In this document: positions 1 to 64,000 of the stretch, piece by piece | How positions within the stretch are numbered: position 1 is the first letter of the stretch | How the letters are laid out: each line of letters begins with the position of its first letter | From: Podarcis filfolensis | Lineage: Eukaryota | Assembly: GCA_964270895.1 (NCBI GenBank) | Contig: OZ185435.1 | Length of the DNA: 64,000 bases | Reading direction: 5' to 3' (one strand) | The notes under the pieces: model-generated | Told to the model about the DNA's origin: nothing | What the model saw: only the letters and a program-made list of their open reading frames with translations | Databases searched by the model: none | Program-made: the position numbers and the translations under genes

Positions 1-3000
1 TCTCAGGGAACTTGGACCCAGCAGATGGAAGGATAGAGTTTATTTACATATTTTGGGGGGGGAAATATACCGCCCACACATATAAAATGTCAAGGCGGCA
101 TGCAACACTATATGCAAATACAGTGAAACATATGATAAATAAAGAAAATTCAAAATAATAAAAAATTACCAGCTCGTTTATCACATCACCGCAAAATTCC
201 TTGCATCCTGCCAAATTCTACTAATAACAATACTGGTCATGTGCTGATGCTGTGGTACATTTTGGGGTGATGATAATTTTAAGTGCATGACACAAGTATT
301 TGTTGGCAACTGGAGCTATTCTTTGCCTGGGGTTGGTGGAGGATAGGGCAGAGGAAGAATACAGAGGCAGACTCTCTGAACCAATTGCAGAACCCTCAGC
401 AGGAATATCGGATTTGACGCAGAACAACTCGCTATCTCTGAATATTTGTGGTTTTGTCTTGATACTGGTAATTGACCATAATAAAATGACTTGTACTTGG
501 TGAAGTAAACAAAGAATTGCAAAGGTATTCAGAATTCTGCACCACCTCACGACTATACTTCCACTGCAAGGCAGTCACAAACTAGCCTTGTTCTCCATTC
601 ATGCTTAGTGAAAGGCATGGAAAAGTTGCAGGTGATGGGCGCCATCATCCAACAAATGCCATAAACTCCCTTGGGGCTTTTCAGTGACTGTGGAATGACT
701 TGTTTGGATGCATTCAACCTTCCAAATCCTTTACTACATGGCAGTTGATTTATTTTCAAGGTCACTTGTTTGAGCAATAAAAATGACCATGAGAGTTGGG
801 GGAAATAGCATACCGTATATGAATGGCCTCTAAGGGGAATGCAGCTTCTGTGTTGGGATTTGCTCTCTGTCTCTTCAGGCAGCTGGACACACCAAATAGC
901 ACTAGCAAGAGTGGGCTGAAACTCTCCCTCTGAAGGCTGTGTAAATTATACTTTGCCCCTGGTGTTATCATTTGTGTGACAGTGTGTACTTACTGATGAT
1001 AAGTGGGAATTCCACCTGTTTTGGCCCGAATGAATCATCTCCTCACATTTCCACATTAACTTTTCATTAGGAAGTCACTTACAACAAGGGTGACAGGATT
1101 GTAAAGGATACCTGAGCGCCAGGGACACAGTGTTGCTAAATACTTGTTGTCATTGTTATTTCTATGAGTATGCTACGGAAGTAAATAAATGTATGAAAAC
1201 AAAATCTGTGAAAGCAGCTGCTCCACTATCCAGTACAGGATTTCAGAATGTAAAGAGTGGATACTACATTTGAAGCACATCCCCCACCCACCACCAGCTC
1301 AAATAATTCTGTGCACTGTGGGTTTTTAAGGGCTGCTGGGAATTGTAATTCTCTGATTTTGCGAGGGGTAGACTACAGTGCCCAGAACTGTTTGAGAGAA
1401 AGAATGTGCTTTGAATGTGCTTTAAAGTTATCACATATGTTCAAGCATAATAGGTAATACTTTTACTGGAAAATGAGTCGAATACGTCTGCCGGATTGTT
1501 TTTTCAGCTACCCTGTTTGTGGGACCCACAAACACACCATGCAGTGAAGCCATAATGTGATACACACAACATCTTCTCTTCTTCCCACCTCCCACAAGCT
1601 AGGAGACTCTCTTCCATATAGTAGTTTCTGACCTGTCATCCCATGCTGCTTCTCCTCTGTCAGCCGAAAGTTTCACAACATGTTGAATCCTGCTTGGGCC
1701 TGCAAGTGTATCTGATTTCCCCCCTGTTGTACTAAATTCCCTTTAGTTTTTGGTAGCACAAATTGTTGGCTTATCCAAATGGCGCTTAGCCTGCTCTAAT
1801 CAATCATATAGTGAGTTCTACACTAACTTGTAGGTGGAATATTTGTTTACATAATTAGTTCGCCCTCCCCACTGCCAAGCATACATATGCTTACAAGGGC
1901 TCTTTTGTTCATTTGTTTATTAACTTTCCCCCTATCTATTCCCTACCTTTATATAAGTTATACAGAGTGGTTTATAAACTAAAATATTGTGTTGCAACAA
2001 ATCCTTTAAAAATCATGATAACATAAAAAATAGTAAACATACTCCATTTTTTCTTACAGATTTCTAAAATAAAATTTTCAGATTTGCGGGGAAACACTAG
2101 GCTGCATTGTGCCATTTCAGTTCTGGGCTCCTTCATAACTTTGTAAATCTGCCCCCGTGTTGATCCATAGCACTCTCTACTACCTCCATCTCTGCTGTAT
2201 CTGTATCTTGTATATTAGGCATAAGACAACTTCTTCAGTACAGAAGGTTGCTTTGGAAAGGATTTTCAATGAGAAGAAAAAAAACTGTTAGCACCAGTCA
2301 GAACCAGTGTAGTGTAGTGTGGCTAGATCGATCTCTAGGCTTGGAGCCAGCTATCATGATCTCCCAATTTTTTAAAATGGGGGCGCAGGAACAAGGGGTG
2401 TGGGTGGGGGAGGTTGCCTATTTCTTTGGAGCAGTACATGAGATGTGTATTTTTGTACATCTCTCCTTGCACTGTTTTCCTGATCAAAATCTTTCACACA
2501 GCTGCATTTGCCCTGCATGGGGAAAAATATAGGCACTTTCCCTCTTGCTTGGGGAGATAATTTCAGGAAAACAGTGCAGGAGGAAAGTCGTATGCATTTA
2601 CTCTGCTTCAAATAAATTGACAGCCCTCCCCCATCTACATTTTGTCTTTTAAATAACAAGTGATCCAGTAGCAGATTATGCACATAATATGTAGCTGACC
2701 TTTGTGACTGGGGGGAACTGGGTTTACATCACTGCTTAGCCATTATGCATGGACTTAACCTTCCTCACAGTGGTGATGCAAGGATAAACCAGACAACCTC
2801 CCAAGTATACCGGTACTTCCTTGAGCAGCTTGGAGGAAGAATGAGACGCAGACATAACAAATAAAAATATTCATGTAAAACCAGAAAGATATGGTCGTTA
2901 CTGAGGAATAAGCCATCCCATTTTCCTGCAACTGGAAAACTACATTTCTGATTGGCATATTGGGCAGAATTTATTGGTCACTTATTGGATGGGGAAAGTG

Positions 3001-3859
3001 GGCTGATGAGGAGGGAGGGATTTAATGAATCAAATCTGATTCATTGAAGAATAGGCTGGCTGGGACATAAATAGGTCTATTCTACTACTGTTGAAGCTGA
3101 CAAATGATGAGGGGTGAAGAACAGGGGGCAAAGATGAAGGGGGGGGGGAGGAGTTGAAGCAGGTGGAAGACAGGCTACAGGCTATCCAAGCTGGAAAGAT
3201 AGTCTGCTCCCAAAGAGCTGGATCACTGAATAAGCTGAAGATTGGCAATGAGGCCATATAAGGGCATTAAGGAATGAGGGGAATTCAGCAAGGAGCTTCT
3301 GGAGCTGTCCAGAGTGAGAACTGCCTGCAAGCCTGTCTCCAAGGACTTGGTAGTGAGATTGACTGGGAAGACAGACTGAGCAGTATTAAGTTAAATAGGA
3401 TTAAGAACTAAGTTTTACCAGTCAGCCTTATGTAAACCTTTATAACTGTTATGTAAAGATACAGGAACCTTATTAGAGCAAATATAAGTATGTCTTAAAG
3501 CAATAGTAACAAACTGAAGTATAAAACTCGCCTTATTATGCCTCTATATTTATAATAAATAAATATATTTAATTATAAAAGAGTGTCTAGATGGTTTTGT
3601 ACCACATCTATCATACCATAGCTTCTGGGATATAGTTATCAGAACTATACAGTTTACTAATGCTAATATTTGGTGGTTAGAAAGTGAATAAGTGAGAAAT
3701 AAAATCTGGTCCTCCACATATAAAGTATACAGTGGGGTGTCTTGCTACACAGTCAAACAATATCTGGAGGGCCACAGGTTTCCCATCCTGCTCTAAGCCA
3801 GCCCCTTGAGCTAAAAAGTAGCTGCAAAACAAAGAATGCCACAGAGAAGGAAGGAGATA

Positions 3860-4221
3860 CAGATGTACCTCGGAGATATTATGGATTTGGTTCTAGGCCA
3901 GCACAATAAAGCAAATATTACATTAAAGCAAGTCACACATTTTTTTGTTTTGTTTTCTAGTGCATATAAAAGTTATGTTTTCTCTATGCTGTAGGCTACT
4001 AGGCCAGGTCCCCCCCTCCGCCCCCGTCATCAGGGGCAGGAGGGGAAAAGCCCAAGTCCAGCACAAGCCAGCTCCACTCCTGCAGCCAGAAGAATTGTGG
4101 TAGCAGGGCGCTTCCTTCCCTTGGATGTGGTTGGGCTGCCTGCAGCTGCACCTGCATCCTTGTAAGGAGCAAGATCTGTGAAACACAATTAAAGCAAAGC
4201 ACAATAAATGAGGTGTGCCTG
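3860..4221 (-). mobile_element. Tigger1-like (pogo/Tc1-mariner) non-autonomous MITE
   Basis: Ends cagatgtacctcggagatatt... and ...caataaatgaggtgtgcctg; TA on the left, CA on the right. Both ends resemble Tigger1 termini (from memory). Confidence 0.75.
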
Positions 4222-6533
4222 CATTAATGAGAAATGCTCAGATTTTATTTGCGGTTTTGAGCCTGGTTTGTGTCTCCTCCACTGCTGGGAAATCAGCCTC
4301 ATCTGTCATTGGATTTATTTGGCAAACAGCTCCTAAATGATTATTCTTTTAACTTAGGGTCATGTTTGATAACTACACATGCAGCTGTTCAGTAAAATGG
4401 GAGGAATTTTCACTCTCAGCACCGCATTTCCTCTATAAAGCTTATCTTGTTTAGCTTAATAAGTTGAAAGCCTCTGCAGAAACAGACCTAGTTTCCTAAT
4501 CTTCTGGTATGAAGAGAGATTCCCCCACTTTACTTACATTTTACGGTAAGAGGACAATTTCTTTCAGAGGAGGAAAAACTGAGGGTGTCTTTATTGTGGT
4601 GCAACACTTAAGAAGGTTCACACATTCTTTAAGTGCTGACCTCATATGTTTCTAAGTAATGAATTAATTAGTATAACATGGAGACATGCAAGGTTAGTTT
4701 GCACAACCCTCTTTTCACTCCCATAGCAACTCCTTTGGTTTGGTTTCGTCTTTGCACATAATTAGTTTTGATTTGTATAAGCATTACTCTAAATAGATTT
4801 GTTATCAGATGTCATGGAAGGCTTAGAGGGCATCCCAGTCAGGCAGCTAGATAAGAACATCATTGTCTCCAACAAGAACAGAACCAACAAAGGAAACTCT
4901 TGAAGCCATTTAGATTTAACTAAGTACAATGCCACCTATTGAGCAAACCAGAGAATGACACTATCCACACAACATCCCTTCCTTATTTAAATAAACAACC
5001 AGTACATCAGTGCTGTTAAACTACTTGATAGTTCAGGTCTTCAGTCATTTACCTTGACAGCTTCCAAGTAACTCAGAGTAAGTAGTAGTCGTGACAGTAA
5101 CATTGCTGTTAGTTCTACTATGCAAGCCCCAGAGTTTGCTTTTGGTGATTGCACCTTCTCAGTGATAGGAAGAAGATATCATCAGTTTCTGTTAAGTATT
5201 CCATGTTCACTCTCAGCAGAATATAATCAGGCTCTTGTGGGACTTTGTGACAAGGTGTCTGCTATGATCAATTGTTTTCTTGTAATATATTCTGCTACAT
5301 GTTTTTTTCTTTAATCAAGGTCACAAAGGGATTATGGTCTGCGAATATGAAATAAGACAGATCACATAGGTATCCGTAAAAGTTTTTGCATGCCCAAACA
5401 CTAGCAAAAAAATTCTCAATTTTTTTCATAATATTTTTTTCTGCTCTGGTTGGAGTTCTAGAGCAGAATGTGACTGGCATGCATTTTGAACCATGCAATT
5501 GTAATAGCACTCCTTCTAAAGCTGTAGTTTTTTGCATCAGTGCTACCCATTGTAGGCTTATGGCATCCTAAAACTAAGACTGGCGATTATCTCATTTATA
5601 TTTTTAAAGGCAATGCACAGAACTGATCCACAAAACCAGGAAGTAGTGGATTTCAATAATCAGTGTAGTGGTTGTTTATCTTTTGAAGTATTGTACAAAT
5701 ATCATCCTAGAAAGATAGTTCAGCATTCCCAGAAATTGTCTCAGTTCTGTAGCCTTCAATGCTTTCAGTTCTTTGATAGCATTTACCATCTCTAGGCATG
5801 GCTTTGTCCCATGTTGTGTGATTAGTTGTCCAAGTAATTCAACTTCACCTTGATGAAAAATGCATTTCTCCTTGTTTATATTTAGTCCAGATTAATGGAT
5901 CTTATTCCTGACAGTGACCAGTGTTTTGTCATGGTCTTTCTTCCACTGATGTACTCTGTATTAGAATGTAATTCAGGAAGACAATTACTCCTTTTATCTC
6001 TCTCAGGACTTCTGTCATCTTTGTTTAAAAAATCTAGGAAGCACTCACAATTCCAAATGGTAAGCGCTGAAAACAAAATCTCCCAAAGGGTGTGATAAAT
6101 CTAGTCAGTGTAGCAGTCTAGTTTGTCAAAGGTATTTGCTAGATACTGAAGTATCCTATTTGGAAAATACTTTGGTTCCTGTCTCTTTCGGGAGAAGGTC
6201 CTCTAGTGTTGTAGGTACATATTTTTCTCTCACTACAGCTTCATTAAGCTTTTACAAAATTTACACCTTTAATCATTGGTCCATTACACAAGATAGGCAT
6301 AGTAGTTTCCTTAATTATGCAGTGTTTCTTTATCCTTTCCAGCTCCATTTCCCCTTTGTAGTCTAAATAAATGGTGATTCTTTGTGGTGTTTTGTATGCT
6401 ATATGATTTGACACCTGAATTCTAGACACCCCTTTTGTTTCTCCCACTGGTTTTAGGAGTCCCATTCTAGCATCTGTTCCTTGGTTGAGGAAATTGTCCA
6501 TATTATGATCTCATATACACTAAACATAAACTC

Positions 6534-6585
<52 letters not shown>
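6534..6585. repeat. Compound microsatellite (TG)n(AG)n
   Basis: Read directly. Confidence 0.97.
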
Positions 6586-6587
<2 letters not shown>

Positions 6588-8459
6588 GCAGAACACACAG
6601 AGAGAAAGGAAAGCGTAATAAGGGATTAATGTATGAAAATGGTATTCTTTAAAAAGAAGAAAGGGTTTAAGGCTGCGGGTGCCAGTCACAAAATGGCTGC
6701 CATGGGGGTGTGACAGAACATAAAATGGCTCCTGTGGGAGAATACAGGACAGACCAAGCTGGTGCAATCAGGAAGCAAGCAATAAGAGCAAATAGTCCCT
6801 CATACATTATGGGTTTTTGAGGGGATATTTACTGATACCTTTTAAGGGTGTCATAGAAGGAACTGGTGGGCATATTGGTTCTCATGGGCATTGTGTTTGT
6901 GACCCCTGAGTTAAGTGACAAGCTTCACATAAATTGTGTTTCTTGCTTGGTAGTAGCAACTTTTTCCTCCCTCTTCTGAGCTGTGCATAGTGACCATTTG
7001 TATAGATTTTCTTTTGATGTTTTGATCTACCATAGATCTTTTAAACCAGTCCATGGTGCTGTTTTTAAGCATTAAATAATACTACTTCTCTAAACTTGTG
7101 CACTAGCATATTTGCTATGTCAGTATAACTTGATTTTGCAATAGTATGGCTAGCTAGTTAGCGTGTTCTGTGCCAAGCGCTTAAGAGTACAGCATGTCTT
7201 AGGAGCAAAAACTGTTCCCCAGCTTTAAAACACATGTGCGCGCGCGCGCACACACACACACAAACAAAACCAGGCATACCAATGGTGTTCTGTCTCTGGG
7301 GAATGCACAATATTTCCAGTCTTAGGGGTGCATTTCATATGGTAACATCCAAAAAACTGCTAGTGTAAACTTGCCTTTAGGGATTAAGACTTGTTTCTTG
7401 GTCTGGTTTGAACATCAAAGTAAGGTTTTGTTCATTCAAGTTTAGTGGTAAACCATGTTTTACACTTCTTCTGAGTTAAGTTGCTATCTTCTACAGATTC
7501 TTCTAAAATGGATATGGGATACTGCTGTACGTATCTCCTCCCTCACAGCAGCAAAAGCAGTCAGATGGTTCTGAGAAAAAAACATTAAACGTTGGCTCAG
7601 AACAAAATCTGAGCCCACCAAAAACATTCTACTTGCTGGATTTTGGCTCAGGTCTCTCCCGATGACTCTGCAGCTTCTGAAATACAATCACTCAGTAGCA
7701 TTATGGCTGCGCTGATAGCTGGTCAACTCCCTTCAGCTATCCAGGAACTGTGCCAGGTTACAGCTTTCTAAAAAGGGCCTTTGTTAAGCAACCATTTAAA
7801 AAGTGCTTTAATATTTATACAAAATGAACGGATGCCTGGGAAAGAAGGAGTGGAGAAAGTTAATGGAGAGGGAACACAAGGAGCTGAAGCTTATTAGCTA
7901 GCCCCTCTGTGGGATTGTCTTGCATTTCTGTTTGTCGGAAAGGAGAACCAGTGCAGCCAAGCAAGAAGAAAACCAAGCATTTTGCAGATAAGAAAGTGAG
8001 AGGACAGCTCCAAAGCCATTTCCCACACTGTTCTTTGGCACTTGAGTTGTAAACTATGACTATAGGGTCTCTTTTGTGAAGGGCACAGGAAGCAAGTGCC
8101 TTTGCTTTGGAGATTTCCTCTACTAACATTGCCGATGCAAACTTGTTCAGTGCTGATAGCGGTGCTAATGTCCTGGTCTTTACTTTTCTCTCACCACAAT
8201 ATGACCTGTGATCAAGGATTGTGTGTGACACAGCTGGGAGAAGAACATACAGCACTGTGCCGTGATTTGGCTTAGTGTTGTGTCCAAACCTGGGCTCATG
8301 GTTTATCTTGCTCCAGACAAACTGTGAGCTGTAGCCAAGGTTTGTTCTATGGTTTGCCATGCTCAGCTCACAGCAGCATGGCGGCAGCAGGACCAGAGAA
8401 AAAGCAAAGTGGCCAGTCTTCTCTTTGGGAACCTGCACGTTTGCTTATTCACTCTAAGT

Positions 8460-8595
8460 CAGGCATCCCCAACCTGCGGCCCTCCAGATGTTTTGGCCTA
8501 CAACTCCCATGATCCCTGCCTAACAGGACCAGTGGTCAGGGATGATGGGAATTGTAGTCCAAAACATCTGGAGGGCCGAAGGTTGGGGACACCTG
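8460..8595. mobile_element. hAT-derived MITE
   Basis: TIR caggcatccccaacct/aggttggggacacctg; perfect 8-bp TSD ctctaagt (8452..8459 and 8596..8603). Confidence 0.9.
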
Positions 8596-8959
8596 CTCTA
8601 AGTCATGGTTTGGCTGTGTTATGTCGCATCTGGGCCTCTGACAAGTACAAAGCCAGTACAATTCCCTGTCATTTTCATTTCCCCCTTCTACCTTGCAGTA
8701 GCCCTAGGAGGCATGCACCTCTGAACAAGGGCACCTTTGATAATCACCACGCTAATGATTTTTAATCATAATAGATGAATAGATCATCTTTCCAAAATGT
8801 GTAGCCATTTCCACTTTCTTCCCAAAAGGTGAATGGAGGTGTCATTACCCAGAAGGCACTATGCCAGATCCCAGTACAGTGTGTTCTGGGATATTATCCA
8901 GGAATTCATGCGTAGGTGGAATGTGAACCACCATGCTATTACAATCTGATTAAAAGAGC

Positions 8960-9630
8960 ATCAGAAAACCACCACAAATAAATGGATGACAGGAAAGGGA
9001 AGAGCCAAATGCAGTAAGATGGAGGATAACTCATATCTAAGTCTTATGAATTTAAAATGGAAGATGGAAGCCTCTAAATGAGGGTCAAGCAAAGACAAAA
9101 ACAACCTGACATGAGAGAGATAATTGGGGAAGTCAAGATTCCTATAAAAATGAAATAATACTTTACTTGGCTTAGAAAATAGACAGCTCAGAGGGCACAA
9201 GCTAAAGTTTATACAATCATGAATGATGTGAAGAGAATGGAGAGAGAGAAATTGTCCACCTTCTCCCATAAGAACAGAACACAAAATTGCTCAAGGAAGT
9301 ATTTGGTGTAGGATGAAGAAAAAGTACTTATTCATAGAGTGGTTCATTAACGAATGATATGAATTACCACGAGTATGGTGATGAGTCCAAGCTTAGCTTA
9401 CTTTTGATAGATGTTACCCATGATTGCAAAACTGATTCCCATGTTTTGAGGCTGCATCCCTAGTTTAAGTGAATACCAGCTGTTTGGAAACGAACTGAAG
9501 GGTATGATTGTTGCCATTTTTTTTGTCTAGTGAGTTTGTCAGAGACACCTGGCTGCCCACATTCTGAGGCAGAATGATGGACTGGCTAGGTAGACCTTTG
9601 ATCTGAACCAGCAAGGTACTTATTATGCCC
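8960..9630 (+). mobile_element. Degenerate CR1 LINE 3' end
   Basis: Resembles the end of CR1 ORF2 (aagtttatacaatcatgaatgatgtgaagagaatggagagagag) and its 3' UTR (ggactggctaggtagacctttgatctgaaccagcaagg). Confidence 0.65.
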
Positions 9631-9989
9631 TTGTGTTCTTTGTGAAAAGCTCTGAGCCTTTGTAGAGGATGAAGGTGTCTTTGGAAGAACTGACAAGCTC
9701 AAAGAGTGGAAGCTAGACAGTTGTCTTGTGGAAAACAAGGAGGTTCTGAAATAAAGGACATTTTTGTAACAGTAATTTACGCTCCAGAAAGTGTGGGGCA
9801 CCTCGATGTGTTTGTGAGCTTTTTGCTATGGTTTTGGCAGGCCCTACAATGGCCTCTCCGAGCTATATAAGGCTTGGCTGCAGGCAAATCCAAATGACTA
9901 GGAACATATGGTGGACAACAGGGACATTGCAAGGGCAATGAGGGATAGCTTTGAAAATTAGGTTCAGGTCAGAAACCCTTGACAAGATA

Positions 9990-11075
9990 TTGGATAATTG
10001 GCTATACAGTCATGATGCCAACAAGCATTTAAGGGTGATAATAGATAACCAACTGAGTCAACAGTTTCATGTAGTGGAGTGAAATGGAGGCCAGTGTAAT
10101 TTTAGACTGAATTAACAGAAGCTTTCATATCCAGGAATCTATCAAGCAGTAAATAGCCCTGTGCTACTCAGCATTTATCAATGCTCAAGTTAGTGCTAGG
10201 ATTTAATTTCTGCCAGGGTTCATTCCTAGGATCTGTTTCTAATGACAGGGTTCATCCCTGAGATAGACAAAGTTAGGTTGGCCAAAAGTTCCTCTGTGTA
10301 ACTGCAGAAAACATATTCCACACTTCTGAGTAACTGTAGTGTCCCCAGAAATGAGTTATCAATAGGAATGAAATATAGATCATAGTGAGAGCAAGGTCCT
10401 TAAAGGACGTTGGTTAGATAAACCAAGGATGCAATCCCAAAAGCACCCAGGAAGGAACAATTTGGTGTATATAACGTCACTTGGCAAAGGCCTGGGTAGG
10501 TGAGAAAAAAAGATAAGGTAATCCAGACACATAATCAACTGTTTCCCAACCAGAATGCCTAGGACTAAAGAGGTGACATTGATTAAGAAGTTAGTACAGG
10601 GCTCTGAAGGTAAATAAAATCCTGAGTAAGGCCAGTCCCCGTGTGGTGGAGGATTCATAAGGTCAAAGGTCTGGTGGCTTCCACTTCTCTGAATTCCCTG
10701 GGCTGCCATAAGGTATGGAACTGTGTCATAGACAGCCACCATGGTCTTTCATCACGCAGCCTGCATGGTCTAAGATATATATTGCAGGAAGCCATGACAA
10801 TGACATTGAATCTCCCAAATATAGATGGAGGATAGTGGTTTCTGGTGGACAAATAGCATAGACATCATGCTATGTCTTGCTTACAAGTTTTCAGCTAGAA
10901 AAAGAATGCTGGATTGGGTGGATTCTTCTTGATGTACCTCTGCCTTTATTTCCAGGAACCATAACTTCTATGTGCAGTGTCCTCTACTATCCTCTTCTGG
11001 TCCCATGGAGGAGCCCATGTAGCAAGAAGAGCTCTTAGTTGAGCAACTTGCTCAGACCAGAGCTGGAATTAAAAA
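9990..11075 (+). mobile_element. Old fragmented CR1 ORF2 remnants (about 9990..10215 and 10830..11075)
   Basis: Decayed matches to CR1 peptide motifs LGVIVDNQL..SQQC and VD..Y.DF; the sequence between them is unassigned. Boundaries approximate. Confidence 0.45.
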
Positions 11076-11828
11076 TTTGAGCCTCTGCCTCCAGTCACCT
11101 CTCTTAGGCTCCTCCTGCTATGAAGGCCCACCCCCTGGCCTGAGGACTGGGACTTCTCCTGCACTCTATAGCTTCCTACCTGGCACACACTCTTTGCCAT
11201 TAGACTGGCAAGCTAGTATGAGAGGCACTCATTTCCATTGGCCCTGGGGAAGATTCCATTTGTGGCTCCATCTCATGTTGTATGAGATGGGCTTCAGTGG
11301 TTCCCTGAACCAGCTTTGGAGACAGAGTCAGGAACCTGATGTAGCTCCTAGGCCGGTGATGCTATAGTCTCTATTTTGGTGTCCTGGTCATTCTGGAATC
11401 ATGACACCTAGGGTAAGCCTGTGGCATTTCCAGTTAACAGGATCTCTCATTTCAGGGTTGAGAAGGACCTGTGCCTGGGACCCTGGTGAACTGTTTCCAA
11501 TCTGAGGGGACAATATTAGGCTAGAACAACCAACCGTGGAACAGTATAAACTAGTTTCCAGGATTAACTGGGAAACATAACATGGGAGTAATTGAAGCCA
11601 AGACACTTGTTTTGATTAACATATAAACTGAGGTCAGCCAAGGACCCAGAATCCAGACCTCTAGAATTTGAAGGGTAAAGTCTGATATTTTCATGCATAT
11701 TGTATTTCTCCTTCCAAGTTTTGTCAGCTCCAGCCAGTTGCTGTCCTGCTGCCCCAACTGTTGGACTGTTTGCCAAACAAAGCAATACTGTCCTTGCTAA
11801 GTGAGCTCAATGTATTCTTGTCCTACAG

Positions 11829-11917
11829 GCGGAAACTCCACCAATGGCCAGTGCAGCACTCTGCAGCAGCACTACAGCTCCAGATCCCAGACAAATGGCA
11901 CAGCCCCCAAAAGCTCT
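11829..11917 (+). CDS. PKP3: PKP3 exon 2
   Basis: tcctacag|GC GGA AAC...AGC TCT|gtaagt; (G)GNSTNGQCSTLQQHYSSRSQTNGTAPKSS resembles human GTSRGQYHTLQAGFSSRSQ (from memory). Confidence 0.85.
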
Positions 11918-14900
11918 GTAAGTTCAAAAACCCAGCTCTTTCTGCTGCCTATTGATTGCTAATGAACTGCGATTGTGGGTGATGATGACTGTCGTGATGA
12001 TTACCACCAGTGTTAAAGGAATCTAATTCCCACTTTTGCCCTCCCTGCTTTTGTAAAACTAGTCCCCATGGTACTATGCAATCTTGCAGCGATTGTTTCA
12101 GTAAAATATCCCAGTGACGGTGTCAGAGCCAGCTCTGCCAGCTTTTAAGATTCTGTGCAGAGCAGCATGGCTGTTAACTGAGAGCAGAATGTGGCCTGCC
12201 AGTTCACTGAGGATGGTGCCCATCAAGGGCAAATAAATGGGTGGTATGGAAAGACCCCACTTGACCTTGCCGCTGGGGTGTGGCATTTGCAGGACAAACC
12301 AAATACTCTGCATTATTTCATTTGATAGAAGAGTCTATCTCCTTTTGAAAATAAACATTGCACTCCCTTCTTTCCTCCCATTGTAGCTGTACCAACCACC
12401 AGCTGGAAAGAAAGGTTACAGCACCATGAAAACTACTAGCTGGTCCTCTCGCTCAGCGGTGGACCTCAGACCCAACAAGAGAATGGCCTCCATCAGCAAT
12501 GGCGTTGGGCCAAAGGGCCTGGCTTATAGCCCAAATTACACAATGTCTCAGTCTGCCGGCACTGCCCCCCGCCCCAGGTCTTTTCATGAGCGGAACTACC
12601 GGGGGCATCAGAACTATGACACCATGTCCCTGCGCTCCCTGCGCCTGGCAGATGGGCCAGGCAGTCCTGGGGGTGTGGATGACCACTACAGCATTGTATC
12701 TGAGCAGCTGGATCCACTGGCCCAGGCAGCTCTCTACAAAAACCGGGCAGGTGGCGGCTTCAGTAGATCCTACACCTTTGAAAGGCAGATGAGCGCCGGC
12801 TCCAATGCAGGCATGAAGGGGCCCATCGACTGGATGGATGGTGTGGAGGCACCGCAGAACAGGCCTGTCATCCGCGCGCCAGCCATGCGCACCTTGCAGC
12901 GCTTCCAGAGCAACAACCGCTCCCGCCTTAGCACTGGCACCTATGGCACAGTCCAGGCTTCTCAGGCCGGGAACTCCTATGCAGGAATGATGGAACGCAG
13001 TTCCCGTGCCCCCTCTGTGCGCAGCTTGGCTGACTCCAACCACCATTTGCAAGACCTGCGTGCCATTGACATGTACGACGGTCACAACACACTGATGTCT
13101 CAGCAGTCCTTCTCTGGAGGGTGAGTGTCCTGTGGTTTACTTGCAGGGTGTGGGGCACTCTGTTCCCAGCAGAGGTGATATAAAGAAAGAGGAACACTCA
13201 GGGGCACAGAGCATAGTGTTCTTCCTGCCTTGGTGATACTTTTTTATTGAAGTAGTTGATCATCACTTGTTTAATGCTGCTCAGTGAGTCATGTAAATGT
13301 TGTCCCTCTCTGGAAATATGCCTTTACTCTAGCAGCAAAGTACAACTGATGGTGCTTCAAGGAAGATGATAGGACTTCTTCTCTTCTTTCCCCCATAATT
13401 CCCAAACTTCATGTTAGGGTGCTTTGAATGTAACATCCTGAAGCCAAAGCCAAGGCCAGGGGTCAGCAACCTTTTTCAGTCGTGGGCCAGTCCACCGTCC
13501 CTCAGACCATGTGGGGGCCGGACTATATTTTGGAAAAAAATAATGAACAAATTCCTATGCCCTACAGATAACCCAGAGATGCATTTTAAATAAAAGCACA
13601 CATTCTACTCATGTAAAAACACGCTGATTCCCGGACTGTCCGCGGGCCGAATTGAGAAGGCGATTGGGACGCATCCGGCCCACGGGCCTTAGGCGATGTG
13701 GCAGCCTCTGTCCATCCACTTGTTTATGGCTAGTAGGGTGTTGACTTACAATGAGGGGGGGAAGTATTTGATCCCCTGCTAAGTTTGCCCATTTGCCCTC
13801 TTGACGAAGAAATGACCAGTCCATAATTTTAATGGTAGATTTATTGTAGCTGTGAGAGACAGAATAATAACAGGAAAAAACCCAGAAACCCATTCTGTAA
13901 TTCCCTTAGTGGGGGTGGGGTGGAATACTATGCTTTGCTTTCTGTTTTCAGCATATCCATTGTGGAAGCACAGAACCTGGAATCCATTCTGGTATCTTTC
14001 ATTCTGAGACTCTCCAGTCTCATAATTTTGAAGAACAAAGCATGCTTCTAGCCATTTCAGTTAGGGAAGAAAGGCACAGAACTGCAAGAACCGAATAGTA
14101 AGGGTTCAGAAAACAGAGTAAGCCTGACCAAAGGTTGCAGTTGTTACTCAGTGTGCTTTTCTGCTGTGCTGGACCCTCCTGTCCTTCATGCATGTTTGCA
14201 GTCTTCTCCTTTGCCATCTAATTCTCAATTCCAAACCCCTCTATCCCTCCCCCTTTTTTACAAAATACTTTTGGTTTTGCAAAAAAGAAAAGAAAAGCAA
14301 AACCCTTTGTATACCTCCAATCTGCAAACATGATAAAATAAAGATATTAATATTTGCTTAATATATTTGGATATATATATATTTAAGCACAGCATTCAGG
14401 GGACATTTATTAGAGCTCTATGTGAATGAGGTGAAGATGGGAAAATGCACACTATCCCCTCTAACTAGGCCTTGGTTTTCAGGTTTGATGACATTGATCT
14501 CCCTTCTGCGGTGAAATACCTGATGGCCAGTGACCCCAACCTACAGGTGCTTGGAGCTGCATACATCCAGCACAAATGCTATAGCGACAATGATGCCAAG
14601 AAACAGGTGAGGCAGCAGAGGCATATCGCAAGGCGATACTAGGAACGGGCCATGCCCAGGGCCTGAGCTTGTTTCCCAGGGGGACCAATGTGGCTTGCAG
14701 GTTTAGTCACTGATACGTCTCATTGAAAAGCCTGCAACAGCGCTCATTCTGATGCATTGGGCTCTTTCCTGTGGGAATGAGTAAGTTATCTGGAATGAGA
14801 ACAGAGCAGGCAACCTTAGGTGGCATGGCATACTGAAAAGTTCCACGCAGAGACCTGCTTTCTTGTTTCTCTCTGACAAGTGTACTACTCTTTCTGTCCC

Positions 14901-17580
14901 TGTCTCTCTGCCTCAACAGGCTCGCAGCCTCCAAGCCGTGCCCAAACTAGTGAAGCTCTTCAACAACTCCAACCATGAGGTGCAGCGCCATGCCACTGGA
15001 GCCATGCGCAACCTCATCTATGACAATGCTGAAAACAAGCTGGCCCTGGTGGAAGAAAACGGGATCTATGAGCTGATGCGCACTTTATGCGAGCAAGATG
15101 ATGAGTTGCGCAAGAATGTCACAGGTGAGAGAAGTTTGCATGGGGCAAGTTATGATGAGGCAAGCTCTCCAGTGCTTAGAGCTGCACATTATATTTGCCA
15201 CAGAGCTGCTGCCCCAAATAGTCTCCCCATGAGTAGCCCCCTGCCCTACTGTCACTCCTAGGAGTGCTTGCTGCAGCTTGGATTCTGCCTGCCTGCACTC
15301 CATGGGTTTGGCTACCACTGTTAGGAGAGCAGAAACATGATGGCCCTGATCCTTGTGGTAGTGGTCAGGTATTCCAGCAGGAGGGAGACAACATGTCTTG
15401 GGAAAACTATTTTTGGTGGCATCCCTAAGCATGGACCATAGAACCAGGCTCTTAACTCCTGTGTCCAAAAAGGTCGGCCTTACTAACACATGCAGCTGAC
15501 TTTGAACCAGGGCCAAAAACTGCAAGAACATGGAAATACTGTGAACTTCCCTGAGACCTGCGGGTATAGGGCAGTATATAAATTAAATAAAGAAATAAAT
15601 AAAATAATTTCCCAGCTCTTCTGGAGGTGCCAGGAATTGAACCTGGGACCTTCTGCATGCAAAGTAAGGGCTTGCCTACATTTGAGCAGTATTTTGCTGC
15701 TAATAAATCCACACCCCACCCCACCTTCAAATAAGACTAGATTAGCCCACACCTGCATATATTTGAATTTGTATATGAAGACCAACTTTGGTCTTTTTCC
15801 ATGCACCTTAATTGCATTTGGCCCATGAATCACCTTGCCTGCACCTGCATCATCTTTTGCACTGCACACGATACATTCACATCCAGAGCTTTTTTCTCTA
15901 TGCTGCTCCCCTCCCTTTTGTCCCAGGTCCCCTTCAGAACTAGCCGCTCTCCTACCCCCCACCCCCTGCAACTCAGCTCAAATTTTCCAGGTGTCTCATT
16001 TCTCAATTCACAAAAAGCTTGAAGGCACACTAATCTGTGAACAGAAGAAATCAGCAGGACACTAGCAACTCCCAGTTTATTGAAACACTCTCTGAGCTCA
16101 GATTGGCATCCGTGCCCATTCACAAAGAGAACTGGGATAAGCACCAGCAAATCCTCATAGAGGAAAACATAAAACCTGGCAGAATCCGGAGAGCTTCGTG
16201 GGCTGGGGGAGGGAGTTCCAAATCCTCAGATTACGCACTCTAGTTGCTCTGTATGTCATGGTGTGCAAAGGAAGGTGATAAATATAGGTGGTAGGGAGGG
16301 CCAGGGTGTGGATTGGGACCTGACTCCAGCCTGTCTGCAACTGTCTTTTGCGCTGGGAGAGAGCAAGGGCACTGAATATAGAGGTCCAGCCAACAGGAGA
16401 GATTACATTTGCTTCTGTTACAAAAGGGCCTTCCTAATCCTGCCCAACAGGCTCTGATTGTCTAATCTAATACCAGGCTAATGGGAAAGTTAGGTCTAGG
16501 AGCTATGATGCAATGAGCTTTAACGCTTATTACAAGCATGGTGGAGTCTGTGAAAGTGGCTTTAGCTGAATACAATCAGAGGATGGAAAGAGTAATCCCC
16601 AGATATCACAGCCCAGGGCATACCTCATTCTGTGCATGAGATTAGCCTTTTGCTGCTGGTATATATGGATTGGGGGTGGGGAGGAGACAAGACAACTGCA
16701 TTCTTGCCCGCCTGTAGCTGTGTGTGTGCGCGCACACACGCTGATCTCCCACTTTTTGCAACCCACATGACAAAATTTATAATATGTTTTGTGGGCATGT
16801 TTCCTTACCTCTCCTGTATACAGGGTATCCTACTGAGACATGTCATAGGCAAATCAGTAATCTGAAAACATTTAAAGCAAACATTGCACTGATGCATTTA
16901 TTGATTTGTTGTTCCACTTGTCCCAGTCGGACAGGGTGAATTGCTGTGATGTGCAAGGCTCGCTTTCTAAATCAGACAAACTTGTTCACTTTGCTAGCTT
17001 TTACGTAATAGTTCCCTTCCCTATAATCCAAATCCTTCATCATCACCAGTGCACAATCTCAGTCTGGATAAATCCCATCCAAATCTGCACCATGCCTTTA
17101 GTTTTCTCCTGAAGCAGGTTAAAACTCACTCCTTTTATCATGCCTGCCACTCACTCTTTTATGGGAATTTCCTCCCTCGTCTTCTTTATCTTCTCTCACC
17201 CAATTACTTGCCTAGCCCTTTCATACTAAAATCTGTATAAATACAGATTTCTTCCTCTAGAACTGCAACATCTTTTCCCCTGGTTTATGTCTTAGTGCTC
17301 CCAATCCAATCCCAACATGAGGTGTATACAGTTAGCTTTGTTTCATGTGTGAATGAATATTGGCTCTTGGAAGCACTCTTGTGGGCTGAACTCTCATTCC
17401 TTCTCTGCCTCCACAGTAACGCAAACTCTGTGAGAACCAAGCACTCACTTATCCTGATTTATCTCGTTTCTCCATTAAATAGAGCTTCCCCAGTAAAATT
17501 TTGATTTCTCCCCATTGCCTATTGTGTTACTCTGTTTCTCACAATGACTATGCATTTTTTCTCTTGGGCATATTTTAATA

Positions 17581-17618
<38 letters not shown>

Positions 17619-18670
17619 CTGCTTCCTTGAAAATTGTATCTAGAATATCTGTTGATCCTACTAACATAGTGGAACTGGGGGTCTATGCACACCAGTACTG
17701 ACACTTTTCTTGCCCTGCCCCTTACCTCAGCAGCACCTTAATGTGCTGGGCAGTGGCGTAGCGTGGGTTGTCAGCACCCGGGGCAAGGCAAGTAATTTGC
17801 ACCCCCTAACCCGTGGATTTGCGCCCCCTAACCCTAACCCCCAGATGTTGTGCCCGGTGCGGCCAGCCCCCCCTGCACCCCCCACGCTACGCCACTGGTG
17901 CTGGGAGCCTGGTGGCTGCTCTGATTCCAGCCCTTTACAGTCCTCCTGCCAGTGCTGGCATAGAGTAACCCTACTCACCTGTGAATTCAAGGGGGGAGCT
18001 CGTGGTTGCATTTGCCAATCAGCTTACCCAATCGGAGCAGTGCCTGATGAGCCCATGTCAGAACTAGGTGAAGAGGGAGCCCAGTGGTTGCAGCCCAAGG
18101 AACTAAGTGGTGGTGGGCATTGGGGGGCTGGTTTGTGCTGGGGGGAACTGAGGGCAGATGGCCAAGCACTCCCCGCCAAAAGATGGTGCTGGGCCTGGCT
18201 GAGGATCTGGTCTGTTTGTTGGTGTAGAGCGTCCCAGTAGAGGTAAAGGGAAAAGAGCAAGCTGGTCTGGACAAAGCTGAGCAAGTCAGACATTATCCTG
18301 TCAGTTCTGCAGGAAAGATCTCAGGTTTGAGGAACTGCAGCAGGGAAGAGGTTAGATGAGTTCCTGGAAGAACACGGTTGACACATGGCAGAGCCTGCAG
18401 GGCTGTCTTGCTCCAACAAGTTTGTGTGACTCTACCATTCTTGTCTTTGTAGTAAAGCATCCCAGTAATGTTGACAGTCTTACAGGGCTTGGATCTGTAC
18501 AAGTTTCTACATGGCGTCTGTCTGCATCTTTCTCTTGCTGTCATTTCTTGGAGGAGTTGCTGGGGCTGTTGTTTGGTCTCATCCTGTCACTCAGGCTGAT
18601 TTGGGTGGTTAGCAGATAACAGCTCAACATTCTAATATTTTCATCTATGGAGGCCCCACTGAAATTAGCA

Positions 18671-18750
<80 letters not shown>

Positions 18751-21700
18751 ACACACACACACTGATATTTGTACTGGGATGGAACCTTCAAATGATCCAT
18801 TTGCCACAAGGAATCAACACTTCAAGCACCCGTTCCAAAATATCTAGGTATACCCTTGGAAACCATATGAATAGAAGGAAGTGCTGCCACCACAAGGAGA
18901 TCAGAATATGTCCCCCTGTTTGAATGGTGCATTTTTGTTCATTTTGAAATTTCTGTAGTTATGGATTTGAGGTTTGAAAATGTGCCGGAACAAATAGATC
19001 TACTCTCTAAACAAACAAACAAAAAAAAACACAAAACCACCCAGCATTTTATATATTTAAACAACCACAGCATCAGTACATCATTTTCACAATACTAATG
19101 TAGATAGAAAATGTTCTTAGTTTCATTTGATAGGTAGGAAAGTAATGTCTTCTTACTTATCCCAGGATATCAGTCCAAAGAGTTTCGTGTATGTATATTG
19201 GAATCCTGAGGCCACCTTGCCCATTGAACAAAAGCATACAACTGAGTGGCAAATATAGCTATTCTTTTGAAATTGCTTCTTGCAAAATTTGCAGAGCAGA
19301 TACTTGGATTTTCAATGCTTTGTTATTTTATCCCTTTGGAACTGGTTAATTGCTTTGCAGGGTTTATAAGAAGGTTTTGAACATGGTTGATTGATATTTG
19401 CTTTTTTACATTGATTTTCCAATTCACTTCAACTGTACTTTAAATAGCATAGTGTGGGAGGCTGCTTGCTAGCTACTCTTAATGTTTAAAGGGATAGCTG
19501 TCTGGAGATATCAAGACCAACTTCAAGGAAACACCCTATACAGTACATAGAACCCCAAATCAAATGAAGTATGATGAGTTCCAGTAAAACCATTCAGCAG
19601 ATAGCAAGCCATGTGCTATTCAGAGATTCATAGGAAAGGAACATATAGCAAGCTGCCTTATATCAAGTCAGAACACTGGTCTGTATAGCTCAGTGTTGTC
19701 TTCACTGACTGGCAGCAGCTCCCAAGGGTTTCATATGGGGGAGATTTCCAGCCCTACCTGGAGATGCTGGGGATTGAACCCTGGGACCTTTCTGCATGCA
19801 AAGCAGATGCTCTGCCACTGAGCTACAGTTCTTCCCTTTATGAAAAACTGAAGAAAATAAGGGCCTGGGGCTTGAGGTACCTTGTTTCACAGCCCTGCTC
19901 AGAGAATAGGTGCGCTGGGTGACCTTGAGAAAGTTGCCCTGTGCCAGCCTGGTGACATGGGGAAGCCACCGTGGCAGATTGCCATGTTTCCACATGACAA
20001 GTATTTATGGGAATGCTTTGAAACACCTTTTAGGCCTGGGTTGTCCCAGGAAGTGGCAGGCCAAGTCAAGGGATGTCAGGGCCTTCATAGGACTGATCTC
20101 TGCAACCTGCTGTTTTGCTGGCGCATGTCAGGAAATGTTCCTGTAAACTGGGCCTCAGTTGCCTATCTGCGAAGCTAAAGTATGAGTGGCCTAACTTGCA
20201 GGTTTATTCTGACGATAAGTGTGTAAAGACTGTGAAGCATTTTGCACGTGATGATGATTTAATAGAACATGGGAGCCACCTAGGCATGAAAAAAAAAACA
20301 CTACTTCCTGCTTAGTTCCTCAGGAAGCTGTGAGTTTCCCCATCTTGTGGAGCAGTGGTTTCTGTAGTGAAGTTTCCTTACACATCCCTGTCTCATTGCT
20401 CTGCAGGCATCCTCTGGAATCTGTCTTCCAGCGATAACCTCAAGGACCGCCTGGCCCGTGACACGCTGGAGAAGCTCACAGACCTGGTCTTGATTCCCCT
20501 GTCTGGGACAGGCAATGCTGCTCTTATCCAGCAAAATGCCTCAGAGGCAGAAATCTTCTACAATGCTACTGGCTTCCTCAGGTATTTCTCATTACTAAAT
20601 TAAAGACATATTCCATGGCTATTGGATCCTTATAATACCTTATAGCTTGGGAAAGCTATGCATGATGTGGCAATATTTCAATATCCTCGGTGAAGCAATA
20701 TTAAAGAAACAGAGGCAGCGCTGCTTTTACACTGTGAAAGCTTCCATGGCAGGTCAAAGTGGTCCATAGTGTAAGCTGGCACCAGTGTTGTCATTCGCAC
20801 TCTGTCCTTCTCTTAGTACATTGCTGCTGACTAAGATGGCATGAACAATGAATTGGTGCACCATCCAGGACAGAAGCAAGGGGTTGGGAGGGGACTGTTA
20901 AACAATGCACTTTGGTTAAGCAATGTTTAACTGTTAAACAATGCACACAATGAAACGGCACTTTTGATTTTTAAAGCCAAGAACGTCACACTTATTAGCG
21001 GTGTCTATGAATAGCTTATGGGGCTGTGTTGTGGATTGTAAAATGGGCCAGTTTGACTGACAATGCAGCCCTGCCCATTTCTCTTTGCATGGATCTCATT
21101 TGGCTGCCCCTGACAGTGAGACTCAAAGTGCAGTCCTAACTATGTTTACTCAGAGATAATTTCTATTGAATTCAACAGGCCTTGCTCTCAGGTAAGTAGG
21201 GTTAGGTCTTCAGCCTACTTTTGGGGTTCCATTGTCAAGATCATGTTCTTTCTCTGCCTTATACATATACAGCTGCCAGGTCAAGCAGAATAATTTACCC
21301 GAGAGATGCTGCTTCCCTCTGATATGTACCTGGCAGAATCTCCTGCTTTCTGTATTTAGTATATTAATTAGTTTGACCTTTTTAAGATGTGATGGCAGGT
21401 CTCAGGAGACAGGAATATTATTCCCTGTGATGACATGCTTTTGTGTTTCCCTTCTAGGAATCTTAGCTCTGCCAGCCAGCAAACTCGTCAGAAAATGCGT
21501 GAATGCCATGGGCTGGTAGACTCCATGGTCAATTACATTAATAGCTCACTAGAAGTAGGGAAGTCAGAGGACAAGGTGAGTCCTCCCCTTGTTAGCTGGT
21601 TGTCTTGTAATGTGCTGTGGCTGAACCATTATCTACACAAGGCCAAGAGATCTTTATTCCAAGGCCAAGTTCTCTGTGGTTATTCTTGTACATGTAAACA

Positions 21701-24700
21701 ATTGTGATGTGGAATGATTTCTCCCTAAATCATTGAGGGCCGTCTTCTTAAGCCGAGGTTGTGGTTTCATTCTTCTGTACCAAGCTGGGCGATGCTTTTG
21801 TTCCTTACATCCACCAGATCTGTTCTTGTCAGGTGGTGGCAGAGAAGCAGCAGACTTCTAGATCCCGGCTCATGTTCTAATCAAGAGTAATTCTGTTTTG
21901 GAAATTACTCTGTTTTTAAAGAGAGCATGCAGAAGGCATCTGTTTCTTAAGCCATCTTAATCATAATACAGGAAGGGCAAAACATACATCAATTATCCAT
22001 GGATGCTGCTGGCTTTCAGAGTATTATTCTCTGGTATGACTGCTTCATGCATGTGTGGTGTAGTGGTTAAGAGCGGTAGTCTCGTAATCTGGGGAACCGG
22101 GTTCGCGTCTTCGCTCCTCCACATGCAGCTGCTGGGTGATCTTGGGCCAGTCACATTTCTCTGAAGTCTCTCAGCCCCACTCACCTCACAGAGTGTTTGT
22201 TGTGGGGGAGGAAGGGAAAGGAGAATGTTAGCTGCTTTGAGACTCCTTAAAGGGAGTGAAAGGTGGGATATCAAATCCAAACTCCTCCTCCTCTTCTTCT
22301 TCTTCTTCTTCTTCTTCTTCTTCTTCTTCTTCTTCTTCTCTGAGAGAGCCAAGAGTAGGTTGATAGTCTGCCTCAAGTAGGAGACCTCCCCCTAAATCGG
22401 TGGGGAGAACCTTTGCCCCCTCCCCCCATATATTACTGTATAACAGCTGTCATCATCACTGGCCCACTGGCCATGCTTGCTAGGGCTGATGGGAGTTGTA
22501 GTTCAGCAACTTCTGGAGGACCCAAGGTTCTCCACCCTTGCCATAAGTCAAAACTTCCTTTGTTACTTTTCCTGACATGAGCTCTTCACACAGACTTTGG
22601 GAAGCAGTCCAAAGACACGGCAAGCCACTTCACACATTACACATAGACAAAGCAAGGTCTGCCAACAAGTGTACACTCAGATTGGTGCTACGGCCAATCA
22701 CAAGGCGTGTGTGTGTTAAATGTGTTTTTTACACTTTTCAGTTTAGACATACATATGGAATTTTTGGTGTACACCCAAAAATGGAAAGTGTAAAGCAACC
22801 CTTATTCATGTAGTGTAGTGAACAGAGCATCAGACTAGGGCTCGAATGTCCTTGGTTCAGATCTGCCCTTAGCAATGAAACTCGCAGGATGATCTTCAGC
22901 CAAGCACTGATACTTGGCTAACCTACATCACAGAAGACCATGTATGCTATAATGGGGACCTTGGAGGAAGGGCAACATAAAATACAAGAAAGAATAAAAG
23001 TCGTATTAGCTTGTAAGTGGTCAGATAAGAGTATATTGAATTCTTCCATTAAAATTCAGAGTATCTGCAGCAACAAGTCAGCTAAAATGTGATGTGTGGG
23101 TTTAAAAAGACTTGAATTTGACTGTTTCTATACATCTAAGTAAAATAATCTAAGTTTTCTGTAGACCATGAAATAATGCATTTTTCTGTGCCTGGGCTGC
23201 ACTGGTTCAATACAATCAAATACGCTTGGTTGCTCCTTGGGTCAGAGCTGCCTGGGAATCTCCATTCCTAGCCTTTCTCATTCTTGGCAGAAGTGTAGTG
23301 CAGATGTCTCCAAGCACAGATGTAGCCCATATCCCTTATCCTGACTCCAAAGCCAGTGAGGAGTCTTCTTGTAAGCTGCTTCCAGTAAAAAACTGGAAAG
23401 GCAAAATATAAATTATGTGTGTGTGTGTATGCATAATATTTTACATTTGGGGCTTCTCCAAATTTTTGCCTGAGGCAGCTGACGAGAAGAATCAAACACA
23501 AACAAAAATACATAAAATACTGAAATCTACATAGAACAGCATCTTATAATACAATCCACGGCAACCACTTAAAAACATAATTCCTTAAGGGCTTGCCAAA
23601 AGAAAGAAAAGGAAATACTTTGCATTGGAAAATTTGCTGTAAATGGTTCGTTTAAAAGCACACCCCGCTTTTGTTGTCCCTACAGAGTGTAGAGAATGCC
23701 GTCTGTGTACTGCGCAACCTCTCCTACCGTCTCTATGATGAGATGCCTCCTTCTGCACTCCAGAGACTGGAAGGCCAAAGGAGGGGCGAGGGGCCAACCA
23801 TGACTAGCGAGCTGGTTGGATGCTTCAGCCCACAGGGCAGGAGAGCTCGAGAGGTGAGAGGGCAAATGGTGTTATTATGGGGGGTAGAAAGAAGGGCCTG
23901 GCAGCAAATGTTGCTTAAGGTAAGGAATTGCTGCATTGTGTTTTTAATATTGGGTTGGGAGCTGCTCAGAGTGGCTGAGGAAACCCAGCCAGATGGGTGG
24001 GGTATAAATAATAAATTGTTATTGTTATTATGTTAAGAGATGGTGAAGTGAGCCTATGAAGGTTGTTCATCTGAAGTCTGCATAGCTTAATTTGTGCCCG
24101 GGCTCTGCCCAAACATGTGTTTTTATTGTTGGCGCTCATCCCCCACCCTCAGAATATGAAGTAAGAGTTTGTTAAAGTATCCCTGAAAATGTGACGACAT
24201 TTTCCTTGGTTCTGAGTAACTACAATGAAACCCCCAATTTCAGAGATGAACTTTCAGATCAGTAGTTGTTGCCTTGATCCTCATCATGCCTGTTGCTCGA
24301 TCTAAGCACTAGGATAGAAGTTGCTTTTCAGGGTGTGAGGGTGACATCCCCCAAGGAGATCCAGAGCATTATCAGTGGAGGTGTAAGCTCCTTCCAGTAT
24401 TTTCACATTGAATGCTGGGAATTAATGATACAGTGAAGTGAACACATGCAAAGCAATTATGAAGCGAGTAAGATCCCGAAATAGATTGAAGTGGATTTAA
24501 GGCGTGAGAAGCTGTGTCCATAGAAATGGATGACAGCCATGGTGGAAACAGTGCATGAGCTGAGGTCTGGGCGAGGTATGAAGGGGGTGATATGGTAGAA
24601 AACGGTTCTCTAGACCCCCATAGAATGGTCACTGAACATTCTCTCTCTTTCCCTCCCAAGCTCCACATGAACTCAGACATTGTGACTTTCACAGAGGTCT

Positions 24701-27700
24701 CTAAGGATCCCAAAGGGATGGAGTGGCTGTGGAACCCTCAAATTATAGGAGTGTACAACAGGCTGCTACAGAGATGTGAGCTAAACAAGCACACCACGGA
24801 GGCAGCCTCTGGGGCTCTTCAGAACATCACAGCAGGAGACCGGAGGGTAAGGTTAACAGCTTGAAACATCCCACCAAGAGTCTTGTTGGGTACACTGGAA
24901 TAAAATGGTGTGAAATTAAGCAGGGTGAATGCGGCTCAAGAATGTGTTCTCAGTCTATCACTTAGAGGGTTGTTTTTTTAAGATGGCAAACTTTGAAGAC
25001 TAGCAAGAAACTAACAACTGTTGAACTGAGGACTTTCCTACCCATTGGTGGAATATTGTATATATTCTATTGACTTATACACTCAAGGGGAAGGCTCTGA
25101 GCATTTCCCCAGCTTCTGTTTCGTAATACTGACACTGCCACAGCCTAAAGGTTTCCTAAACAACATGAAGAGAAGGTGCCTGTGAAGGAACTTCCCTTGC
25201 AGGCTGTGCCTGCCTTACCTTCCTTAGACCTGAACAGGCACTGCTGTGAGAATTCACTCTCCATGTCACAGATGATGAGAAGAAAGGCATTCATAGGTGG
25301 CTTGTGCAAAATTTGAAAAGAGATGACAAGGCCTCCCTTACCTACTTGAATCCAAAACATAGCTAGGACAGAAAAGACTAAGAACCAATAGATCATACAG
25401 CACTGGGAGTAGATGAAGGGGAAGGCCAGACAGACTTCTCTGTTTGCAGTGTCCCAATACTTCTTGTAGGTATATAGGTCAATAGTTCTTAACCGTTTTG
25501 GCCCACAGACCCTTTTGAGGATTTGATGAAAGCTATAGACTTCCTTCCCAGAAAAATGCACATAAACACACACACATGCACACAAACGTTTGTTGCAATG
25601 GAGGGGTGGGGGTTTTTTGCACTTTGTTCACAGACTTCCTGAAGCCCATCCATGGACCTTTGGTTAAGAATCCCTAATGTAGGCCAATGAAAATATTTAA
25701 ATAGTTTTGGAAGTGTACTTTGAAGGAGAAGGAATAGCCAAATATCAGTGCCACTTCTGTCATTTGTCATAACCAGCTCTCCCCAATTCACAGTTGGGAG
25801 GAAAGCTTCCCGTTCTCTTTTCTCCTCACCCCTGAAGAATAACCTGATGCTTTCTGTGCTGTAGCACTAAATTGCTGTGGAAACCTGCCATGGAGGCATC
25901 TTAAACACAAGGGTTTTTGATAAACAATGTTGTAGCAATTAGCAGAGGAAATGTGGGAATCTCTCTCCCCACATCTGCAACTTGAGCTCAGATGCTTTAT
26001 TGACTTGGCTAACAACTCATCCTCTTGCTGGCTCCTGTTTCATTGTAGTGGGCTGGTGTCCTCAGCAGAGTGGCTTTGGAGCAAGAGAGGATCCTGAACC
26101 CAGTGCTGGACAGAGTCCGCACAGCTGACCATCACCAACTTCGTTCACTGACGGGACTGATTCGGAATCTCTCCCGGAATGCGCGCAATAAGGATGAGAT
26201 GTGTGAGTGTCATTCCAATTGGAAAATATAGCAAAGGTCACCATCCCAGGACCTGGAAGAAAGCTGGGAGGCACTGTCCTCCATGCAGAATGACCTTGCC
26301 TACTCCATGCACACAGTGTTTCTGGTGCGTGTCCCATTCCTTGGGGCTTCACCTATAGTCACCTGCATCACTGATCAGTTTTGTTTTTGATTTGCAGCAA
26401 CCAAGGTGGTGAGTCATTTGATCGAGAAGCTCCCAGGCAGCTCTGGAGAGAAGTGGCCTCCAACAGACGTGGTTGTCAACATTATTGCTGTGCTGAACAA
26501 CTTGGTTGTGGAAAGCCCTGTTGCTGCACGTGACATTGTCTACTTTGATGGCCTGCGCAAGCTATTCTACATCAAGAAGAAAAGGGACAGGTGGGGAAGA
26601 CCTGGGGATTCCTCCTCCAATTCCATATGCTGAAACCACCAGTTGAATTCCCAGAACTCCATATTCAGTCACATTTTAGGCCATCTGGCTGCTTTATACC
26701 AATTGCAAGGGTGTGAAATTAGTCCACCTGCTGCTAAACAGTACGTCCTCCTGTCTAAATTTCTATTAAGGGGAGTGTTTGTGGATTTGCAAAGCTGTGA
26801 GTCTGTTCCTACAGCCCATGCCCATTTGTTAAGACAGACCCATTTTCTTCCAGAAGTGTAGCCCAAGCCTATTGGATGTATCACTGAATTTAGTAGGGCT
26901 TAGTCCTAAGTACGTGGGAGGAATTCAGCTGAGTTGTCCCCCCCCCCCTCTTCCTCTATGCGCTTAAATTTGCTCTGGAAGATGGGGGGAGCCCCCCAGA
27001 ACAGGTTTAGGGGGCACAAGGGGGAAGGAGAGTAGCTAAATCCCACTGCACAAGCAGACCTTGTTCCTTGTGTCCATACCCCACTTAGCCTTATGTGGAA
27101 TTCCTCACTATGTGTCTAAGGGTTGCTACCTTAATTCTCAGTGGTTCACTAATAGACATGATGTAACCTAGTATAAAATCCACCAATAGTTTATGAAGGA
27201 AGAGAGTCTATGTCTTAAAGTGCACTTGCAATGTGTTGTGACTGTTTTTATTCTCCAGCTCAGACAGTGAGAAGTCGTCGAGAGCTGCTTCCAGCCTCCT
27301 GACCAACATGTGGCAGTACAGCAAGCTTCATCGGGACTATAAGACGGTATGTTCCTTCCTCCCAATTACGTAGTGAACTTACAGGGGAAGAACTGACTTC
27401 CTGCCCAGTCTAGAGGGGGAAGTATGGTTGCCCCTTCAAGTCCTGCAGTGTGAAAGCTTGCACTCCTGGACATCCACATCACAAGAGAAATGACTTCATA
27501 GGGTGCCTGTGCTGCAATATGCATGAGTAGATTTCTGATTCTAGAAGAGGGAGAAGAGGTATCTTCTAGATATGATCAGCTACAAAGGCCAGCACGCCTA
27601 TATTAGTAGTAGTTTTCTGGAAGAATGAATTTCAGTAAGTATAGTTTGTCATGGAGGCGTAAGAAAACATATACCTGCTCTACGCCCCTATTTTGAATCA

Positions 27701-28310
27701 CTATTAACAGTATGGGAGCCCACCCTATGCCCTTTTGCATCTAACTTTAACAAGGGATGCTTAGTGGGTACCTGCTGTGCTTTGGGTTTAGCCCTATAGT
27801 ACTGAATAGGAAAGTGACAGAGATGTGCTGTTTGTTCAGCTGCCATTTTGGCCTTAGCTGAGGATATTGCCCTAAATAGATCAATAACCTATAGTTTTAG
27901 TCCAGGAATCATGGCACTTATCTAAGGTGTCGGGAATGTGTGTCCTCCAAGGGCTTGGCAAGTGCCACTTGTTTTTAGGGCTCCCCCTTATTTTAAATGT
28001 TTGAACATTTTAGCACACTATTAGAACATAACACATCACCCTTATTTCTCATAGTGGGGGGCTTCCATTTCAGACATCAGGCACAATAAACTTCTCTTAT
28101 GAGGGAGGAAGGGGCACCCCCTGCTGCAGGTCATTCTCTTCTGCAGTATCACAGATATGAATTCTAGATCGGCAGTTCTTTTGAGAATCTGTGCCATCTT
28201 GGGTTTTATATCAATAGGGCACTGGGTGGGTGGAATGATGTGCCCTTGTGATACTTTTCTTCTGTGTTTTACAGAAGGGCTATCGAAAAGAAGACTTTGT
28301 TGGCCTGTAA
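11829..28310 (+). CDS. PKP3: Plakophilin-3, coding exons 2-13 (5'-partial): join(11829..11917,12387..13120,14483..14606,14920..15124,20407..20581,21458..21575,23686..23853,24661..24846,26049..26202,26398..26590,27259..27346,28275..28310)
   Basis: All introns GT-AG with consistent phases; 2270 nt ending in TAA. Translation has the PKP3 head (SWSSRSAVDL, RAPAMRTLQRFQS, RAPSVRSL), armadillo repeats (FDDIDLPSAVKYLMASDPNLQVLGAAYIQHKCYSD, SVENAVCVLRNLSYRLYDEMPPSALQRLEG) and the C-terminus KGYRKEDFVGL*. Tail-to-tail with SIGIRR, as in human. Confidence 0.97.
12387..13120 (+). CDS. PKP3: PKP3 exon 3 (head domain)
   Basis: ccattgtag|CTG TAC...GGA GG|gtgagt; contains ORF 12426..13124. Confidence 0.96.
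13457..13693. mobile_element. hAT MITE, one end truncated (same family as 57856..58108, opposite orientation)
   Basis: Starts caggggtcagcaaccttt; interior is the reverse complement of the 57856 copy; second TIR missing. Confidence 0.85.
13749..13892. mobile_element. Tc1 transposon terminal fragment
   Basis: TA|caatgagggggggaagtatttgatcccctgct...gtgagagacagaataataaca resembles fish/amphibian Tc1 termini (from memory). Confidence 0.7.
14483..14606 (+). CDS. PKP3: PKP3 exon 4
   Basis: ttttcag|G TTT GAT GAC...AAA CAG|gtgagg; FDDIDLPSAVKYLMASDPNLQVLGAAYIQHKCYSDNDAKKQ. Confidence 0.97.
14920..15124 (+). CDS. PKP3: PKP3 exon 5
   Basis: caacag|GCT CGC...ACA G|gtgaga; ARSLQAVPKLVKLFNNSNHEVQRHATGAMRNLIY. 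Confidence 0.97.
15540..15668. mobile_element. L2-like 3' tail (+) abutting a tRNA-head SINE fragment (-)
   Basis: gagacctgcgggtatagggcagtatataaattaaataaagaaataaat, then ggaattgaacctgggaccttctgcatgcaaag as in the SINE at 19630. Confidence 0.55.
17584..17615. repeat. (GT)n microsatellite
   Basis: Read directly. Confidence 0.95.
17751..17897. mobile_element. 147-bp hAT-type MITE
   Basis: TIR cagtggcgtagcgtggg/cccacgctacgccactg; perfect 8-bp TSD gtgctggg. Confidence 0.9.
18675..18762. repeat. Compound microsatellite (TC)n(AC)n
   Basis: Read directly. Confidence 0.97.
19630..19836 (-). mobile_element. tRNA-derived SINE with CR1-type 3' tail
   Basis: Minus strand reads gtagctcagtggcagagcatctgctttgcatgcagaaagg...ggttcaatccccagc (A and B boxes), ending in a CR1-like taaggcagcttgctatatgttcc tail. 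Confidence 0.8.
20407..20581 (+). CDS. PKP3: PKP3 exon 6
   Basis: ctgcag|GC ATC CTC TGG...CTC AG|gtattt; ILWNLSSSDNLKDRLARDTLEKLTDLVL. Confidence 0.97.
21458..21575 (+). CDS. PKP3: PKP3 exon 7
   Basis: cttctag|G AAT CTT...GAC AAG|gtgagt; NLSSASQQTRQKMRECHGLVDSMV. Confidence 0.97.
22053..22339 (+). mobile_element. tRNA-derived lizard SINE with (CTT)n tail
   Basis: tggtgtagtggttaagagc A box, gggttcg B box, CORE-like gctgggtgatcttgggccagtcac, tail atcaaatccaaactc followed by (ctt)n. Confidence 0.85.
22812..22990 (+). mobile_element. Old CORE/MIR-like SINE remnant
   Basis: gtagtgtagtgaacagagcatcagactagg...gatgatcttcagccaagcac...aacctacatcacag. Confidence 0.5.
23686..23853 (+). CDS. PKP3: PKP3 exon 8
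   Basis: ccctacag|AGT GTA GAG...CGA GAG|gtgaga; SVENAVCVLRNLSYRLYDEMPP. Confidence 0.97.
24661..24846 (+). CDS. PKP3: PKP3 exon 9
   Basis: ctcccaag|CTC CAC ATG...CGG AGG|gtaagg; EVSKDPKGMEWLWNPQIIGVYNRLLQRCELNKHTTEAA. Confidence 0.97.
26049..26202 (+). CDS. PKP3: PKP3 exon 10
   Basis: cattgtag|TGG GCT GGT...ATG T|gtgagt; WAGVLSRVALEQERILNPVLDRVRTADHHQLRSLTGLIRNLSRNARNKDEM. Confidence 0.97.
26398..26590 (+). CDS. PKP3: PKP3 exon 11
   Basis: tttgcag|CA ACC AAG...GAC AG|gtgggg; TKVVSHLIEKLPGS...FDGLRKLFYIKKKRD. Confidence 0.97.
27259..27346 (+). CDS. PKP3: PKP3 exon 12
   Basis: ttctccag|C TCA GAC AGT...AAG ACG|gtatgt; SDSEKSSRAASSLLTNMWQYSKLHRDYKT. Confidence 0.96.
28275..28310 (+). CDS. PKP3: PKP3 exon 13 (last coding exon)
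   Basis: ttttacag|AAG GGC TAT CGA AAA GAA GAC TTT GTT GGC CTG TAA = KGYRKEDFVGL*. Confidence 0.95.
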   Translation, partial: KGYRKEDFVGL

Positions 28311-31300
28311 AGAAAAGGGAATGCAGAAATGGACTGTCCAGCCCTAACCCTTCATGAAATTTGTACGTGAATCACCATCATGGACTGTGCCGCCGCTGCA
28401 TGAAGCTTGCCCTCTGCAGCTTCCCTCCTTTTTATAGATCTCAGGCCAATTTGGCTGGTGTGCCTTATTTTTTAATTATTCATTAGTGTTTCTTTTTCAA
28501 GCCTGCTGGAAACTCATCATCTTCTGCTGGCCATCTTATCTTCATAAAAACAAATCTTAACTGTAAAGACGTGAGTCAGCATCCAGGCAAATTCTCAGGA
28601 CTCTACTTCTCCTTCACATCTTGTACTGGATGCCCTTGGATCCCCAGTCATTATTTGAAATTCACAAACACTCATGTCATGGCAGGATTTCCAGTCTTGG
28701 GAAGGATGCTGAGGGGCCTTCCTTCTCCCTCCTAAAAGTCCTGCTGTTCATAGGTCACTCCCCACCACCCTCTCTGAACCCCTAAAATGATGGGCTTCCT
28801 TTTCACTTTTAAAGATCTAGGAGATCATCTTTTCTTGAGGCATGGATCAATTTTAATGAGAACTATAAGCTGTACATATATGACACCAGAAAACCACTTG
28901 TTTCTGGTGGTATTGAACCTGTTAATGGAATTTTGAGGGATAAATGCAATGTTTAAAGTTAGCACTGGCCAAAAAGTAGGGCAAGAATGCTTTGGCATAT
29001 AGTTTTATGGTGGAATTGGGTGACGGATTCTTTCATTTTAATTAGTTTGTATGGTCAATAGCAGGTATCCTGAAGACGGGATTTTCTGGAGCTACACACA
29101 CTGTATATGTGTACTGTTTCTGTTTGGGTGATAGCACTGGTGAAGTAAGAGGTGGGTGGGATTATGCAAAAAGGGTGCTGGCTGGCTTAGAACCTGCTGG
29201 GGAAAAAGAGGTCCTTGGGCTGGTCTCTGGCCAGCTTTGCGCAAAATGTTACTTTGGCTCTATGCTGGCAGGAATGCCTTGGTGGCTATAAAGTGCCAGG
29301 TACTGGTCCACTGAACTGTATTTGATTATAGGGTAAAACCAACAGCCTTGATCTAAAGTGCTAGGACCCTGTCAAATGAGCCAACACTGGCTGGGATAGA
29401 ATATGTTAAGGCACAAGATGACCGGATTAAAGTTTTAGTAAAATTAAGCTGTCTTTTGTGTGCCAGTATTCTACATGAAGGAAGTTACATAACAACTAAT
29501 TCACAGTAGCTTTCACTCAGGGGTACATCCTTCGTGCAGTCGAATGGCAGATTATTGGAATGTCCTATCAGAATGTTGGCTAAAGGGGAAGTTACTACAG
29601 AGGCTGTGATGGCAGACAAACATTGGTTATGGCTGTCATCTGGTACCTGTTCAGGCCAATGGGGAAGCTGGAGGCTGTAGGATCTGGTACTAGTCCCACT
29701 ACATGCTATGTCCACCAATCTGACAGGCTTTTTTCACTGCCTAGCTGAAAGCCATTGGTTGAGAAGGTTTCTCTTACTGGAGTAGTTGCGCTGTTAACTG
29801 CACTACCTTTCACGTAAATCAGCAGCAGCTCTCAATAGCTGTCATTATCAAAGTGAGTCATGCAACTTACTATGGGTGGTAGTCAACTAATTTTTACTCA
29901 AGAGTAGCCCTATTAAAATACTTAGCCAAATTTAGCCATGTTCATTTACTTTAAGAGACAAGCTGCTGTTGGAATGGCAGCTGATTTCAGTATTTGGGAG
30001 GAAAATAACTACCCCAGCATCCTCTCTCTGACGTTCTTGCTGTAATTGTTAAAATTTGTACCCGGCGTAGATATGAGACCAGACTCTGCTCAGCCACAAC
30101 GGGAAGCCAAGATGGACTCGAGGGGCAATAAGAGGGAATAAGTTTTTCCTGTACATACTGTATATAGAATGCTTTTGTTTTTACTCAGTATAGTGGATAG
30201 GCTATTATCTTGTAAAATTGCTGCTTTTAACAACTCATTAACTTTGACAGCATTATGTATGCTTCCTTGGAAATCACAACTGTGCAACTGAAAAGCTGAA
30301 GTCACCTTAAGAAAGTGAATTAAGCAGCTGGCATCTTGTTTTAGTAAAATAGCTACCTTTGCATGGTGCATAGTGATGCACCACTCACCAGTTCCTCCAA
30401 CAGCTGACACTCTTCCTATTTTCAGAGGTGATCATCTGTATATAAAAATTGAGGAAACAGCTCCCCTAATTTCCAAGTAAGGATGGATGTTATTGTAGAG
30501 CTATCTCAATGGAACATGCACACTCAAGCATCAGATAGGCTGCCTGGAAGTAGAGCTGTTATCTCTTAACAACTGTCTGGGAGAGGGGAGGAGCCAAAAG
30601 CATCAACAAATGCACATAGCTCAGCAAGTTAAGCAGGTAATTAAAACTTGCTAATTTGCCAGTCTGCTGCTTCTACTAATGTTGTTCGCCAAAGACCTGC
30701 CTCTGCTCTTCACAAAGAGGCACAATCATCCCTAATTTTGTTTGTCAAATGAGAAGCCTGGATGCAGGATTGAAAGCCTTAGCCATGAACACAAGGAGAA
30801 AAGTGGGAAGACAAGTCATTTTGTGAAGATGGCCACAGCCTTTGGCCCATTTGCTGGTAAAATACACCTGGTTAAAGTTTAAATTGTAATGAACATGGCA
30901 AGTAATAACAATACGCTTGGATTATCTCTTAGGAAATAAATGAGCTCTTAAGAGCATATCTACCTTTGTTCGTTAGGCTCTTCTCTAACTTCTGAAATAA
31001 AAATATTTCAATATTATATATTTCTGTTTGTTTTATGAGAACCTGAAGCACTGAAAGATAGGCATGTTAAACGCTACATCAAAGAACATGTGGGTGAAAG
31101 GACTAGGTCTTCTTCAGTGCTTCTGCTAGAGAGAAATATACCACAACTGGCAAGACAGCTTAATGACCCATCAGGTGATCAGCCTCAGTGGTGCAGTATG
31201 GAAGGAATTCCATCCAGTACAGCATTTCTCACCCCTGTATGACATGTTGCACCTGCAAAAATTCTGTTTCCTGTACAACTATTAAGAACCTTGTCTTCCT

Positions 31301-34300
31301 CTGAATCTGGAAATCTTTTGCACACTTTTGAGCATGCTCAGTGCATGCTCTCTAATTCTGAGCAGACTCATTGATGTTGCTAAATAAAGGCTTTGACCAT
31401 TTATTGCTGTTACTTTTTCTTGTTATGCTATAGTCTACATGTGTCAGTGGCATGTATACTTTGAGTTTACCACTCAGGCTTACCATTCTGTCTCCGGAGA
31501 ACTCTGGGAACTGTGATTCCATGAACTGGGGAAAGGCTCTAGAACAGAATCCTCAACACCATCACCAAAATACAATTCCCAGGATTCTTTGAGGGAAGGC
31601 ACAACTGTAATGAATATCTATAATGGAGAGAATATGTAACACCTTGAAAAACTGAAAATGCCCAGAGCATTACCTGTATCCACATAGAAAATGGCGGCTG
31701 GCATGCTCAAAGAACTACAAAAGACTTATGATACAGGACCTTTTTGCATTCAGAAACCATGTTGACTATTCCTCAAAAAGGCTTGTCTTCAGTAGCTGTA
31801 ACAATTCTCTCTTTAACATCCTTTTCATGATTTTACTGGAAGATATCTTTTTAAAGGGCTTCCCTACAAAAAAACAAACACAGACTGGCTATCCTTTAGT
31901 TAGCCCAGTTACAGTGATAGATTGCATATTTTTATTATTTAATGAATCTTGGGTGCATTTCAACTGTTTATGAGGGATTGTTAATTTTAGCCCTCATACC
32001 TTACGCGCATGAACTAAAAAAGTAGTTTAGTTCAATGCAAAGAATTATACTTTTCTGCAATTTCTCTCTCCCCCTCTTTAGCAATCTTAACCACTCCATG
32101 GTTGTCTACAGATACAACTGCCTCATTGGCTGGTTTCCTGCTTCTTATGTATTTAAGTTTTAGATTTTTAAAATGTTCTTAGTAAAACGCTCTTCAAATT
32201 CTTTTGACACTTGCTTTGTTGTCAACTTATAACTATAAAAACACTATGAAATAGTGCCGCCTCTTTGCCAGCTTTCACATTGGTAACTAATGCTTTTAAC
32301 AGCATTAAGTTATCTAATACATTATTATTATTAGGCAACGTACACCAAAAGCCCCAGGCCTCAAAAATACCATTTTATTTTATTTTTTGCATGCAAACAA
32401 AATATCATGCTTCTGGTACTAAATTGGGACTAGCACAAATATAGCAAAATGAAAAAACCTTTAAAAAACTAACCTCAGAAAAGCCCTTAAAAATGAAAGC
32501 AGTATTTCAGAAGTATGCTGATTAGAGTGTAACTGAAGAGGTTTCCTCTCCTGCTAGCTAATGATTTTGAAAGGAATAAGGCTGCCTCCTGTCTCCTAGT
32601 TACTATCCCCATTATTAAAGTTGAGTAGTGCAAATGCCTTTCTTCCGTGATGAAACACATTCATAAATATATCTAATGCCTTCAGTAGATATGCTTATGA
32701 GCCTTCAACCTATGTGGGGCAGTCCTGCTCATCTGTGTAAACAGTGCAAACATAGAGTGTTATCAGCAGCCTTATGGTGCATTGTATTTCTTTTCTCAGG
32801 ACACAACTACCACTTTCACTGTGACCTAAAGAGCTGAACTGGAAGCAAGAGGAGTCCCCATGCAGACATTCACTAAACTAGACCTCTTTGTGGCTGGAGG
32901 AAAGCGAGGGGCAAAAGTCATTAGCATATTCAGAGGAATTGTATCCAGATAAAGTGATATTTCCAGTTTGGCCTCAAGATTAAGCACCAATGGACTAGAC
33001 AGTGCTAGTGTTCATGGTTGGGAAGAAATTTTAGTGCGTATAAAGACCATGAGAATGTCAATTCCATTTTCATTGTTTTTAGCTGCTGGACCAAGTTAGT
33101 AGTGCCCATTTAGTCCTGACACAACTCAACCCTGATATGCAGAAGCTCCAGTTTTTCCCCAAGTCAAGGCTTAACCCTTTAGATGCCAGTTAACGTGAAG
33201 ACATCGGCTTTCTAGAGGCTGAAGTTGACAGCCCAGTGACTACTTATGCCACAAAACAGCTAGCTTAAAATATTTATTTATTTAGCCACTTTCTGGTGTG
33301 CATACAATGTTTTTAAAGCAAGAACACCTGCCCAGTGAACAGTTTAGGCAGCAAACAACATTAGTAGCTAAACACAGCCTAAGAAATACTTTTTGAGGTG
33401 CCATTATTGCAATTAGGCCTTTTGGTGGGTGACTTACTCAGAGCCTTGCCAGAAGAAAACAAAGAAGCAGAGGACAAAGGACCATGTGCCAACCTTTTCT
33501 AAGACTTGCTGTGACAATTTTGTTAGCTGGAACGTAAGTAAAACTTGACCTTTTCATTCTGAACTTTCAGTGTCATTACTTTTCAAATCCTCCCTCCCCC
33601 AAAAGCTATGCTTTTCTTGAAGTTCAGGCAGATGTTCCATCAACATTATAGCGCTTCTCTTTCCATCCTAGGCATTGATCTGCACTTAGTGGCAACAATG
33701 TATTGCTAAGGCTGTACTCACAAACTATCGTAACTAACTTAAGGCAAGTTTTCCAAGTAAATGCGGCTAGGATCAGGCTGTAAAGCTCTTAGAAAGTGCT
33801 ACTTACCCAAGGGCTGCAGCTGTCAATGTGATTTTCATTCGGAAACTAAATGGCTAATCTAATCTGTTTTGTCCAAGACATTGCCTCCATTACACTGCTT
33901 TTGACTGATACGTTTCCAGCCACAACAGGGTCTCAGCAGTGCCAGACCAAATTGCTCTTATTTTCCTTTGTTCTATTACCTTAATGTTGGCCAGTCATCA
34001 GTGCCCATTTCTGAAATAGAAAGGGCTATCCAGAGATGTTAGCAAAAACAAAGGAGTCTGAAAGACGTTGTTGGGGTCTCAGCATAGTGACCTAGTGCAA
34101 GATCTTCACCCAAGAACATACAATAGGGTCATTCATTCCTAACAACTTCCCTTGATCCTGAGTAGTTATACAAACTAAAGATAAAGTATAAGGCACTAAC
34201 AAAGTCTTGCACATTTCAGGATTAACAGAACTCCCCCAACAATTACAGTGCTGAAGTGATATAAAACCAAAGAGTTGGAAGGGATACTGTAGACAAGGAG

Positions 34301-34619
34301 TGGCTAACATTTTGGGCCCAAAGGCTGCATTTACTCTTGACTAACCTTAACTCCTACATGTATGCACATGTGTGCGCGCACACACACACTGCATGCACAG
34401 GTATGCAGCTGGTCGCGCTCAAACACTGTCAATTTTGATTTTGTTTCTTCTTGCTGCTGCCACCAAAGTGCTGAGGTGTTGGGGGATGAGACAAAGTTAG
34501 GTGGGGGCCCACATGAACTCAGGTTAGATATCCATATTGTGGATTATAGCAGTTCAGGTCCAGCCTCTTCGCGTAGGCTTCCAGAGCAGGAAACCACCTG
34601 CCCTCTAGGTAACTGGGTC

Positions 34620-35045
34620 CACTGCCACAGTTCCACTTCTGGTGACTTGGAAACCATGGTTCTATTAATGCTGCAAAAAAATCTTATTAGTCTGTTTTTG
34701 CAGTCATCTAACACCACTGACTCATACATAGTCAGCTTGTGATCAAACACAATGCTAAAATCCTTCTCACGTATACTATTGCCATGCCAACCTAGGTATT
34801 CCCACCACCCAAACCTGTGCATTTGAATTTTGCATTGGTCTCTGTTGAACTTCATGTGTTAATCAGCCTAGTTTCCAACCCACTGAGATCATGTTGAATT
34901 TTATTCCTGTCTTCTGAGGTGTTAGTGATCCCTCCCATTTAAATGTCCTCCATAGATGTGCTAAGGATTCCCCTCCACCCCTTCTGCTAAGTAATTAATA
35001 TTATGAAGAGTGTGGGGCCCAGGACAGAGCCCTACAGCACTCAAT
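34620..35045 (-). mobile_element. CR1 LINE ORF2 fragment just downstream of the SIGIRR stop
   Basis: ORF 34544..34855 MKFNRDQCK...EKDFSIVFDHKLTM resembles CR1 MKFNRDKCK...EKDLGVLVDHKLNM; gggcccaggacagagccc motif. Confidence 0.8.
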
Positions 35046-35140
35046 TTGGTTGTTATGGATCAAAGAAACTACCCAAGCTGATTGTCATTGTCAAGGCACA
35101 TCGTGATAATCAGTTTCACCAAGGAAAATTCCAGCATCTC

Positions 35141-35334
35141 TTAGATATCATCCTCTGTCACCAGGCAGTAGAAATCTGTCCTTGCTCCATAGTTCCGAGA
35201 TCCCAAATCAGAGATGTCAATCTCACTCCTTTGGTTTTCCCCAAGCTGTATTTCTTCCAAAGCACCAAGTGGAGGACCATCAGGGCCACTCATGGGAGGA
35301 GGTGGTGCGCCTTTGAAAATGGACCCCCTGCCAC
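35141..35334 (-). CDS. SIGIRR: SIGIRR last coding exon
   Basis: atcctacag|GT GGC AGG...ATC TAA; [28 protein letters not shown]. Confidence 0.96.
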
Positions 35335-36330
35335 CTGTAGGATGGGAAGGAGAAGGTAGCAGGGATGGCAAGGCAGAATGAGACAAGTTGAAGTGCTTTA
35401 AAATGACCAGTGCCACTATACTTTCTGCTAGTACAGTGGTACCTCGGGTTACAGACGCTTCAGGTTACAGACTCCGCTAACCCAGAAATATTACCTCGCG
35501 CTAAGAACTTTGCTTCAGGATGAGAACAGAAATCGTGCTCCGGTGGCGTGGCAGCAGCAGGAGGCCCCATTAGCTAAAGTGGTGCTTTAGGTTAAGAACA
35601 GTTTCAGGTTAAGAACGGACCTCCGGAACTAATTAAGTACTTAACCCGAGGTACCACTGTATTCACAAGAAGGACATATATACAGTTCAAGCTCATTTAA
35701 ACACCAGTTTAAGTATCATTGCTTCCCACCAACATTTCTGCGAATAGTACTTCATTGAGATTGCTATCATTCCTCAAAGAACTAGTTGCTAAGGCTAGCC
35801 GGAGAGAAGGAAGAACTATTAAACCAATTTAAGTATCAAGTTGCGTGAGATGCAGGAGATCTATAACTAGGAGACAGTACAGATTGGGGTAATGGCACAG
35901 GGAAAAGAGTTCAAATTTTTTCCCCTCAGGTCTGAGGCTCAGGGTCACTGTTCCAATCAAAGCTGGAGCCTCTGGCTACTTTTAACTAAAAGCAGAAATG
36001 TCAGGAGATCTAATTATAGACCTCCTGCATCTCACGCAGCTTGGGAGTCAGTTGGCAGTTTTAAACTTAATTTAAATGTTTTATTTTAGAGCATGCCTTG
36101 ACATGTCAGACAAGAGTAAGGGGCCTGAATATTTCAACACCTAGGGAATCTGGAGGAGGCTTCAGTCCCGCCTTTTGCCAATCCCCAGGGTCTGAGAGGA
36201 GCTGCTCTTCCCCTTAGCGCTGACAGGCAGCATTTCAAAGACCTCAGGAGGGGAGCTGGGAAGAGAAACCAGCAACACCTTTGTAAGCCTCATGAAATAC
36301 ATTTAATGTGCATCACTTTCTCTCAAGCAG

Positions 36331-36374
<44 letters not shown>

Positions 36375-37403
36375 AAAAATCAGGCGCTCCTAGTGAGAAT
36401 GAAATGTCTTCCAAGCAACTATTCCCTTTGCAAGTGAGAGAATGAGGAGCCTCAAGCATCCTGGCATGCTGTTGTATGGAGCAACTAGACTAATGAGGAA
36501 AGCTTCCAACAAGGTGCACAGCCGCGCCACACAAGAAACAAGGCCTATTAATGACAGTGAACGCAACACCCTCAGCAAAATAAGCCCAACGCTGCTGTCT
36601 CAACTAAAAGAAAAGCCCAGCCAAACCCATTATTTTCTCTGTTCTTCTCTTGACAATAAAATCACCGTGTACAAGCGAGCTGGGCTTGCTCTTGCCAGTC
36701 GCTCGTAAATCTTTTATGACCACTGAACTTATTTTGCTCCTGTTACTAAAATTAAAATGTATTGCTTTGCAAGTGCTCAGCCTGTGTTAACAAATCCCTA
36801 GGGCCAGAGCTTGTTCTTCACAACCTCTGGAACCGATGCCTCAGGTGCGCTTCCTACTCATTGATCCATTGTACAGCCATAGTCCCACAGGCCTAGGAAA
36901 AAGGATGTCAGGACTAAACCACCAAGCTCAGGCTCAGAGAATGGAAAACTGCCCTTTGGTGGATATAAAACCCATTTCTTTTATGAACTCTTGGGTATGT
37001 TTGCACATAAATGATAGATGGAGGTGGTAAATTACGTAAATTTCCACTCCTTGGTATTGCTACTCTAAGGAAGCATGTAGCAATAATGACACCATTATTT
37101 CCTTTCTTCCTCTACAAACACACAAATGGATTCATAGCCAAAATAACATGTTCTCTATGAAAACATGTTGCCCTGCTCCCTATCCAATGTTAGCAGTGAA
37201 TGGGAAAAACAGATGAATTAATTATTCTGCTACACAATGTGCCACAGTATGTATGTGTGGACTGCTGCATGACAGGGAAGATAATTTCATTTGGATTGAG
37301 GCAATGGTTGTTTGACTGATGAAGGATCAGCTAATTAGGTGTAACTCTGGAATGGCCATTGAAAGGAAGGAAGGAAGGAAGGAAGGAAGGAAGGAAGGAA
37401 GGA

Positions 37404-37443
<40 letters not shown>

Positions 37444-40400
37444 GGAAGACCTGTTATGCCATTTGGAAGCCACAGACACAGCATACAATGGTGACCAAGC
37501 CTGGTGATCAACCAAAGTAGACACATTCTGCCAAGTCAGATGGTATATAAAGGCCTTAAATAAATACTACTGCTTGTGATCTGACTACACTACACAGGCT
37601 TAAAGTAGAGAAAATAAATTTTAAGGAATCTGAAAGTGGGTGCAGAGGCTTCACTTCCATTGGTCTCCACTGTCACCTCTGGCTGAACAGGTTTTGATAA
37701 TTCTGAAATAAAGAAGAAACCTATTTCCTAGAGGTGAAACTAAGATGAGAATACATAGCACAATTTGATCACATATTCCAAAGCATCTTTAATTCGGGGA
37801 GGGGGGAGCGGTCACCATCTGACTAGCCTTAGCTTTTGTAATCAAAAGTGAGGCCTGATCCTACACATCTCCACTCGAAAGGAAGCTCCCTTGAGTTCAA
37901 TGGAACTTATGTTAAAGTAAGTGTACATAGGGTTTTTGGCATACCATACTAAAATAGCTGTAATAATACAGGCAGGAAGCACACAGTTAGCTCATGGCAG
38001 TGTGTAGAAAGGCACCTGGCTGATTGATTAATAAAGCTGCTGGGCTATACTTTTGCTAATTTTAGCAAGTGCAGTGTTCTTCTATCAAGTGATTTTTTAA
38101 TGGGTTTTTTTCTTTCAAACTTAATTGTGAGCCTCACTTGAGAATCTTTCTGGCTAACTGTGGACTAACACTCAAAAAAACAAAAAACCTCAGAGCAGGA
38201 TCAAAAGCAACTGTGTGTCTCCTGTTGGCATGCTATGGTGGCAGAGTGAAGATTAAACAGTGCTGTTACCAGAGTCTCCTTCAGGGTGCGAATCCCCCCG
38301 GAAATCCAAGTAATTGCTGTTGAGGATCAGCATAGGGTCCTTGTCTTCGTGGAAACTGGTCTGGGGGTCTCCCCTGAGGCCTTGATAGGACACTTTTCGC
38401 GGCAGGGCGAGGCACAGTTCCTTCCAAAAATCAGATGAAGGCGCCTAGAAGCAGCAAAGAGGCAGCATCTTGTCACATGCTCATCAGTTACACACAAACC
38501 CTTGTGCGATATATCTGTAGGCAAGTCCCAGCAGCCCTGCCTTGAGGGCAGCGTTCTCACAGGCGCTCCTCGTCTATGAAGCACAGGCACCCTGTCTGGC
38601 TCCCAAAGGATTGAACAGAGGGAGATAAATGTTCGCTACAACAGAGGGATCTACAGCTCCACCAACAGTTTTCCCATTCAGCTTTGTTTCATCTTCGAGA
38701 TGAAACGCACTGCAAAATCTAAGAGGTATTAAGTGGCATTACTTCTGATGGAAGGCTTTCGTGACCAGATAAAGCAACAGATTTCGCCTTTCCATTAACC
38801 TAGGATTTCAGTGCAATTTTAAATTGAGTGAATTCTTTTTTCCCCTTTTTTTAAAGTAAGGCTTTTGGCTTTGTCCTCATGGATAAAAGGCATAAGAACA
38901 TGTGGCTGGTATCCAGCGAAAACTCAGAAACAGACTGCAATGCTTCAATGCCTTGCACAGATAGTTTTCCCAAGCTTGCTATTTCCTAACTTCATCTCAC
39001 CTTAGTGGCCCAGTCTGTACATCACAGTAAAGCATAGCTGCAAGCTACAGCTGCAAGCTACAGCTGCATGCAGTAAGCCAGGTTTCCTCAAACTCGGCCC
39101 TCCAGGTGTTTTTGAGACTACAATTCCTATCATCCCTGACCACTGGTCCTGCTAGCTAGGGATCATGGGAGTTGTAGGCCAAAAACATCTGGGGGGCTGA
39201 GTTTGAGGAAGCCTGCAGTAGGCCATAGCCCTAGAGGAGGAAGTGACCTATAGAGGTTACGAGAATTTGAGACAGATACTGGGAGCTGCCTGCACCCTTG
39301 AGGTAAAGGGGCATAGCTGACAGGGACCTCCAGCAATGCTTTACAGCCTTTTCAAGCACAAGAAACCACAATATTTCTACGTAATCCATTCTACTTCCTT
39401 GTTGCTACTTCAGCCTAACTGATCTGATAGTGTGCTTCTCTGGGGAACAGCAAGGTGGGTAGATATACAAATTAAACAGAGAATTCTTTTTATTGACCAT
39501 TGGCCACATCAAGTCAAAATGTACAGCTACACAGGACCAACACTGTAAATAAAACAGCAGGAATTCAAAAACGAAAACATCATTAAACAAAAAACATTGG
39601 CAGGAAATTAACAGCCACCTGCAGTCCTATTGCAGAAGCATCCACAAACTTTTAACAGCATTTGGCCACAGCTAAGGAAAAGCTGGCCACTGTGTTGATA
39701 ATACCCTTTTTTGAATTTGCCAGTAAAAAATAAATTATTTGAAAGCCTGATCAATGGCAACATTCCCCCAAAAACTGATGAAAATATTACAAGCTTTCTC
39801 AGAAATTGAGCATCCAGTAAGTAATGGGTTATATCTTTCACAGAACGTTCTCCACATAAGCAGATTTGGGAAGCAAAAGAAATATTTTTGCATCTCCCAT
39901 GACATGAAGTTGCATACACTGCATTGTGAGCGCAGGGAAAGTCTTATGCTGGTGAAATTTGATAGATCCATCAGATACAATTCAGTATGTTTATATTTAA
40001 ACTTAACTGCCATGGTGTGATTTTAGAGTTGGAAACAAAATGGAGGTATTTCTGAATAAAGAGGTCACAAACACTATTCTTTAAATCAAGTTTTGCAACC
40101 GTACAATTCCTGCTGGAAAACTATTCAACGAAAAAAAATTTTTTGTTACAAAGTACAGTATCAGAGTTGAATAAACTATCCCCTGACTATTAATTACAAC
40201 AACCTATTGGTTATATTGATTCAAAAGAATTGCAGGAGTTAATTCCAATAGTTAAAGCAGGCTAGCATTCACTTTTATTTTTAGAGCTAAAATGGCCCAT
40301 TTTTTATTGGAGAAATGCTGTTAGCATATTTGATGGTGTTCTGAACCCAATCAAGTTGGATGAGAAGCAGACACACACACCCTGAACCCCAAGATCTCAA

Positions 40401-43400
40401 ATGCAAAGAGCAACTGCATAGTTAATTTGAACCCATTTTAGAATCGGCAATAGGCATGCCAATATTTCGAGGTACTATTCAGCTGTCATTCAGCTTTTAG
40501 TTTTATGGAATTTCAGGGGAACTGTGAACCACCAGAGATGGACTATACAGAGCTCTTTCGCCATGTGTGCCTGTTTCCAGCAGGGCAGCAGGTATGTACA
40601 GCCAAACAGAGCACTATCAAACCCCCTGCTCATCAGCTGGTGAGTGGAGAGCAGAGTATAATCTTCCTGGCTGAAGGGGTTTGCTTTGCCAGAATGAAGA
40701 CTGGCTTGTGGGCCAGAGGTTGCCCACTCCTGCTGTATAACCTCCTTGCAAACCAATCAGGATGAACAATCTGGAATCCACCCTAAATACAGGAATATAG
40801 TTGGACACAGTCCACTTATGAGATAATTTAGCTTAGTTTTTAAGGATAATGCTCCTACCAAATTAACACATGGCAAGCAATGCTGGTGTTCAAGGTTCTC
40901 CAAGAATGTATTTCTACTGATGTAATCAAAGGCAGTTTTAAAATCAACAAAAACTGCAAAGAGCTTATTTTTTCTGTTAACACAGGAATTAAATGAGCAA
41001 GCACAGAATGGTTGTCCAGCATTAACCAGCCAGCTTTAAAGTCAGCTTGTTATTCTGCAATTACATTGTGCAACATCGGCCATTCTTCATTTTCAAAACA
41101 GGAGGTATTTTACATGTAATTTTTAATGCTATCTATAAGACTGATTGGTATATAATTTGTGTGTCGCCTTTCTTGAAAACTGGGATCACTGTGCTCAGAT
41201 TCCACCCTGATGGAATACAGCCAATTGGGGTTTTTTGAACCAAATGATTTAGCAATGACAGGACCACTCCACTGGATGTTACTTTAAAACCTCTCTTGAT
41301 ATTAATTCCTCTCCTAATGCCTTATTTTGGAGTCAGATTTTTAATCTGACTAAGAAACAAGAAGCCAAAGATGGCACCTCAAGACTGGCAGCCTGTTGCT
41401 CATGTACAGCAACAGTCTTATTAAAAATGTTAATGTGCTGTTCCCATTTTGTCTTAGAGATAGGAGTAAACAAAAAAATAGCGGACATATGGTGGCTTTG
41501 ATCCACTCACTGCCAGAAGGAAGCAGTATCCTTACACCTAATGGCATTTTCCAGGCACTGTTAAAGCTGCTTTGAAATATTTTGGCTGTCGTAACCTCTT
41601 ATTAGCTGGGGAGGGGAGTAGGTAGTTCCTTGAAAGCTGTGTCTAAAAGGCCTGTTTAACAAAGCTGCTTAGGATTCTTTACATTGTAAGTAAAATCAAA
41701 AAGCCCCTTTCTTATGTCTTGAGGCATAGGTTGTGTGCACAGCAGAGTGTTAATTGCACAAGTGAGTTGCACAGCTCTGATTTTTCCATGTGGATTTTTG
41801 TGCACATCTGTCCACAGAACCACCTTCAAATGAACTCTATTGCAGTGCTTCCTGTCCCCCAAGAGTGGGAGGTGCTTGATGGGATGATGTCTTTGCACTG
41901 TGTGCTGTTGTCCCCTCCCCTCCATTCCTCGCACTCCCTAAGTTCTGGAAACCTAAGGTCTATTGCAAGCATGCTTGCAGTTATTTGTTTACCTTTGTGT
42001 GCATCCTATTTATGTATTTAAATATTTATATGAGGTACAAGTTTTGCATTATACCAGACTTACAAAAAACAATGGGTCCAGTTCTTTAAAAATACACACA
42101 CATGTGTCATGTCACTAGTTTTTCTAATTGTTGTAACCTGCCCTGGGACCGTGAGGTGAAGGGTGGGTGAAAAACCTAATAAAATAACTAAATATCCTGA
42201 TGTGCAACTGCAAGGAGTATTGTGAGTCACAAGCATGCTATTGTTCATTTAGCACAGATAAAGAAACAGCAATAACTGTAAACCAGAAGTCTCTATCCTG
42301 CTAGAATGCTCCCCTGCAAATGCTCATTTTAGGGAAGGGTTTGTGCTTTTTTCCTTCTCCAGTCTCTAACTTCCCCCTCTTTTTTCATTTCTCTTTGCAC
42401 TGAGAGTACTCTGGGTGAAGCAAGTAATTGTTTCCAATTCTTATTTCTCAGGTTCTGGTGCCTCCCTGTGGCTCTGTTTGCTTCTTCAAAGTGGGAGTTA
42501 AAATATAACTTATCTATATTTTCTGCAATGCTTACAACACTGCTCATGGCCTCCACGCATGAGCCATGGAGCAGTCAAGCCATGTTCATCTAAAAAGGTA
42601 TCATTTGGCAAATATCTGGAGCCGATGATTTCCTAGTCAACAGGTAAATAGCTAAAATAAAAAGTAAATAACAGGAGATATCAAAATAATGGACAAACAA
42701 AAATATATTCAGCCTACTTTCATGAAGGTGCTACTCTTTAGTGCCAAGAAAAGCAAGTAACAGTTATTACTCTGGTATACATCACAGCAAGGTCAAGTAA
42801 TGGAGGACTGGATCTCAACCCTTCGTGGAAGAGAAGCTACTCTACACTTCTATGCTTCTTGAATAGCTTCAAGTACTGCCTTGCCACTGAGAAACATAAC
42901 CACAGTGATGAAGTTATGGCCTTGCAGCCCACAACTTACCATGGACCCAGCGCGCCACATCAGAAGGGTCACTGTACTCTTCTGCTGCTTCAGCAAGTTT
43001 ATGGCTGGATGTGCTATTTCTCGGTACTGGCTCTCAAAGACAATGAAGATTGGCCTCCGGGAGAGTTCCAGCAGCCTCCAAAGACCTTCCCTGCAAAACG
43101 AGACAATTGGTTAGAGTCCTAAGCAAATCCACAACCAAACTATTGAAAAAGCTTTGAACCCAATCTAGTCACCCAAAATTTTAATTCTAAGCACGACTAG
43201 TTTCAGTTCAATGAAAACTTCAGGAACTGGTTTCAGAGGCATTAACACTAAACTGCCGTGCTTCATATCCAGATATATGAGAGAGATTCTGGGTGTTGTG
43301 ATTGGAGGAGTTTACAGAAATTGGATAAATTCAGAGGCCCTTCTAACCATAGATAGGAGAGCCAGGAACATACTCCCTCCTGCCTTCCTACTCCCTTCTA

Positions 43401-46400
43401 CCTTCCCTCCTACTCTTATAAGTACAACTTATTGGAACACTTGACTGGTTTGACAAGCCATAGTTTACCAGGACAACCAAATAAGCAAACTGTGATTTTA
43501 GTGATCCCTCCAAATCAGAATTGCACATACTATTTGCCTGTTTGGTCAACTTGGTAAACTTTCTATTAAACAAGGTGGGCAATAGGAGGGAGTACACACT
43601 TGAGTCATTCCTGATCCTCCAAAAATGAAAGGAGGATCAGAGAACTTGTCTCTATTGCTGACTCTCTAATTACCTGAAATTATTGTTGCACCATTCCTGT
43701 TCCAGATATGCATTAGAGAGAACCACAATGAGGCGGCGGCACCGGCTGACATTCATAATCAGATCTGCAGAAGGTTCTGAAAGAGAGGAGAAAAACTAAA
43801 TCTCTTCTGAGAAGGGCCAGAACCAATCCATTGTTGTTTCAGCATTCATCCTTCACCTGTACAAGAAAGAAATACCCTAGCATCCAAATGCATATCCGCT
43901 CTGCTCTGCAGAAAGGAGAACCCCTGGGCAATGGAATAAAAACTAACCAGCCTGTTTAGAACTTCCCTGTCCTTCAGACAGCACCATTGGTTTTGGATAT
44001 GAGTGCCTCTGGTGGAACACTCAGGACATTAAAAAAAATAAATGAAGAGTATACACACCACAAAGAGCACAATACAGATGCTGTTTCCATAGTACTATAC
44101 AATCAAAAAGGTAATACAACTGCTGAGAAATGCTGTTTTGTGGTGTATTCTTGTTTAACCAGCACTGTCCACTGTGGGCAGCATTATAGAATATGGAGGA
44201 GCTGCATTTTGTACACAGCTTGTTAGCATCCCCATGCAAATGAATGCTGCACACTTTTTATAGAAGTTTTATTAAACAAAACAGTTGAAGATAAGAACAA
44301 ATGGTCTGAAGGCACATGATTACAGTGATATTGCTGAAGCCAGAACAGTGGTGGCCCTGTAAACTGCCTGGATAGGAACTACACTTCATGCTCTTTGGAG
44401 GAAGATTAAACAAGCTGTACCCAAAATAAAGAAACAACACATTGGCAAACATATGCAATAACAGCCTGGAAACGTGGAGGCACAGGGAGATGCAGCGGGC
44501 CAGCACAAAACAACCACCCATCTCTTTGAAATGCATATCTGCAAGGTCATGCAAGTTAAGCAATGCATCATGCCACAGACTTTGAACAGGTGTAGAAAGC
44601 CCACCAGTTGTGCTGAGCATATACTGGGCAAACTGTGAATACATCCTACTTAATATGCAAATGGAACCTAACTGTGGACAACTGGGTGGTTAAGGAGAAT
44701 ACATTTTTCTTCGTACAACAGAGAGCCTGTCTATAAAATATTCAGTTCCTACTTTGCACAGCTTTGCCATTATTGGTGTTTAGAATTAAAGGTATTTTAG
44801 GTTGCTTCAGATGCACAAAATAGTGTGCCAAAGGACAAAGTAATTTTTCAGAGCCATACTTTTAAGTAGCAAAGTGCAGCGTTCAACAGGCTTCATTTCA
44901 GATACAGTGGTACCTCGGGTTAAGCACTTAATTCGTTCTGGAGGTCCATTCTTAACCTGAAACTGTTCTTAACCTGAATCACCACTTTAGCTAATGGGGC
45001 CTCCTGCTGCTGCTGTGCGATTTCTGTTCTCATCCTGAAGCAAAGTTCTTAACCCAAGGTACTATTTCTGGGTTAGCGGAGTCTGTAACCTGAAGCATAT
45101 GTAACCTGAAGCGTATGTAACCCGAGGTACCACTGTACTGCATTGCAATGTTTGTGGCCCTTTCCTTCACTCTGAAAAAGGATACAGATGTCAAGCTGGG
45201 ATCATATATGAAATGCACAATGCTGTCCTGAATGTACACACCAGCCTGTATTCTAATATCTCAGTCAGATATAGCACTGCACTATGTTTTACATCTTTCC
45301 AATCTACCTTGGAAACAGGGATATGGATTAAGCTGTACTTGAAATGCAGAATGTTCAGGGCAACTTTCAGGGAAAGTTGCATACCAACTTTCATCCTGCT
45401 GTCTCAGTGTCTAATAGAAATAGTGTTTCTTGCATTCTCCTCTTGTTTGAAAATGGTTGCAAGAGTTAACCTGATATTCAGCCTTAGTGTGTGTACCAAT
45501 TTCAATTGGATATTTTAACACTTAATAAAGCTACCATATTAAACATAGGATGCCAAATGGGCAAATTAAACTGAAGGTTTCTCTTCATTTAGCCAACTAA
45601 TCCATTTCAGGTAAGTTATTTGCAGCCTGAACTCAACAGCAAGTCTGAGTGCCCAGGTACATATTAAATGAGGTGTTGGACAAGGTTCTATACCTGAATT
45701 GGGCAGGATGTCTTTATCATCCAGGAAAATCTTGTAGCCATGACGATTCTCCAGCTGTGGCTTCACTATGAAGTTGACAAACTTTCTATCATCCGTTGAG
45801 TTAGAATAAGACACATAGGCATCATACAGCTTTCCATCTGTGAAAAAGTACCAAGAGGAGAAATTTATTATAATTTTTTAAAAACAACAACAACAAAACC
45901 TGTGCTGACTAGCTATAACACTGAGAGGATAATTCTTGTAGAAGTTCACACTTTGGGTTGAACTGTTATTGAAACTCGAATCTCACAAGGGGAAAGGTGA
46001 CAGCCAACTCTCCAGCCCAATATTTACCATTGATCTCCACCTCTCCATGACGGTTTCTGTACCAGAGGAGCACATTCAGACGACACTTCACATACATCAC
46101 AGCCATTAGTAACAGCAGTGCCACAGTGACAAGTGCAGCTAGCACTGCGCCCAAGTGCCCAGCAGTCTCTGCTGTAATAGAAAGACATATTTTAAATAGC
46201 ATTAAATGAGAAAACAGCCTTACAATTGATAGCATGGTAGAGAAAAGAGGAAGAGAAGAGTTGGGGTCTATGGTTTCAGAATATACCAAATTATAAAGAA
46301 AATGAGGGGTTACGTCATTCTTGAACAATTTTTAGTATCTTGATGACTGTTCTGACTATCAGAACGTGCAACCATGATGAGGAAGAGATGAGCAGAAGCT

Positions 46401-48038
46401 AAAAGACAGATTTATTCTAGCACCACATTGTTAGATCATCCTCCAAATTTTGCAAGTATCTCCATTCACAAGATGCACATGCAGAAGTAAATCAAAGGTT
46501 TTCAGAGTAAAGATGTGCATGAACTAAATTATTCACATTCTCCAGTGCCAATTCAATTTCTTCCTGCAAGCGCGCGGGCATGTTCATTTAGACTTTTTGT
46601 AAAACACTCTGGAATATACTGTTAACTGAGTCATTTGCTGAATGTTGCTTTAAAATACACTGAGGCTCTAATCTCAGAATTGCTCCATCAGCCTATGGAA
46701 ACTTCCAGATGGAGGAATTTTAAAGTGTTCAAGCATGCCAAAACAGCTGAGTTGCTTGGGGGCAGCCTAACAGTACGTTTGTTTTGGTGTGCAGAACCAT
46801 TTGAGGCTGTGACTGATTGAAAACCTCAGAAAAGTTTCTATTGTCTGCTGGTGCCATCATGTGGCAATTTTCTGCCATCAGATTCACTGATGACGCCATC
46901 ATAAAATTGCTCTTGTAAACTGAGCCCCTAAAGCCAGCATGGAGCAATACTGAGGGCACTAAAGGCTGTCTTTATATTAAACTCCTCTAGAGACATGGTA
47001 AGTCTGGTTCAAAGCCCTTTTTAGCAACCCTACTACCAGTTAGAGCAAAAACATCTTCTAAAGTCTAAGAAGAGGATCAGGCAGGCTCAGCCGAGATTCT
47101 TGAATTCCAAGTTAAACAGGAGAAACTTATTCAAAAGAAAAGGAAGGCATCTAGATACAGCATAAAAGCAAATACTCTTATCATCCCAGCTAGACTTCAG
47201 TCTATCAGATGGCCATGCATGGGCTAAAGTAAATTACTCTATTTTTTAAATGAGAACAGTTAGTTTCTATATAGAAAATTAAGTCTTGCTTCTTCCTTAA
47301 AGAAGGAAAGCCAAGCTGAGATACCCAGTTCATAAATTCTCAGAGGGTCATACAATACTTCAGAATTTTGAAGCCATCTTAGTTCAAAACTATGTTTCTT
47401 CCCCCCCATAACACATTTGCCTTTGCACACATGCCAAGAGTGATCTGAACAGTGGCACTACAAAGTGAAAAATGTGGACTGAATTATAAACTGAATGTAT
47501 AGTGAAGCTGTCACACCTCTATAAACTCACTGTGGGTCAAACTCTGACCAGATTCCATGCTACCCACATCCTCAATAGACCATACTGAATCCTGTACATT
47601 GGACCTAAGGATGTAGTTTCTTACACACACACACACTGTTCCATTCCAAGACACACACATAATGTGTGAAATGGCCCTTAGCATCTTACATACAACAATG
47701 GAGAAATGAAATGATGATGCTGAGCCATGGATCATTTCCAGACTGTAATTAGAAAATGTAATCCAAAACACTTAGGCTACTTGAGTCTCAAGAGGAGGCA
47801 GACAGAATATAAATCACATTCAATTCCTCAGCTGCTGCACAATCTCAGATTTATCTAGTTCTGCCATTTTAATGACAAATGTACAAAGCAAATGCAAGCT
47901 CAGTTATCACACTTGCCCCTTCAGATAAGAAGCCCTTCTAAAGATAATTAAATTAAAAAGAGTTTAAAGTATTGCATTCATGTTTATTTGTCATCTTGTT
48001 AACCAAAGTGCAGAACTGCTCTGGGGTGGGGTCAAAGA

Positions 48039-48079
<41 letters not shown>

Positions 48080-51000
48080 CACTTCAAAGGCATCAGCCAA
48101 TCAATGCTGTACACAGCCATATTCTTATCTGTTGGTTTTCAGAGGTCACTTCTGAAAGGGAAATTTACATTTGGATTGAATGCCATAAGTGTGTTTTCAG
48201 AGTAGTCTGTCAACTCTTAAAAAAAAAAGTATCTCCAACTCTCATTTCAGAAATACTCATGGGAATTCTACTATGGAATACAGTTAGTGAGTAGCAGAAT
48301 TTTTTTGAACTTAATAAAGATAACAACCTTCAAATAGAGTACCGGCCCACACCCAAATGCACATGGTATGAAGTACAAAGAAATGCTACCTGATTTTTGC
48401 AGTGTGAAAACTGCTGTACTGTTTCTAACCCAGCAGGCAAATGCTCCATAATTTTCATCTGTTGTTACATTCATATCCAAAGTGCTGGAGATGAATATCT
48501 CTGATTTATTGTCATTGAACCTGGGGTGCAAATAGAAGATGATTTACGTTAGCACTGATTGAAAACAAACACTAGGAAATTTCAGTCAGAACCGGACAGG
48601 AAGGAAACTCAGAGGGCTCCACCCTATCAATCTCGGATTATACCAAACATTAAATTTGGACAAGGAATGAACTGTGAGTTGGTAACAAGAGTGTCCATTT
48701 GAGTATCTATGATCTGGAAATACTGTCACTATTTTATCACGTTGGCCTTTGAAAACCTTTTCTTCCACAAAAACTAGTAGACATTTGGGGGGGGGCGCTA
48801 GGGGCGCATTGGAAGATGGCCGACAATAACATCTCTCCGTCTCACACGAGGTAATTAAGAGGCTGATATGGGAGTATGCAGCCTCCCTTGTTACCCCAAG
48901 GGAACGGGGAACACTGCCTCGCCTGCGGTTGCCATAAATCACCCCCGGATTCAAAAGAAGGGGGTGAGGGCACTAGGCGCACAGCCCTCGTGTGGGACGG
49001 CTCTCCCGGACGCTGTCTCTGATTGCGCGGCCTGGTTGCAGGAGCTCATAATAAACAATTAGAGAGAAGCAAATGCACATATTTTGAGTGAAGATCGGGA
49101 GTAAAAACTGCTAACTGAAGTTACCTCTGTGAAGTGGAGCAACGGGCTGGATTTAACAATATATCAAGAAGAAGATACATCAAAGGGTCGGTATGTCGGA
49201 ACGGGACTGAAAGGGGGGGGACTTTTCTTTTTTTATCTTATGTGAGTACCTAATAACCCCCCCCCAAGAAGAATCGTTGCAATTACTGATTACAAGCAGG
49301 ATGATTAAGAACTGTGTGGAAATAAATTACTAATCAAAGGCATGGTTTGTGGAATGTCTGGAAAGGAATGAAAGGTCTTTGTGACACAGTTATAAAAAGA
49401 GACTTGTTAGGGCAGGCCTGGCTACAGGATTTATGATCGAGGGGGAGGAGACCATGGCTTGTTATTATATCGGACTGTGAGTTTGACCTGGCAGAACCCC
49501 CTAAGAGACTGACAGGCATGTGAGGATTAATGGACAGACTTTAAGAATGTTTTGTACGGAAGTGCGGAAATAGTGTCTGTCTGTTTGAATATGGCTCTTG
49601 GAGGAATGAAAATCCACACAGGATATAACAACGTTTGTTTTCAACCCGCTTGTGGAGACTATCAGAGGTCACAAAGAAAGGAATATATGACAACAACAAG
49701 AAGATGAGGAAAATAATAAAGAGAAGATTGAACAGAACTGTGAATACTGTTTGGACAGAACTGTGAACATTAAAGCAGCAGCAAGAGAGATGTTTGGATC
49801 CCTTTCAGAGCTCAAAGCATGGGTACCCCCAACAAAAATTTAAAAATTTGGCTGTGTAATTTGGAATTAATGTGATTTGATTGGTTTGTTAATAAAAATT
49901 ATATTTAAAAAAAAACTAGTAGAAATTTGGGGACTTTCAAAATCATCTTTTTCCTTGTTCTTTTAAAGCAATGGATTAATTGTGGTTGCTTAGTTGTTGT
50001 ATGGGATCCCATTGTCTTACATAAAAGTACTTATTTTGTGGAACTATAGTAGCAATGTCCTACTGCTTAAAGTGCATTTTTTTCTTACTAGTGAAATGTC
50101 AATTTTTCTTCTCCCAGCTACAGCCTCCATGCCATTATTGAGTGATGCACAAAATATTACATGAGTTCACAGTAACCTAGTAGAACATATCTATGACCCC
50201 ACTGATAACGTACAACACAACACAAGTCCCCTGCAGTGGGAACACTAAAATAAAGGGGGTGTTCATGAAACCAGATTTGGTCTGAAGCCACAAACATCTG
50301 AAAGGGTCTTCTTCCTCTCCCTCTCCCTCTGCCTCCCCATTGAAGACTGATACATAGAGCATTCTCTTAAACTCTTCTCCAGGGCTTAAGTGTACAATTT
50401 TCTTTTAAACAGAAACACAATCTCCCACTCTCACTCAATCTCACCCTACTACAGCAAAGATATTTCCTCCCATTGAAGTATATATATTACACTACTGCCC
50501 CTATTCCACAAACCTATAAGGCTAATAGTATACATAAGCCCTTAAAGATCCACCATTATCTTCAGAGTCTGGGAGACACTATTTTAATTTGTTTCTAGTT
50601 TATACAGCCAATTTAGCTTTATTTTCCATTATACATAAAAGCCTTCTTACCAATGAGTAGAAGCAGCATAGGTCTCGTTGTCTAGCAACTGGTCATCTTT
50701 CATCCAGTGGAGGCCAAAATCACAGCTTTTCGTGTAGGGCAGCTGCACAGTGCAGTTCAGTGTAAACTGGCTTCCCAAATCACGTTGCAAAGTCAGATTG
50801 CTGGAGGGGTAAAGGAAACGAGGAAGGACACTGCAAATATCTGTTGGGGAAACAAAAACAGTACACCGTAAGAGAGCTTTTCAATGAGAGCACTGAACTT
50901 CCAGACTGCATACTGCAAATCTTATACTGGCTATTTAGGTCTGGCTAACATAACAAAGAAAGTCAAGCTACTCTTGTCCCTGTGACCCTGCACCTAAGCA

Positions 51001-54000
51001 CAATCTCCCTTGCACAGTGGGTTCACTGATGATTCCTGCCTCCATTCACCATGTTTAGGAAATGTAACTAGACAAATTGCTGTGTATAACCTCTCTTTCA
51101 AGGCTGGTTCTGCAGTTCTGATTTGACTTGAGAAAACAATGAGAAATTCAGTAAGGACTATAGTAGGAAAGACAGAATATTCAGGTTATCTGGAAAGCAT
51201 GTCATGTCCCATAATAGAGAAATGCCCAGGATAAAGGGGTATGCACATCACAGAAGTGCTGAATATGAGATATGGTATTAATTATTAACTTTTGAAGTCC
51301 TAGTGCCAGTACTTTAATTATTCTCACTGCCTGTTCAGAGTCCAGCACAGTGCTGTTCTTCCCCCTCTATCTTTCATACTGTCAACTCATTCATCCATGC
51401 TAAATATTTTCAGCATATGTGACACATTTTCAGCATATGTGAGCGTGTGTTTTTTTAATGAAGAACTTTCTGAATCCTATTGTGGAAAATAGGGAGTTTA
51501 AGGTGCAAATGTCACATTGCATTAAAAACTAGAATATGTCACAGGTACTTATCCCCAATTTTCCATTCCCTTACATTCCCTTAAATTCTGAAAAGGAGAA
51601 CTAGGCCATCATGGCCATCATTTTTTAAAATGTAAAGGCTCTCCCTTCTGTAGGTACTGCTGTGTGTATTGGACTCATTTCCAAACTTTACCTTTATTTA
51701 AAAGGGAGAACAATACAAAAAATATTGTTTTTAGTGCCCATATCCAGTCCTTAGCCAATTCAGGAGAACTTCCTGAGAAACCAGCAACTACCATCCTTAT
51801 CTTAATGAATAAAAAAAAATTGAAATCCTATACAAATCTTCTCAGAAATAAGACCTACAGTGCCTAGCAAGCCTGACTTCCAGGTCTCAGGATGTGTGTG
51901 CAGGATTTCAGCTCAAATGATGTATGATCTCCCTCTGACCATCTTTAGCTAATTTATGTTTCTAATAGCATAATGAAGTGTTCCAAAATGGTGATCCATC
52001 CTAGTTTAAGTGCACTATAAAAGATTAAGCAGAGACAAAAACACACTTATCTGTCCCAACAAGTCTGCTAATTTTTTAAATCTCAGCATATATATTTTTT
52101 TAAACCTGTCTTTTCCCATTTCAACTCTGACAATACAACTAGCAAATAGGGGACGGAGTGAGCTTATCTTGGTAGCTTCAGGTACCTCTCACCACATTTT
52201 AGGTACTATCACTTGTTATCACAGCTTTAGAAACATTAAGTCTTTTCTCTCTCTCCTAAATTGTCTCTCTACCACAGTGAAGCCTTCGTCAGGTTTATCT
52301 GTTTACACAGTTCTATCAGCCAGTAAAGTGAGATGAGCGCCGAAACCCCTGAGTCGTCCGTGACAGTCAGGGGTCCCTTTACCTTTATATGTCATCTTAA
52401 ATATAACATAAAATGCAGAGAGGGCTCAGAAAGAGCTACGTGTCTGCCATTTTCTCCCAGGCAAAAGGAAGCCCTCTTCAGCAACAGCCACACATACAGT
52501 CACAGACATCAGCCCGCCAACTTCTGGTTGACAATGCATAATTTGGATCATAGCACTTGATAAATTGGCTCACATCCCCAGGGCTTATCTAGTGCCATAA
52601 CTTATTTGAGTATGATCAGTACCTTATGTTTAGGTGAAAGGGGACAAAATCATGCCCTACATAGTTAGATACTTCACAGCTGCTCTGTGTCTAATGAGCA
52701 ACATAGGAGCCAGACTTAGGCAGACAAGTGGCCCATCTTGAAACAGTGGCAGTCCTGCTTCTCCTGGGATGGGCCCAAGAGGAGACATCAGTGTTAGGTT
52801 TGGGATCCAAAGGCATGTTTGTGAATTCCCACTTCTTTCACTCACCTGCCATGACCAGCCGGACAGTGAAGGAGCTGTTTCTCTGATCGTTCAAGTAGAG
52901 CGTGCAGGTATAGTTGCCTGCATCGCTGGCATTGGCGTGCTCAAAGGTGAGGTATGTTGTTGTGTTCTGCAGTGTGCTGTGCAGGTGGCTTAACGCAGTG
53001 AAGTTAAGCAGATGACAGTTTTTGCTCCACTGGATGCTAAAGTTTGAGGTAGACTGAAGAAGCTGGAGGCTCTGGTTATCCAAAGGGCAGAACAAATGAT
53101 TAACCTGTTCTTGCTGGGTCCAAATGGTGTGATCATAGAAGTGATCTGGGTCCACACACGATAAATTAGATGAAACCGTCAGCGAAAAGAATTCTAAATA
53201 AAGCAAAGCAGTTAAATTGCAACTACTTCTGTGATGCCTAATCCAACCTACATTTCTACAGCAAGCACAGAATATGCAACTCCAACAGCAACCAAGTCAT
53301 TCATGCCCAACCAGGTCATAGACACTGCCCCCCTGGCTGAACTTACTTTTAATATGCATACCATGTGATGGCTCCTGAAAGACTGTTTACAGTGAATTTA
53401 CTATAGAGAAGAGAGATAAATATTTATCATCCTGATAACAAGATCAGCTAACTATGTGATTCTAACTAGAACTCTATCTATGCCATAGATTCCTTATTTA
53501 TAATGAACAGAGAACAAATTGATAATAAGGTAACTAACACAATGATCACATTCTACAACCCTCCTCATAACACACACACCACACAAAAAATGCTAGGAGA
53601 GGCAATGCACTGAAGCAAGCACTATAGAAAAAGAAAAGAACAGGGGGGAAACCTAGCCAACCAAATACTGCTAATGTATAAAAAAAGCATTGGTGATATT
53701 CACTGGTCATTTGCACACCTGGAAACTTTTTTAAAAAAGATACTATAATTATAATAAGTGCTTCAGAGCTACAAATTCAAAGGAAAAGCAATCAACCTTC
53801 AAAAAAACCTGTACAACACAGTACATTTTGCTGAGCAAAAAGTTGCATGTCTGTATACTTGTTAGTATTTGATATGAACTGGAACTGGAACAATGAAGTA
53901 TATGAAATGGATGCACTTGTTTGTCCATGACAGTGAACCTCCACCTTATTTGATACCACTGAGAAATAGATAGAGGTTCTGTATCTTTTCCAGTGCTCAG

Positions 54001-57000
54001 ACATATCCAGTTTAGCTGCTATAAACAAAAGTTGATAAGTCTTTGTAAGAATAATAATCATTTTCAGAAATGTCCAGAAGTACAAAACATAAATCATGTC
54101 ATCATTTATGACTGATCAATACTATTTTGGTGTGGGGTGACTTCCAAGTATAATTCATTTTGCACACATGACCATCACATATGATAGTTAAATGACCTAA
54201 GTACCATCTATGTACCAGTTCTAACATAGTCTCCCTCATGTTAGCACAAATTTAAATTTAAATGGGAATTTATTCCACATTGTGCTCTACTTGCCAAGTG
54301 ATGTAGCACATGGAACATAATTTTCTCATGCAGTTCTCAATTAAGAGTAACTTATGTATTTGAGACCTTTTTGTGTGTTGTTTGTATGCTATAAGCAACC
54401 AGAGATTCAAACCCAACTTCAAGGGCTCTGGTTGCCTGTTGATGGACTATCCTGGAGGCACCCAATGGTTCTTGACTACCACTGCTGGTGTAACAGTAGG
54501 CATAAATATGCAACTATAGGGAACAGGTGGCGCTGTGGTCTAAACCACTGGAGCCCCTTGGGCTTGCCAATCGGAAGCTCAGCGGTTTGAGTCCACGCGA
54601 TGGGGTGAGCTCCCATTGCTCTGTTCCAGCTCCTGACAACCTAGCAGTTCGGAAGTATACCAGTGCAAGTAGACAATTAGGTACTGCTGTGGCAGGAAGG
54701 TAAATGGCGGTTCCCTGTGCTATGGCACTCGTCACGGTGTCCCATTGTGCCAGAAGCGGTTTAGTCATGCTGGTCTCATGATCTGAAAAGCTGTCTGTGG
54801 ACAAACGCCGGTTCCCTAGGCCTGAAGCAAGATGAGCGCCGCACCCCAAAGTTGCCTTTGACTGAACTTAACCATCCAGGGGTCCTTAACCTTTACCTTA
54901 CCTAAATATGCAACTCTACTAAAGTTAATGCCACTGCTGGCAGAACGTCAAGTGAGAACTCATATTCAAGTGAGCACTTCCATTATCAAAGGTTTTCACT
55001 GTTGGTGGGACAGCAGTCCTATATATACAATGAATTGTTCACTATTATGATGTTCTGGCAGAAATGGCAATAACTTTAGTAGATGCAAACACAGTTGTTA
55101 AAGTGTCACTGACTACTGTGATGCTTTGTCCTGAAAACACTCCAAATAAGCATTACTGCATTATCATCATTGTTGCAGCTGTTGTTAAAGTTATGTGAAT
55201 GAAATTTACCAGGTGGAAACTGAATGGCTTCTTATATGAATGGCTTCTTTTTCTGCTAACACAAAAGTTACATAGGATTGCAGTTCTATACCTTACAACG
55301 GAGTAAAGCCCATTGCTCAGCATCTGAATACATGTAGCCTAATCCTTCACATCTTTTATTGCTCGTCTGTTCTATCATGACCATAATTATTCTACAAAGA
55401 ACTGCCAAAGTAGTACTGCCACAGAATTTCATTTAATTATTTCGTCCTTCTATCCATAAACTATGAATAAAACAACAACACCCTACTGTGACTGGGCTGG
55501 GTCCCTTCAAGTATGCATAATATGTTGCCTTTGTCTGCTAGACAAACATTCCCATACCCGATCAGGGAGAAACTGAAGAAAGAAATGCTGCTCTTTTTGC
55601 TTACACACAGGAGCTGTTAAGCACACACCCAACCATCAGATAGTGGGAGGGAGTAAACGGCAGGTATGGATGCCAGCATTAAGATGCAACCAAAGGCTTA
55701 TCTCAGAGGGTGCCAATTCTCATAGGGTCCTTTCACAAATATTTCACATACTGAATGCTGATTTATAAATGGATTTTGTCACAACAGGATACACTTACCA
55801 TGCAGCTTAATTCAGGGCCGTTTCCACTATCATCCCTCATGCTTTTTGCACAGGTAGTGCTTTTGGTACAAGAATATCACATTTTCTGAGAAGTTACTCA
55901 AGCCAGTGCACTGTTGTACTGGTCAAATACAGCATATTTCTGACTCCTGGTCAACAAAAGAGGTTTAAAGACTGTCTCGAGGTAAATCTAAAAAAAAGTA
56001 GTATAAACACTGACAACTGGGAAACACTGGCCTGTGAGCACTCCAGTTGGAGAACAGCCTTTACCAAAGGTGTCTTGGGCTTTGAAGACACTCAAACTCA
56101 GGACACAAGGGAGAAACGTGCTAAGAGGAAGGTATGCTTGGCAAATCCACACCGTGATCAACTCCCACCTGGAAACCAGTGTCCCCACTGTGGAATCCAG
56201 AATTGGCCTCGACAGTCACTTAACGGACTCATTGTTAAAACCGTGTTTATGGAAGACGATCTTACTCAGCTACGAGTGATCGCCAAAGATTTCTGACTCC
56301 ACAATGTATTTATAAATGCAAAAGAGATTGAATCATTTGTGTCAGGGGCACTTTGTGGCTGCAGTTTGCTGCACAGTATCTCCTTCCTGCGTCAGCTCAT
56401 GGTCTTATGCTACATTATTTTTCAAGCAATGTTTGTGTGTTCCCTTCACTCAAACATCCTACAATCTTCATTGTGTTTGCAGGAAGTCTAGAGGAAATGG
56501 ATGGAATTCACTGGGACTGGAGAGCAAGAATTGGTTTGGAAGTAAGACAACTTACTCATTCCATTTTGACCTCTGGTAAACAGGTTTCTGTATTGACTAA
56601 AAAACCTGCCAAACATGTTTGACCAGCAAAACAGAAGAAGCACACACATAAGGAAAGCTAATTTCAACTCTCTTCAAAAATTATTATCGTTTCCAGTTTA
56701 AATTATCTGAAGTCTCTTTTTTACTTCTGTTTCATTCAGAGGGCAGAGCAGGAGGAGCAGCTCATGCTGGGGCCTGTATGGTATTCTGCTTTCACTCATT
56801 CCTTGCTGAGAGGTCAGCCCTTTATTCTTACTCCTGTTACTACTGCCACTACTACTACCACTAGTCAGATCTTAGTCCTGGCATGCTTGGCCTGTGAGAA
56901 GGGATCTGTTCTAGAGAAATGTATACTCCAGTCCTCACTACACCATGAAAGCATCCATTTCACACTGTGTGCTCAAAATGCACATATACAGTGGTACCTC

Positions 57001-60000
57001 TGGATACGTACTTAATTCGTTCCGGAGGTCCATTCTTGACCTGAAACTGTTCTTAACCTGAAGCACCACTTTAGCTAATGGGGCCTCCCGCTGCTGCCGT
57101 GCTACCGGAGCAAAATTTCTGTTCTCATCCTGAAGCAAAGTTCTTAACCCGAGGTACTATTTCTGGGTTAGTGGAGGCTGTAACCTAAAGCGTATGTAAC
57201 CCGAGGTACCACTGTATTCCTTTAAATTGAGACTACCTGTCCAAACATATACATGTATAATAGAGCATTGTATGTTCTGCATCCCAAGCCTGGGATATTA
57301 GACTTAAAAATACAAAGGCAGTTCCTTCTATCTTCTAGTATGCAACTATGAGATTAAAAACCTGTCCCTTTTATTTTGTAAATGATTCTCAGATATCAAT
57401 TTGGTATATCAGACAATGTGCAGGAAGCAAGATTCCATTATTCATACTGCTATTATGGTCCCAAAGTATATCAAAGATCATGACCACTATCCACTACACA
57501 CATAAGCTCTTGTGCCCCATTTTAAAAAGACTTCAGCACACCTAACAGGTAGGGGCCCTTAAACCCATATTTATTCCTCTGCTCTTATATTTTGCCTATT
57601 TCAGCCAATACACAGATTTCCATTTCTTTTTTGGCATTTAGTATTCCTTGTATTTTGCACAAATCAATATTGACTACATAATTCTACATTTCAAAACAAA
57701 ATGTAATTGTTTCATCCCTTTCATATGTTTAAATATAGCACTCCTTCAACACCAACCATCCCAAATCCTGGGATCAGTCCAAAGTATTGTACACTTTAGG
57801 CAGCAGTAGAGAATAGAACAATAGAGTTGGAAGACAGCACAAGAACACTCTACTCCAGGGGTAGGCAAACTAAGGCCCGGGGGCCAGATCCGGCCCAATC
57901 ACCTTCTAAATCCAGCCTGCGGACGGTCTGGGAATCAGCGTGTTTTTACATGAGTAGAATGTGTCCTTTTATTTAAAATGCATCTCTGGATTATTTGTGG
58001 GGCATAGGAATTCGTTCTTCCCCCCCCAAAAAAATATATAGTCCGGCCCCCCACAAGGTCTGAGGGATAGTGGACCGGCCCCCTGCTGAAAAAGTTTGCT
58101 GACTCCTGACTCTAACCCACTGCAATGCAGGAATCTTTTTGCCCAGTGTGGGGCTTGAATCTATGACACTGAGATTAAAGAGTCTTCTGCTCTATCGACT
58201 ATCTCCTCACATTTCTGATGAGTTAAAGGGCTTAATCAGATAATCAATACCCTACTCCACTGTAGTAGATATATTTCATTTAAAGGGTAAGGAAACTCAT
58301 CTGCTAGAACTGTAGTAATCTGGCACCTCACTTTTATGCATCTTATTACTTGGAAGCAAATCCTACCAATTTTGAAGCATACCTCCAAGAAACTGTGCTT
58401 AGGATCCAAGCCACAGGCAGCTAACTAAACAAATAATGATAGGGAGAGCCTCTGCATTTTGCAGGGGCAACCCTATCATTACAGAATGAGGCAATTGTCT
58501 CAGGTGGTAACAACGCCACCCTGGATGTTCCCCCTAAGTCTCCGGGCTATTTCTACCCTCCTGTGCCAGTAAGCCTGCTTGTTGCTGGCCTAGTATGGCT
58601 ATATGTCTCACCTAGTCACTTTCTTTCAACACGTCACAGTACAAGAAAGCCCCAGACTGAAGAAGTATGCATTGCAAAGAAGCAACCAGAATAAGCCACA
58701 CAGTCCAGAAACTTTAGCACATGCTCATGCAACATACGCTGCTGCATAGCAGCATCTATCCATTTTGGCAAGTACCCAATTAGGGCGAGGAGTAGCGAAG
58801 TGTTGAAAGACAGAAATCTATGTGCCATATGGCCTGTCCTGGGCATGCTGATGACTTCAGGTGTGGTGAAGGATGCTGTCTCGTTGCCAGAGTCAGCTTC
58901 TGTACATGGAAGGGGAGTAGGGAAGTCATCCTTTTCCTCTCAGGCAGCAAAATGCCTAAGGGCAGTTATACCAACCCTAAACATCACCTATTTCGTTAAC
59001 AAATATGGCAGGCTTCAACTTACAAACAACGAAGCATGCATTCCTGCAAGATGGTAAACTGGTTTCACATCATCATAAAAAGAGTCTGAAAGGGAGAATC
59101 AATTATCTCTTTCATTATGTAATTGCCACAATAAACTTAAAACCAGTAACTGCTGTGCAAAATGCTTCCCTGTAAAACTGCACAGAATAATGTGGTTAAA
59201 ACAAAACTAAGGTACAGTGTAAATGGCCTCAAATAATTTTCATTTGTGGTCACAAACCTAGGATTGGTTCAGACATAATGCCCAAGCATGGGTTGGCAGC
59301 ATACGTATGAGCCACACAGATCCATTTTCTTCCTCCTTTATTTTAAACAAACCACAATTTGGCATTTTGTCCAAACCAGGCTTGCACTGGAGTACACATT
59401 CAGTCCTGTTTCTGTAAGTGAATGTCAGCGTGGCTATCCCTTTGCAAAGGCTAACACAAATATAGCACTAAATGAAAACAAAACTGTGTAAATGTGTCTG
59501 TAAATGGTCTGGGAGGCACTCAAGGGTTCTCCCAGTATACAGAGAAGACACAAAGAAATGTCACAACAAACAGCATACTTTGAAGATACTGACACCTATT
59601 ACTGGCTGAGCAAACTAGCTCCCAAGCTCACTCTCTCACTCCCCCCACCATGACACACACACTTTCTAGCCAGTTTGCTTCTTTGCAAGGTGTGGTCCAT
59701 TTATACAAAAGCATTATCAATAAAAGCAGATTAGGTTGGTCTGTGGCAACAGCAATAACTGAAAAGGCACCTCTATGTAAAACTCAAAGTTTATGGCTTA
59801 TTTATTGGTCCTACAGACAGGTATGTTATCGTATTGACTTTGCCAGTGCTTTTCCCAGGATCACAGCAGGCACACACAAACCCATATAACTGGGAGGGGC
59901 AGAGAAAGATAAGGATTATCTCAATTTCTAACCAACTTATAGCTTTAAGACTCCTTCTATGAGACAGAAAATTAAAATAGCCATTGTTTTAAGAGGTAAG

Positions 60001-62796
60001 ACCAAGGCAATATTGTATCTTTTATCCTCTTGGGCAACATGTATAAAGATTTCTGCACTACTCATCATGGCTACTCAGAGGGAATTTAAGAGACAAATCA
60101 TATTTCAGAAGAAGAAAAATGCCTCTAAGAAACATCAAAATGTTGCACCCCACATCATCTTATGTTGCTGTTCCAATTAGGCAAGCATAAATTGCCTAAG
60201 GGTGCCTCCAGACAGTCACTATTTTGCAAGTGGGATTCAAGAGCACATCAGAAACTTAGGTCTGAGCCGTTAAATTGGATTGAAAGGCTCTGTTGCACTA
60301 GCTCAACAAATCCACTTTAAAAAAGAATCAGGCTTTCTGCGGTTTGGAAAGTCATGGGGAAACACACTGGAAGTATGGGATAAATGAATGAATAACAGAA
60401 GGGGGTATTATTATTATTATTATGCTGTGTATTTTGTGTTTTTATGTTGTAAGCTGGCCTATTGTCTTTGAATGAAGAGTAGTATATAAATTTTAAAAAT
60501 AATAGTAAACTAGGTCTGTTGGCAGACTGTGTTACAAAGATGTCTGCAAGTGTGATATGAAGGCTGGCAACATTAACCCCACCATGTGGGAACCCTTCGC
60601 AGGCAATCACAGTGTCTGGAGACAGTCAATCAGTAACGAGAGGAATGACCACTGGTATGAGCAAAGAGAGAAGAAACACCATGGTGTAACTTTAGCAGCA
60701 AAACCAGATGCCTTCTTCTGCTCCACCTGCAAGAAAACATACGTCTCCTGTATATGTCTCTGGAACCACTGTAACTCTCCAACAGCTTGACTTCACTCCA
60801 AAAGGCACACTCGTCTATTGTCTCCCAAGAAAGACGGATACCAACACAACCCTATTCAAGCATACGACTTAAGAGATGCAGGTTGTGTCCCCATTGTCAA
60901 TCGATGGAAATGGAAATGTTAGCATCCTTACATTTGTAGTAGGGTGTGTTATGAAAGAGTACTTCATCTCTGTACTAACAAAGCTATTTTACCAATACAT
61001 AGGGATAGCAAGTTAAATCTAGAAGGAGTACAGTAGAGTTTCTTCATCGTGCACTGCCTGATCATTTTGTGAGCCACATCAAAAATAAATCATAAGGAAG
61101 TAAAAATCTTGTATGCAGATATCTGTGACACTCCAGAGATAAATCTGCTCACTTCCTAGAACGACAGTTCAACTATTTATTTATATGGTCATTTGAAAGC
61201 ACTAATTATGGGAATAAATGTGTCAGTTCCATGTATGGCTAACCTAGTGTTTCATTGCCCCACCACATACTAAATTTAACCCCATAGTATCCAGCTGTGG
61301 CACAAACATCACAGTGGCAAAGGCAGAATGAGTCTATGGCACTTCTGGACTAGAAGCTGAGGATTTATAGGCCCGACTAAGGCAAAATCTGGTTGGATGG
61401 TGTTCTTGAAGCTACCAGCATGAGTTTGATCAAACTGCGGGAGGCAGTGGAAGACAGAAGTGCCTGGCGTGCTCTGGTCCATGGAGTCACGAAGAGTCGG
61501 ACACGACTAAACGACTAAACAACAACGACAAGGCAAAATCAAATGTATATTCTTGCCTGTCTCTTCAGCACTGCAATGACACCTACTCCTGAGATTAGAA
61601 GACTAGAGCGAAAGCCACTAGTAGCCTAACACACACAGGTTTGCACAGGTACTGTAATGCAATATAGAGTAGCACACTCACATATTTTGAAGATCCCTAC
61701 AAGTTGGCCACTACTAATTAATTTCTTTTTTAAAAACTGTATTCCACTTCCTTCTACATATGTCCAAGGCAGCCAACAGTAATGCAAATGAAAAACAGAA
61801 AACAAATAAACACCATATAGCTGGTCAGCAAATAAACTTAGGATTTGATCAGCCAATAGGATGACTATGTTGCTGTACTAAGCCACCCCTTAGAATGCAA
61901 CTGACTAGGCAGCATCCTGTGTTCCCAGAGAAGAATAGCCCATTTTTTTCTCCCAAGTTCCTGTATGCTTTGCCACTGGCTGCAGGGTCAGCATGGGCAG
62001 AGGCCAGAGTAAGACTGGATTGTATAGGTCAGAAGAACAGTGGATGCACTTTTCATTCTCTCCTAAAGCTCCATGCACCCCTACAGCAAATGTTAAGCAG
62101 AAGGCAAAGAGAATGATGGATAGACAAATGTTGACTACTGAAAAGCCCTCACAGGACAGAAGCCAGCCATATCAAGCATCAGTGAGCTAATGTGAAGCCT
62201 ACAGGAACCTGGCAATGTGTGTCATGGGAGAATGGAATTCAATGAGGCCTCAAGAACAAATGGAAAACATAGGACACCCCTATGATCAGATAGCAATACA
62301 AACGCACGCACACAAATCTCACTGACCAAAAAACAACAATGGAAAACTAATCTCAAATTGGGAAGCAAGGCCTAGGAAAGGCCACTGTGCCAAACAGAAA
62401 CAACAATGGAAATAGGCCTGCCATGTAAGAAGCTTCAAATCTTCTCTCAAATTACTCATATTGTCTCATAAATAAAGTGTGTCTCTTCCAAAAAGAGATA
62501 TCCAAACACAGAAGAGCGATTAGTGGTTGAAGCACAAGTGACTGCAAAGGCAGAAGGCCTGATCAGGTCAAGCAAGAAGGGCACAGAGAAGAAAAAAGAG
62601 TGGGTCAGACTGCCTTAATTGCTAAGCACCACAAACCTACATATATTCATAAAAGACACAGACCAACACCAGGAAAACTTTTTCTTTTCGTCTCACCTTG
62701 TAAAGCTGCTGTCCTTTCCTGCTCACTCCTTGTGGCAAGGCAGAAAGCCAAGAGCACAGATGGCACAGGCAGAAGAGAGAGCAATTTCACAGTCAT
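35141..62796 (-). CDS. SIGIRR: SIGIRR/IL1R8 orthologue with signal peptide and two Ig domains (DIGIRR-like), 559 aa: complement(join(35141..35334,38270..38444,42940..43090,43674..43776,45694..45837,46028..46171,48390..48520,50651..50840,52846..53193,62697..62796))
   Basis: Ten GT-AG exons totalling 1680 nt in one open frame. Has the TM-proximal [15 protein letters not shown] motifs ([35 protein letters not shown]) and the tail [28 protein letters not shown]. Syntenic with PKP3. The eight 3' exons are secure; joining of the two 5' exons is inferred. Confidence 0.88.
35434..35659. mobile_element. Tc1/mariner-type MITE, copy 1
   Basis: TIR cagtggtacctcgggtta/taacccgaggtaccactg; TA TSD on both sides. 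Confidence 0.92.
36333..36370. repeat. (GT)n microsatellite
   Basis: Read directly. Confidence 0.95.
37361..37442. repeat. Compound tetranucleotide (GGAA)n(GAAA)n polypurine tract
   Basis: Read directly. Confidence 0.97.
38270..38444 (-). CDS. SIGIRR: SIGIRR TIR box 3 and start of tail
   Basis: cttctag|GCG CCT TCA...TCT G|gtaaca; [41 protein letters not shown]. Confidence 0.96.
39079..39215. mobile_element. hAT-derived MITE (family of 8460..8595)
   Basis: TIR caggtttcctcaaactc/gagtttgaggaagcctg; TSD cagtaagc/cagtaggc (7 of 8 match). Confidence 0.88.
39640..39960 (-). mobile_element. Probable non-LTR retrotransposon ORF2 C-terminal zinc-knuckle remnant
   Basis: Translation [17 protein letters not shown] resembles the CxCG...H.L..C motif at LINE ORF2 ends. 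Confidence 0.4.
42940..43090 (-). CDS. SIGIRR: SIGIRR TIR exon
   Basis: ttttgcag|G GAA GGT...TCC ATG|gtaagt; [50 protein letters not shown]. Confidence 0.96.
43674..43776 (-). CDS. SIGIRR: SIGIRR TIR exon
   Basis: ctctttcag|AA CCT TCT...TTC AG|gtaatt; [34 protein letters not shown]. Confidence 0.96.
44905..45135. mobile_element. Tc1/mariner-type MITE, copy 2 (inverted relative to copy 1)
   Basis: Same TIRs and TA TSD; interior is the reverse complement of copy 1. Confidence 0.92.
45694..45837 (-). CDS. SIGIRR: SIGIRR TIR exon (box 1)
   Basis: ttttcacag|AT GGA AAG...TCA G|gtatag; [47 protein letters not shown]. Confidence 0.96.
46028..46171 (-). CDS. SIGIRR: SIGIRR transmembrane exon
   Basis: ctattacag|CA GAG...AAT G|gtaaat; [43 protein letters not shown]. 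Confidence 0.96.
48040..48078. repeat. (TG)n microsatellite
   Basis: Read directly. Confidence 0.95.
48390..48520 (-). CDS. SIGIRR: SIGIRR membrane-proximal Ig domain, second half
   Basis: caccccag|G TTC AAT...TCA G|gtagca; [38 protein letters not shown]. Confidence 0.93.
48791..49910 (+). mobile_element. Non-autonomous L1-type retroelement, about 1.1 kb, with 5' end, poly(A) and TSD
   Basis: G-run start, AAGATGGCCGA motif, CpG-rich 5' part, AATAAA at 49891..49896, A tail, and flanking duplication aaaaactagtaga(c/a)atttgggg (48769..48790 and 49911..49932). Confidence 0.8.
50651..50840 (-). CDS. SIGIRR: SIGIRR membrane-proximal Ig domain, first half
   Basis: ccccaacag|AT ATT TGC...CAT TG|gtaag; [31 protein letters not shown]...WMKDD. 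Confidence 0.93.
52329..52386 (+). mobile_element. 5'-truncated Sauria SINE tail
   Basis: gagatgagcgcc...caggggtccctttaccttt, like the 3' end of the copy at 54516. Confidence 0.7.
52846..53193 (-). CDS. SIGIRR: SIGIRR extra N-terminal Ig-domain exon
   Basis: ctttatttag|AA TTC...ATG GCA G|gtgagt; open phase 1-1 exon with LFCP...IQWSKNC...LTF...DAGNYTC Ig motifs and 8 N-glycosylation sequons. Confidence 0.88.
54516..54902 (+). mobile_element. Full-length Sauria SINE
   Basis: gggaacaggtggcgctgtggtctaaaccac head, (accttt)-type tail, perfect 13-bp TSD taaatatgcaact (54503..54515 and 54903..54915). Confidence 0.92.
55996..56292 (+). mobile_element. RTE-clade LINE 3' end
   Basis: Frameshifted [20 protein letters not shown]...EKRAKRK...QCPHCG...SRIGLDSHL, the RTE ORF C-terminus. 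Confidence 0.8.
56989..57214. mobile_element. Tc1/mariner-type MITE, copy 3 (same orientation as copy 2)
   Basis: Same TIRs and TA TSD; interior near-identical to copy 2. Confidence 0.92.
57856..58108. mobile_element. Complete hAT MITE
   Basis: TIR caggggtaggcaaact/agtttgctgactcctg; imperfect TSD (actctact/actctaac). Confidence 0.88.
60570..60850 (+). mobile_element. RTE-clade LINE 3' end, different subfamily
   Basis: [18 protein letters not shown]...FFCSTCKK matches the RTE ORF C-terminus pattern. Confidence 0.7.
61390..61529 (+). mobile_element. 5'-truncated BovB (RTE) LINE
   Basis: cctggcgtgctctggtccatggagtcacgaagagtcggacacgactaaacgactaaacaacaac BovB end; 11-bp TSD aaggcaaaatc (61379..61389 and 61530..61540). 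Confidence 0.92.
62697..62796 (-). CDS. SIGIRR: SIGIRR putative first coding exon, signal peptide (whole exon 62697..62820)
   Basis: Acceptor ttttccattttgtag|, in-frame TAA 9 nt before the ATG (A at -3), [33 protein letters not shown], donor CAAG|gtgaga in phase 1 matching the next exon. Confidence 0.75.
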
Positions 62797-63772
62797 TTTA
62801 GCTTATTCACAAGCAGCATCCTACAAAATGGAAAAGCACAGGGGAAATAATTACCTTTATGGACTTCCCTCTTTGAGATTCAGGCAGCCACCTTCAAATC
62901 CTGAGACTCCTTGTGTGTCCTTGCTGTGCACTCCCTGATCGTAGCCATGTTAATCACATGACTGGCCAACAGACTGGCTTTGCCAGTTAAGTATCTCCCT
63001 CTGCTTTTTTTTTTTGTTGTTCATTCCATGTCCTCCTTAAATGACTTGTTCTATTCTCCACCCCCAATCACAATCTTCCAGGCTTGCACTCGGGACAGCC
63101 AGTTCCTCCCACCTGCTATCATTGCTCCACCCACCTTTCCACCTGCATACAAGGAGAAAATGAAACCTGGACTCTTAAAATCAACAAACCCACCCAGCGT
63201 GTTGGCAGCAAAACAGCCGACCAAGAGTTTGCTCAGTAAAGAGCCAGGAGGCAGGTTGCTCAAAAGCTCTGCAGCTGTGAGGATTGCCGCTCTGTGGCAC
63301 TAAGCCAGCCGGTTATCCTGGATCCTGGCAAAGAATGCTGTGGACTATAAACAAGAAAATGCCCCAAGGAGTAAACAAGAACCCCCCTAAGGAGTAAACA
63401 AGGAAAATACACCAAGGAGGCCTGCTTTCATGCAAAGGGAAAATGTTAGATCTCAAGACAAGACCAAACCTGACAGCTACACCATGTGTGTAAGTTCTGT
63501 TACTGAACTGAAAAACAATACTAGTAGAGCTGAATTCTCTTTTTTAATCTGTAAAAGATGTGCTGCTGTTTTCTTTTTAAATGTAGCATAAAATACATAC
63601 TCAGGGCTACTCATAATTCTGATCATGAAGTGCAGCTGATATACAGTTCAGTTGTGAAAGAAAATGCATAAAAAGGAACAACTCTCCAATTACAGAGAAG
63701 CTTTCAGAAACCTAAACATGAAACATGGAATAACCACACTAGGCTCCCCAAAGTTGTATTCAGAATCATTAC

Positions 63773-63822
63773 CTGATCAAAGCTGCTGTCCCATATAAGC
63801 AAGTAATCCTTAACCACAGTAA
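63773..63822 (-). other. Possible non-coding 5' UTR exon of SIGIRR
   Basis: 50-nt segment between ccattcatatag| and TCAG|gtaatg, about 1 kb upstream of the signal-peptide exon. Splice motifs only. Confidence 0.3.
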
Positions 63823-64000
63823 CTATATGAATGGCAGGCAAGTTTTTAGTATGTAACAGTAAGAGGTACCTGATCTATGTCAAGTAACTTCCAAAAGAGA
63901 CAAAAATGGCTTAATACATTTTCCAAGAACAGAAAATGCAAATGACAAATCCATACAATGGTGGTAACAATATAATACTAAACTAAATAGCTGACACATT

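Follow-up and report, generated by a model that had tools for sequence, protein, structure and literature searches.

A 348-nt exon on the minus strand of the Podarcis filfolensis DNA analysed here (64,000 nt of contig OZ185435.1, hereafter the window; positions 53193-52846) is very probably a coding exon of the lizard orthologue of SIGIRR (IL-1R8), and adds a further extracellular Ig domain (Ig1) to this receptor. We consider the product to be a two-Ig type I membrane protein and a putative brake on IL-1R/TLR signalling, belonging to a family in which the two-Ig form would be ancestral and the single-Ig form would have arisen by decay of Ig1. SIGIRR is a studied checkpoint of IL-1, IL-18, IL-33 and TLR signalling, with anti-inflammatory activity and a proposed role as IL-37 co-receptor. 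To our knowledge, there is no accepted evolutionary explanation for its architecture of one Ig domain without a signal peptide. In public models, the two-Ig form occurs in sharks, a salamander, a crocodilian and squamates, alongside a turtle intermediate and a common position of the start codon; together they offer an account, concrete and testable, of the origin of the mammalian form.

Ten exons, all with AG/GT sites, translate without a stop to a protein of 559 aa and comprise a signal-peptide exon, the Ig1 exon and eight downstream SIGIRR exons, all on the minus strand. According to sequence and gene model, coding exon 1 (62697-62796) carries the start codon and a hydrophobic signal peptide (33 residues) and ends in phase 1 at a GT donor (CAAG|gtgaga); its product is 100% identical to residues 1-33 of the Lacerta agilis protein P0120. 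Coding exon 2 (52846-53193) encodes Ig1, which resembles D2 of IL-1R, and its 3' end is ATGGCAG (52846-52852), the Met of which is the start of the annotated bird, turtle and short squamate SIGIRR (MAD/MED...). Exons 3 (50651-50840) and 4 (48390-48520) encode the first and second halves of Ig2, the canonical Ig domain of SIGIRR, which resembles D3 of IL-1R, and exon 5 (46028-46171) contributes the transmembrane helix and a juxtamembrane segment. The TIR domain starts in exon 6 (45694-45837), runs through exon 7 (43674-43776; box 2 region, SRCRR with the SIGIRR-type Cys) and exon 8 (42940-43090), and ends in exon 9 (38270-38444), which holds a 10-residue motif with the SIGIRR-type Leu. Exon 10 (35141-35334) encodes the stop codon and most of the C-terminal tail (residues ~461 to 559), which is 70-87% identical to squamate SIGIRR tails.

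The Ig1 exon is open in one frame, lies between an upstream ttatttAG and a downstream GTgagt, and is in phase 1 at both ends, since its first two bases finish a codon and its last base opens one; it is in frame both with exon 1 (62796-62697) and with exon 3 (50840-50651). An earlier, sequence-only reading had proposed an open 348-nt exon with good splice sites, phase 1 at both ends and in frame with the rest of the gene, and the AG/GT sites and the stop-free translation of ten exons bear this out. The motif residues that it listed are all present (C46, C69-P, W89-x-K91-x-C93, L-x-F and D-A-G-N-Y-T-C130), but the cysteine spacing of 23 was wrong, the first two cysteines being 22 residues apart. 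Ig1 scores above the curated cut-offs of the Pfam Ig_2, I-set and ig models, and contains four conserved cysteines and eight N-glycosylation sequons. The exon is not a chance reading frame, because its peptide retrieves full-length SIGIRR proteins with E values of 1e-28 or better. A generic Ig match was likewise rejected: the sole full-length specific match is a SIGIRR protein (P0005), the other high scores being a prediction from the window itself (P0001), a short fragment from a related lizard (P0002) and proteins with multiple Ig repeats. We also considered an exon reaching upstream of 53193, where the frame is open to 53296 and is read through in an Ensembl-type P. muralis model (P0237) and in the Logan fragment P0001. 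This extension was rejected because the window offers no in-frame ATG for it, and exon 1 is spliced to 53193 in all RefSeq models.

In phmmer searches against PDB sequences, the end of Ig1 together with Ig2 aligns to the end of D2 and D3 of IL1RAPL1, IL-1RAcP and IL-1R1, and IL-18R-beta is also matched at D2-D3. The AlphaFold model of the protein (pLDDT 85) finds its best Foldseek matches in the ectodomains of IL1RAPL1, IL-1R1, IL-18R-alpha, IL-1RAcP and IL-18R-beta, at 17-20% identity. Both searches confirm the proposal of an IL-1-receptor-type Ig domain and, judged by sequence and predicted structure, Ig1 is the equivalent of D2 and Ig2 that of D3 in IL-1-receptor ectodomains. Ig1 has the four-cysteine pattern of D2, and C46, C69, C93 and C130 would be paired in disulfides. 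Unlike IL-1RAcP, IL1RAPL1 and IL-1R1 with their D1-D3 ectodomains, the lizard protein has no D1, and its TIR domain lacks both residues needed for IL-1R1 signalling.

A hallmark of SIGIRR is the replacement of Ser447 and Tyr536 of IL-1R1 by Cys222 and Leu305 in the human protein (PMC3482685). The lizard TIR domain has both SIGIRR-type residues, the Cys of SRCRR and the Leu, and the two 10-residue motifs that contain them are identical in chicken, ostrich and turtle. On the 3' side of SIGIRR, a tblastx comparison with the ostrich PKP3 region locates PKP3 on the plus strand at 11134-28310, in convergent orientation to SIGIRR and as a syntenic marker of the locus; Lacerta, Emydura and ostrich likewise have this Arm-repeat gene on the 3' side of SIGIRR. 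The ostrich gene order is ANO9-SIGIRR-PKP3 (L011), and ANO9 lies beyond the window in Podarcis. Synteny, TIR motifs and gene model all support the initial claim of a SIGIRR gene at PKP3 with an added N-terminal IL-1R-type Ig domain. Mammalian and avian SIGIRR (IL-1R8, TIR8) share with it the PKP3-linked orthologous locus, Ig2, the transmembrane helix, the TIR domain with Cys and Leu, and a long tail. The avian protein, in contrast, measures ~413 aa, is devoid of the signal-peptide exon and Ig1, and starts at the Met that ends the lizard Ig1 exon, whereas the lizard protein has 559 aa, a signal peptide and eight further N-glycosylation sequons. The mammal-type trait, a single Ig domain without signal peptide, is absent from the lizard, which has two Ig domains and a hydrophobic leader exon; the name SIGIRR describes the mammalian state and not the whole gene family.

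A double Ig IL-1R-related molecule, DIGIRR, was reportedly described by Gu et al. in 2011. Reviews present it as a fish-specific transitional form (PMC3705552, PMC9020223, PMC7144542). Teleost DIGIRR has a signal peptide and two extracellular Ig domains, and in its TIR domain the Ser is kept and Arg-Tyr is changed to Ala-Leu; mammalian SIGIRR has one Ig domain and no signal peptide (PMC9448908). The lizard protein likewise combines a signal peptide with two extracellular Ig domains, its Ig1 is homologous (sturgeon Ig1 is 53% identical to the window exon), a 523-aa Trachinotus protein (P0168) is among the homologues retrieved and forms a row of the Ig1 alignment, and the locus is the same (PMC9020223). 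It differs in carrying SRCRR where DIGIRR has SRSRR and Cys-Leu at the Arg-Tyr site, in coming from an amniote, and in that DIGIRR is reported in the Golgi or cytoplasm. Teleost DIGIRR is further characterised as a negative regulator of NF-kB induction by IL-1-beta or LPS. The label "DIGIRR-like" first given to it thus holds for ectodomain and signal peptide but not for the TIR domain, which has the SIGIRR-type Cys and not the teleost DIGIRR Ser. The shared signal peptide and two Ig domains (PMC9448908) could suggest a separate DIGIRR paralogue instead of a SIGIRR orthologue, which we regard as highly improbable: the PKP3-linked locus has one gene only, its TIR domain bears the SIGIRR-type Cys, the remainder of the protein shows 70-74% identity with SIGIRR of birds and turtles over the shared part, and according to the literature no fish has both types, DIGIRR occupying the SIGIRR locus (PMC9448908, PMC9020223).

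Selection on the exon was estimated by NG86. Across 28 pairs from seven squamates and a gharial, dN/dS of Ig1 ranges from 0.06 to 0.36 (median 0.23), compared with 0.31 for Ig2 and 0.07 for the TIR domain, so that by this measure the constraint on Ig1 is no weaker than that on the canonical Ig domain. (The Varanus locus was also sought; no gene with the exact product name is on record.) Among lacertids the values are 0.06-0.14, which shows that Ig1 is translated and constrained. Eight squamates and a gharial keep the reading frame of the exon intact. In 34 species from sharks to lizards the W and the D-x-G-x-Y-x-C of Ig1 are invariant, as are three of the four cysteines, the other being present in at least 90% of sequences. 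The check on related lizards that the sequence-only reading had called for found purifying selection and no frame disruption in the squamates compared. These observations bear on two other ideas: that the exon is part of a different transcript, or that it is a pseudo-exon in decay which homology-based prediction carries along, as in turtles. The RefSeq models are indeed predictions, and the turtle exon stays in the mRNA after breakage. Against this stand the intact frames under strong purifying selection, the conservation of all structural residues of Ig1, and an agamid mRNA with one continuous two-Ig reading frame; the interval from exon 1 to the Ig2 exon contains no other gene. We take these ideas to be very unlikely and largely refuted.

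The agamid mRNA, Logan contig SRR6291288_12662 (L001, 2814 nt), clusters with Pogona and Phrynocephalus SIGIRR and has an uninterrupted two-Ig reading frame of 552 aa. The 559-aa protein is 99.1-99.6% identical, without gaps, to the RefSeq "single Ig IL-1-related receptor" models of Podarcis raffonei, P. lilfordi and P. muralis, which means that the exon is already annotated; it is neither a new gene nor a new mechanism. Identity to Lacerta agilis isoform X1 is 97%, with the same exon 1-to-Ig1 and Ig1-to-Ig2 junctions. The guess that automated annotation might already hold the domain under the name SIGIRR proved right, as RefSeq models in Podarcis, Lacerta, Zootoca, Anolis, Pogona, Python and other squamates include it, and the Ig1 exon occurs in every full-length lacertid gene model examined. 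For Podarcis, its inclusion is supported by RefSeq models (predictions) and by mRNA from another lizard family.

It is possible, though on balance unlikely, that Ig1 is an alternatively used cassette and that lizards make two-Ig and single-Ig forms, the latter perhaps being the main functional product as in mammals. The exon is symmetric, so skipping it keeps the frame, and shark isoforms of ~457 aa are exact exon-skipped forms (junction KPD|SRCNLPP). Models that begin at the terminal Met of the Ig1 exon are found in Python (X2), Pseudonaja (X2), Heteronotia, Paroedura and P. lilfordi (412 aa); they suggest that lizards may additionally make a single-Ig form, and "constitutive" is perhaps too strong a word for Ig1. 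However, Ig1 is present in all RefSeq proteins of P. muralis and P. raffonei, as well as in the isoform listed first for each of Lacerta, Zootoca, Anolis and Pogona, the low lacertid dN/dS indicates a translated and constrained domain, and our protein searches returned no exon-skipped lizard isoform. A two-Ig receptor is thus the reading that we prefer.

By analogy with teleost DIGIRR and mammalian SIGIRR, the lizard two-Ig SIGIRR is most likely a non-signalling brake on IL-1R/TLR signalling. From the N-terminus, its chain consists of a cleavable signal peptide, a heavily glycosylated Ig1 (D2), Ig2 (D3), a transmembrane helix, a TIR domain bearing the Cys and Leu substitutions, and the SIGIRR tail. 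With its D2-D3 ectodomain, the receptor would take the place of an accessory chain on IL-1-family receptors that have bound ligand, and the TIR domain would sequester adaptors. Ig2 (D3) is the only Ig domain left in mammals. The natural pairs of D2-D3 and D3-only receptors may be used to ask what the ectodomain of this orphan receptor binds.

A complete Ig1 was found by profile scan in 126 of the 252 SIGIRR-family protein clusters fetched, from sharks, sturgeon, teleosts, newt, gharial and squamates, and in none of the bird or turtle models among them. The two-Ig models of most teleosts are the published DIGIRR, and sharks join two Ig domains with the SIGIRR-type Cys. A region-restricted protein search with gharial Ig1 gave 15 matches, with no bird, turtle, frog or mammal; absence there is by itself weak evidence because the search needs common 5-residue words, and the scan of all 252 fetched family proteins was run as its backup. 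The single-Ig models of axolotl, caecilian, gar, bichir and coelacanth may be incomplete annotations and not true losses. On these sequences, the two-Ig form looks like the ancestral state of jawed vertebrates, with repeated losses. That squamates kept it at the PKP3-linked locus while it was lost elsewhere, as initially proposed, is right as to retention and loss, but the squamate-centred scope was too narrow, since the domain is also found in a gharial, a newt, sharks, sturgeons and most teleosts. We found no explicit report of a two-Ig SIGIRR in reptiles or other tetrapods in the open-access literature. If true, an ancestral two-Ig form with repeated loss would overturn the textbook order, which treats fish DIGIRR as a "transitional molecule" on the way to SIGIRR.

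In birds, the first coding exon of ostrich ends ATGGCAG|GTAAG. Upstream of this start codon, no Ig1 remnant was detected by tblastn (word size 2, E up to 10), and local DNA alignment to Ig1 scored 18 against 19 +/- 2.4 for shuffles. The mammalian loss is taken from the literature (no signal peptide, PMC9448908) and from the N-terminus of the human protein. In turtles, the Ig1 exon is broken in the Emydura genome by a TAG stop, a deletion of ~25 nt and the change of a Cys to Tyr, and in emydid mRNA contigs both exon 1 and the Ig1 exon are retained, with a frameshift. We think it reasonably probable that the two-Ig form with signal peptide is ancestral and that the single-Ig form without it arose independently at least three times in amniotes (mammals, turtles and birds), each time by decay of Ig1 and takeover of the start by its last Met, turtles being an intermediate. 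All the losses would share this route, in which decay of the Ig1 exon leaves translation to begin at its last, conserved Met codon. At the turtle stage, the transcribed but frameshifted Ig1 exon would act as an upstream ORF. Crocodilians and squamates, on this account of repeated loss, keep both Ig domains.

The open stretch of 348 nt at 53193-52846 on the minus strand, flanked by ttatttAG on its 5' side and GTgagt on its 3' side, is exon 2 of SIGIRR and encodes an extra N-terminal Ig domain (Ig1) ahead of the canonical one (Ig2). Read with two bases left over at the 5' end and one at the 3' end, it translates into 115 residues without a stop, scoring above the curated cut-offs of the Pfam models Ig_2 (E 8e-7), I-set and ig. 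Sequence and translation thus agree with the coordinates and phases of the sequence-only reading, as well as with the motifs it listed, except for the spacing between the first two cysteines, which is 22 residues and not 23. Listing the ORFs and running tblastn with SIGIRR proteins of squamates placed another nine coding exons on this strand, the splice sites of the ten-exon model being set by eye: exon 1 (62796-62697, which provides the start codon plus a hydrophobic leader) and exons 3 (50840-50651), 4 (48520-48390), 5 (46171-46028), 6 (45837-45694), 7 (43776-43674, containing the TIR box 2 site), 8 (43090-42940), 9 (38444-38270) and 10 (35334-35141). All introns have AG and GT ends, and the ten exons give a single ORF of 559 amino acids. 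The proposed linkage to PKP3 was correct, that gene (Arm repeats) lying at about 11134-28310 on the plus strand, convergent with SIGIRR as in Lacerta, Emydura and ostrich. In ostrich, ANO9 is located on the SIGIRR side opposite PKP3; it was not found within the 64-kb window. A (TG)n/(CA)n microsatellite at about 47990-48060, in the intron that follows the second Ig2 exon, gives rise to HTHTHT and CVCVCV ORFs.

In gap-free alignments the window protein matches the 559-aa "single Ig IL-1-related receptor" of P. raffonei at 99.6%, that of P. lilfordi at 99.5% and that of P. muralis at 99.1-99.3% identity, the P. raffonei and P. muralis sequences being RefSeq models. It is 97% identical to isoform X1 of Lacerta agilis, whose junctions (...TAALQ|EFFSLTVSS...RLVMA|DICSV...) are exactly those proposed beforehand. 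These models also bear out the guess that the exon was already annotated as SIGIRR, and two-Ig models of 511-561 aa carry the same name in Anolis, Sceloporus, Pogona, Elgaria, Hemicordylus, Varanus, Python, Rhineura, Sphaerodactylus and Eublepharis. Since exon, protein and domain matches are all public, the sequence feature itself is not new. A 198-aa ab initio ORF (P0001) on a 1245-nt Logan contig from a related Podarcis sample extends into intron on either side of the Ig1 exon, with an intronic indel relative to the window; it appears to come from genomic or unspliced sequence and not to be an isoform.

Evidence for expression of the exon comes from a spliced lizard mRNA from outside Podarcis, present in the Logan assembly of run SRR6291288 as a 2814-nt contig with a 338-nt leader, an uninterrupted 552-aa ORF and a 3' UTR. 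This ORF encodes a signal peptide, Ig1, Ig2, a transmembrane helix and a TIR domain, and clusters at 90% identity with the SIGIRR of Pogona and of Phrynocephalus. Using codons from the window, this mRNA and the genomic loci of Lacerta, Zootoca, Anolis, Python, Sphaerodactylus and Gavialis, we calculated Nei-Gojobori dN/dS for all pairs, a check that the sequence-only reading had proposed. For the Ig1 exon the median over these squamate and gharial pairs was 0.23 (range 0.06-0.36; lacertids 0.06-0.14), with 0.31 (0.17-0.66) for Ig2, 0.07 (0.04-0.17) for the TIR domain and 0.63 (0.16-1.55) for the signal peptide, values that point to constraint on Ig1. Ig1 is also conserved at greater depth: L67, C69, L71, W89, K91, C93, F117, D124, G126, Y128, T129 and C130 are invariant in 34 ectodomains from sharks to lizards, and C46 is kept in at least 90% of them.

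The two domains can be placed within the three-Ig (D1-D3) ectodomains of IL-1 receptors. A phmmer search against PDB sequences matched IL1RAPL1, IL-1RAcP, IL-1R1 and IL-18R-beta, with Ig2 aligned to D3 and the F and G strands of Ig1 to the last part of D2. Residues 24-258 of P. raffonei SIGIRR were modelled with AlphaFold from the 34-sequence alignment; the model consists of two beta-sandwiches (mean pLDDT 85), and Foldseek ranked as its closest PDB structures the ectodomains of IL1RAPL1, IL-1R1, IL-18R-alpha, IL-1RAcP and IL-18R-beta, with low TM-scores because the inter-domain angle differs. Both searches uphold the IL-1-receptor-type assignment of Ig1 and lead to the conclusion that two-Ig SIGIRR is a D2-D3 receptor from which D1 is absent. 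Of the 14 N-glycosylation sequons in the ectodomain, eight lie in Ig1.

SIGIRR is defined by Cys222 and Leu305 in place of Ser447 and Tyr536 of IL-1R1 (PMC3482685), and its mammalian form has no signal peptide; DIGIRR, the two-Ig teleost receptor, retains the Ser and has Ala-Leu, and no fish has both (PMC9448908). The window protein resembles DIGIRR in its ectodomain and leader, and SIGIRR in its locus and TIR domain, where SRCRR and the second (Leu-site) motif, both non-signalling substitutions, are identical to those of birds and turtles. The label "DIGIRR-like receptor" therefore suits the ectodomain and leader but not the SIGIRR-type TIR domain, and the protein, which combines these features, is the SIGIRR orthologue in the two-Ig state. 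The SIGIRR-type Cys (window residue 365, exon 43776-43674) occurs in sharks, bichir, gar, Arapaima, coelacanth, amphibians and sauropsids, while Ser (SRSRR or SHSRR) is confined to sturgeon and most teleosts; this distribution does not fit the published step order from IL-1R through DIGIRR to SIGIRR, and Cys may therefore be ancestral and the DIGIRR Ser derived or reverted.

In the IL-1-beta/IL-1R1/IL-1RAcP complexes (PDB 4dep and 3o4o, both of them matched above) the accessory chain touches the ligand-receptor pair via D2 and D3, so we hypothesize that a SIGIRR with both D2 and D3 could be a fuller competitor, in the role of a pseudo-accessory chain, than the mammalian form, which has D3 only. 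Knock-down of DIGIRR raises IL-1-beta-induced cytokines (PMC3705552), and by analogy with DIGIRR and SIGIRR the window protein is probably a negative regulator.

A profile from the Ig1 alignment found a complete Ig1 in 126 of the 252 fetched SIGIRR-family clusters, from sharks, sturgeons, most teleosts, a newt, a gharial and squamates; a positive 523-aa Trachinotus protein has the length of the published trDIGIRR. Among 108 added clusters, the profile found no complete Ig1 in bird or turtle models. In annotated shark isoforms of about 457 aa (P0124, P0125, P0127, P0128) the Ig1 exon is skipped precisely and the signal peptide kept (KPD|SRCNLPP), indicating that this symmetric exon acts as a cassette in cartilaginous fishes. 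Reviews class DIGIRR as a fish molecule (PMC3705552, PMC9020223, PMC7144542), and a 2025 survey of >400 species reports one Ig domain or none in most SIGIRR-like proteins. The two-Ig form of amniotes, amphibians and sharks, seemingly unrecorded in the searchable (open-access) literature, thus seems to be annotated yet undescribed.

Turtle and bird sequences (Emydura, an emydid, ostrich) support the suggestion that Ig1 was lost in other lineages. The last 7 nt of the window's Ig1 exon (ATGGCAG|gt, 52852-52846) open with a Met codon, and annotated proteins start at this terminal Met in birds (MADLCSV.../MAEFCSV...), turtles (MEDLCSV...) and short squamate isoforms (MADLCS...). Outside squamates, this coincidence of exon end and protein start is confirmed for birds and turtles. 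The first coding exon of ostrich ends in ATGGCAG|GTAAG, and no Ig1 similarity was found in the GC-rich sequence upstream of it. In the Emydura genome the signal and Ig1 exons are still recognisable, but a TAG for a Tyr codon, a deletion of about 25 nt and Tyr for a canonical Cys (FCPLD to FYPLD) mark the Ig1 exon of Emydura macquarii (L008 9765-10054) as a pseudo-exon; its RefSeq model starts at a new Met within the remnant. Two emydid mRNA contigs of about 3 kb (SRR27880523, L009 266-1944; SRR27880527, L010 249-1930), 97% identical to the Terrapene protein, splice exon 1 to the Ig1 exon and keep the ancestral start codon, which, owing to a small frame-shifting deletion in Ig1, opens a 128-aa upstream ORF, followed by a 417-aa main ORF beginning at the terminal Met. 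Leaky scanning, reinitiation or another transcription start are candidate routes to translation of the latter. On the accepted tree turtles are the sister group of archosaurs, and since the gharial keeps Ig1, turtles and birds lost the domain separately, and neither shares its loss with mammals.

The acceptor of the Ig1 exon has shifted in lacertids. Anolis and Emydura have its ancestral form, CATCAG|CC; Python, gecko and gharial have near variants of it. A lacertid deletion of about 7 nt eliminated it (53170-53200, minus strand, compared with homologous sites in the reptile loci L002-L008), and a new TTATTTAG, 24 nt upstream of the ancestral site, replaces it. Lacerta and Zootoca have an extra CTGACAG acceptor giving 'Q|VSSNLSC' isoforms, where the Podarcis window reads CTGACGG and lacks this alternative. 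The shift lengthens the mature N-terminus by EFFSLTVS, the former polypyrimidine and branch-point tract now serving as codons.

What the first reader, a model, noticed from the sequence alone, without database searches (positions are those of the whole stretch)
52846..52852. Extra Ig exon ends at the position of the mammalian start codon
Seen: the exon ends GTC ATG GCA G|gt, giving [11 protein letters not shown], and this is its only in-frame Met. From memory: human SIGIRR begins M-P-G-V-C-D-R-A-P-D-F, with only ATG CCA G at the end of an otherwise untranslated exon. Inference: the mammalian 5' UTR exon may be the decayed first Ig exon, and the signal-less single-Ig protein arose by starting at this internal Met. 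The lizard gene could make both forms.
Basis: partly seen in the sequence, partly recalled or inferred. Interest (0 to 1): 0.82.

Follow-up and report, generated by a model that had tools for sequence, protein, structure and literature searches.

The report
Ancestral start codon of single-Ig SIGIRR
This wall lizard's SIGIRR gene (an immune brake) still has a second immunoglobulin exon, and the Met-Ala codons that end it are the codons with which the shorter, signal-peptide-less SIGIRR of mammals, birds, turtles, frogs and advanced snakes begins, so that odd protein arose by losing this exon's coding capacity and starting at an old internal methionine.

Summary
On the minus strand, a 348-nt phase-1/phase-1 Ig exon (53193..52846) of a Podarcis SIGIRR gene ends GTC ATG GCA G|gt. 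That Met is the exon's only Met.

The exon encodes the first Ig domain (like IL-1R domain 2) of a 559-aa receptor with a signal peptide. This "DIGIRR-type" form also exists in shark, sturgeon, salamanders, crocodilians and most squamates. The Met is kept from sturgeon to lizards.

Single-Ig SIGIRR models of placentals, birds, turtles, frogs, advanced snakes and bichir begin at exactly this Met; a few gene models differ. Genomic DNA of elephant, wood mouse, ostrich and spadefoot toad shows the same ATG GCN G|gt exon end. Mouse mRNAs show that the rest of that exon is untranslated.

No similarity to the Ig exon survives in those four species. Two turtles and a garter snake are intermediates. Each keeps a recognisable Ig pseudo-exon with stops or frameshifts that still ends ATG GAA/GCG G|gt. 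Turtle mRNAs carry it as a 5' leader ahead of a 417-aa ORF starting at that Met. At least five independent losses follow.

That the lizard makes both forms rests only on predicted isoforms. Loss of Ig domains is a published idea; the start-codon mechanism was not found in the literature searched.

The parts
62697..62796 (-). Coding part of exon 1: ATG (62796-62794) plus signal peptide, ending CAA G|gt (phase 1).
   Evidence: Identical to residues 1-33 of the RefSeq Podarcis/Lacerta models. The homologous exon1-to-Ig1 junction is seen spliced in turtle mRNA contigs.
52846..53193 (-). Ig1 exon ('extra' Ig, homologous to IL-1R domain 2): 348 nt, phase 1 at both ends, open reading frame with four conserved Cys.
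   Evidence: Ig_2, 29.7 bits. 53% identical to sturgeon DIGIRR. Conserved motifs LFCPLD and GNYTCTL. Collinear with D2 of IL1RAPL1, IL-1RAcP and IL-1R1.
52846..52852 (-). The finding itself: ATG GCA G at the exon end. It is an internal Met148-Ala149 of the 559-aa form and would be the start codon of a 412-aa single-Ig form. Context gtcATGG (G at -3, G at +4).
   Evidence: Same 7-nt-plus-donor structure in 8 other species.
52844..52845 (-). GT donor of the phase-1 intron after the Ig1 exon.
50651..50840 (-). First exon of the membrane-proximal Ig (homologous to the single mammalian Ig, D3-like). It begins AT ATT TGC (D-I-C with the carried G).
48390..48520 (-). Second exon of the membrane-proximal Ig.
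46028..46171 (-). Transmembrane exon.
42940..45837 (-). Three TIR-domain exons (45837..45694, 43776..43674, 43090..42940).
35141..38444 (-). Two C-terminal tail exons (38444..38270 and 35334..35141, including the stop). The whole 10-exon model gives 559 aa, 557/559 identical to Podarcis raffonei SIGIRR isoform X1.

Best explanation
The window holds the SIGIRR (IL-1R8/TIR8) orthologue of a Podarcis wall lizard in its ancestral two-Ig, signal-peptide-bearing ('DIGIRR-type') form.

The 348-nt exon is the first Ig domain, homologous to domain 2 of IL-1 receptors. Its penultimate codon is a Met at the end of the last beta-strand, just before the linker to the second Ig.

This Met is old: it is present from sturgeon to tetrapods. 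It is the codon that serves as the start codon wherever the first Ig domain has been lost. In those lineages the signal-peptide ATG and/or the Ig1 reading frame decayed. The exon stayed in the transcript as a 5' untranslated exon. Translation then begins at the surviving ATG GCN G at its 3' end. The result is a signal-less protein with one Ig domain, inserted by its transmembrane segment (type III topology, from established knowledge of mammalian SIGIRR).

Shown here: homology of the Met, of the exon end and of the intron phase; intact long forms in lizards, Python, crocodilians, salamanders, sturgeon and shark; decayed Ig1 exons in two turtles and a garter snake; a turtle mRNA of the predicted structure.

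Inferred: that the mammalian, avian and anuran ATG-bearing exon is the same exon after complete sequence decay; that the loss happened at least five times independently (placental mammals, birds, turtles, caenophidian snakes, anurans).

Not shown: that the lizard itself uses the internal Met to make a short form alongside the long one.
For: Gene model: 10 exons, 559 aa, 557/559 identical to P. raffonei SIGIRR X1.

Ig1 exon: it is 53% identical to sturgeon DIGIRR P0005, whose 90% cluster includes 'DIGIRR [Acipenser sinensis]'. Two-Ig SIGIRR models exist in newts, crocodilians, many squamates and a sawshark.

Met: nearly invariant in alignment A1. Single-Ig proteins start at it.

Shared exon end ATG GCN G|gt:
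- elephant L001
- ostrich L003 and Emydura L002
- Chelonia L004
- Apodemus L011 with mouse mRNAs mapped on it: an exon of about 165 nt, no upstream ATG, in-frame stop 7 codons upstream
- Thamnophis L012
- gharial L015
- Spea L016

Intermediates:
- Emydura Ig1 has one stop, a Cys-to-Tyr change and a frameshift. Chelonia has two different stops and a 7-aa deletion.
- Thamnophis has two frameshifts and a stop.
- Turtle mRNA contigs L013/L014 map as exon 1 + Ig1 pseudo-exon + normal exons. Their 417/418-aa ORF starts at accATGG.
- The signal-peptide ATG is GTG in all three turtles where gharial has ATG.

Other support: the Kozak context (purine at -3, G at +4) is shared by all seven species with DNA. 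Synteny ANO9-SIGIRR-PKP3 holds in elephant, ostrich, turtle and mouse-like loci, and ANO9 lies upstream in the toad locus. A 552-aa two-Ig ORF lies on a 2.8-kb agamid-like transcript contig, so the long form is expressed in a squamate.
Against: No sequence similarity to Ig1 or to the signal exon remains in the 10 kb upstream of the ATG in elephant, wood mouse, ostrich or toad.
- tblastn: best E 0.04, on the wrong strand.
- Profile HMM: nothing, while turtles score 65-118 bits.
- Local DNA alignment restricted to the 341 nt upstream of the ATG, not anchored at the exon end: z 0.6-1.6 against 39-103 for turtles and snake.

In those lineages the identity of the exon is therefore inferred from 7 nt, the donor, the phase and the position.

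The mammalian exon is about 165 nt, not 348. No monotreme or marsupial sequence could be obtained.

The Met may be conserved purely for structural reasons. It is hydrophobic Leu or Val in shark and a teleost, and Thr in IL1RAPL1.
Confidence: 0.85

Rival explanations
1. The Met is conserved only as a hydrophobic structural residue at the end of the last strand of Ig1. The lizard makes only the long form. The Met became a start codon secondarily, and only in lineages that had already lost Ig1, because it was the nearest in-frame ATG.
For: Shark has Leu and a teleost DIGIRR has Val at this position. IL1RAPL1 has Thr in the aligned LTVTAPL. No transcript or protein evidence for a short form in Podarcis was obtainable. 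The short squamate isoforms are computational models.
Against: This differs from the main explanation only on dual use in the ancestor. A strong Kozak context is kept even in species with the intact long form (gtcATGG lizard, accATGA gharial). Gene-model sets give short isoforms in Python, geckos, P. lilfordi, alligator and newt alongside long ones. Five or more independent losses all landed on the same codon.
Confidence: 0.45
2. The ATG-bearing exon of mammals, birds and frogs is not the old Ig1 exon. It is an unrelated 5' exon that independently acquired ATG GCN G before a phase-1 donor.
For: No residual sequence similarity upstream of the ATG in elephant, wood mouse, ostrich or toad. The exon is about 165 nt in mouse against 348 nt.
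Against: The same 7 coding nucleotides, the same phase and the same following exon (D/G-x-C...FLSP) are found. The exon sits in the same position after a long first intron in a syntenic locus. Turtles and a snake show continuous intermediates with the Ig sequence still attached to the ATG. Independent convergence in three or more lineages is very unlikely.
Confidence: 0.04
3. The extra Ig exon is a squamate novelty or an annotation artefact (an exonised or duplicated Ig), not an ancestral part of SIGIRR.
For: The gene is named 'single Ig' everywhere, and the literature calls DIGIRR fish-specific.
Against: Orthologous exons at 47-54% amino-acid identity occur in sturgeon, sawshark, newts and crocodilians. 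The gharial exon is intact with the same boundaries. An agamid-like mRNA contig carries the 552-aa ORF.
Confidence: 0.01

Closest known systems
Fish DIGIRR (double Ig IL-1R-related molecule; Gu et al. 2011, cited in PMC3482685, PMC3705552, PMC9020223; sturgeon entry UAB59905.1)
   Same: Signal peptide, two Ig domains, one TM segment, a TIR domain and a SIGIRR-like tail. It occupies the same locus as SIGIRR. The lizard Ig1 is 53% identical to sturgeon DIGIRR Ig1, and sturgeon keeps the ...SMAD..C motif.
   Different: DIGIRR is described in the literature as fish-specific and as an alternative to SIGIRR. Here the same architecture is the normal SIGIRR orthologue of lizards, crocodilians and salamanders. 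The one teleost DIGIRR examined lacks the Met (Val).
Mammalian SIGIRR / IL-1R8 / TIR8
   Same: Orthologue. The lizard shares the membrane-proximal Ig split over two exons, the TM segment, the TIR domain and the tail ending ...[16 protein letters not shown]. The N-terminus MAG/MPG-V-C-D-R-A-P-D-F-L-S-P aligns residue for residue with lizard [14 protein letters not shown], and the ATG GCA G|gt exon end is the same.
   Different: Mammals have no signal peptide and no first Ig. The exon carrying the ATG is otherwise untranslated and keeps no similarity to the Ig exon.
IL-1R family ectodomains (IL1RAPL1, IL-1RAcP, IL-1R1; PDB 5wy8, 4yh6, 3o4o, 1itb)
   Same: The lizard two-Ig ectodomain aligns collinearly with domains 2 and 3 (IL1RAPL1, E 1.9e-8), including GNYTC and the D2-D3 linker.
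   Different: It has no domain-1 equivalent. The position of the Met is Thr in IL1RAPL1.

Membership tests
SIGIRR / IL-1R8 orthologue | Full-length collinear identity with annotated SIGIRR proteins | tested here: met
   The 10-exon model gives 559 aa, 557/559 identical to P. raffonei SIGIRR X1. The best hits are SIGIRR of reptiles, birds and mammals.
SIGIRR / IL-1R8 orthologue | TM segment + TIR domain + long C-terminal tail with the conserved terminal motif | tested here: met
   The exon translations carry [29 protein letters not shown] and ...[22 protein letters not shown]. Database relatives carry Pfam TIR.
SIGIRR / IL-1R8 orthologue | Conserved locus between ANO9 and PKP3 | not tested
   Seen in the elephant, ostrich, turtle and Apodemus loci, and ANO9 upstream in the toad locus. 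The window's own flanks were not examined.
DIGIRR-type (two-Ig) receptor | Two extracellular Ig domains | tested here: met
   Ig1 exon: Pfam Ig_2 above cutoff. Ig1 and Ig2 align to D2 and D3 of IL-1R family structures. The second Ig is homologous to the mammalian single Ig.
DIGIRR-type (two-Ig) receptor | N-terminal signal peptide | tested here: inconclusive
   Exon 1 encodes a hydrophobic leader conserved among squamates, crocodilians and sturgeon and spliced in phase. No signal-peptide predictor was available.
DIGIRR-type (two-Ig) receptor | Sequence homology of Ig1 to a protein deposited as DIGIRR | tested here: met
   E 6e-28 and 53% identity to sturgeon P0005, whose cluster contains DIGIRR [Acipenser sinensis].
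DIGIRR-type (two-Ig) receptor | Negative regulation of IL-1/LPS signalling; Golgi localisation reported for zebrafish DIGIRR | not testable with these tools
   Functional property taken from the literature.
Signal-less single-Ig (type III) SIGIRR form made from this gene | Transcript or translation product that starts at Met148 | tested here: inconclusive
   Only model proteins are available: P. lilfordi 412 aa, Python X2 and gecko isoforms. The three upstream ATGs inside the exon are out of frame, in weak context, and end before the Met, so initiation there is feasible.

The most novel reading that the evidence does not exclude
The Met is an ancient dual-use codon. The SIGIRR gene of early bony vertebrates already produced two receptors. 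One was a signal-peptide-bearing two-Ig form. The other was a signal-less one-Ig form, initiated at this Met from transcripts lacking exon 1. The short form carries the indispensable function, which is why the long form could be discarded independently in at least five tetrapod lineages, each time leaving the same start codon. Lizards, crocodilians and salamanders would then still run both receptors.
Probability: 0.4. Interest if true: 0.7.

Novelty: new member of a known kind. Interest (0 to 1): 0.6.

Why it matters
SIGIRR/IL-1R8 is a much-studied brake on IL-1 and Toll-like receptor signalling. Its architecture is odd: one Ig domain and no signal peptide. Reviews say that little is known about its evolution.

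This locus, read with its relatives, gives a concrete step-by-step account.
- The two-Ig 'DIGIRR' form is not fish-specific. It is the ancestral SIGIRR and is still intact in lizards, pythons, crocodilians and salamanders.
- The mammalian start codon is an old internal Met at the end of the lost Ig exon.
- The same truncation happened repeatedly. Turtles and snakes preserve the half-decayed stage.

It also raises a testable question. What does the extra ligand-facing domain do in species that keep it? Do those species run two receptor forms from one gene?

Tried and rejected
Residual similarity of the mammalian, avian and anuran ATG exon to the Ig exon was tested in three ways, all negative while turtles and snake were strongly positive:
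- tblastn with five two-Ig N-termini
- a profile HMM of 12 Ig1 domains against six-frame translations of 10 kb upstream
- local DNA alignment of the 341 nt upstream of the ATG against dinucleotide shuffles

No monotreme or marsupial protein id could be obtained within the three capped protein searches. A length-window trick brought in placentals, frogs and caecilians only. A paper's remark on a platypus Ig domain could not be resolved from its supplements.

The Microcaecilia model was not on record. Gu et al. 2011 (the DIGIRR paper) is not held in the library, so whether it mentions the Met could not be checked. The 13 held papers that mention DIGIRR were all listed and six of them read. The three main evolution papers among the 12 holding 'SIGIRR' and 'reptil' were also read. 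None of those read mentions it.

Structure prediction was considered. It was not run because the PDB alignment already places the Met at the D2-D3 boundary.

Full report
**What is at the coordinates**

The gene lies on the minus strand. The exon 53193..52846 has the acceptor tttatttag|AATTC and ends GTC ATG GCA G|gtgagt. It is 348 nt and phase 1 at both ends. Its translation holds one Met, the penultimate residue. Joined to the next exon (50840..50651), the protein reads ...[22 protein letters not shown].... The exon passes the Pfam Ig_2 threshold. The window has no N.

**The gene**

A 100-nt coding first exon (62796..62697) encodes a hydrophobic leader and ends in phase 1. With eight further exons it gives a 559-aa protein that is 557/559 identical to Podarcis raffonei 'single Ig IL-1-related receptor isoform X1'. 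A 412-aa Podarcis lilfordi entry begins [11 protein letters not shown], exactly at the Met of the finding.

**The extra Ig is ancestral**

An exhaustive profile-free search with the exon alone found one full-length family: sturgeon/paddlefish proteins (53% identity). One of these is deposited as 'DIGIRR [Acipenser sinensis]'.

A search with the sturgeon Ig1 region returned two-Ig 'SIGIRR' models from newts, gharial and nine squamates. Later calls added all crocodilians, Pleurodeles, geckos, iguanians, Candoia and a sawshark. A 552-aa two-Ig ORF sits on a 2.8-kb agamid-like transcript contig, so the long form is expressed. The gharial exon is intact with the same boundaries and ends ACC ATG ATA G|gt.

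Against solved structures, the two Ig domains align collinearly with domains 2 and 3 of IL1RAPL1, IL-1RAcP and IL-1R1. The Met falls at the end of the last strand of domain 2, just before the linker.

**The Met**

In the alignment of 13 two-Ig proteins the Met is present in every sequence that covers the position. A sawshark has Leu and one teleost DIGIRR has Val.

Most annotated single-Ig SIGIRR proteins start at this residue, and only a few gene models differ:
- squamate short isoforms and caenophidian snakes: MADLCS
- turtles: MEDLCS or MADLCS
- birds: MADLCS or MAEFCS
- frogs: MADAAC or MAGSAC
- caecilians and axolotl: MAANSC or MAADSC
- bichir: MSTVDC
- placentals: MAGVCD or MADVC
- primates: MPGVCD

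**Exon structure in single-Ig lineages**

| Species (locus) | Exon end |
|---|---|
| Elephant (L001) | ATG GCA G\|gtaggc |
| Ostrich (L003) | ATG GCA G\|gtaaga |
| Wood mouse (L011) | ATG GCA G\|gtaggc |
| Spadefoot toad (L016) | ATG GCT G\|gtgaga |

Mouse mRNA contigs mapped on the wood-mouse locus show three things:
- the ATG exon is about 165 nt;
- it is preceded by alternative non-coding first exons 1.6-5.7 kb upstream;
- it is followed by the exon that begins GT GTC TGT.

In those mRNAs an in-frame stop lies 7 codons before the ATG, and there is no other ATG in the exon. The recalled mammalian structure is therefore correct, as checked on non-human mammals.

**Residual similarity**

None was found in elephant, wood mouse, ostrich or toad, by tblastn, by profile HMM or by local DNA alignment of the 341 nt upstream of the ATG. 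Complete decay is expected, however, after hundreds of millions of years of neutral drift, and other lineages supply the missing stage.

**Intermediates**

- Emydura (L002): an Ig1 exon is still recognisable (65 + 45 bits in two frames). It carries a stop, a Cys-to-Tyr change at the canonical Ig cysteine and a frameshift. It still ends GCC ATG GAA G|gtaggg.
- Chelonia (L004): 118 bits in one frame, with two different stops and a 7-residue deletion. It ends ACC ATG GAA G|gt.
- All three turtles: the signal-peptide start codon is GTG where gharial has ATG. This is a shared lesion.
- Turtle mRNA: two emydid-like contigs (L013, L014) map on the Chelonia locus as exon 1, Ig1 pseudo-exon, then the normal exons. 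Their leader holds 12 short upstream ORFs. The 417/418-aa SIGIRR ORF begins at accATGG, the conserved Met.
- Garter snake (L012): an Ig1 pseudo-exon with two frameshifts and a stop, ending ATG GCG G|gtgagt. Python and Candoia keep an intact long form.

**Number of losses**

Crocodilians keep the domain, while birds and turtles do not. Python keeps it, while the garter snake does not. Salamanders keep it, while frogs do not. Placentals lack it. That makes at least five independent losses in tetrapods, all falling back on the same codon. Paddlefish and an electric ray also have models that skip the symmetric Ig1 exon and join the signal peptide directly to the second Ig. This is a second route to a one-Ig form, and amniotes did not take it.

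**Could the lizard make both forms?**

The Met has a strong context (G at -3, G at +4). The three other ATGs in the exon are out of frame, in weaker context, and open ORFs of 10-48 codons that end before the Met. A transcript starting in intron 1 could therefore yield the 412-aa protein. Short isoform models exist for P. lilfordi, Python, geckos, alligator and a newt. An Ensembl P. muralis model starts just upstream of the Ig1 acceptor. None of this is direct evidence.

**Literature**

Reviews describe DIGIRR as a teleost or fish-specific molecule at the SIGIRR locus. They repeat the hypothesis that SIGIRR arose by loss of Ig domains, and they note that mammalian SIGIRR lacks a signal peptide. 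Broad evolutionary surveys of the IL-1R family do not mention two-Ig SIGIRR in reptiles or amphibians, or the origin of the start codon. The original DIGIRR paper could not be read.

**Verdict**

The idea of domain loss is known, and the two-Ig gene models are already in RefSeq under the name 'single Ig'. What appears new is the mechanism (an old internal Met at the exon end becomes the start), the half-decayed turtle and snake stages, and the repeated independent losses.

Noticed in passing
L002:~3427, L004:~1314, L013:266, versus L015:3011: The start codon of the signal-peptide exon is GTG in a pleurodire turtle, a cryptodire turtle and an emydid-like transcript, where gharial has ATG. This shared lesion suggests the long form was already disabled in stem turtles.
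   Followed up: partly
L013:1-690: The turtle SIGIRR mRNA leader carries 12 upstream ATGs with ORFs of 2-49 codons before the main accATGG. How efficiently the main ORF is translated is unclear.
   Followed up: partly
window 53173-53193 (minus): Lacertids use an acceptor about 18-21 nt upstream of the one implied in other squamates, adding 'EFFSLTV' at the start of Ig1. RefSeq X3/X2 isoforms of Lacerta and Zootoca lack it, and Zootoca X3 uses a third acceptor further in.
   Followed up: no
window 62793-62819 (minus): An 8-codon upstream ORF (ATG at 62819) ends in a TGA that overlaps the signal-peptide ATG (ATGA).
   Followed up: no
P0106 (paddlefish), P0314 (electric ray): Isoform models join the signal-peptide exon directly to the second Ig exon, skipping the symmetric Ig1 exon. 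This gives a one-Ig receptor that keeps a signal peptide.
   Followed up: no
L002:5440-5553 (minus strand): Weak tblastn/HMM match to Ig1 residues about 52-89 (E about 0.01) in the first intron of Emydura. It may be a small inverted fragment or chance.
   Followed up: no
window 53231-53239 (minus): An Ensembl P. muralis model and a Logan contig (P0343, P0001) start MHHRSS just upstream of the Ig1 acceptor. In this window that codon is AGG, not ATG, so the extension is not available here.
   Followed up: partly
window 47990-48050: A (CA)n microsatellite lies in the intron between the second Ig exon pair and the TM exon.
   Followed up: no

Follow-up and report, generated by a model that had tools for sequence, protein, structure and literature searches.

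In the wall lizard Podarcis filfolensis, positions 62796-62697 on the minus strand very probably form the coding end of SIGIRR exon 1, encoding a predicted cleavable Sec-type signal peptide that is joined in phase 1 to an additional Ig exon (Ig1) 9.5 kb downstream. Judged by its sequence and that of its relatives, the exon is real and is the first coding exon of lizard SIGIRR; since public gene models already contain it, it does not constitute a discovery. All positions refer to the window, i.e., the whole analysed stretch of 64,000 nucleotides (contig OZ185435.1, assembly GCA_964270895.1).

The precursor would comprise the signal peptide, Ig1, a second Ig domain (Ig2), a transmembrane segment, a TIR domain and a C-terminal tail. 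During translation, its signal peptide would direct the growing chain into the ER and subsequently be cleaved off, yielding a type I membrane protein. The features that bear on this reading are collected in Table 1.

Table 1. Features around exon 1, Ig1 and Ig2 of SIGIRR in the window.
Position	Strand	Feature	Basis
63056..63321	-	Conserved upstream block, probably core promoter	Alignment with Anolis; promoter role inferred
62856..63055	-	Probable rest of the exon 1 5' UTR, with ATGs at 63029, 63024, 62959 and 62948	Turtle mRNA collinear from ~63055
62850..62855	-	Internal donor AAAG/GTAATT in the 5' UTR, 35 nt upstream of 62820	Invariant in window, Lacerta, Anolis and turtle
62821..62845	-	Pyrimidine tract and AG (earlier called an acceptor), probably internal to exon 1	Homologous stretch is contained in turtle mRNA
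62797..62820	-	5' UTR directly before the ATG, with TAA 62805-62803 and upstream ATG 62819	Sequence
62697..62796	-	Coding part of exon 1: ATG, predicted signal peptide (residues 1-21), 12-residue linker, split-codon base	Phase 1
62691..62696	-	5' splice site GTGAGA (AAG/GTGAGA)	Anolis conservation ends here, at 62691
53176..53179	-	ACGG where Lacerta has ACAG: lost ancestral Ig1 acceptor	Comparison with Lacerta
52846..53193	-	Ig1 exon (the extra Ig domain), phase 1 to 1, splice partner of exon 1	Models; agamid and turtle mRNAs map here
50650..50840	-	First half of Ig2 (mammalian-type Ig), phase-1 acceptor	Frame; mRNA mapping

Reading frame, splicing and public models

From the initiator ATG at 62796, 33 codons and one base extend to the donor, which directly follows the last exon base (62697). 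The in-frame stop upstream of the ATG, the basic and then hydrophobic peptide and the phase-1 donor are all present on the minus strand as the first-pass annotation had described them. Concerning its remark that the exon is absent from the ORF track because of its shortness, a read-through ORF of 49 aa (62647-62796) does appear in an ORF list at a minimum of 45 aa. Exon 1 ends in phase 1 and is compatible with both the Ig1 exon of 348 nt and the Ig2 exon 50840-50650. In a scripted check of exon 1 spliced to the downstream exons, the joined frame stayed open through signal peptide, Ig1 and Ig2. The proposed fit of donor and Ig exon is thereby borne out at the junction 62697 to 53193, which public models share.

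The 33 N-terminal residues are identical in the RefSeq SIGIRR models of five lacertids: Podarcis muralis (XP_028592102.1, XP_077788282.1), P. raffonei (XP_053251917.1), P. lilfordi (CAI5763121.1), Lacerta agilis (XP_033012288.1) and Zootoca vivipara (XP_034978754.1). The models of the same five species continue across this junction (...AALQ, then 13 residues of Ig1). These lacertid models, computational predictions of 559 aa, have the same downstream exons as the window. From each of the three Podarcis species' models the window protein deviates elsewhere at one or a few positions (in the Ig2 exon N/I and W/L, in Ig1 A/V, and Y/F ahead of THW), which marks it as coming from another Podarcis genome or species. 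No lacertid protein derived from a transcript came up when the Zootoca N-terminus was used for a word search, the 90% cluster of the lacertid proteins consisting of database models only, and in the literature library searched we found no paper describing lacertid SIGIRR gene models. The assignment to SIGIRR is supported by the Ig, transmembrane and TIR domains, the long C-terminal tail and best matches named SIGIRR. All members of the cluster are named single Ig IL-1-related receptor, and the homologues have TIR Pfam hits.

Beyond the lacertids, homologous N-termini joined to Ig1 occur in Anolis (26 of 33 residues identical), Sceloporus, Pogona, Hemicordylus, Python, two geckos, the gharial and sturgeon DIGIRR, so the conservation in other squamates that had been proposed as a check was indeed found. 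In at least 12 reptile species, every SIGIRR X1 model in RefSeq starts at the signal peptide. The block conserved with Anolis spans 63321-62691 with 78% DNA identity, rising to 88% in the coding part of exon 1; its end directly after the donor is the pattern of a promoter and first exon.

Transcripts of relatives show this splicing. Intron-less mRNA contigs from an agamid (L001) and a turtle (Logan contigs L002/L003) map onto all ten exons of the window, from 62697 to 35141, and the contigs of both animals terminate exon 1 at position 62697. The exon is therefore part of SIGIRR mRNAs in these animals, and splicing to another gene, which would have spoken against the original proposal, was not seen. 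The best matches to the Ig exon, P0001 and P0002, were discarded as splicing evidence, being intron read-through ORFs from genomic contigs.

At the other side of the intron, the AG at 53195-53194 is the sole remaining Ig1 acceptor and sets the exon start at 53193; its use adds six residues, EFFSLT. The downstream site, lost in the window, is used by Lacerta isoform X3 and Zootoca isoform X2, reading Q/VSSNLSC, and the Anolis Ig1 acceptor is homologous to it.

The 5' end of exon 1 and possible alternative starts

An AG at 62822-62821, with a long pyrimidine tract before it, had been taken for an acceptor starting the exon at 62820. It probably lies within a first exon that extends further upstream. 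The turtle contigs align collinearly with the window, beginning at about 63055 and continuing across 62820 to 62697, and the agamid contig likewise includes the homologue of the tract and the AG. No distant exon spliced at 62820 emerged from these turtle and agamid mRNAs. Collinearity of the turtle mRNA past 62820 points to a probable first exon with the promoter just upstream. Most likely, exon 1 starts near a transcription start at about 63055 and not at 62820. Within the conserved upstream block, GATTGTGATTGGGGGTGGAG reads as a CCAAT box and a GC box. Bases 1-304 of the agamid contig match neither the window nor the upstream DNA of Lacerta or Anolis, which makes this contig uninformative on the lizard transcription start; they may be specific to the lineage, stem from an upstream exon or reflect a chimeric assembly.

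The probable 5' UTR contains several upstream ATGs that could lower the use of the main start. The one closest to it, ATG 62819, opens a uORF of eight codons whose TGA overlaps the main ATG. It is present in Lacerta and absent in Anolis (GGTG) and turtle.

The internal donor at 62855 raises the question of a second product. An isoform model of Elgaria (X2) uses the homologue of this donor and bypasses the signal-peptide ATG, its N-terminus mapping to 62940-62872 and then to 53167. We regard it as unlikely, although conceivable, that the donor 62856/62855 acts as a conserved switch between a two-Ig receptor with signal peptide and a mammalian-like single-Ig receptor without it. Under such a switch, the 5' UTR would be spliced straight to Ig1, the signal-peptide start would be lost and only ATG 52852 would be usable. 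If this were true, turtles and mammals would have fixed the second product, and the signal-peptide start of turtles would survive as a regulatory uORF of 128 codons.

A related but different explanation is that exon 1, though real, provides a secondary or alternative start, with a main product that lacks a signal peptide and begins at ATG 52852 or at an intronic ATG, via the 62855 donor or another promoter. The Elgaria isoform, the invariance of the donor from lizards to turtle and the upstream ATGs ahead of the main one are consistent with it, as are several models without signal peptide: a P. lilfordi model of 412 aa starting MADICSV, Pogona X2, and the UniProt/Ensembl-type P. muralis model A0A670HNR8 (541 aa), which starts at the intronic ATG 53236 and omits exon 1. 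Nevertheless, we consider this explanation improbable. It conflicts with the uniform signal-peptide start of the reptilian X1 models and with the agamid contig, the sole full-length lizard mRNA contig found, which carries that start. Moreover, the frame entered from the alternative donor meets a TGA in the window, eight codons ahead of the junction, with no ATG following it, and translocation of an Ig1 that lacks a signal peptide and lies 270 residues before the transmembrane segment would be difficult. We infer that the signal-peptide form is the major one in this species. Read this way, the exon decides between the conflicting wall-lizard SIGIRR models, where RefSeq, with the signal peptide, would be right against the UniProt/Ensembl-type model with its intronic start.

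Predicted signal-peptide character of the N-terminus

Assessed by hand rules, the N-terminus shows all the sequence hallmarks that a cleavable signal peptide should have. Directly after the methionine, the n-region MTVK carries a net charge of +1 and is kept as MT[VA]K in most squamates. K4 is followed by an uncharged run of 18 residues (5-22), in accordance with an h-region, for which some 7-15 residues or more are expected. The maximum Kyte-Doolittle mean over ten residues is 2.45, compared to 1.0-1.7 in N-termini without signal peptide (turtle 417 aa, P. lilfordi 412 aa, the Ensembl-type model and Elgaria X2). Following the rule of von Heijne, cleavage is predicted at C19-L20-A21/T22, with small residues at -3 and -1 (C19, A21); the corresponding sites of the orthologues read CFA/T, CLA/R, ALG/T and AAA/G. 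Between Podarcis and Anolis, the codons of exon 1 show eight non-synonymous and two synonymous changes, a ratio from which, in so short and signal-peptide-typical a segment, no meaningful dN/dS can be derived. Mostly non-synonymous change is normal in signal peptides, and it provides no positive evidence of constraint.

That the hydrophobic N-terminus stays uncleaved, either as a signal anchor or as a non-functional segment, appears very improbable. With its two prolines, the h-region is slightly unusual, and the loose conservation of the residues, with the eight replacements relative to Anolis, would fit such a segment as well. However, the core of about 17 residues, interrupted by proline, is short for a membrane span, and all orthologues show a positive residue before the core and small -3/-1 residues after it. 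In addition, fish DIGIRR has N-termini with this same layout, and these have been reported as SignalP-positive (PMC9448908). Along with the public models and the mRNAs of relatives, these features agree with the initial proposal of a first coding exon that encodes a signal peptide and is spliced to the extra Ig exon.

A chance ORF or an exon of another gene, conceivable insofar as only 1.2 kb separate the exon from the window end, leaving its upstream neighbour out of view, was rejected as effectively refuted by the identity with annotated SIGIRR N-termini and by the SIGIRR mRNAs of two other reptiles; the chance expectation is also very low, since a loose filter for a signal-peptide-like ATG with a GTRAG donor gave just one other, poor match on both strands (128 kb).

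Comparison with fish, turtle and mammalian receptors

As a discovery, the exon is modest, its architecture having been published for fish DIGIRR. Its significance lies in the comparison: signal peptide and second Ig domain travel together, both being present in squamates, crocodilians and sturgeon. This suggests a concrete route by which mammalian SIGIRR may have become a receptor without signal peptide, and provides natural material for testing the effect of a signal peptide on surface delivery.

Fish DIGIRR (double-Ig IL-1R-related molecule; Gu et al. 2011, as cited in PMC3705552; for golden pompano, PMC9448908) resembles lizard SIGIRR in having a signal peptide and two Ig domains. The window encodes the same order, a predicted signal peptide and two Ig domains before the transmembrane segment, in agreement with the 559-aa models, and we regard this DIGIRR-like architecture as ancestral. 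Compared with DIGIRR of the sturgeon Acipenser sinensis (UAB59905.1), the Ig1 exon reaches 53% identity (E = 6e-28), while the signal-peptide residues can scarcely be aligned. Unlike fish DIGIRR, the lizard gene is named SIGIRR and has the long SIGIRR C-terminal tail. For teleost DIGIRR, localization to the Golgi and induction by LPS have been reported.

In the turtle mRNA, both exon 1, with its signal-peptide ATG and SEQERT motif, and Ig1 have homologues, which are spliced at the same positions. As the Ig1 frame is shifted, the ancestral signal-peptide start opens just an upstream ORF of 128 codons; the use of the signal peptide was lost along with the Ig1 frame, although the exon is still transcribed. 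The turtle proteins of 417-418 aa, e.g., XP_024069085.2 of Terrapene, start at the downstream ATG and lack a signal peptide.

Mammalian SIGIRR (IL-1R8, TIR8) is the ortholog of the lizard gene, with Ig2, transmembrane segment, TIR and tail exons in common and a conserved C-terminal end of 17 residues. It comprises 410 aa with a single Ig domain (PMC3482685). By comparison via the turtle mRNA, its start would correspond to ATG 52852 at the very end of the Ig1 exon, and in mammals and turtles alike insertion would proceed via the transmembrane segment. The assertion of the first-pass annotation that mammalian SIGIRR lacks a signal peptide is in line with the literature, in which fish DIGIRR is described with and mammalian SIGIRR without one (PMC9448908). 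The different trafficking deduced from it does not follow, because the extracellular part of mammalian SIGIRR is heavily N-glycosylated (PMC3482685) and so reaches an N-out topology, too. Between lizard and mammal, the targeting signal appears to differ, but not necessarily the destination.

Exon 1 and its splice partner

SIGIRR is carried by the window on the minus strand. Two independent spliced mRNA contigs match the window in ten exons between 62697 and the stop at 35141. L001 (run SRR6291288) derives from an agamid lizard and L002/L003 (runs SRR27880523 and SRR27880527) from a turtle; every member of the clusters of their proteins is named single Ig IL-1-related receptor.

The minus-strand context of exon 1, read from the window sequence, is ...TCCCCTGTGCTTTTCCATTTTGTAG^GATGCTGCTTGTGAATAAGCTAAAATGACTGTG...TTACAAG^GTGAGACG (^ marks a boundary, here and below). 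The open frame beginning at ATG 62796 comprises 33 residues and one base, and in a scripted translation of exon 1 joined to the Ig1 exon and to the exon encoding the first half of Ig2 it stays open throughout. An in-frame stop, a basic-then-hydrophobic start and a phase-1 donor matching the Ig exon had been described in the first-pass annotation, and all are seen in the window sequence. A scan of both window strands with a loose filter (an ATG opening a basic, then hydrophobic stretch, and after it a GTRAG donor) returned this site and just one other match, which was unconvincing. The signal-peptide exon pattern at 62796-62697 is real and no chance pattern.

On the acceptor side of Ig1, a pair of Lacerta acceptors with a spacing of 18 nt, ...tttag^AATTC... 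and ...ACAG^TTTCA..., is covered by its models X1 and X3; in Anolis it is the downstream site that is used. ACGG stands at the latter site in the window; thus, the ancestral acceptor has been lost and 53193 is the only one left, which fits the junction originally proposed. Because the upstream AG is used, a lacertid-specific insert, EFFSLT, follows the linker and is predicted to add six residues to the mature N-terminus.

Features of the SIGIRR 5' region in the window
Feature	Position	Strand	Remark
CCAAT box and GC box, by reading (conserved GATTGTGATTGGGGGTGGAG)	within 63040-63075	-	just upstream of probable start; shared with Anolis
ATTGG/GTTGG then GTCATGTGA, E-box by reading	62955-62975	-	shared with Anolis
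Donor-like AAAG^GTAATT, cut 62856^62855	62850-62856	-	invariant in window, Lacerta, Anolis, turtle
8-codon uORF MLLVNKLK, ATG at 62819	62794-62819	-	stop TGA overlaps main ATG (ATGA)
In-frame TAA before ATG	62805-62803	-	window sequence
Initiator ATG	62796	-	window sequence
Donor AAG^GTGAGA	directly after 62697	-	window sequence
Ig1 exon	53193-52846	-	348 nt, phase 1 at both ends
ACGG in place of Lacerta ACAG (homologous to Anolis acceptor)	53179-53176	-	comparison with Lacerta, Anolis
Next exon, phase-1 acceptor	50840-50650	-	window sequence

Public gene models and conservation

Sturgeon DIGIRR/SIGIRR-like proteins were reached by a profile-free search that used only the Ig1 exon, and reptile SIGIRR models by word searches. 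The lacertid cluster consists of RefSeq/GenBank models of Podarcis muralis, P. raffonei, P. lilfordi, Lacerta agilis, and Zootoca vivipara. Its models of 558-559 aa share their first 33 residues with the window, with the one exception of F for L at residue 32 in Zootoca, and all continue across exactly the junction 62697 to 53193. Outside the N-terminus, a few residues set the window apart from each Podarcis model; the window is therefore of the Podarcis lacertid type and no exact allele of those three assemblies. UniProt A0A670HNR8 (P. muralis, 541 aa) conflicts with RefSeq in that it starts at an intronic ATG, reads the intron into the Ig1 exon (window 53236-53150) and is without a signal peptide; the RefSeq form is favoured over it.

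Conservation in other squamates, a check proposed in the first-pass annotation, is seen for the N-terminus. Similar N-termini joined to Ig1 occur in Anolis (26 of 33 residues identical to the window), Sceloporus, Pogona, the agamid mRNA, Hemicordylus, Python, and two geckos, and likewise in gharial. The sole DNA block of the region shared with Anolis, 63321-62691, begins about 500 nt before the ATG and ends six bases beyond the donor, with 78% identity over the whole block and 88% in the coding part of exon 1, while nothing in the intron beyond the donor was alignable between the two. Such a pattern is characteristic of a promoter with a first exon.

The exact lizard N-terminus is already in RefSeq for Podarcis, and a literature search found no paper on the domain structure of reptile SIGIRR; thus, it is annotated yet undescribed. 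The architecture of two Ig domains with a signal peptide is published for fish. Two small leads are new: the fossil uORF in turtle and the conserved donor for a possible bypass.

Probable start of exon 1 and a possible bypass donor

The acceptor formerly placed at 62820 is doubtful. Between about 63055 and 62697, 62820 included, turtle L002/L003 run collinear with the window and contain homologues of its pyrimidine tract and AG; the agamid mRNA likewise retains the homologue of ...TTTTACAG^G. Moreover, the donor at 62856^62855 lies only 35 nt from this AG, too near for an intron between them. For these reasons, 62820-62697 most likely forms the 3' end of a longer first exon, about 360 nt in length, whose transcription would start near 63055. 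The GATTGTGATTGGGGGTGGAG and GTCATGTGA motifs are situated around this probable start; both are found in Anolis and partly in turtle mRNA. The 8-codon uORF is present in Lacerta and absent in Anolis and turtle; four more upstream ATGs lie at 63029 to 62948 in the probable 5' UTR. L001:1-304 of the agamid contig matches none of the upstream DNA of the gene in Lacerta, Anolis or the window; a lineage-specific 5' UTR, an upstream exon and a chimera made in assembly are candidate explanations.

The N-terminus of the Elgaria isoform X2 model maps to window 62940-62872 (E = 2.5e-7), which is 5' UTR there; from the homologue of the 62855 donor the model passes directly to the Ig1 exon and so leaves out the signal-peptide ATG. 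Upstream starts usable on this route are absent from the window (TGA stands eight codons before the junction), and therefore only a form starting at 52852 is possible, of which P. lilfordi has an annotated 412-aa model. Bypass via the 62855 donor is a candidate route.

Predicted signal peptide, its loss in turtle, and receptor type

By classical hand rules, the lizard N-terminus has an n-region with K4 as its one basic residue, no charge from residue 5 to 22, and C-L-A^T at 21/22, which agrees with the -3/-1 rule and whose small residues are kept in orthologues. Its maximum 10-residue hydropathy is 2.45, compared with 1.0-1.7 in SIGIRR N-termini without signal peptide (turtle 417 aa, P. lilfordi 412 aa, the intronic-start model, and Elgaria X2). 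Cleavage and ER targeting are hence predicted for the lizard protein.

In turtle mRNA, where exon 1 is still transcribed, the ancestral start (MEGRLASVLSVTAVLAALCLPKAAAGSEQERT...) opens an upstream ORF (L002:266-652) that ends after just 128 codons owing to a frameshift in the Ig1 exon; the ancestral start and Ig1 parts are homologous to window 62796-62697 and 53161-52846. The annotated 417-aa turtle SIGIRR corresponds to L002:691-1944, and its start aligns with ATG 52852, the Met of ...RLVMAD. The signal peptide seems to have been lost as a side effect of losing the Ig1 reading frame.

Sequence, homology, and cross-species mRNA give good support to the earlier suggestion that lizard SIGIRR is a conventional type I receptor equipped with a signal peptide. 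Sturgeon DIGIRR carries a signal peptide at the same place, but its residues are hardly alignable with those of the lizard. Fish DIGIRR signal peptides are reported to be SignalP-positive (PMC9448908); for mammalian SIGIRR the same work reports none, as the first-pass annotation states. The proposal of different trafficking made in that annotation is not supported, since the extracellular part of mammalian SIGIRR is heavily N-glycosylated (PMC3482685), and the topology is therefore N-out there as well. The difference between mammalian and lizard SIGIRR is the targeting signal.
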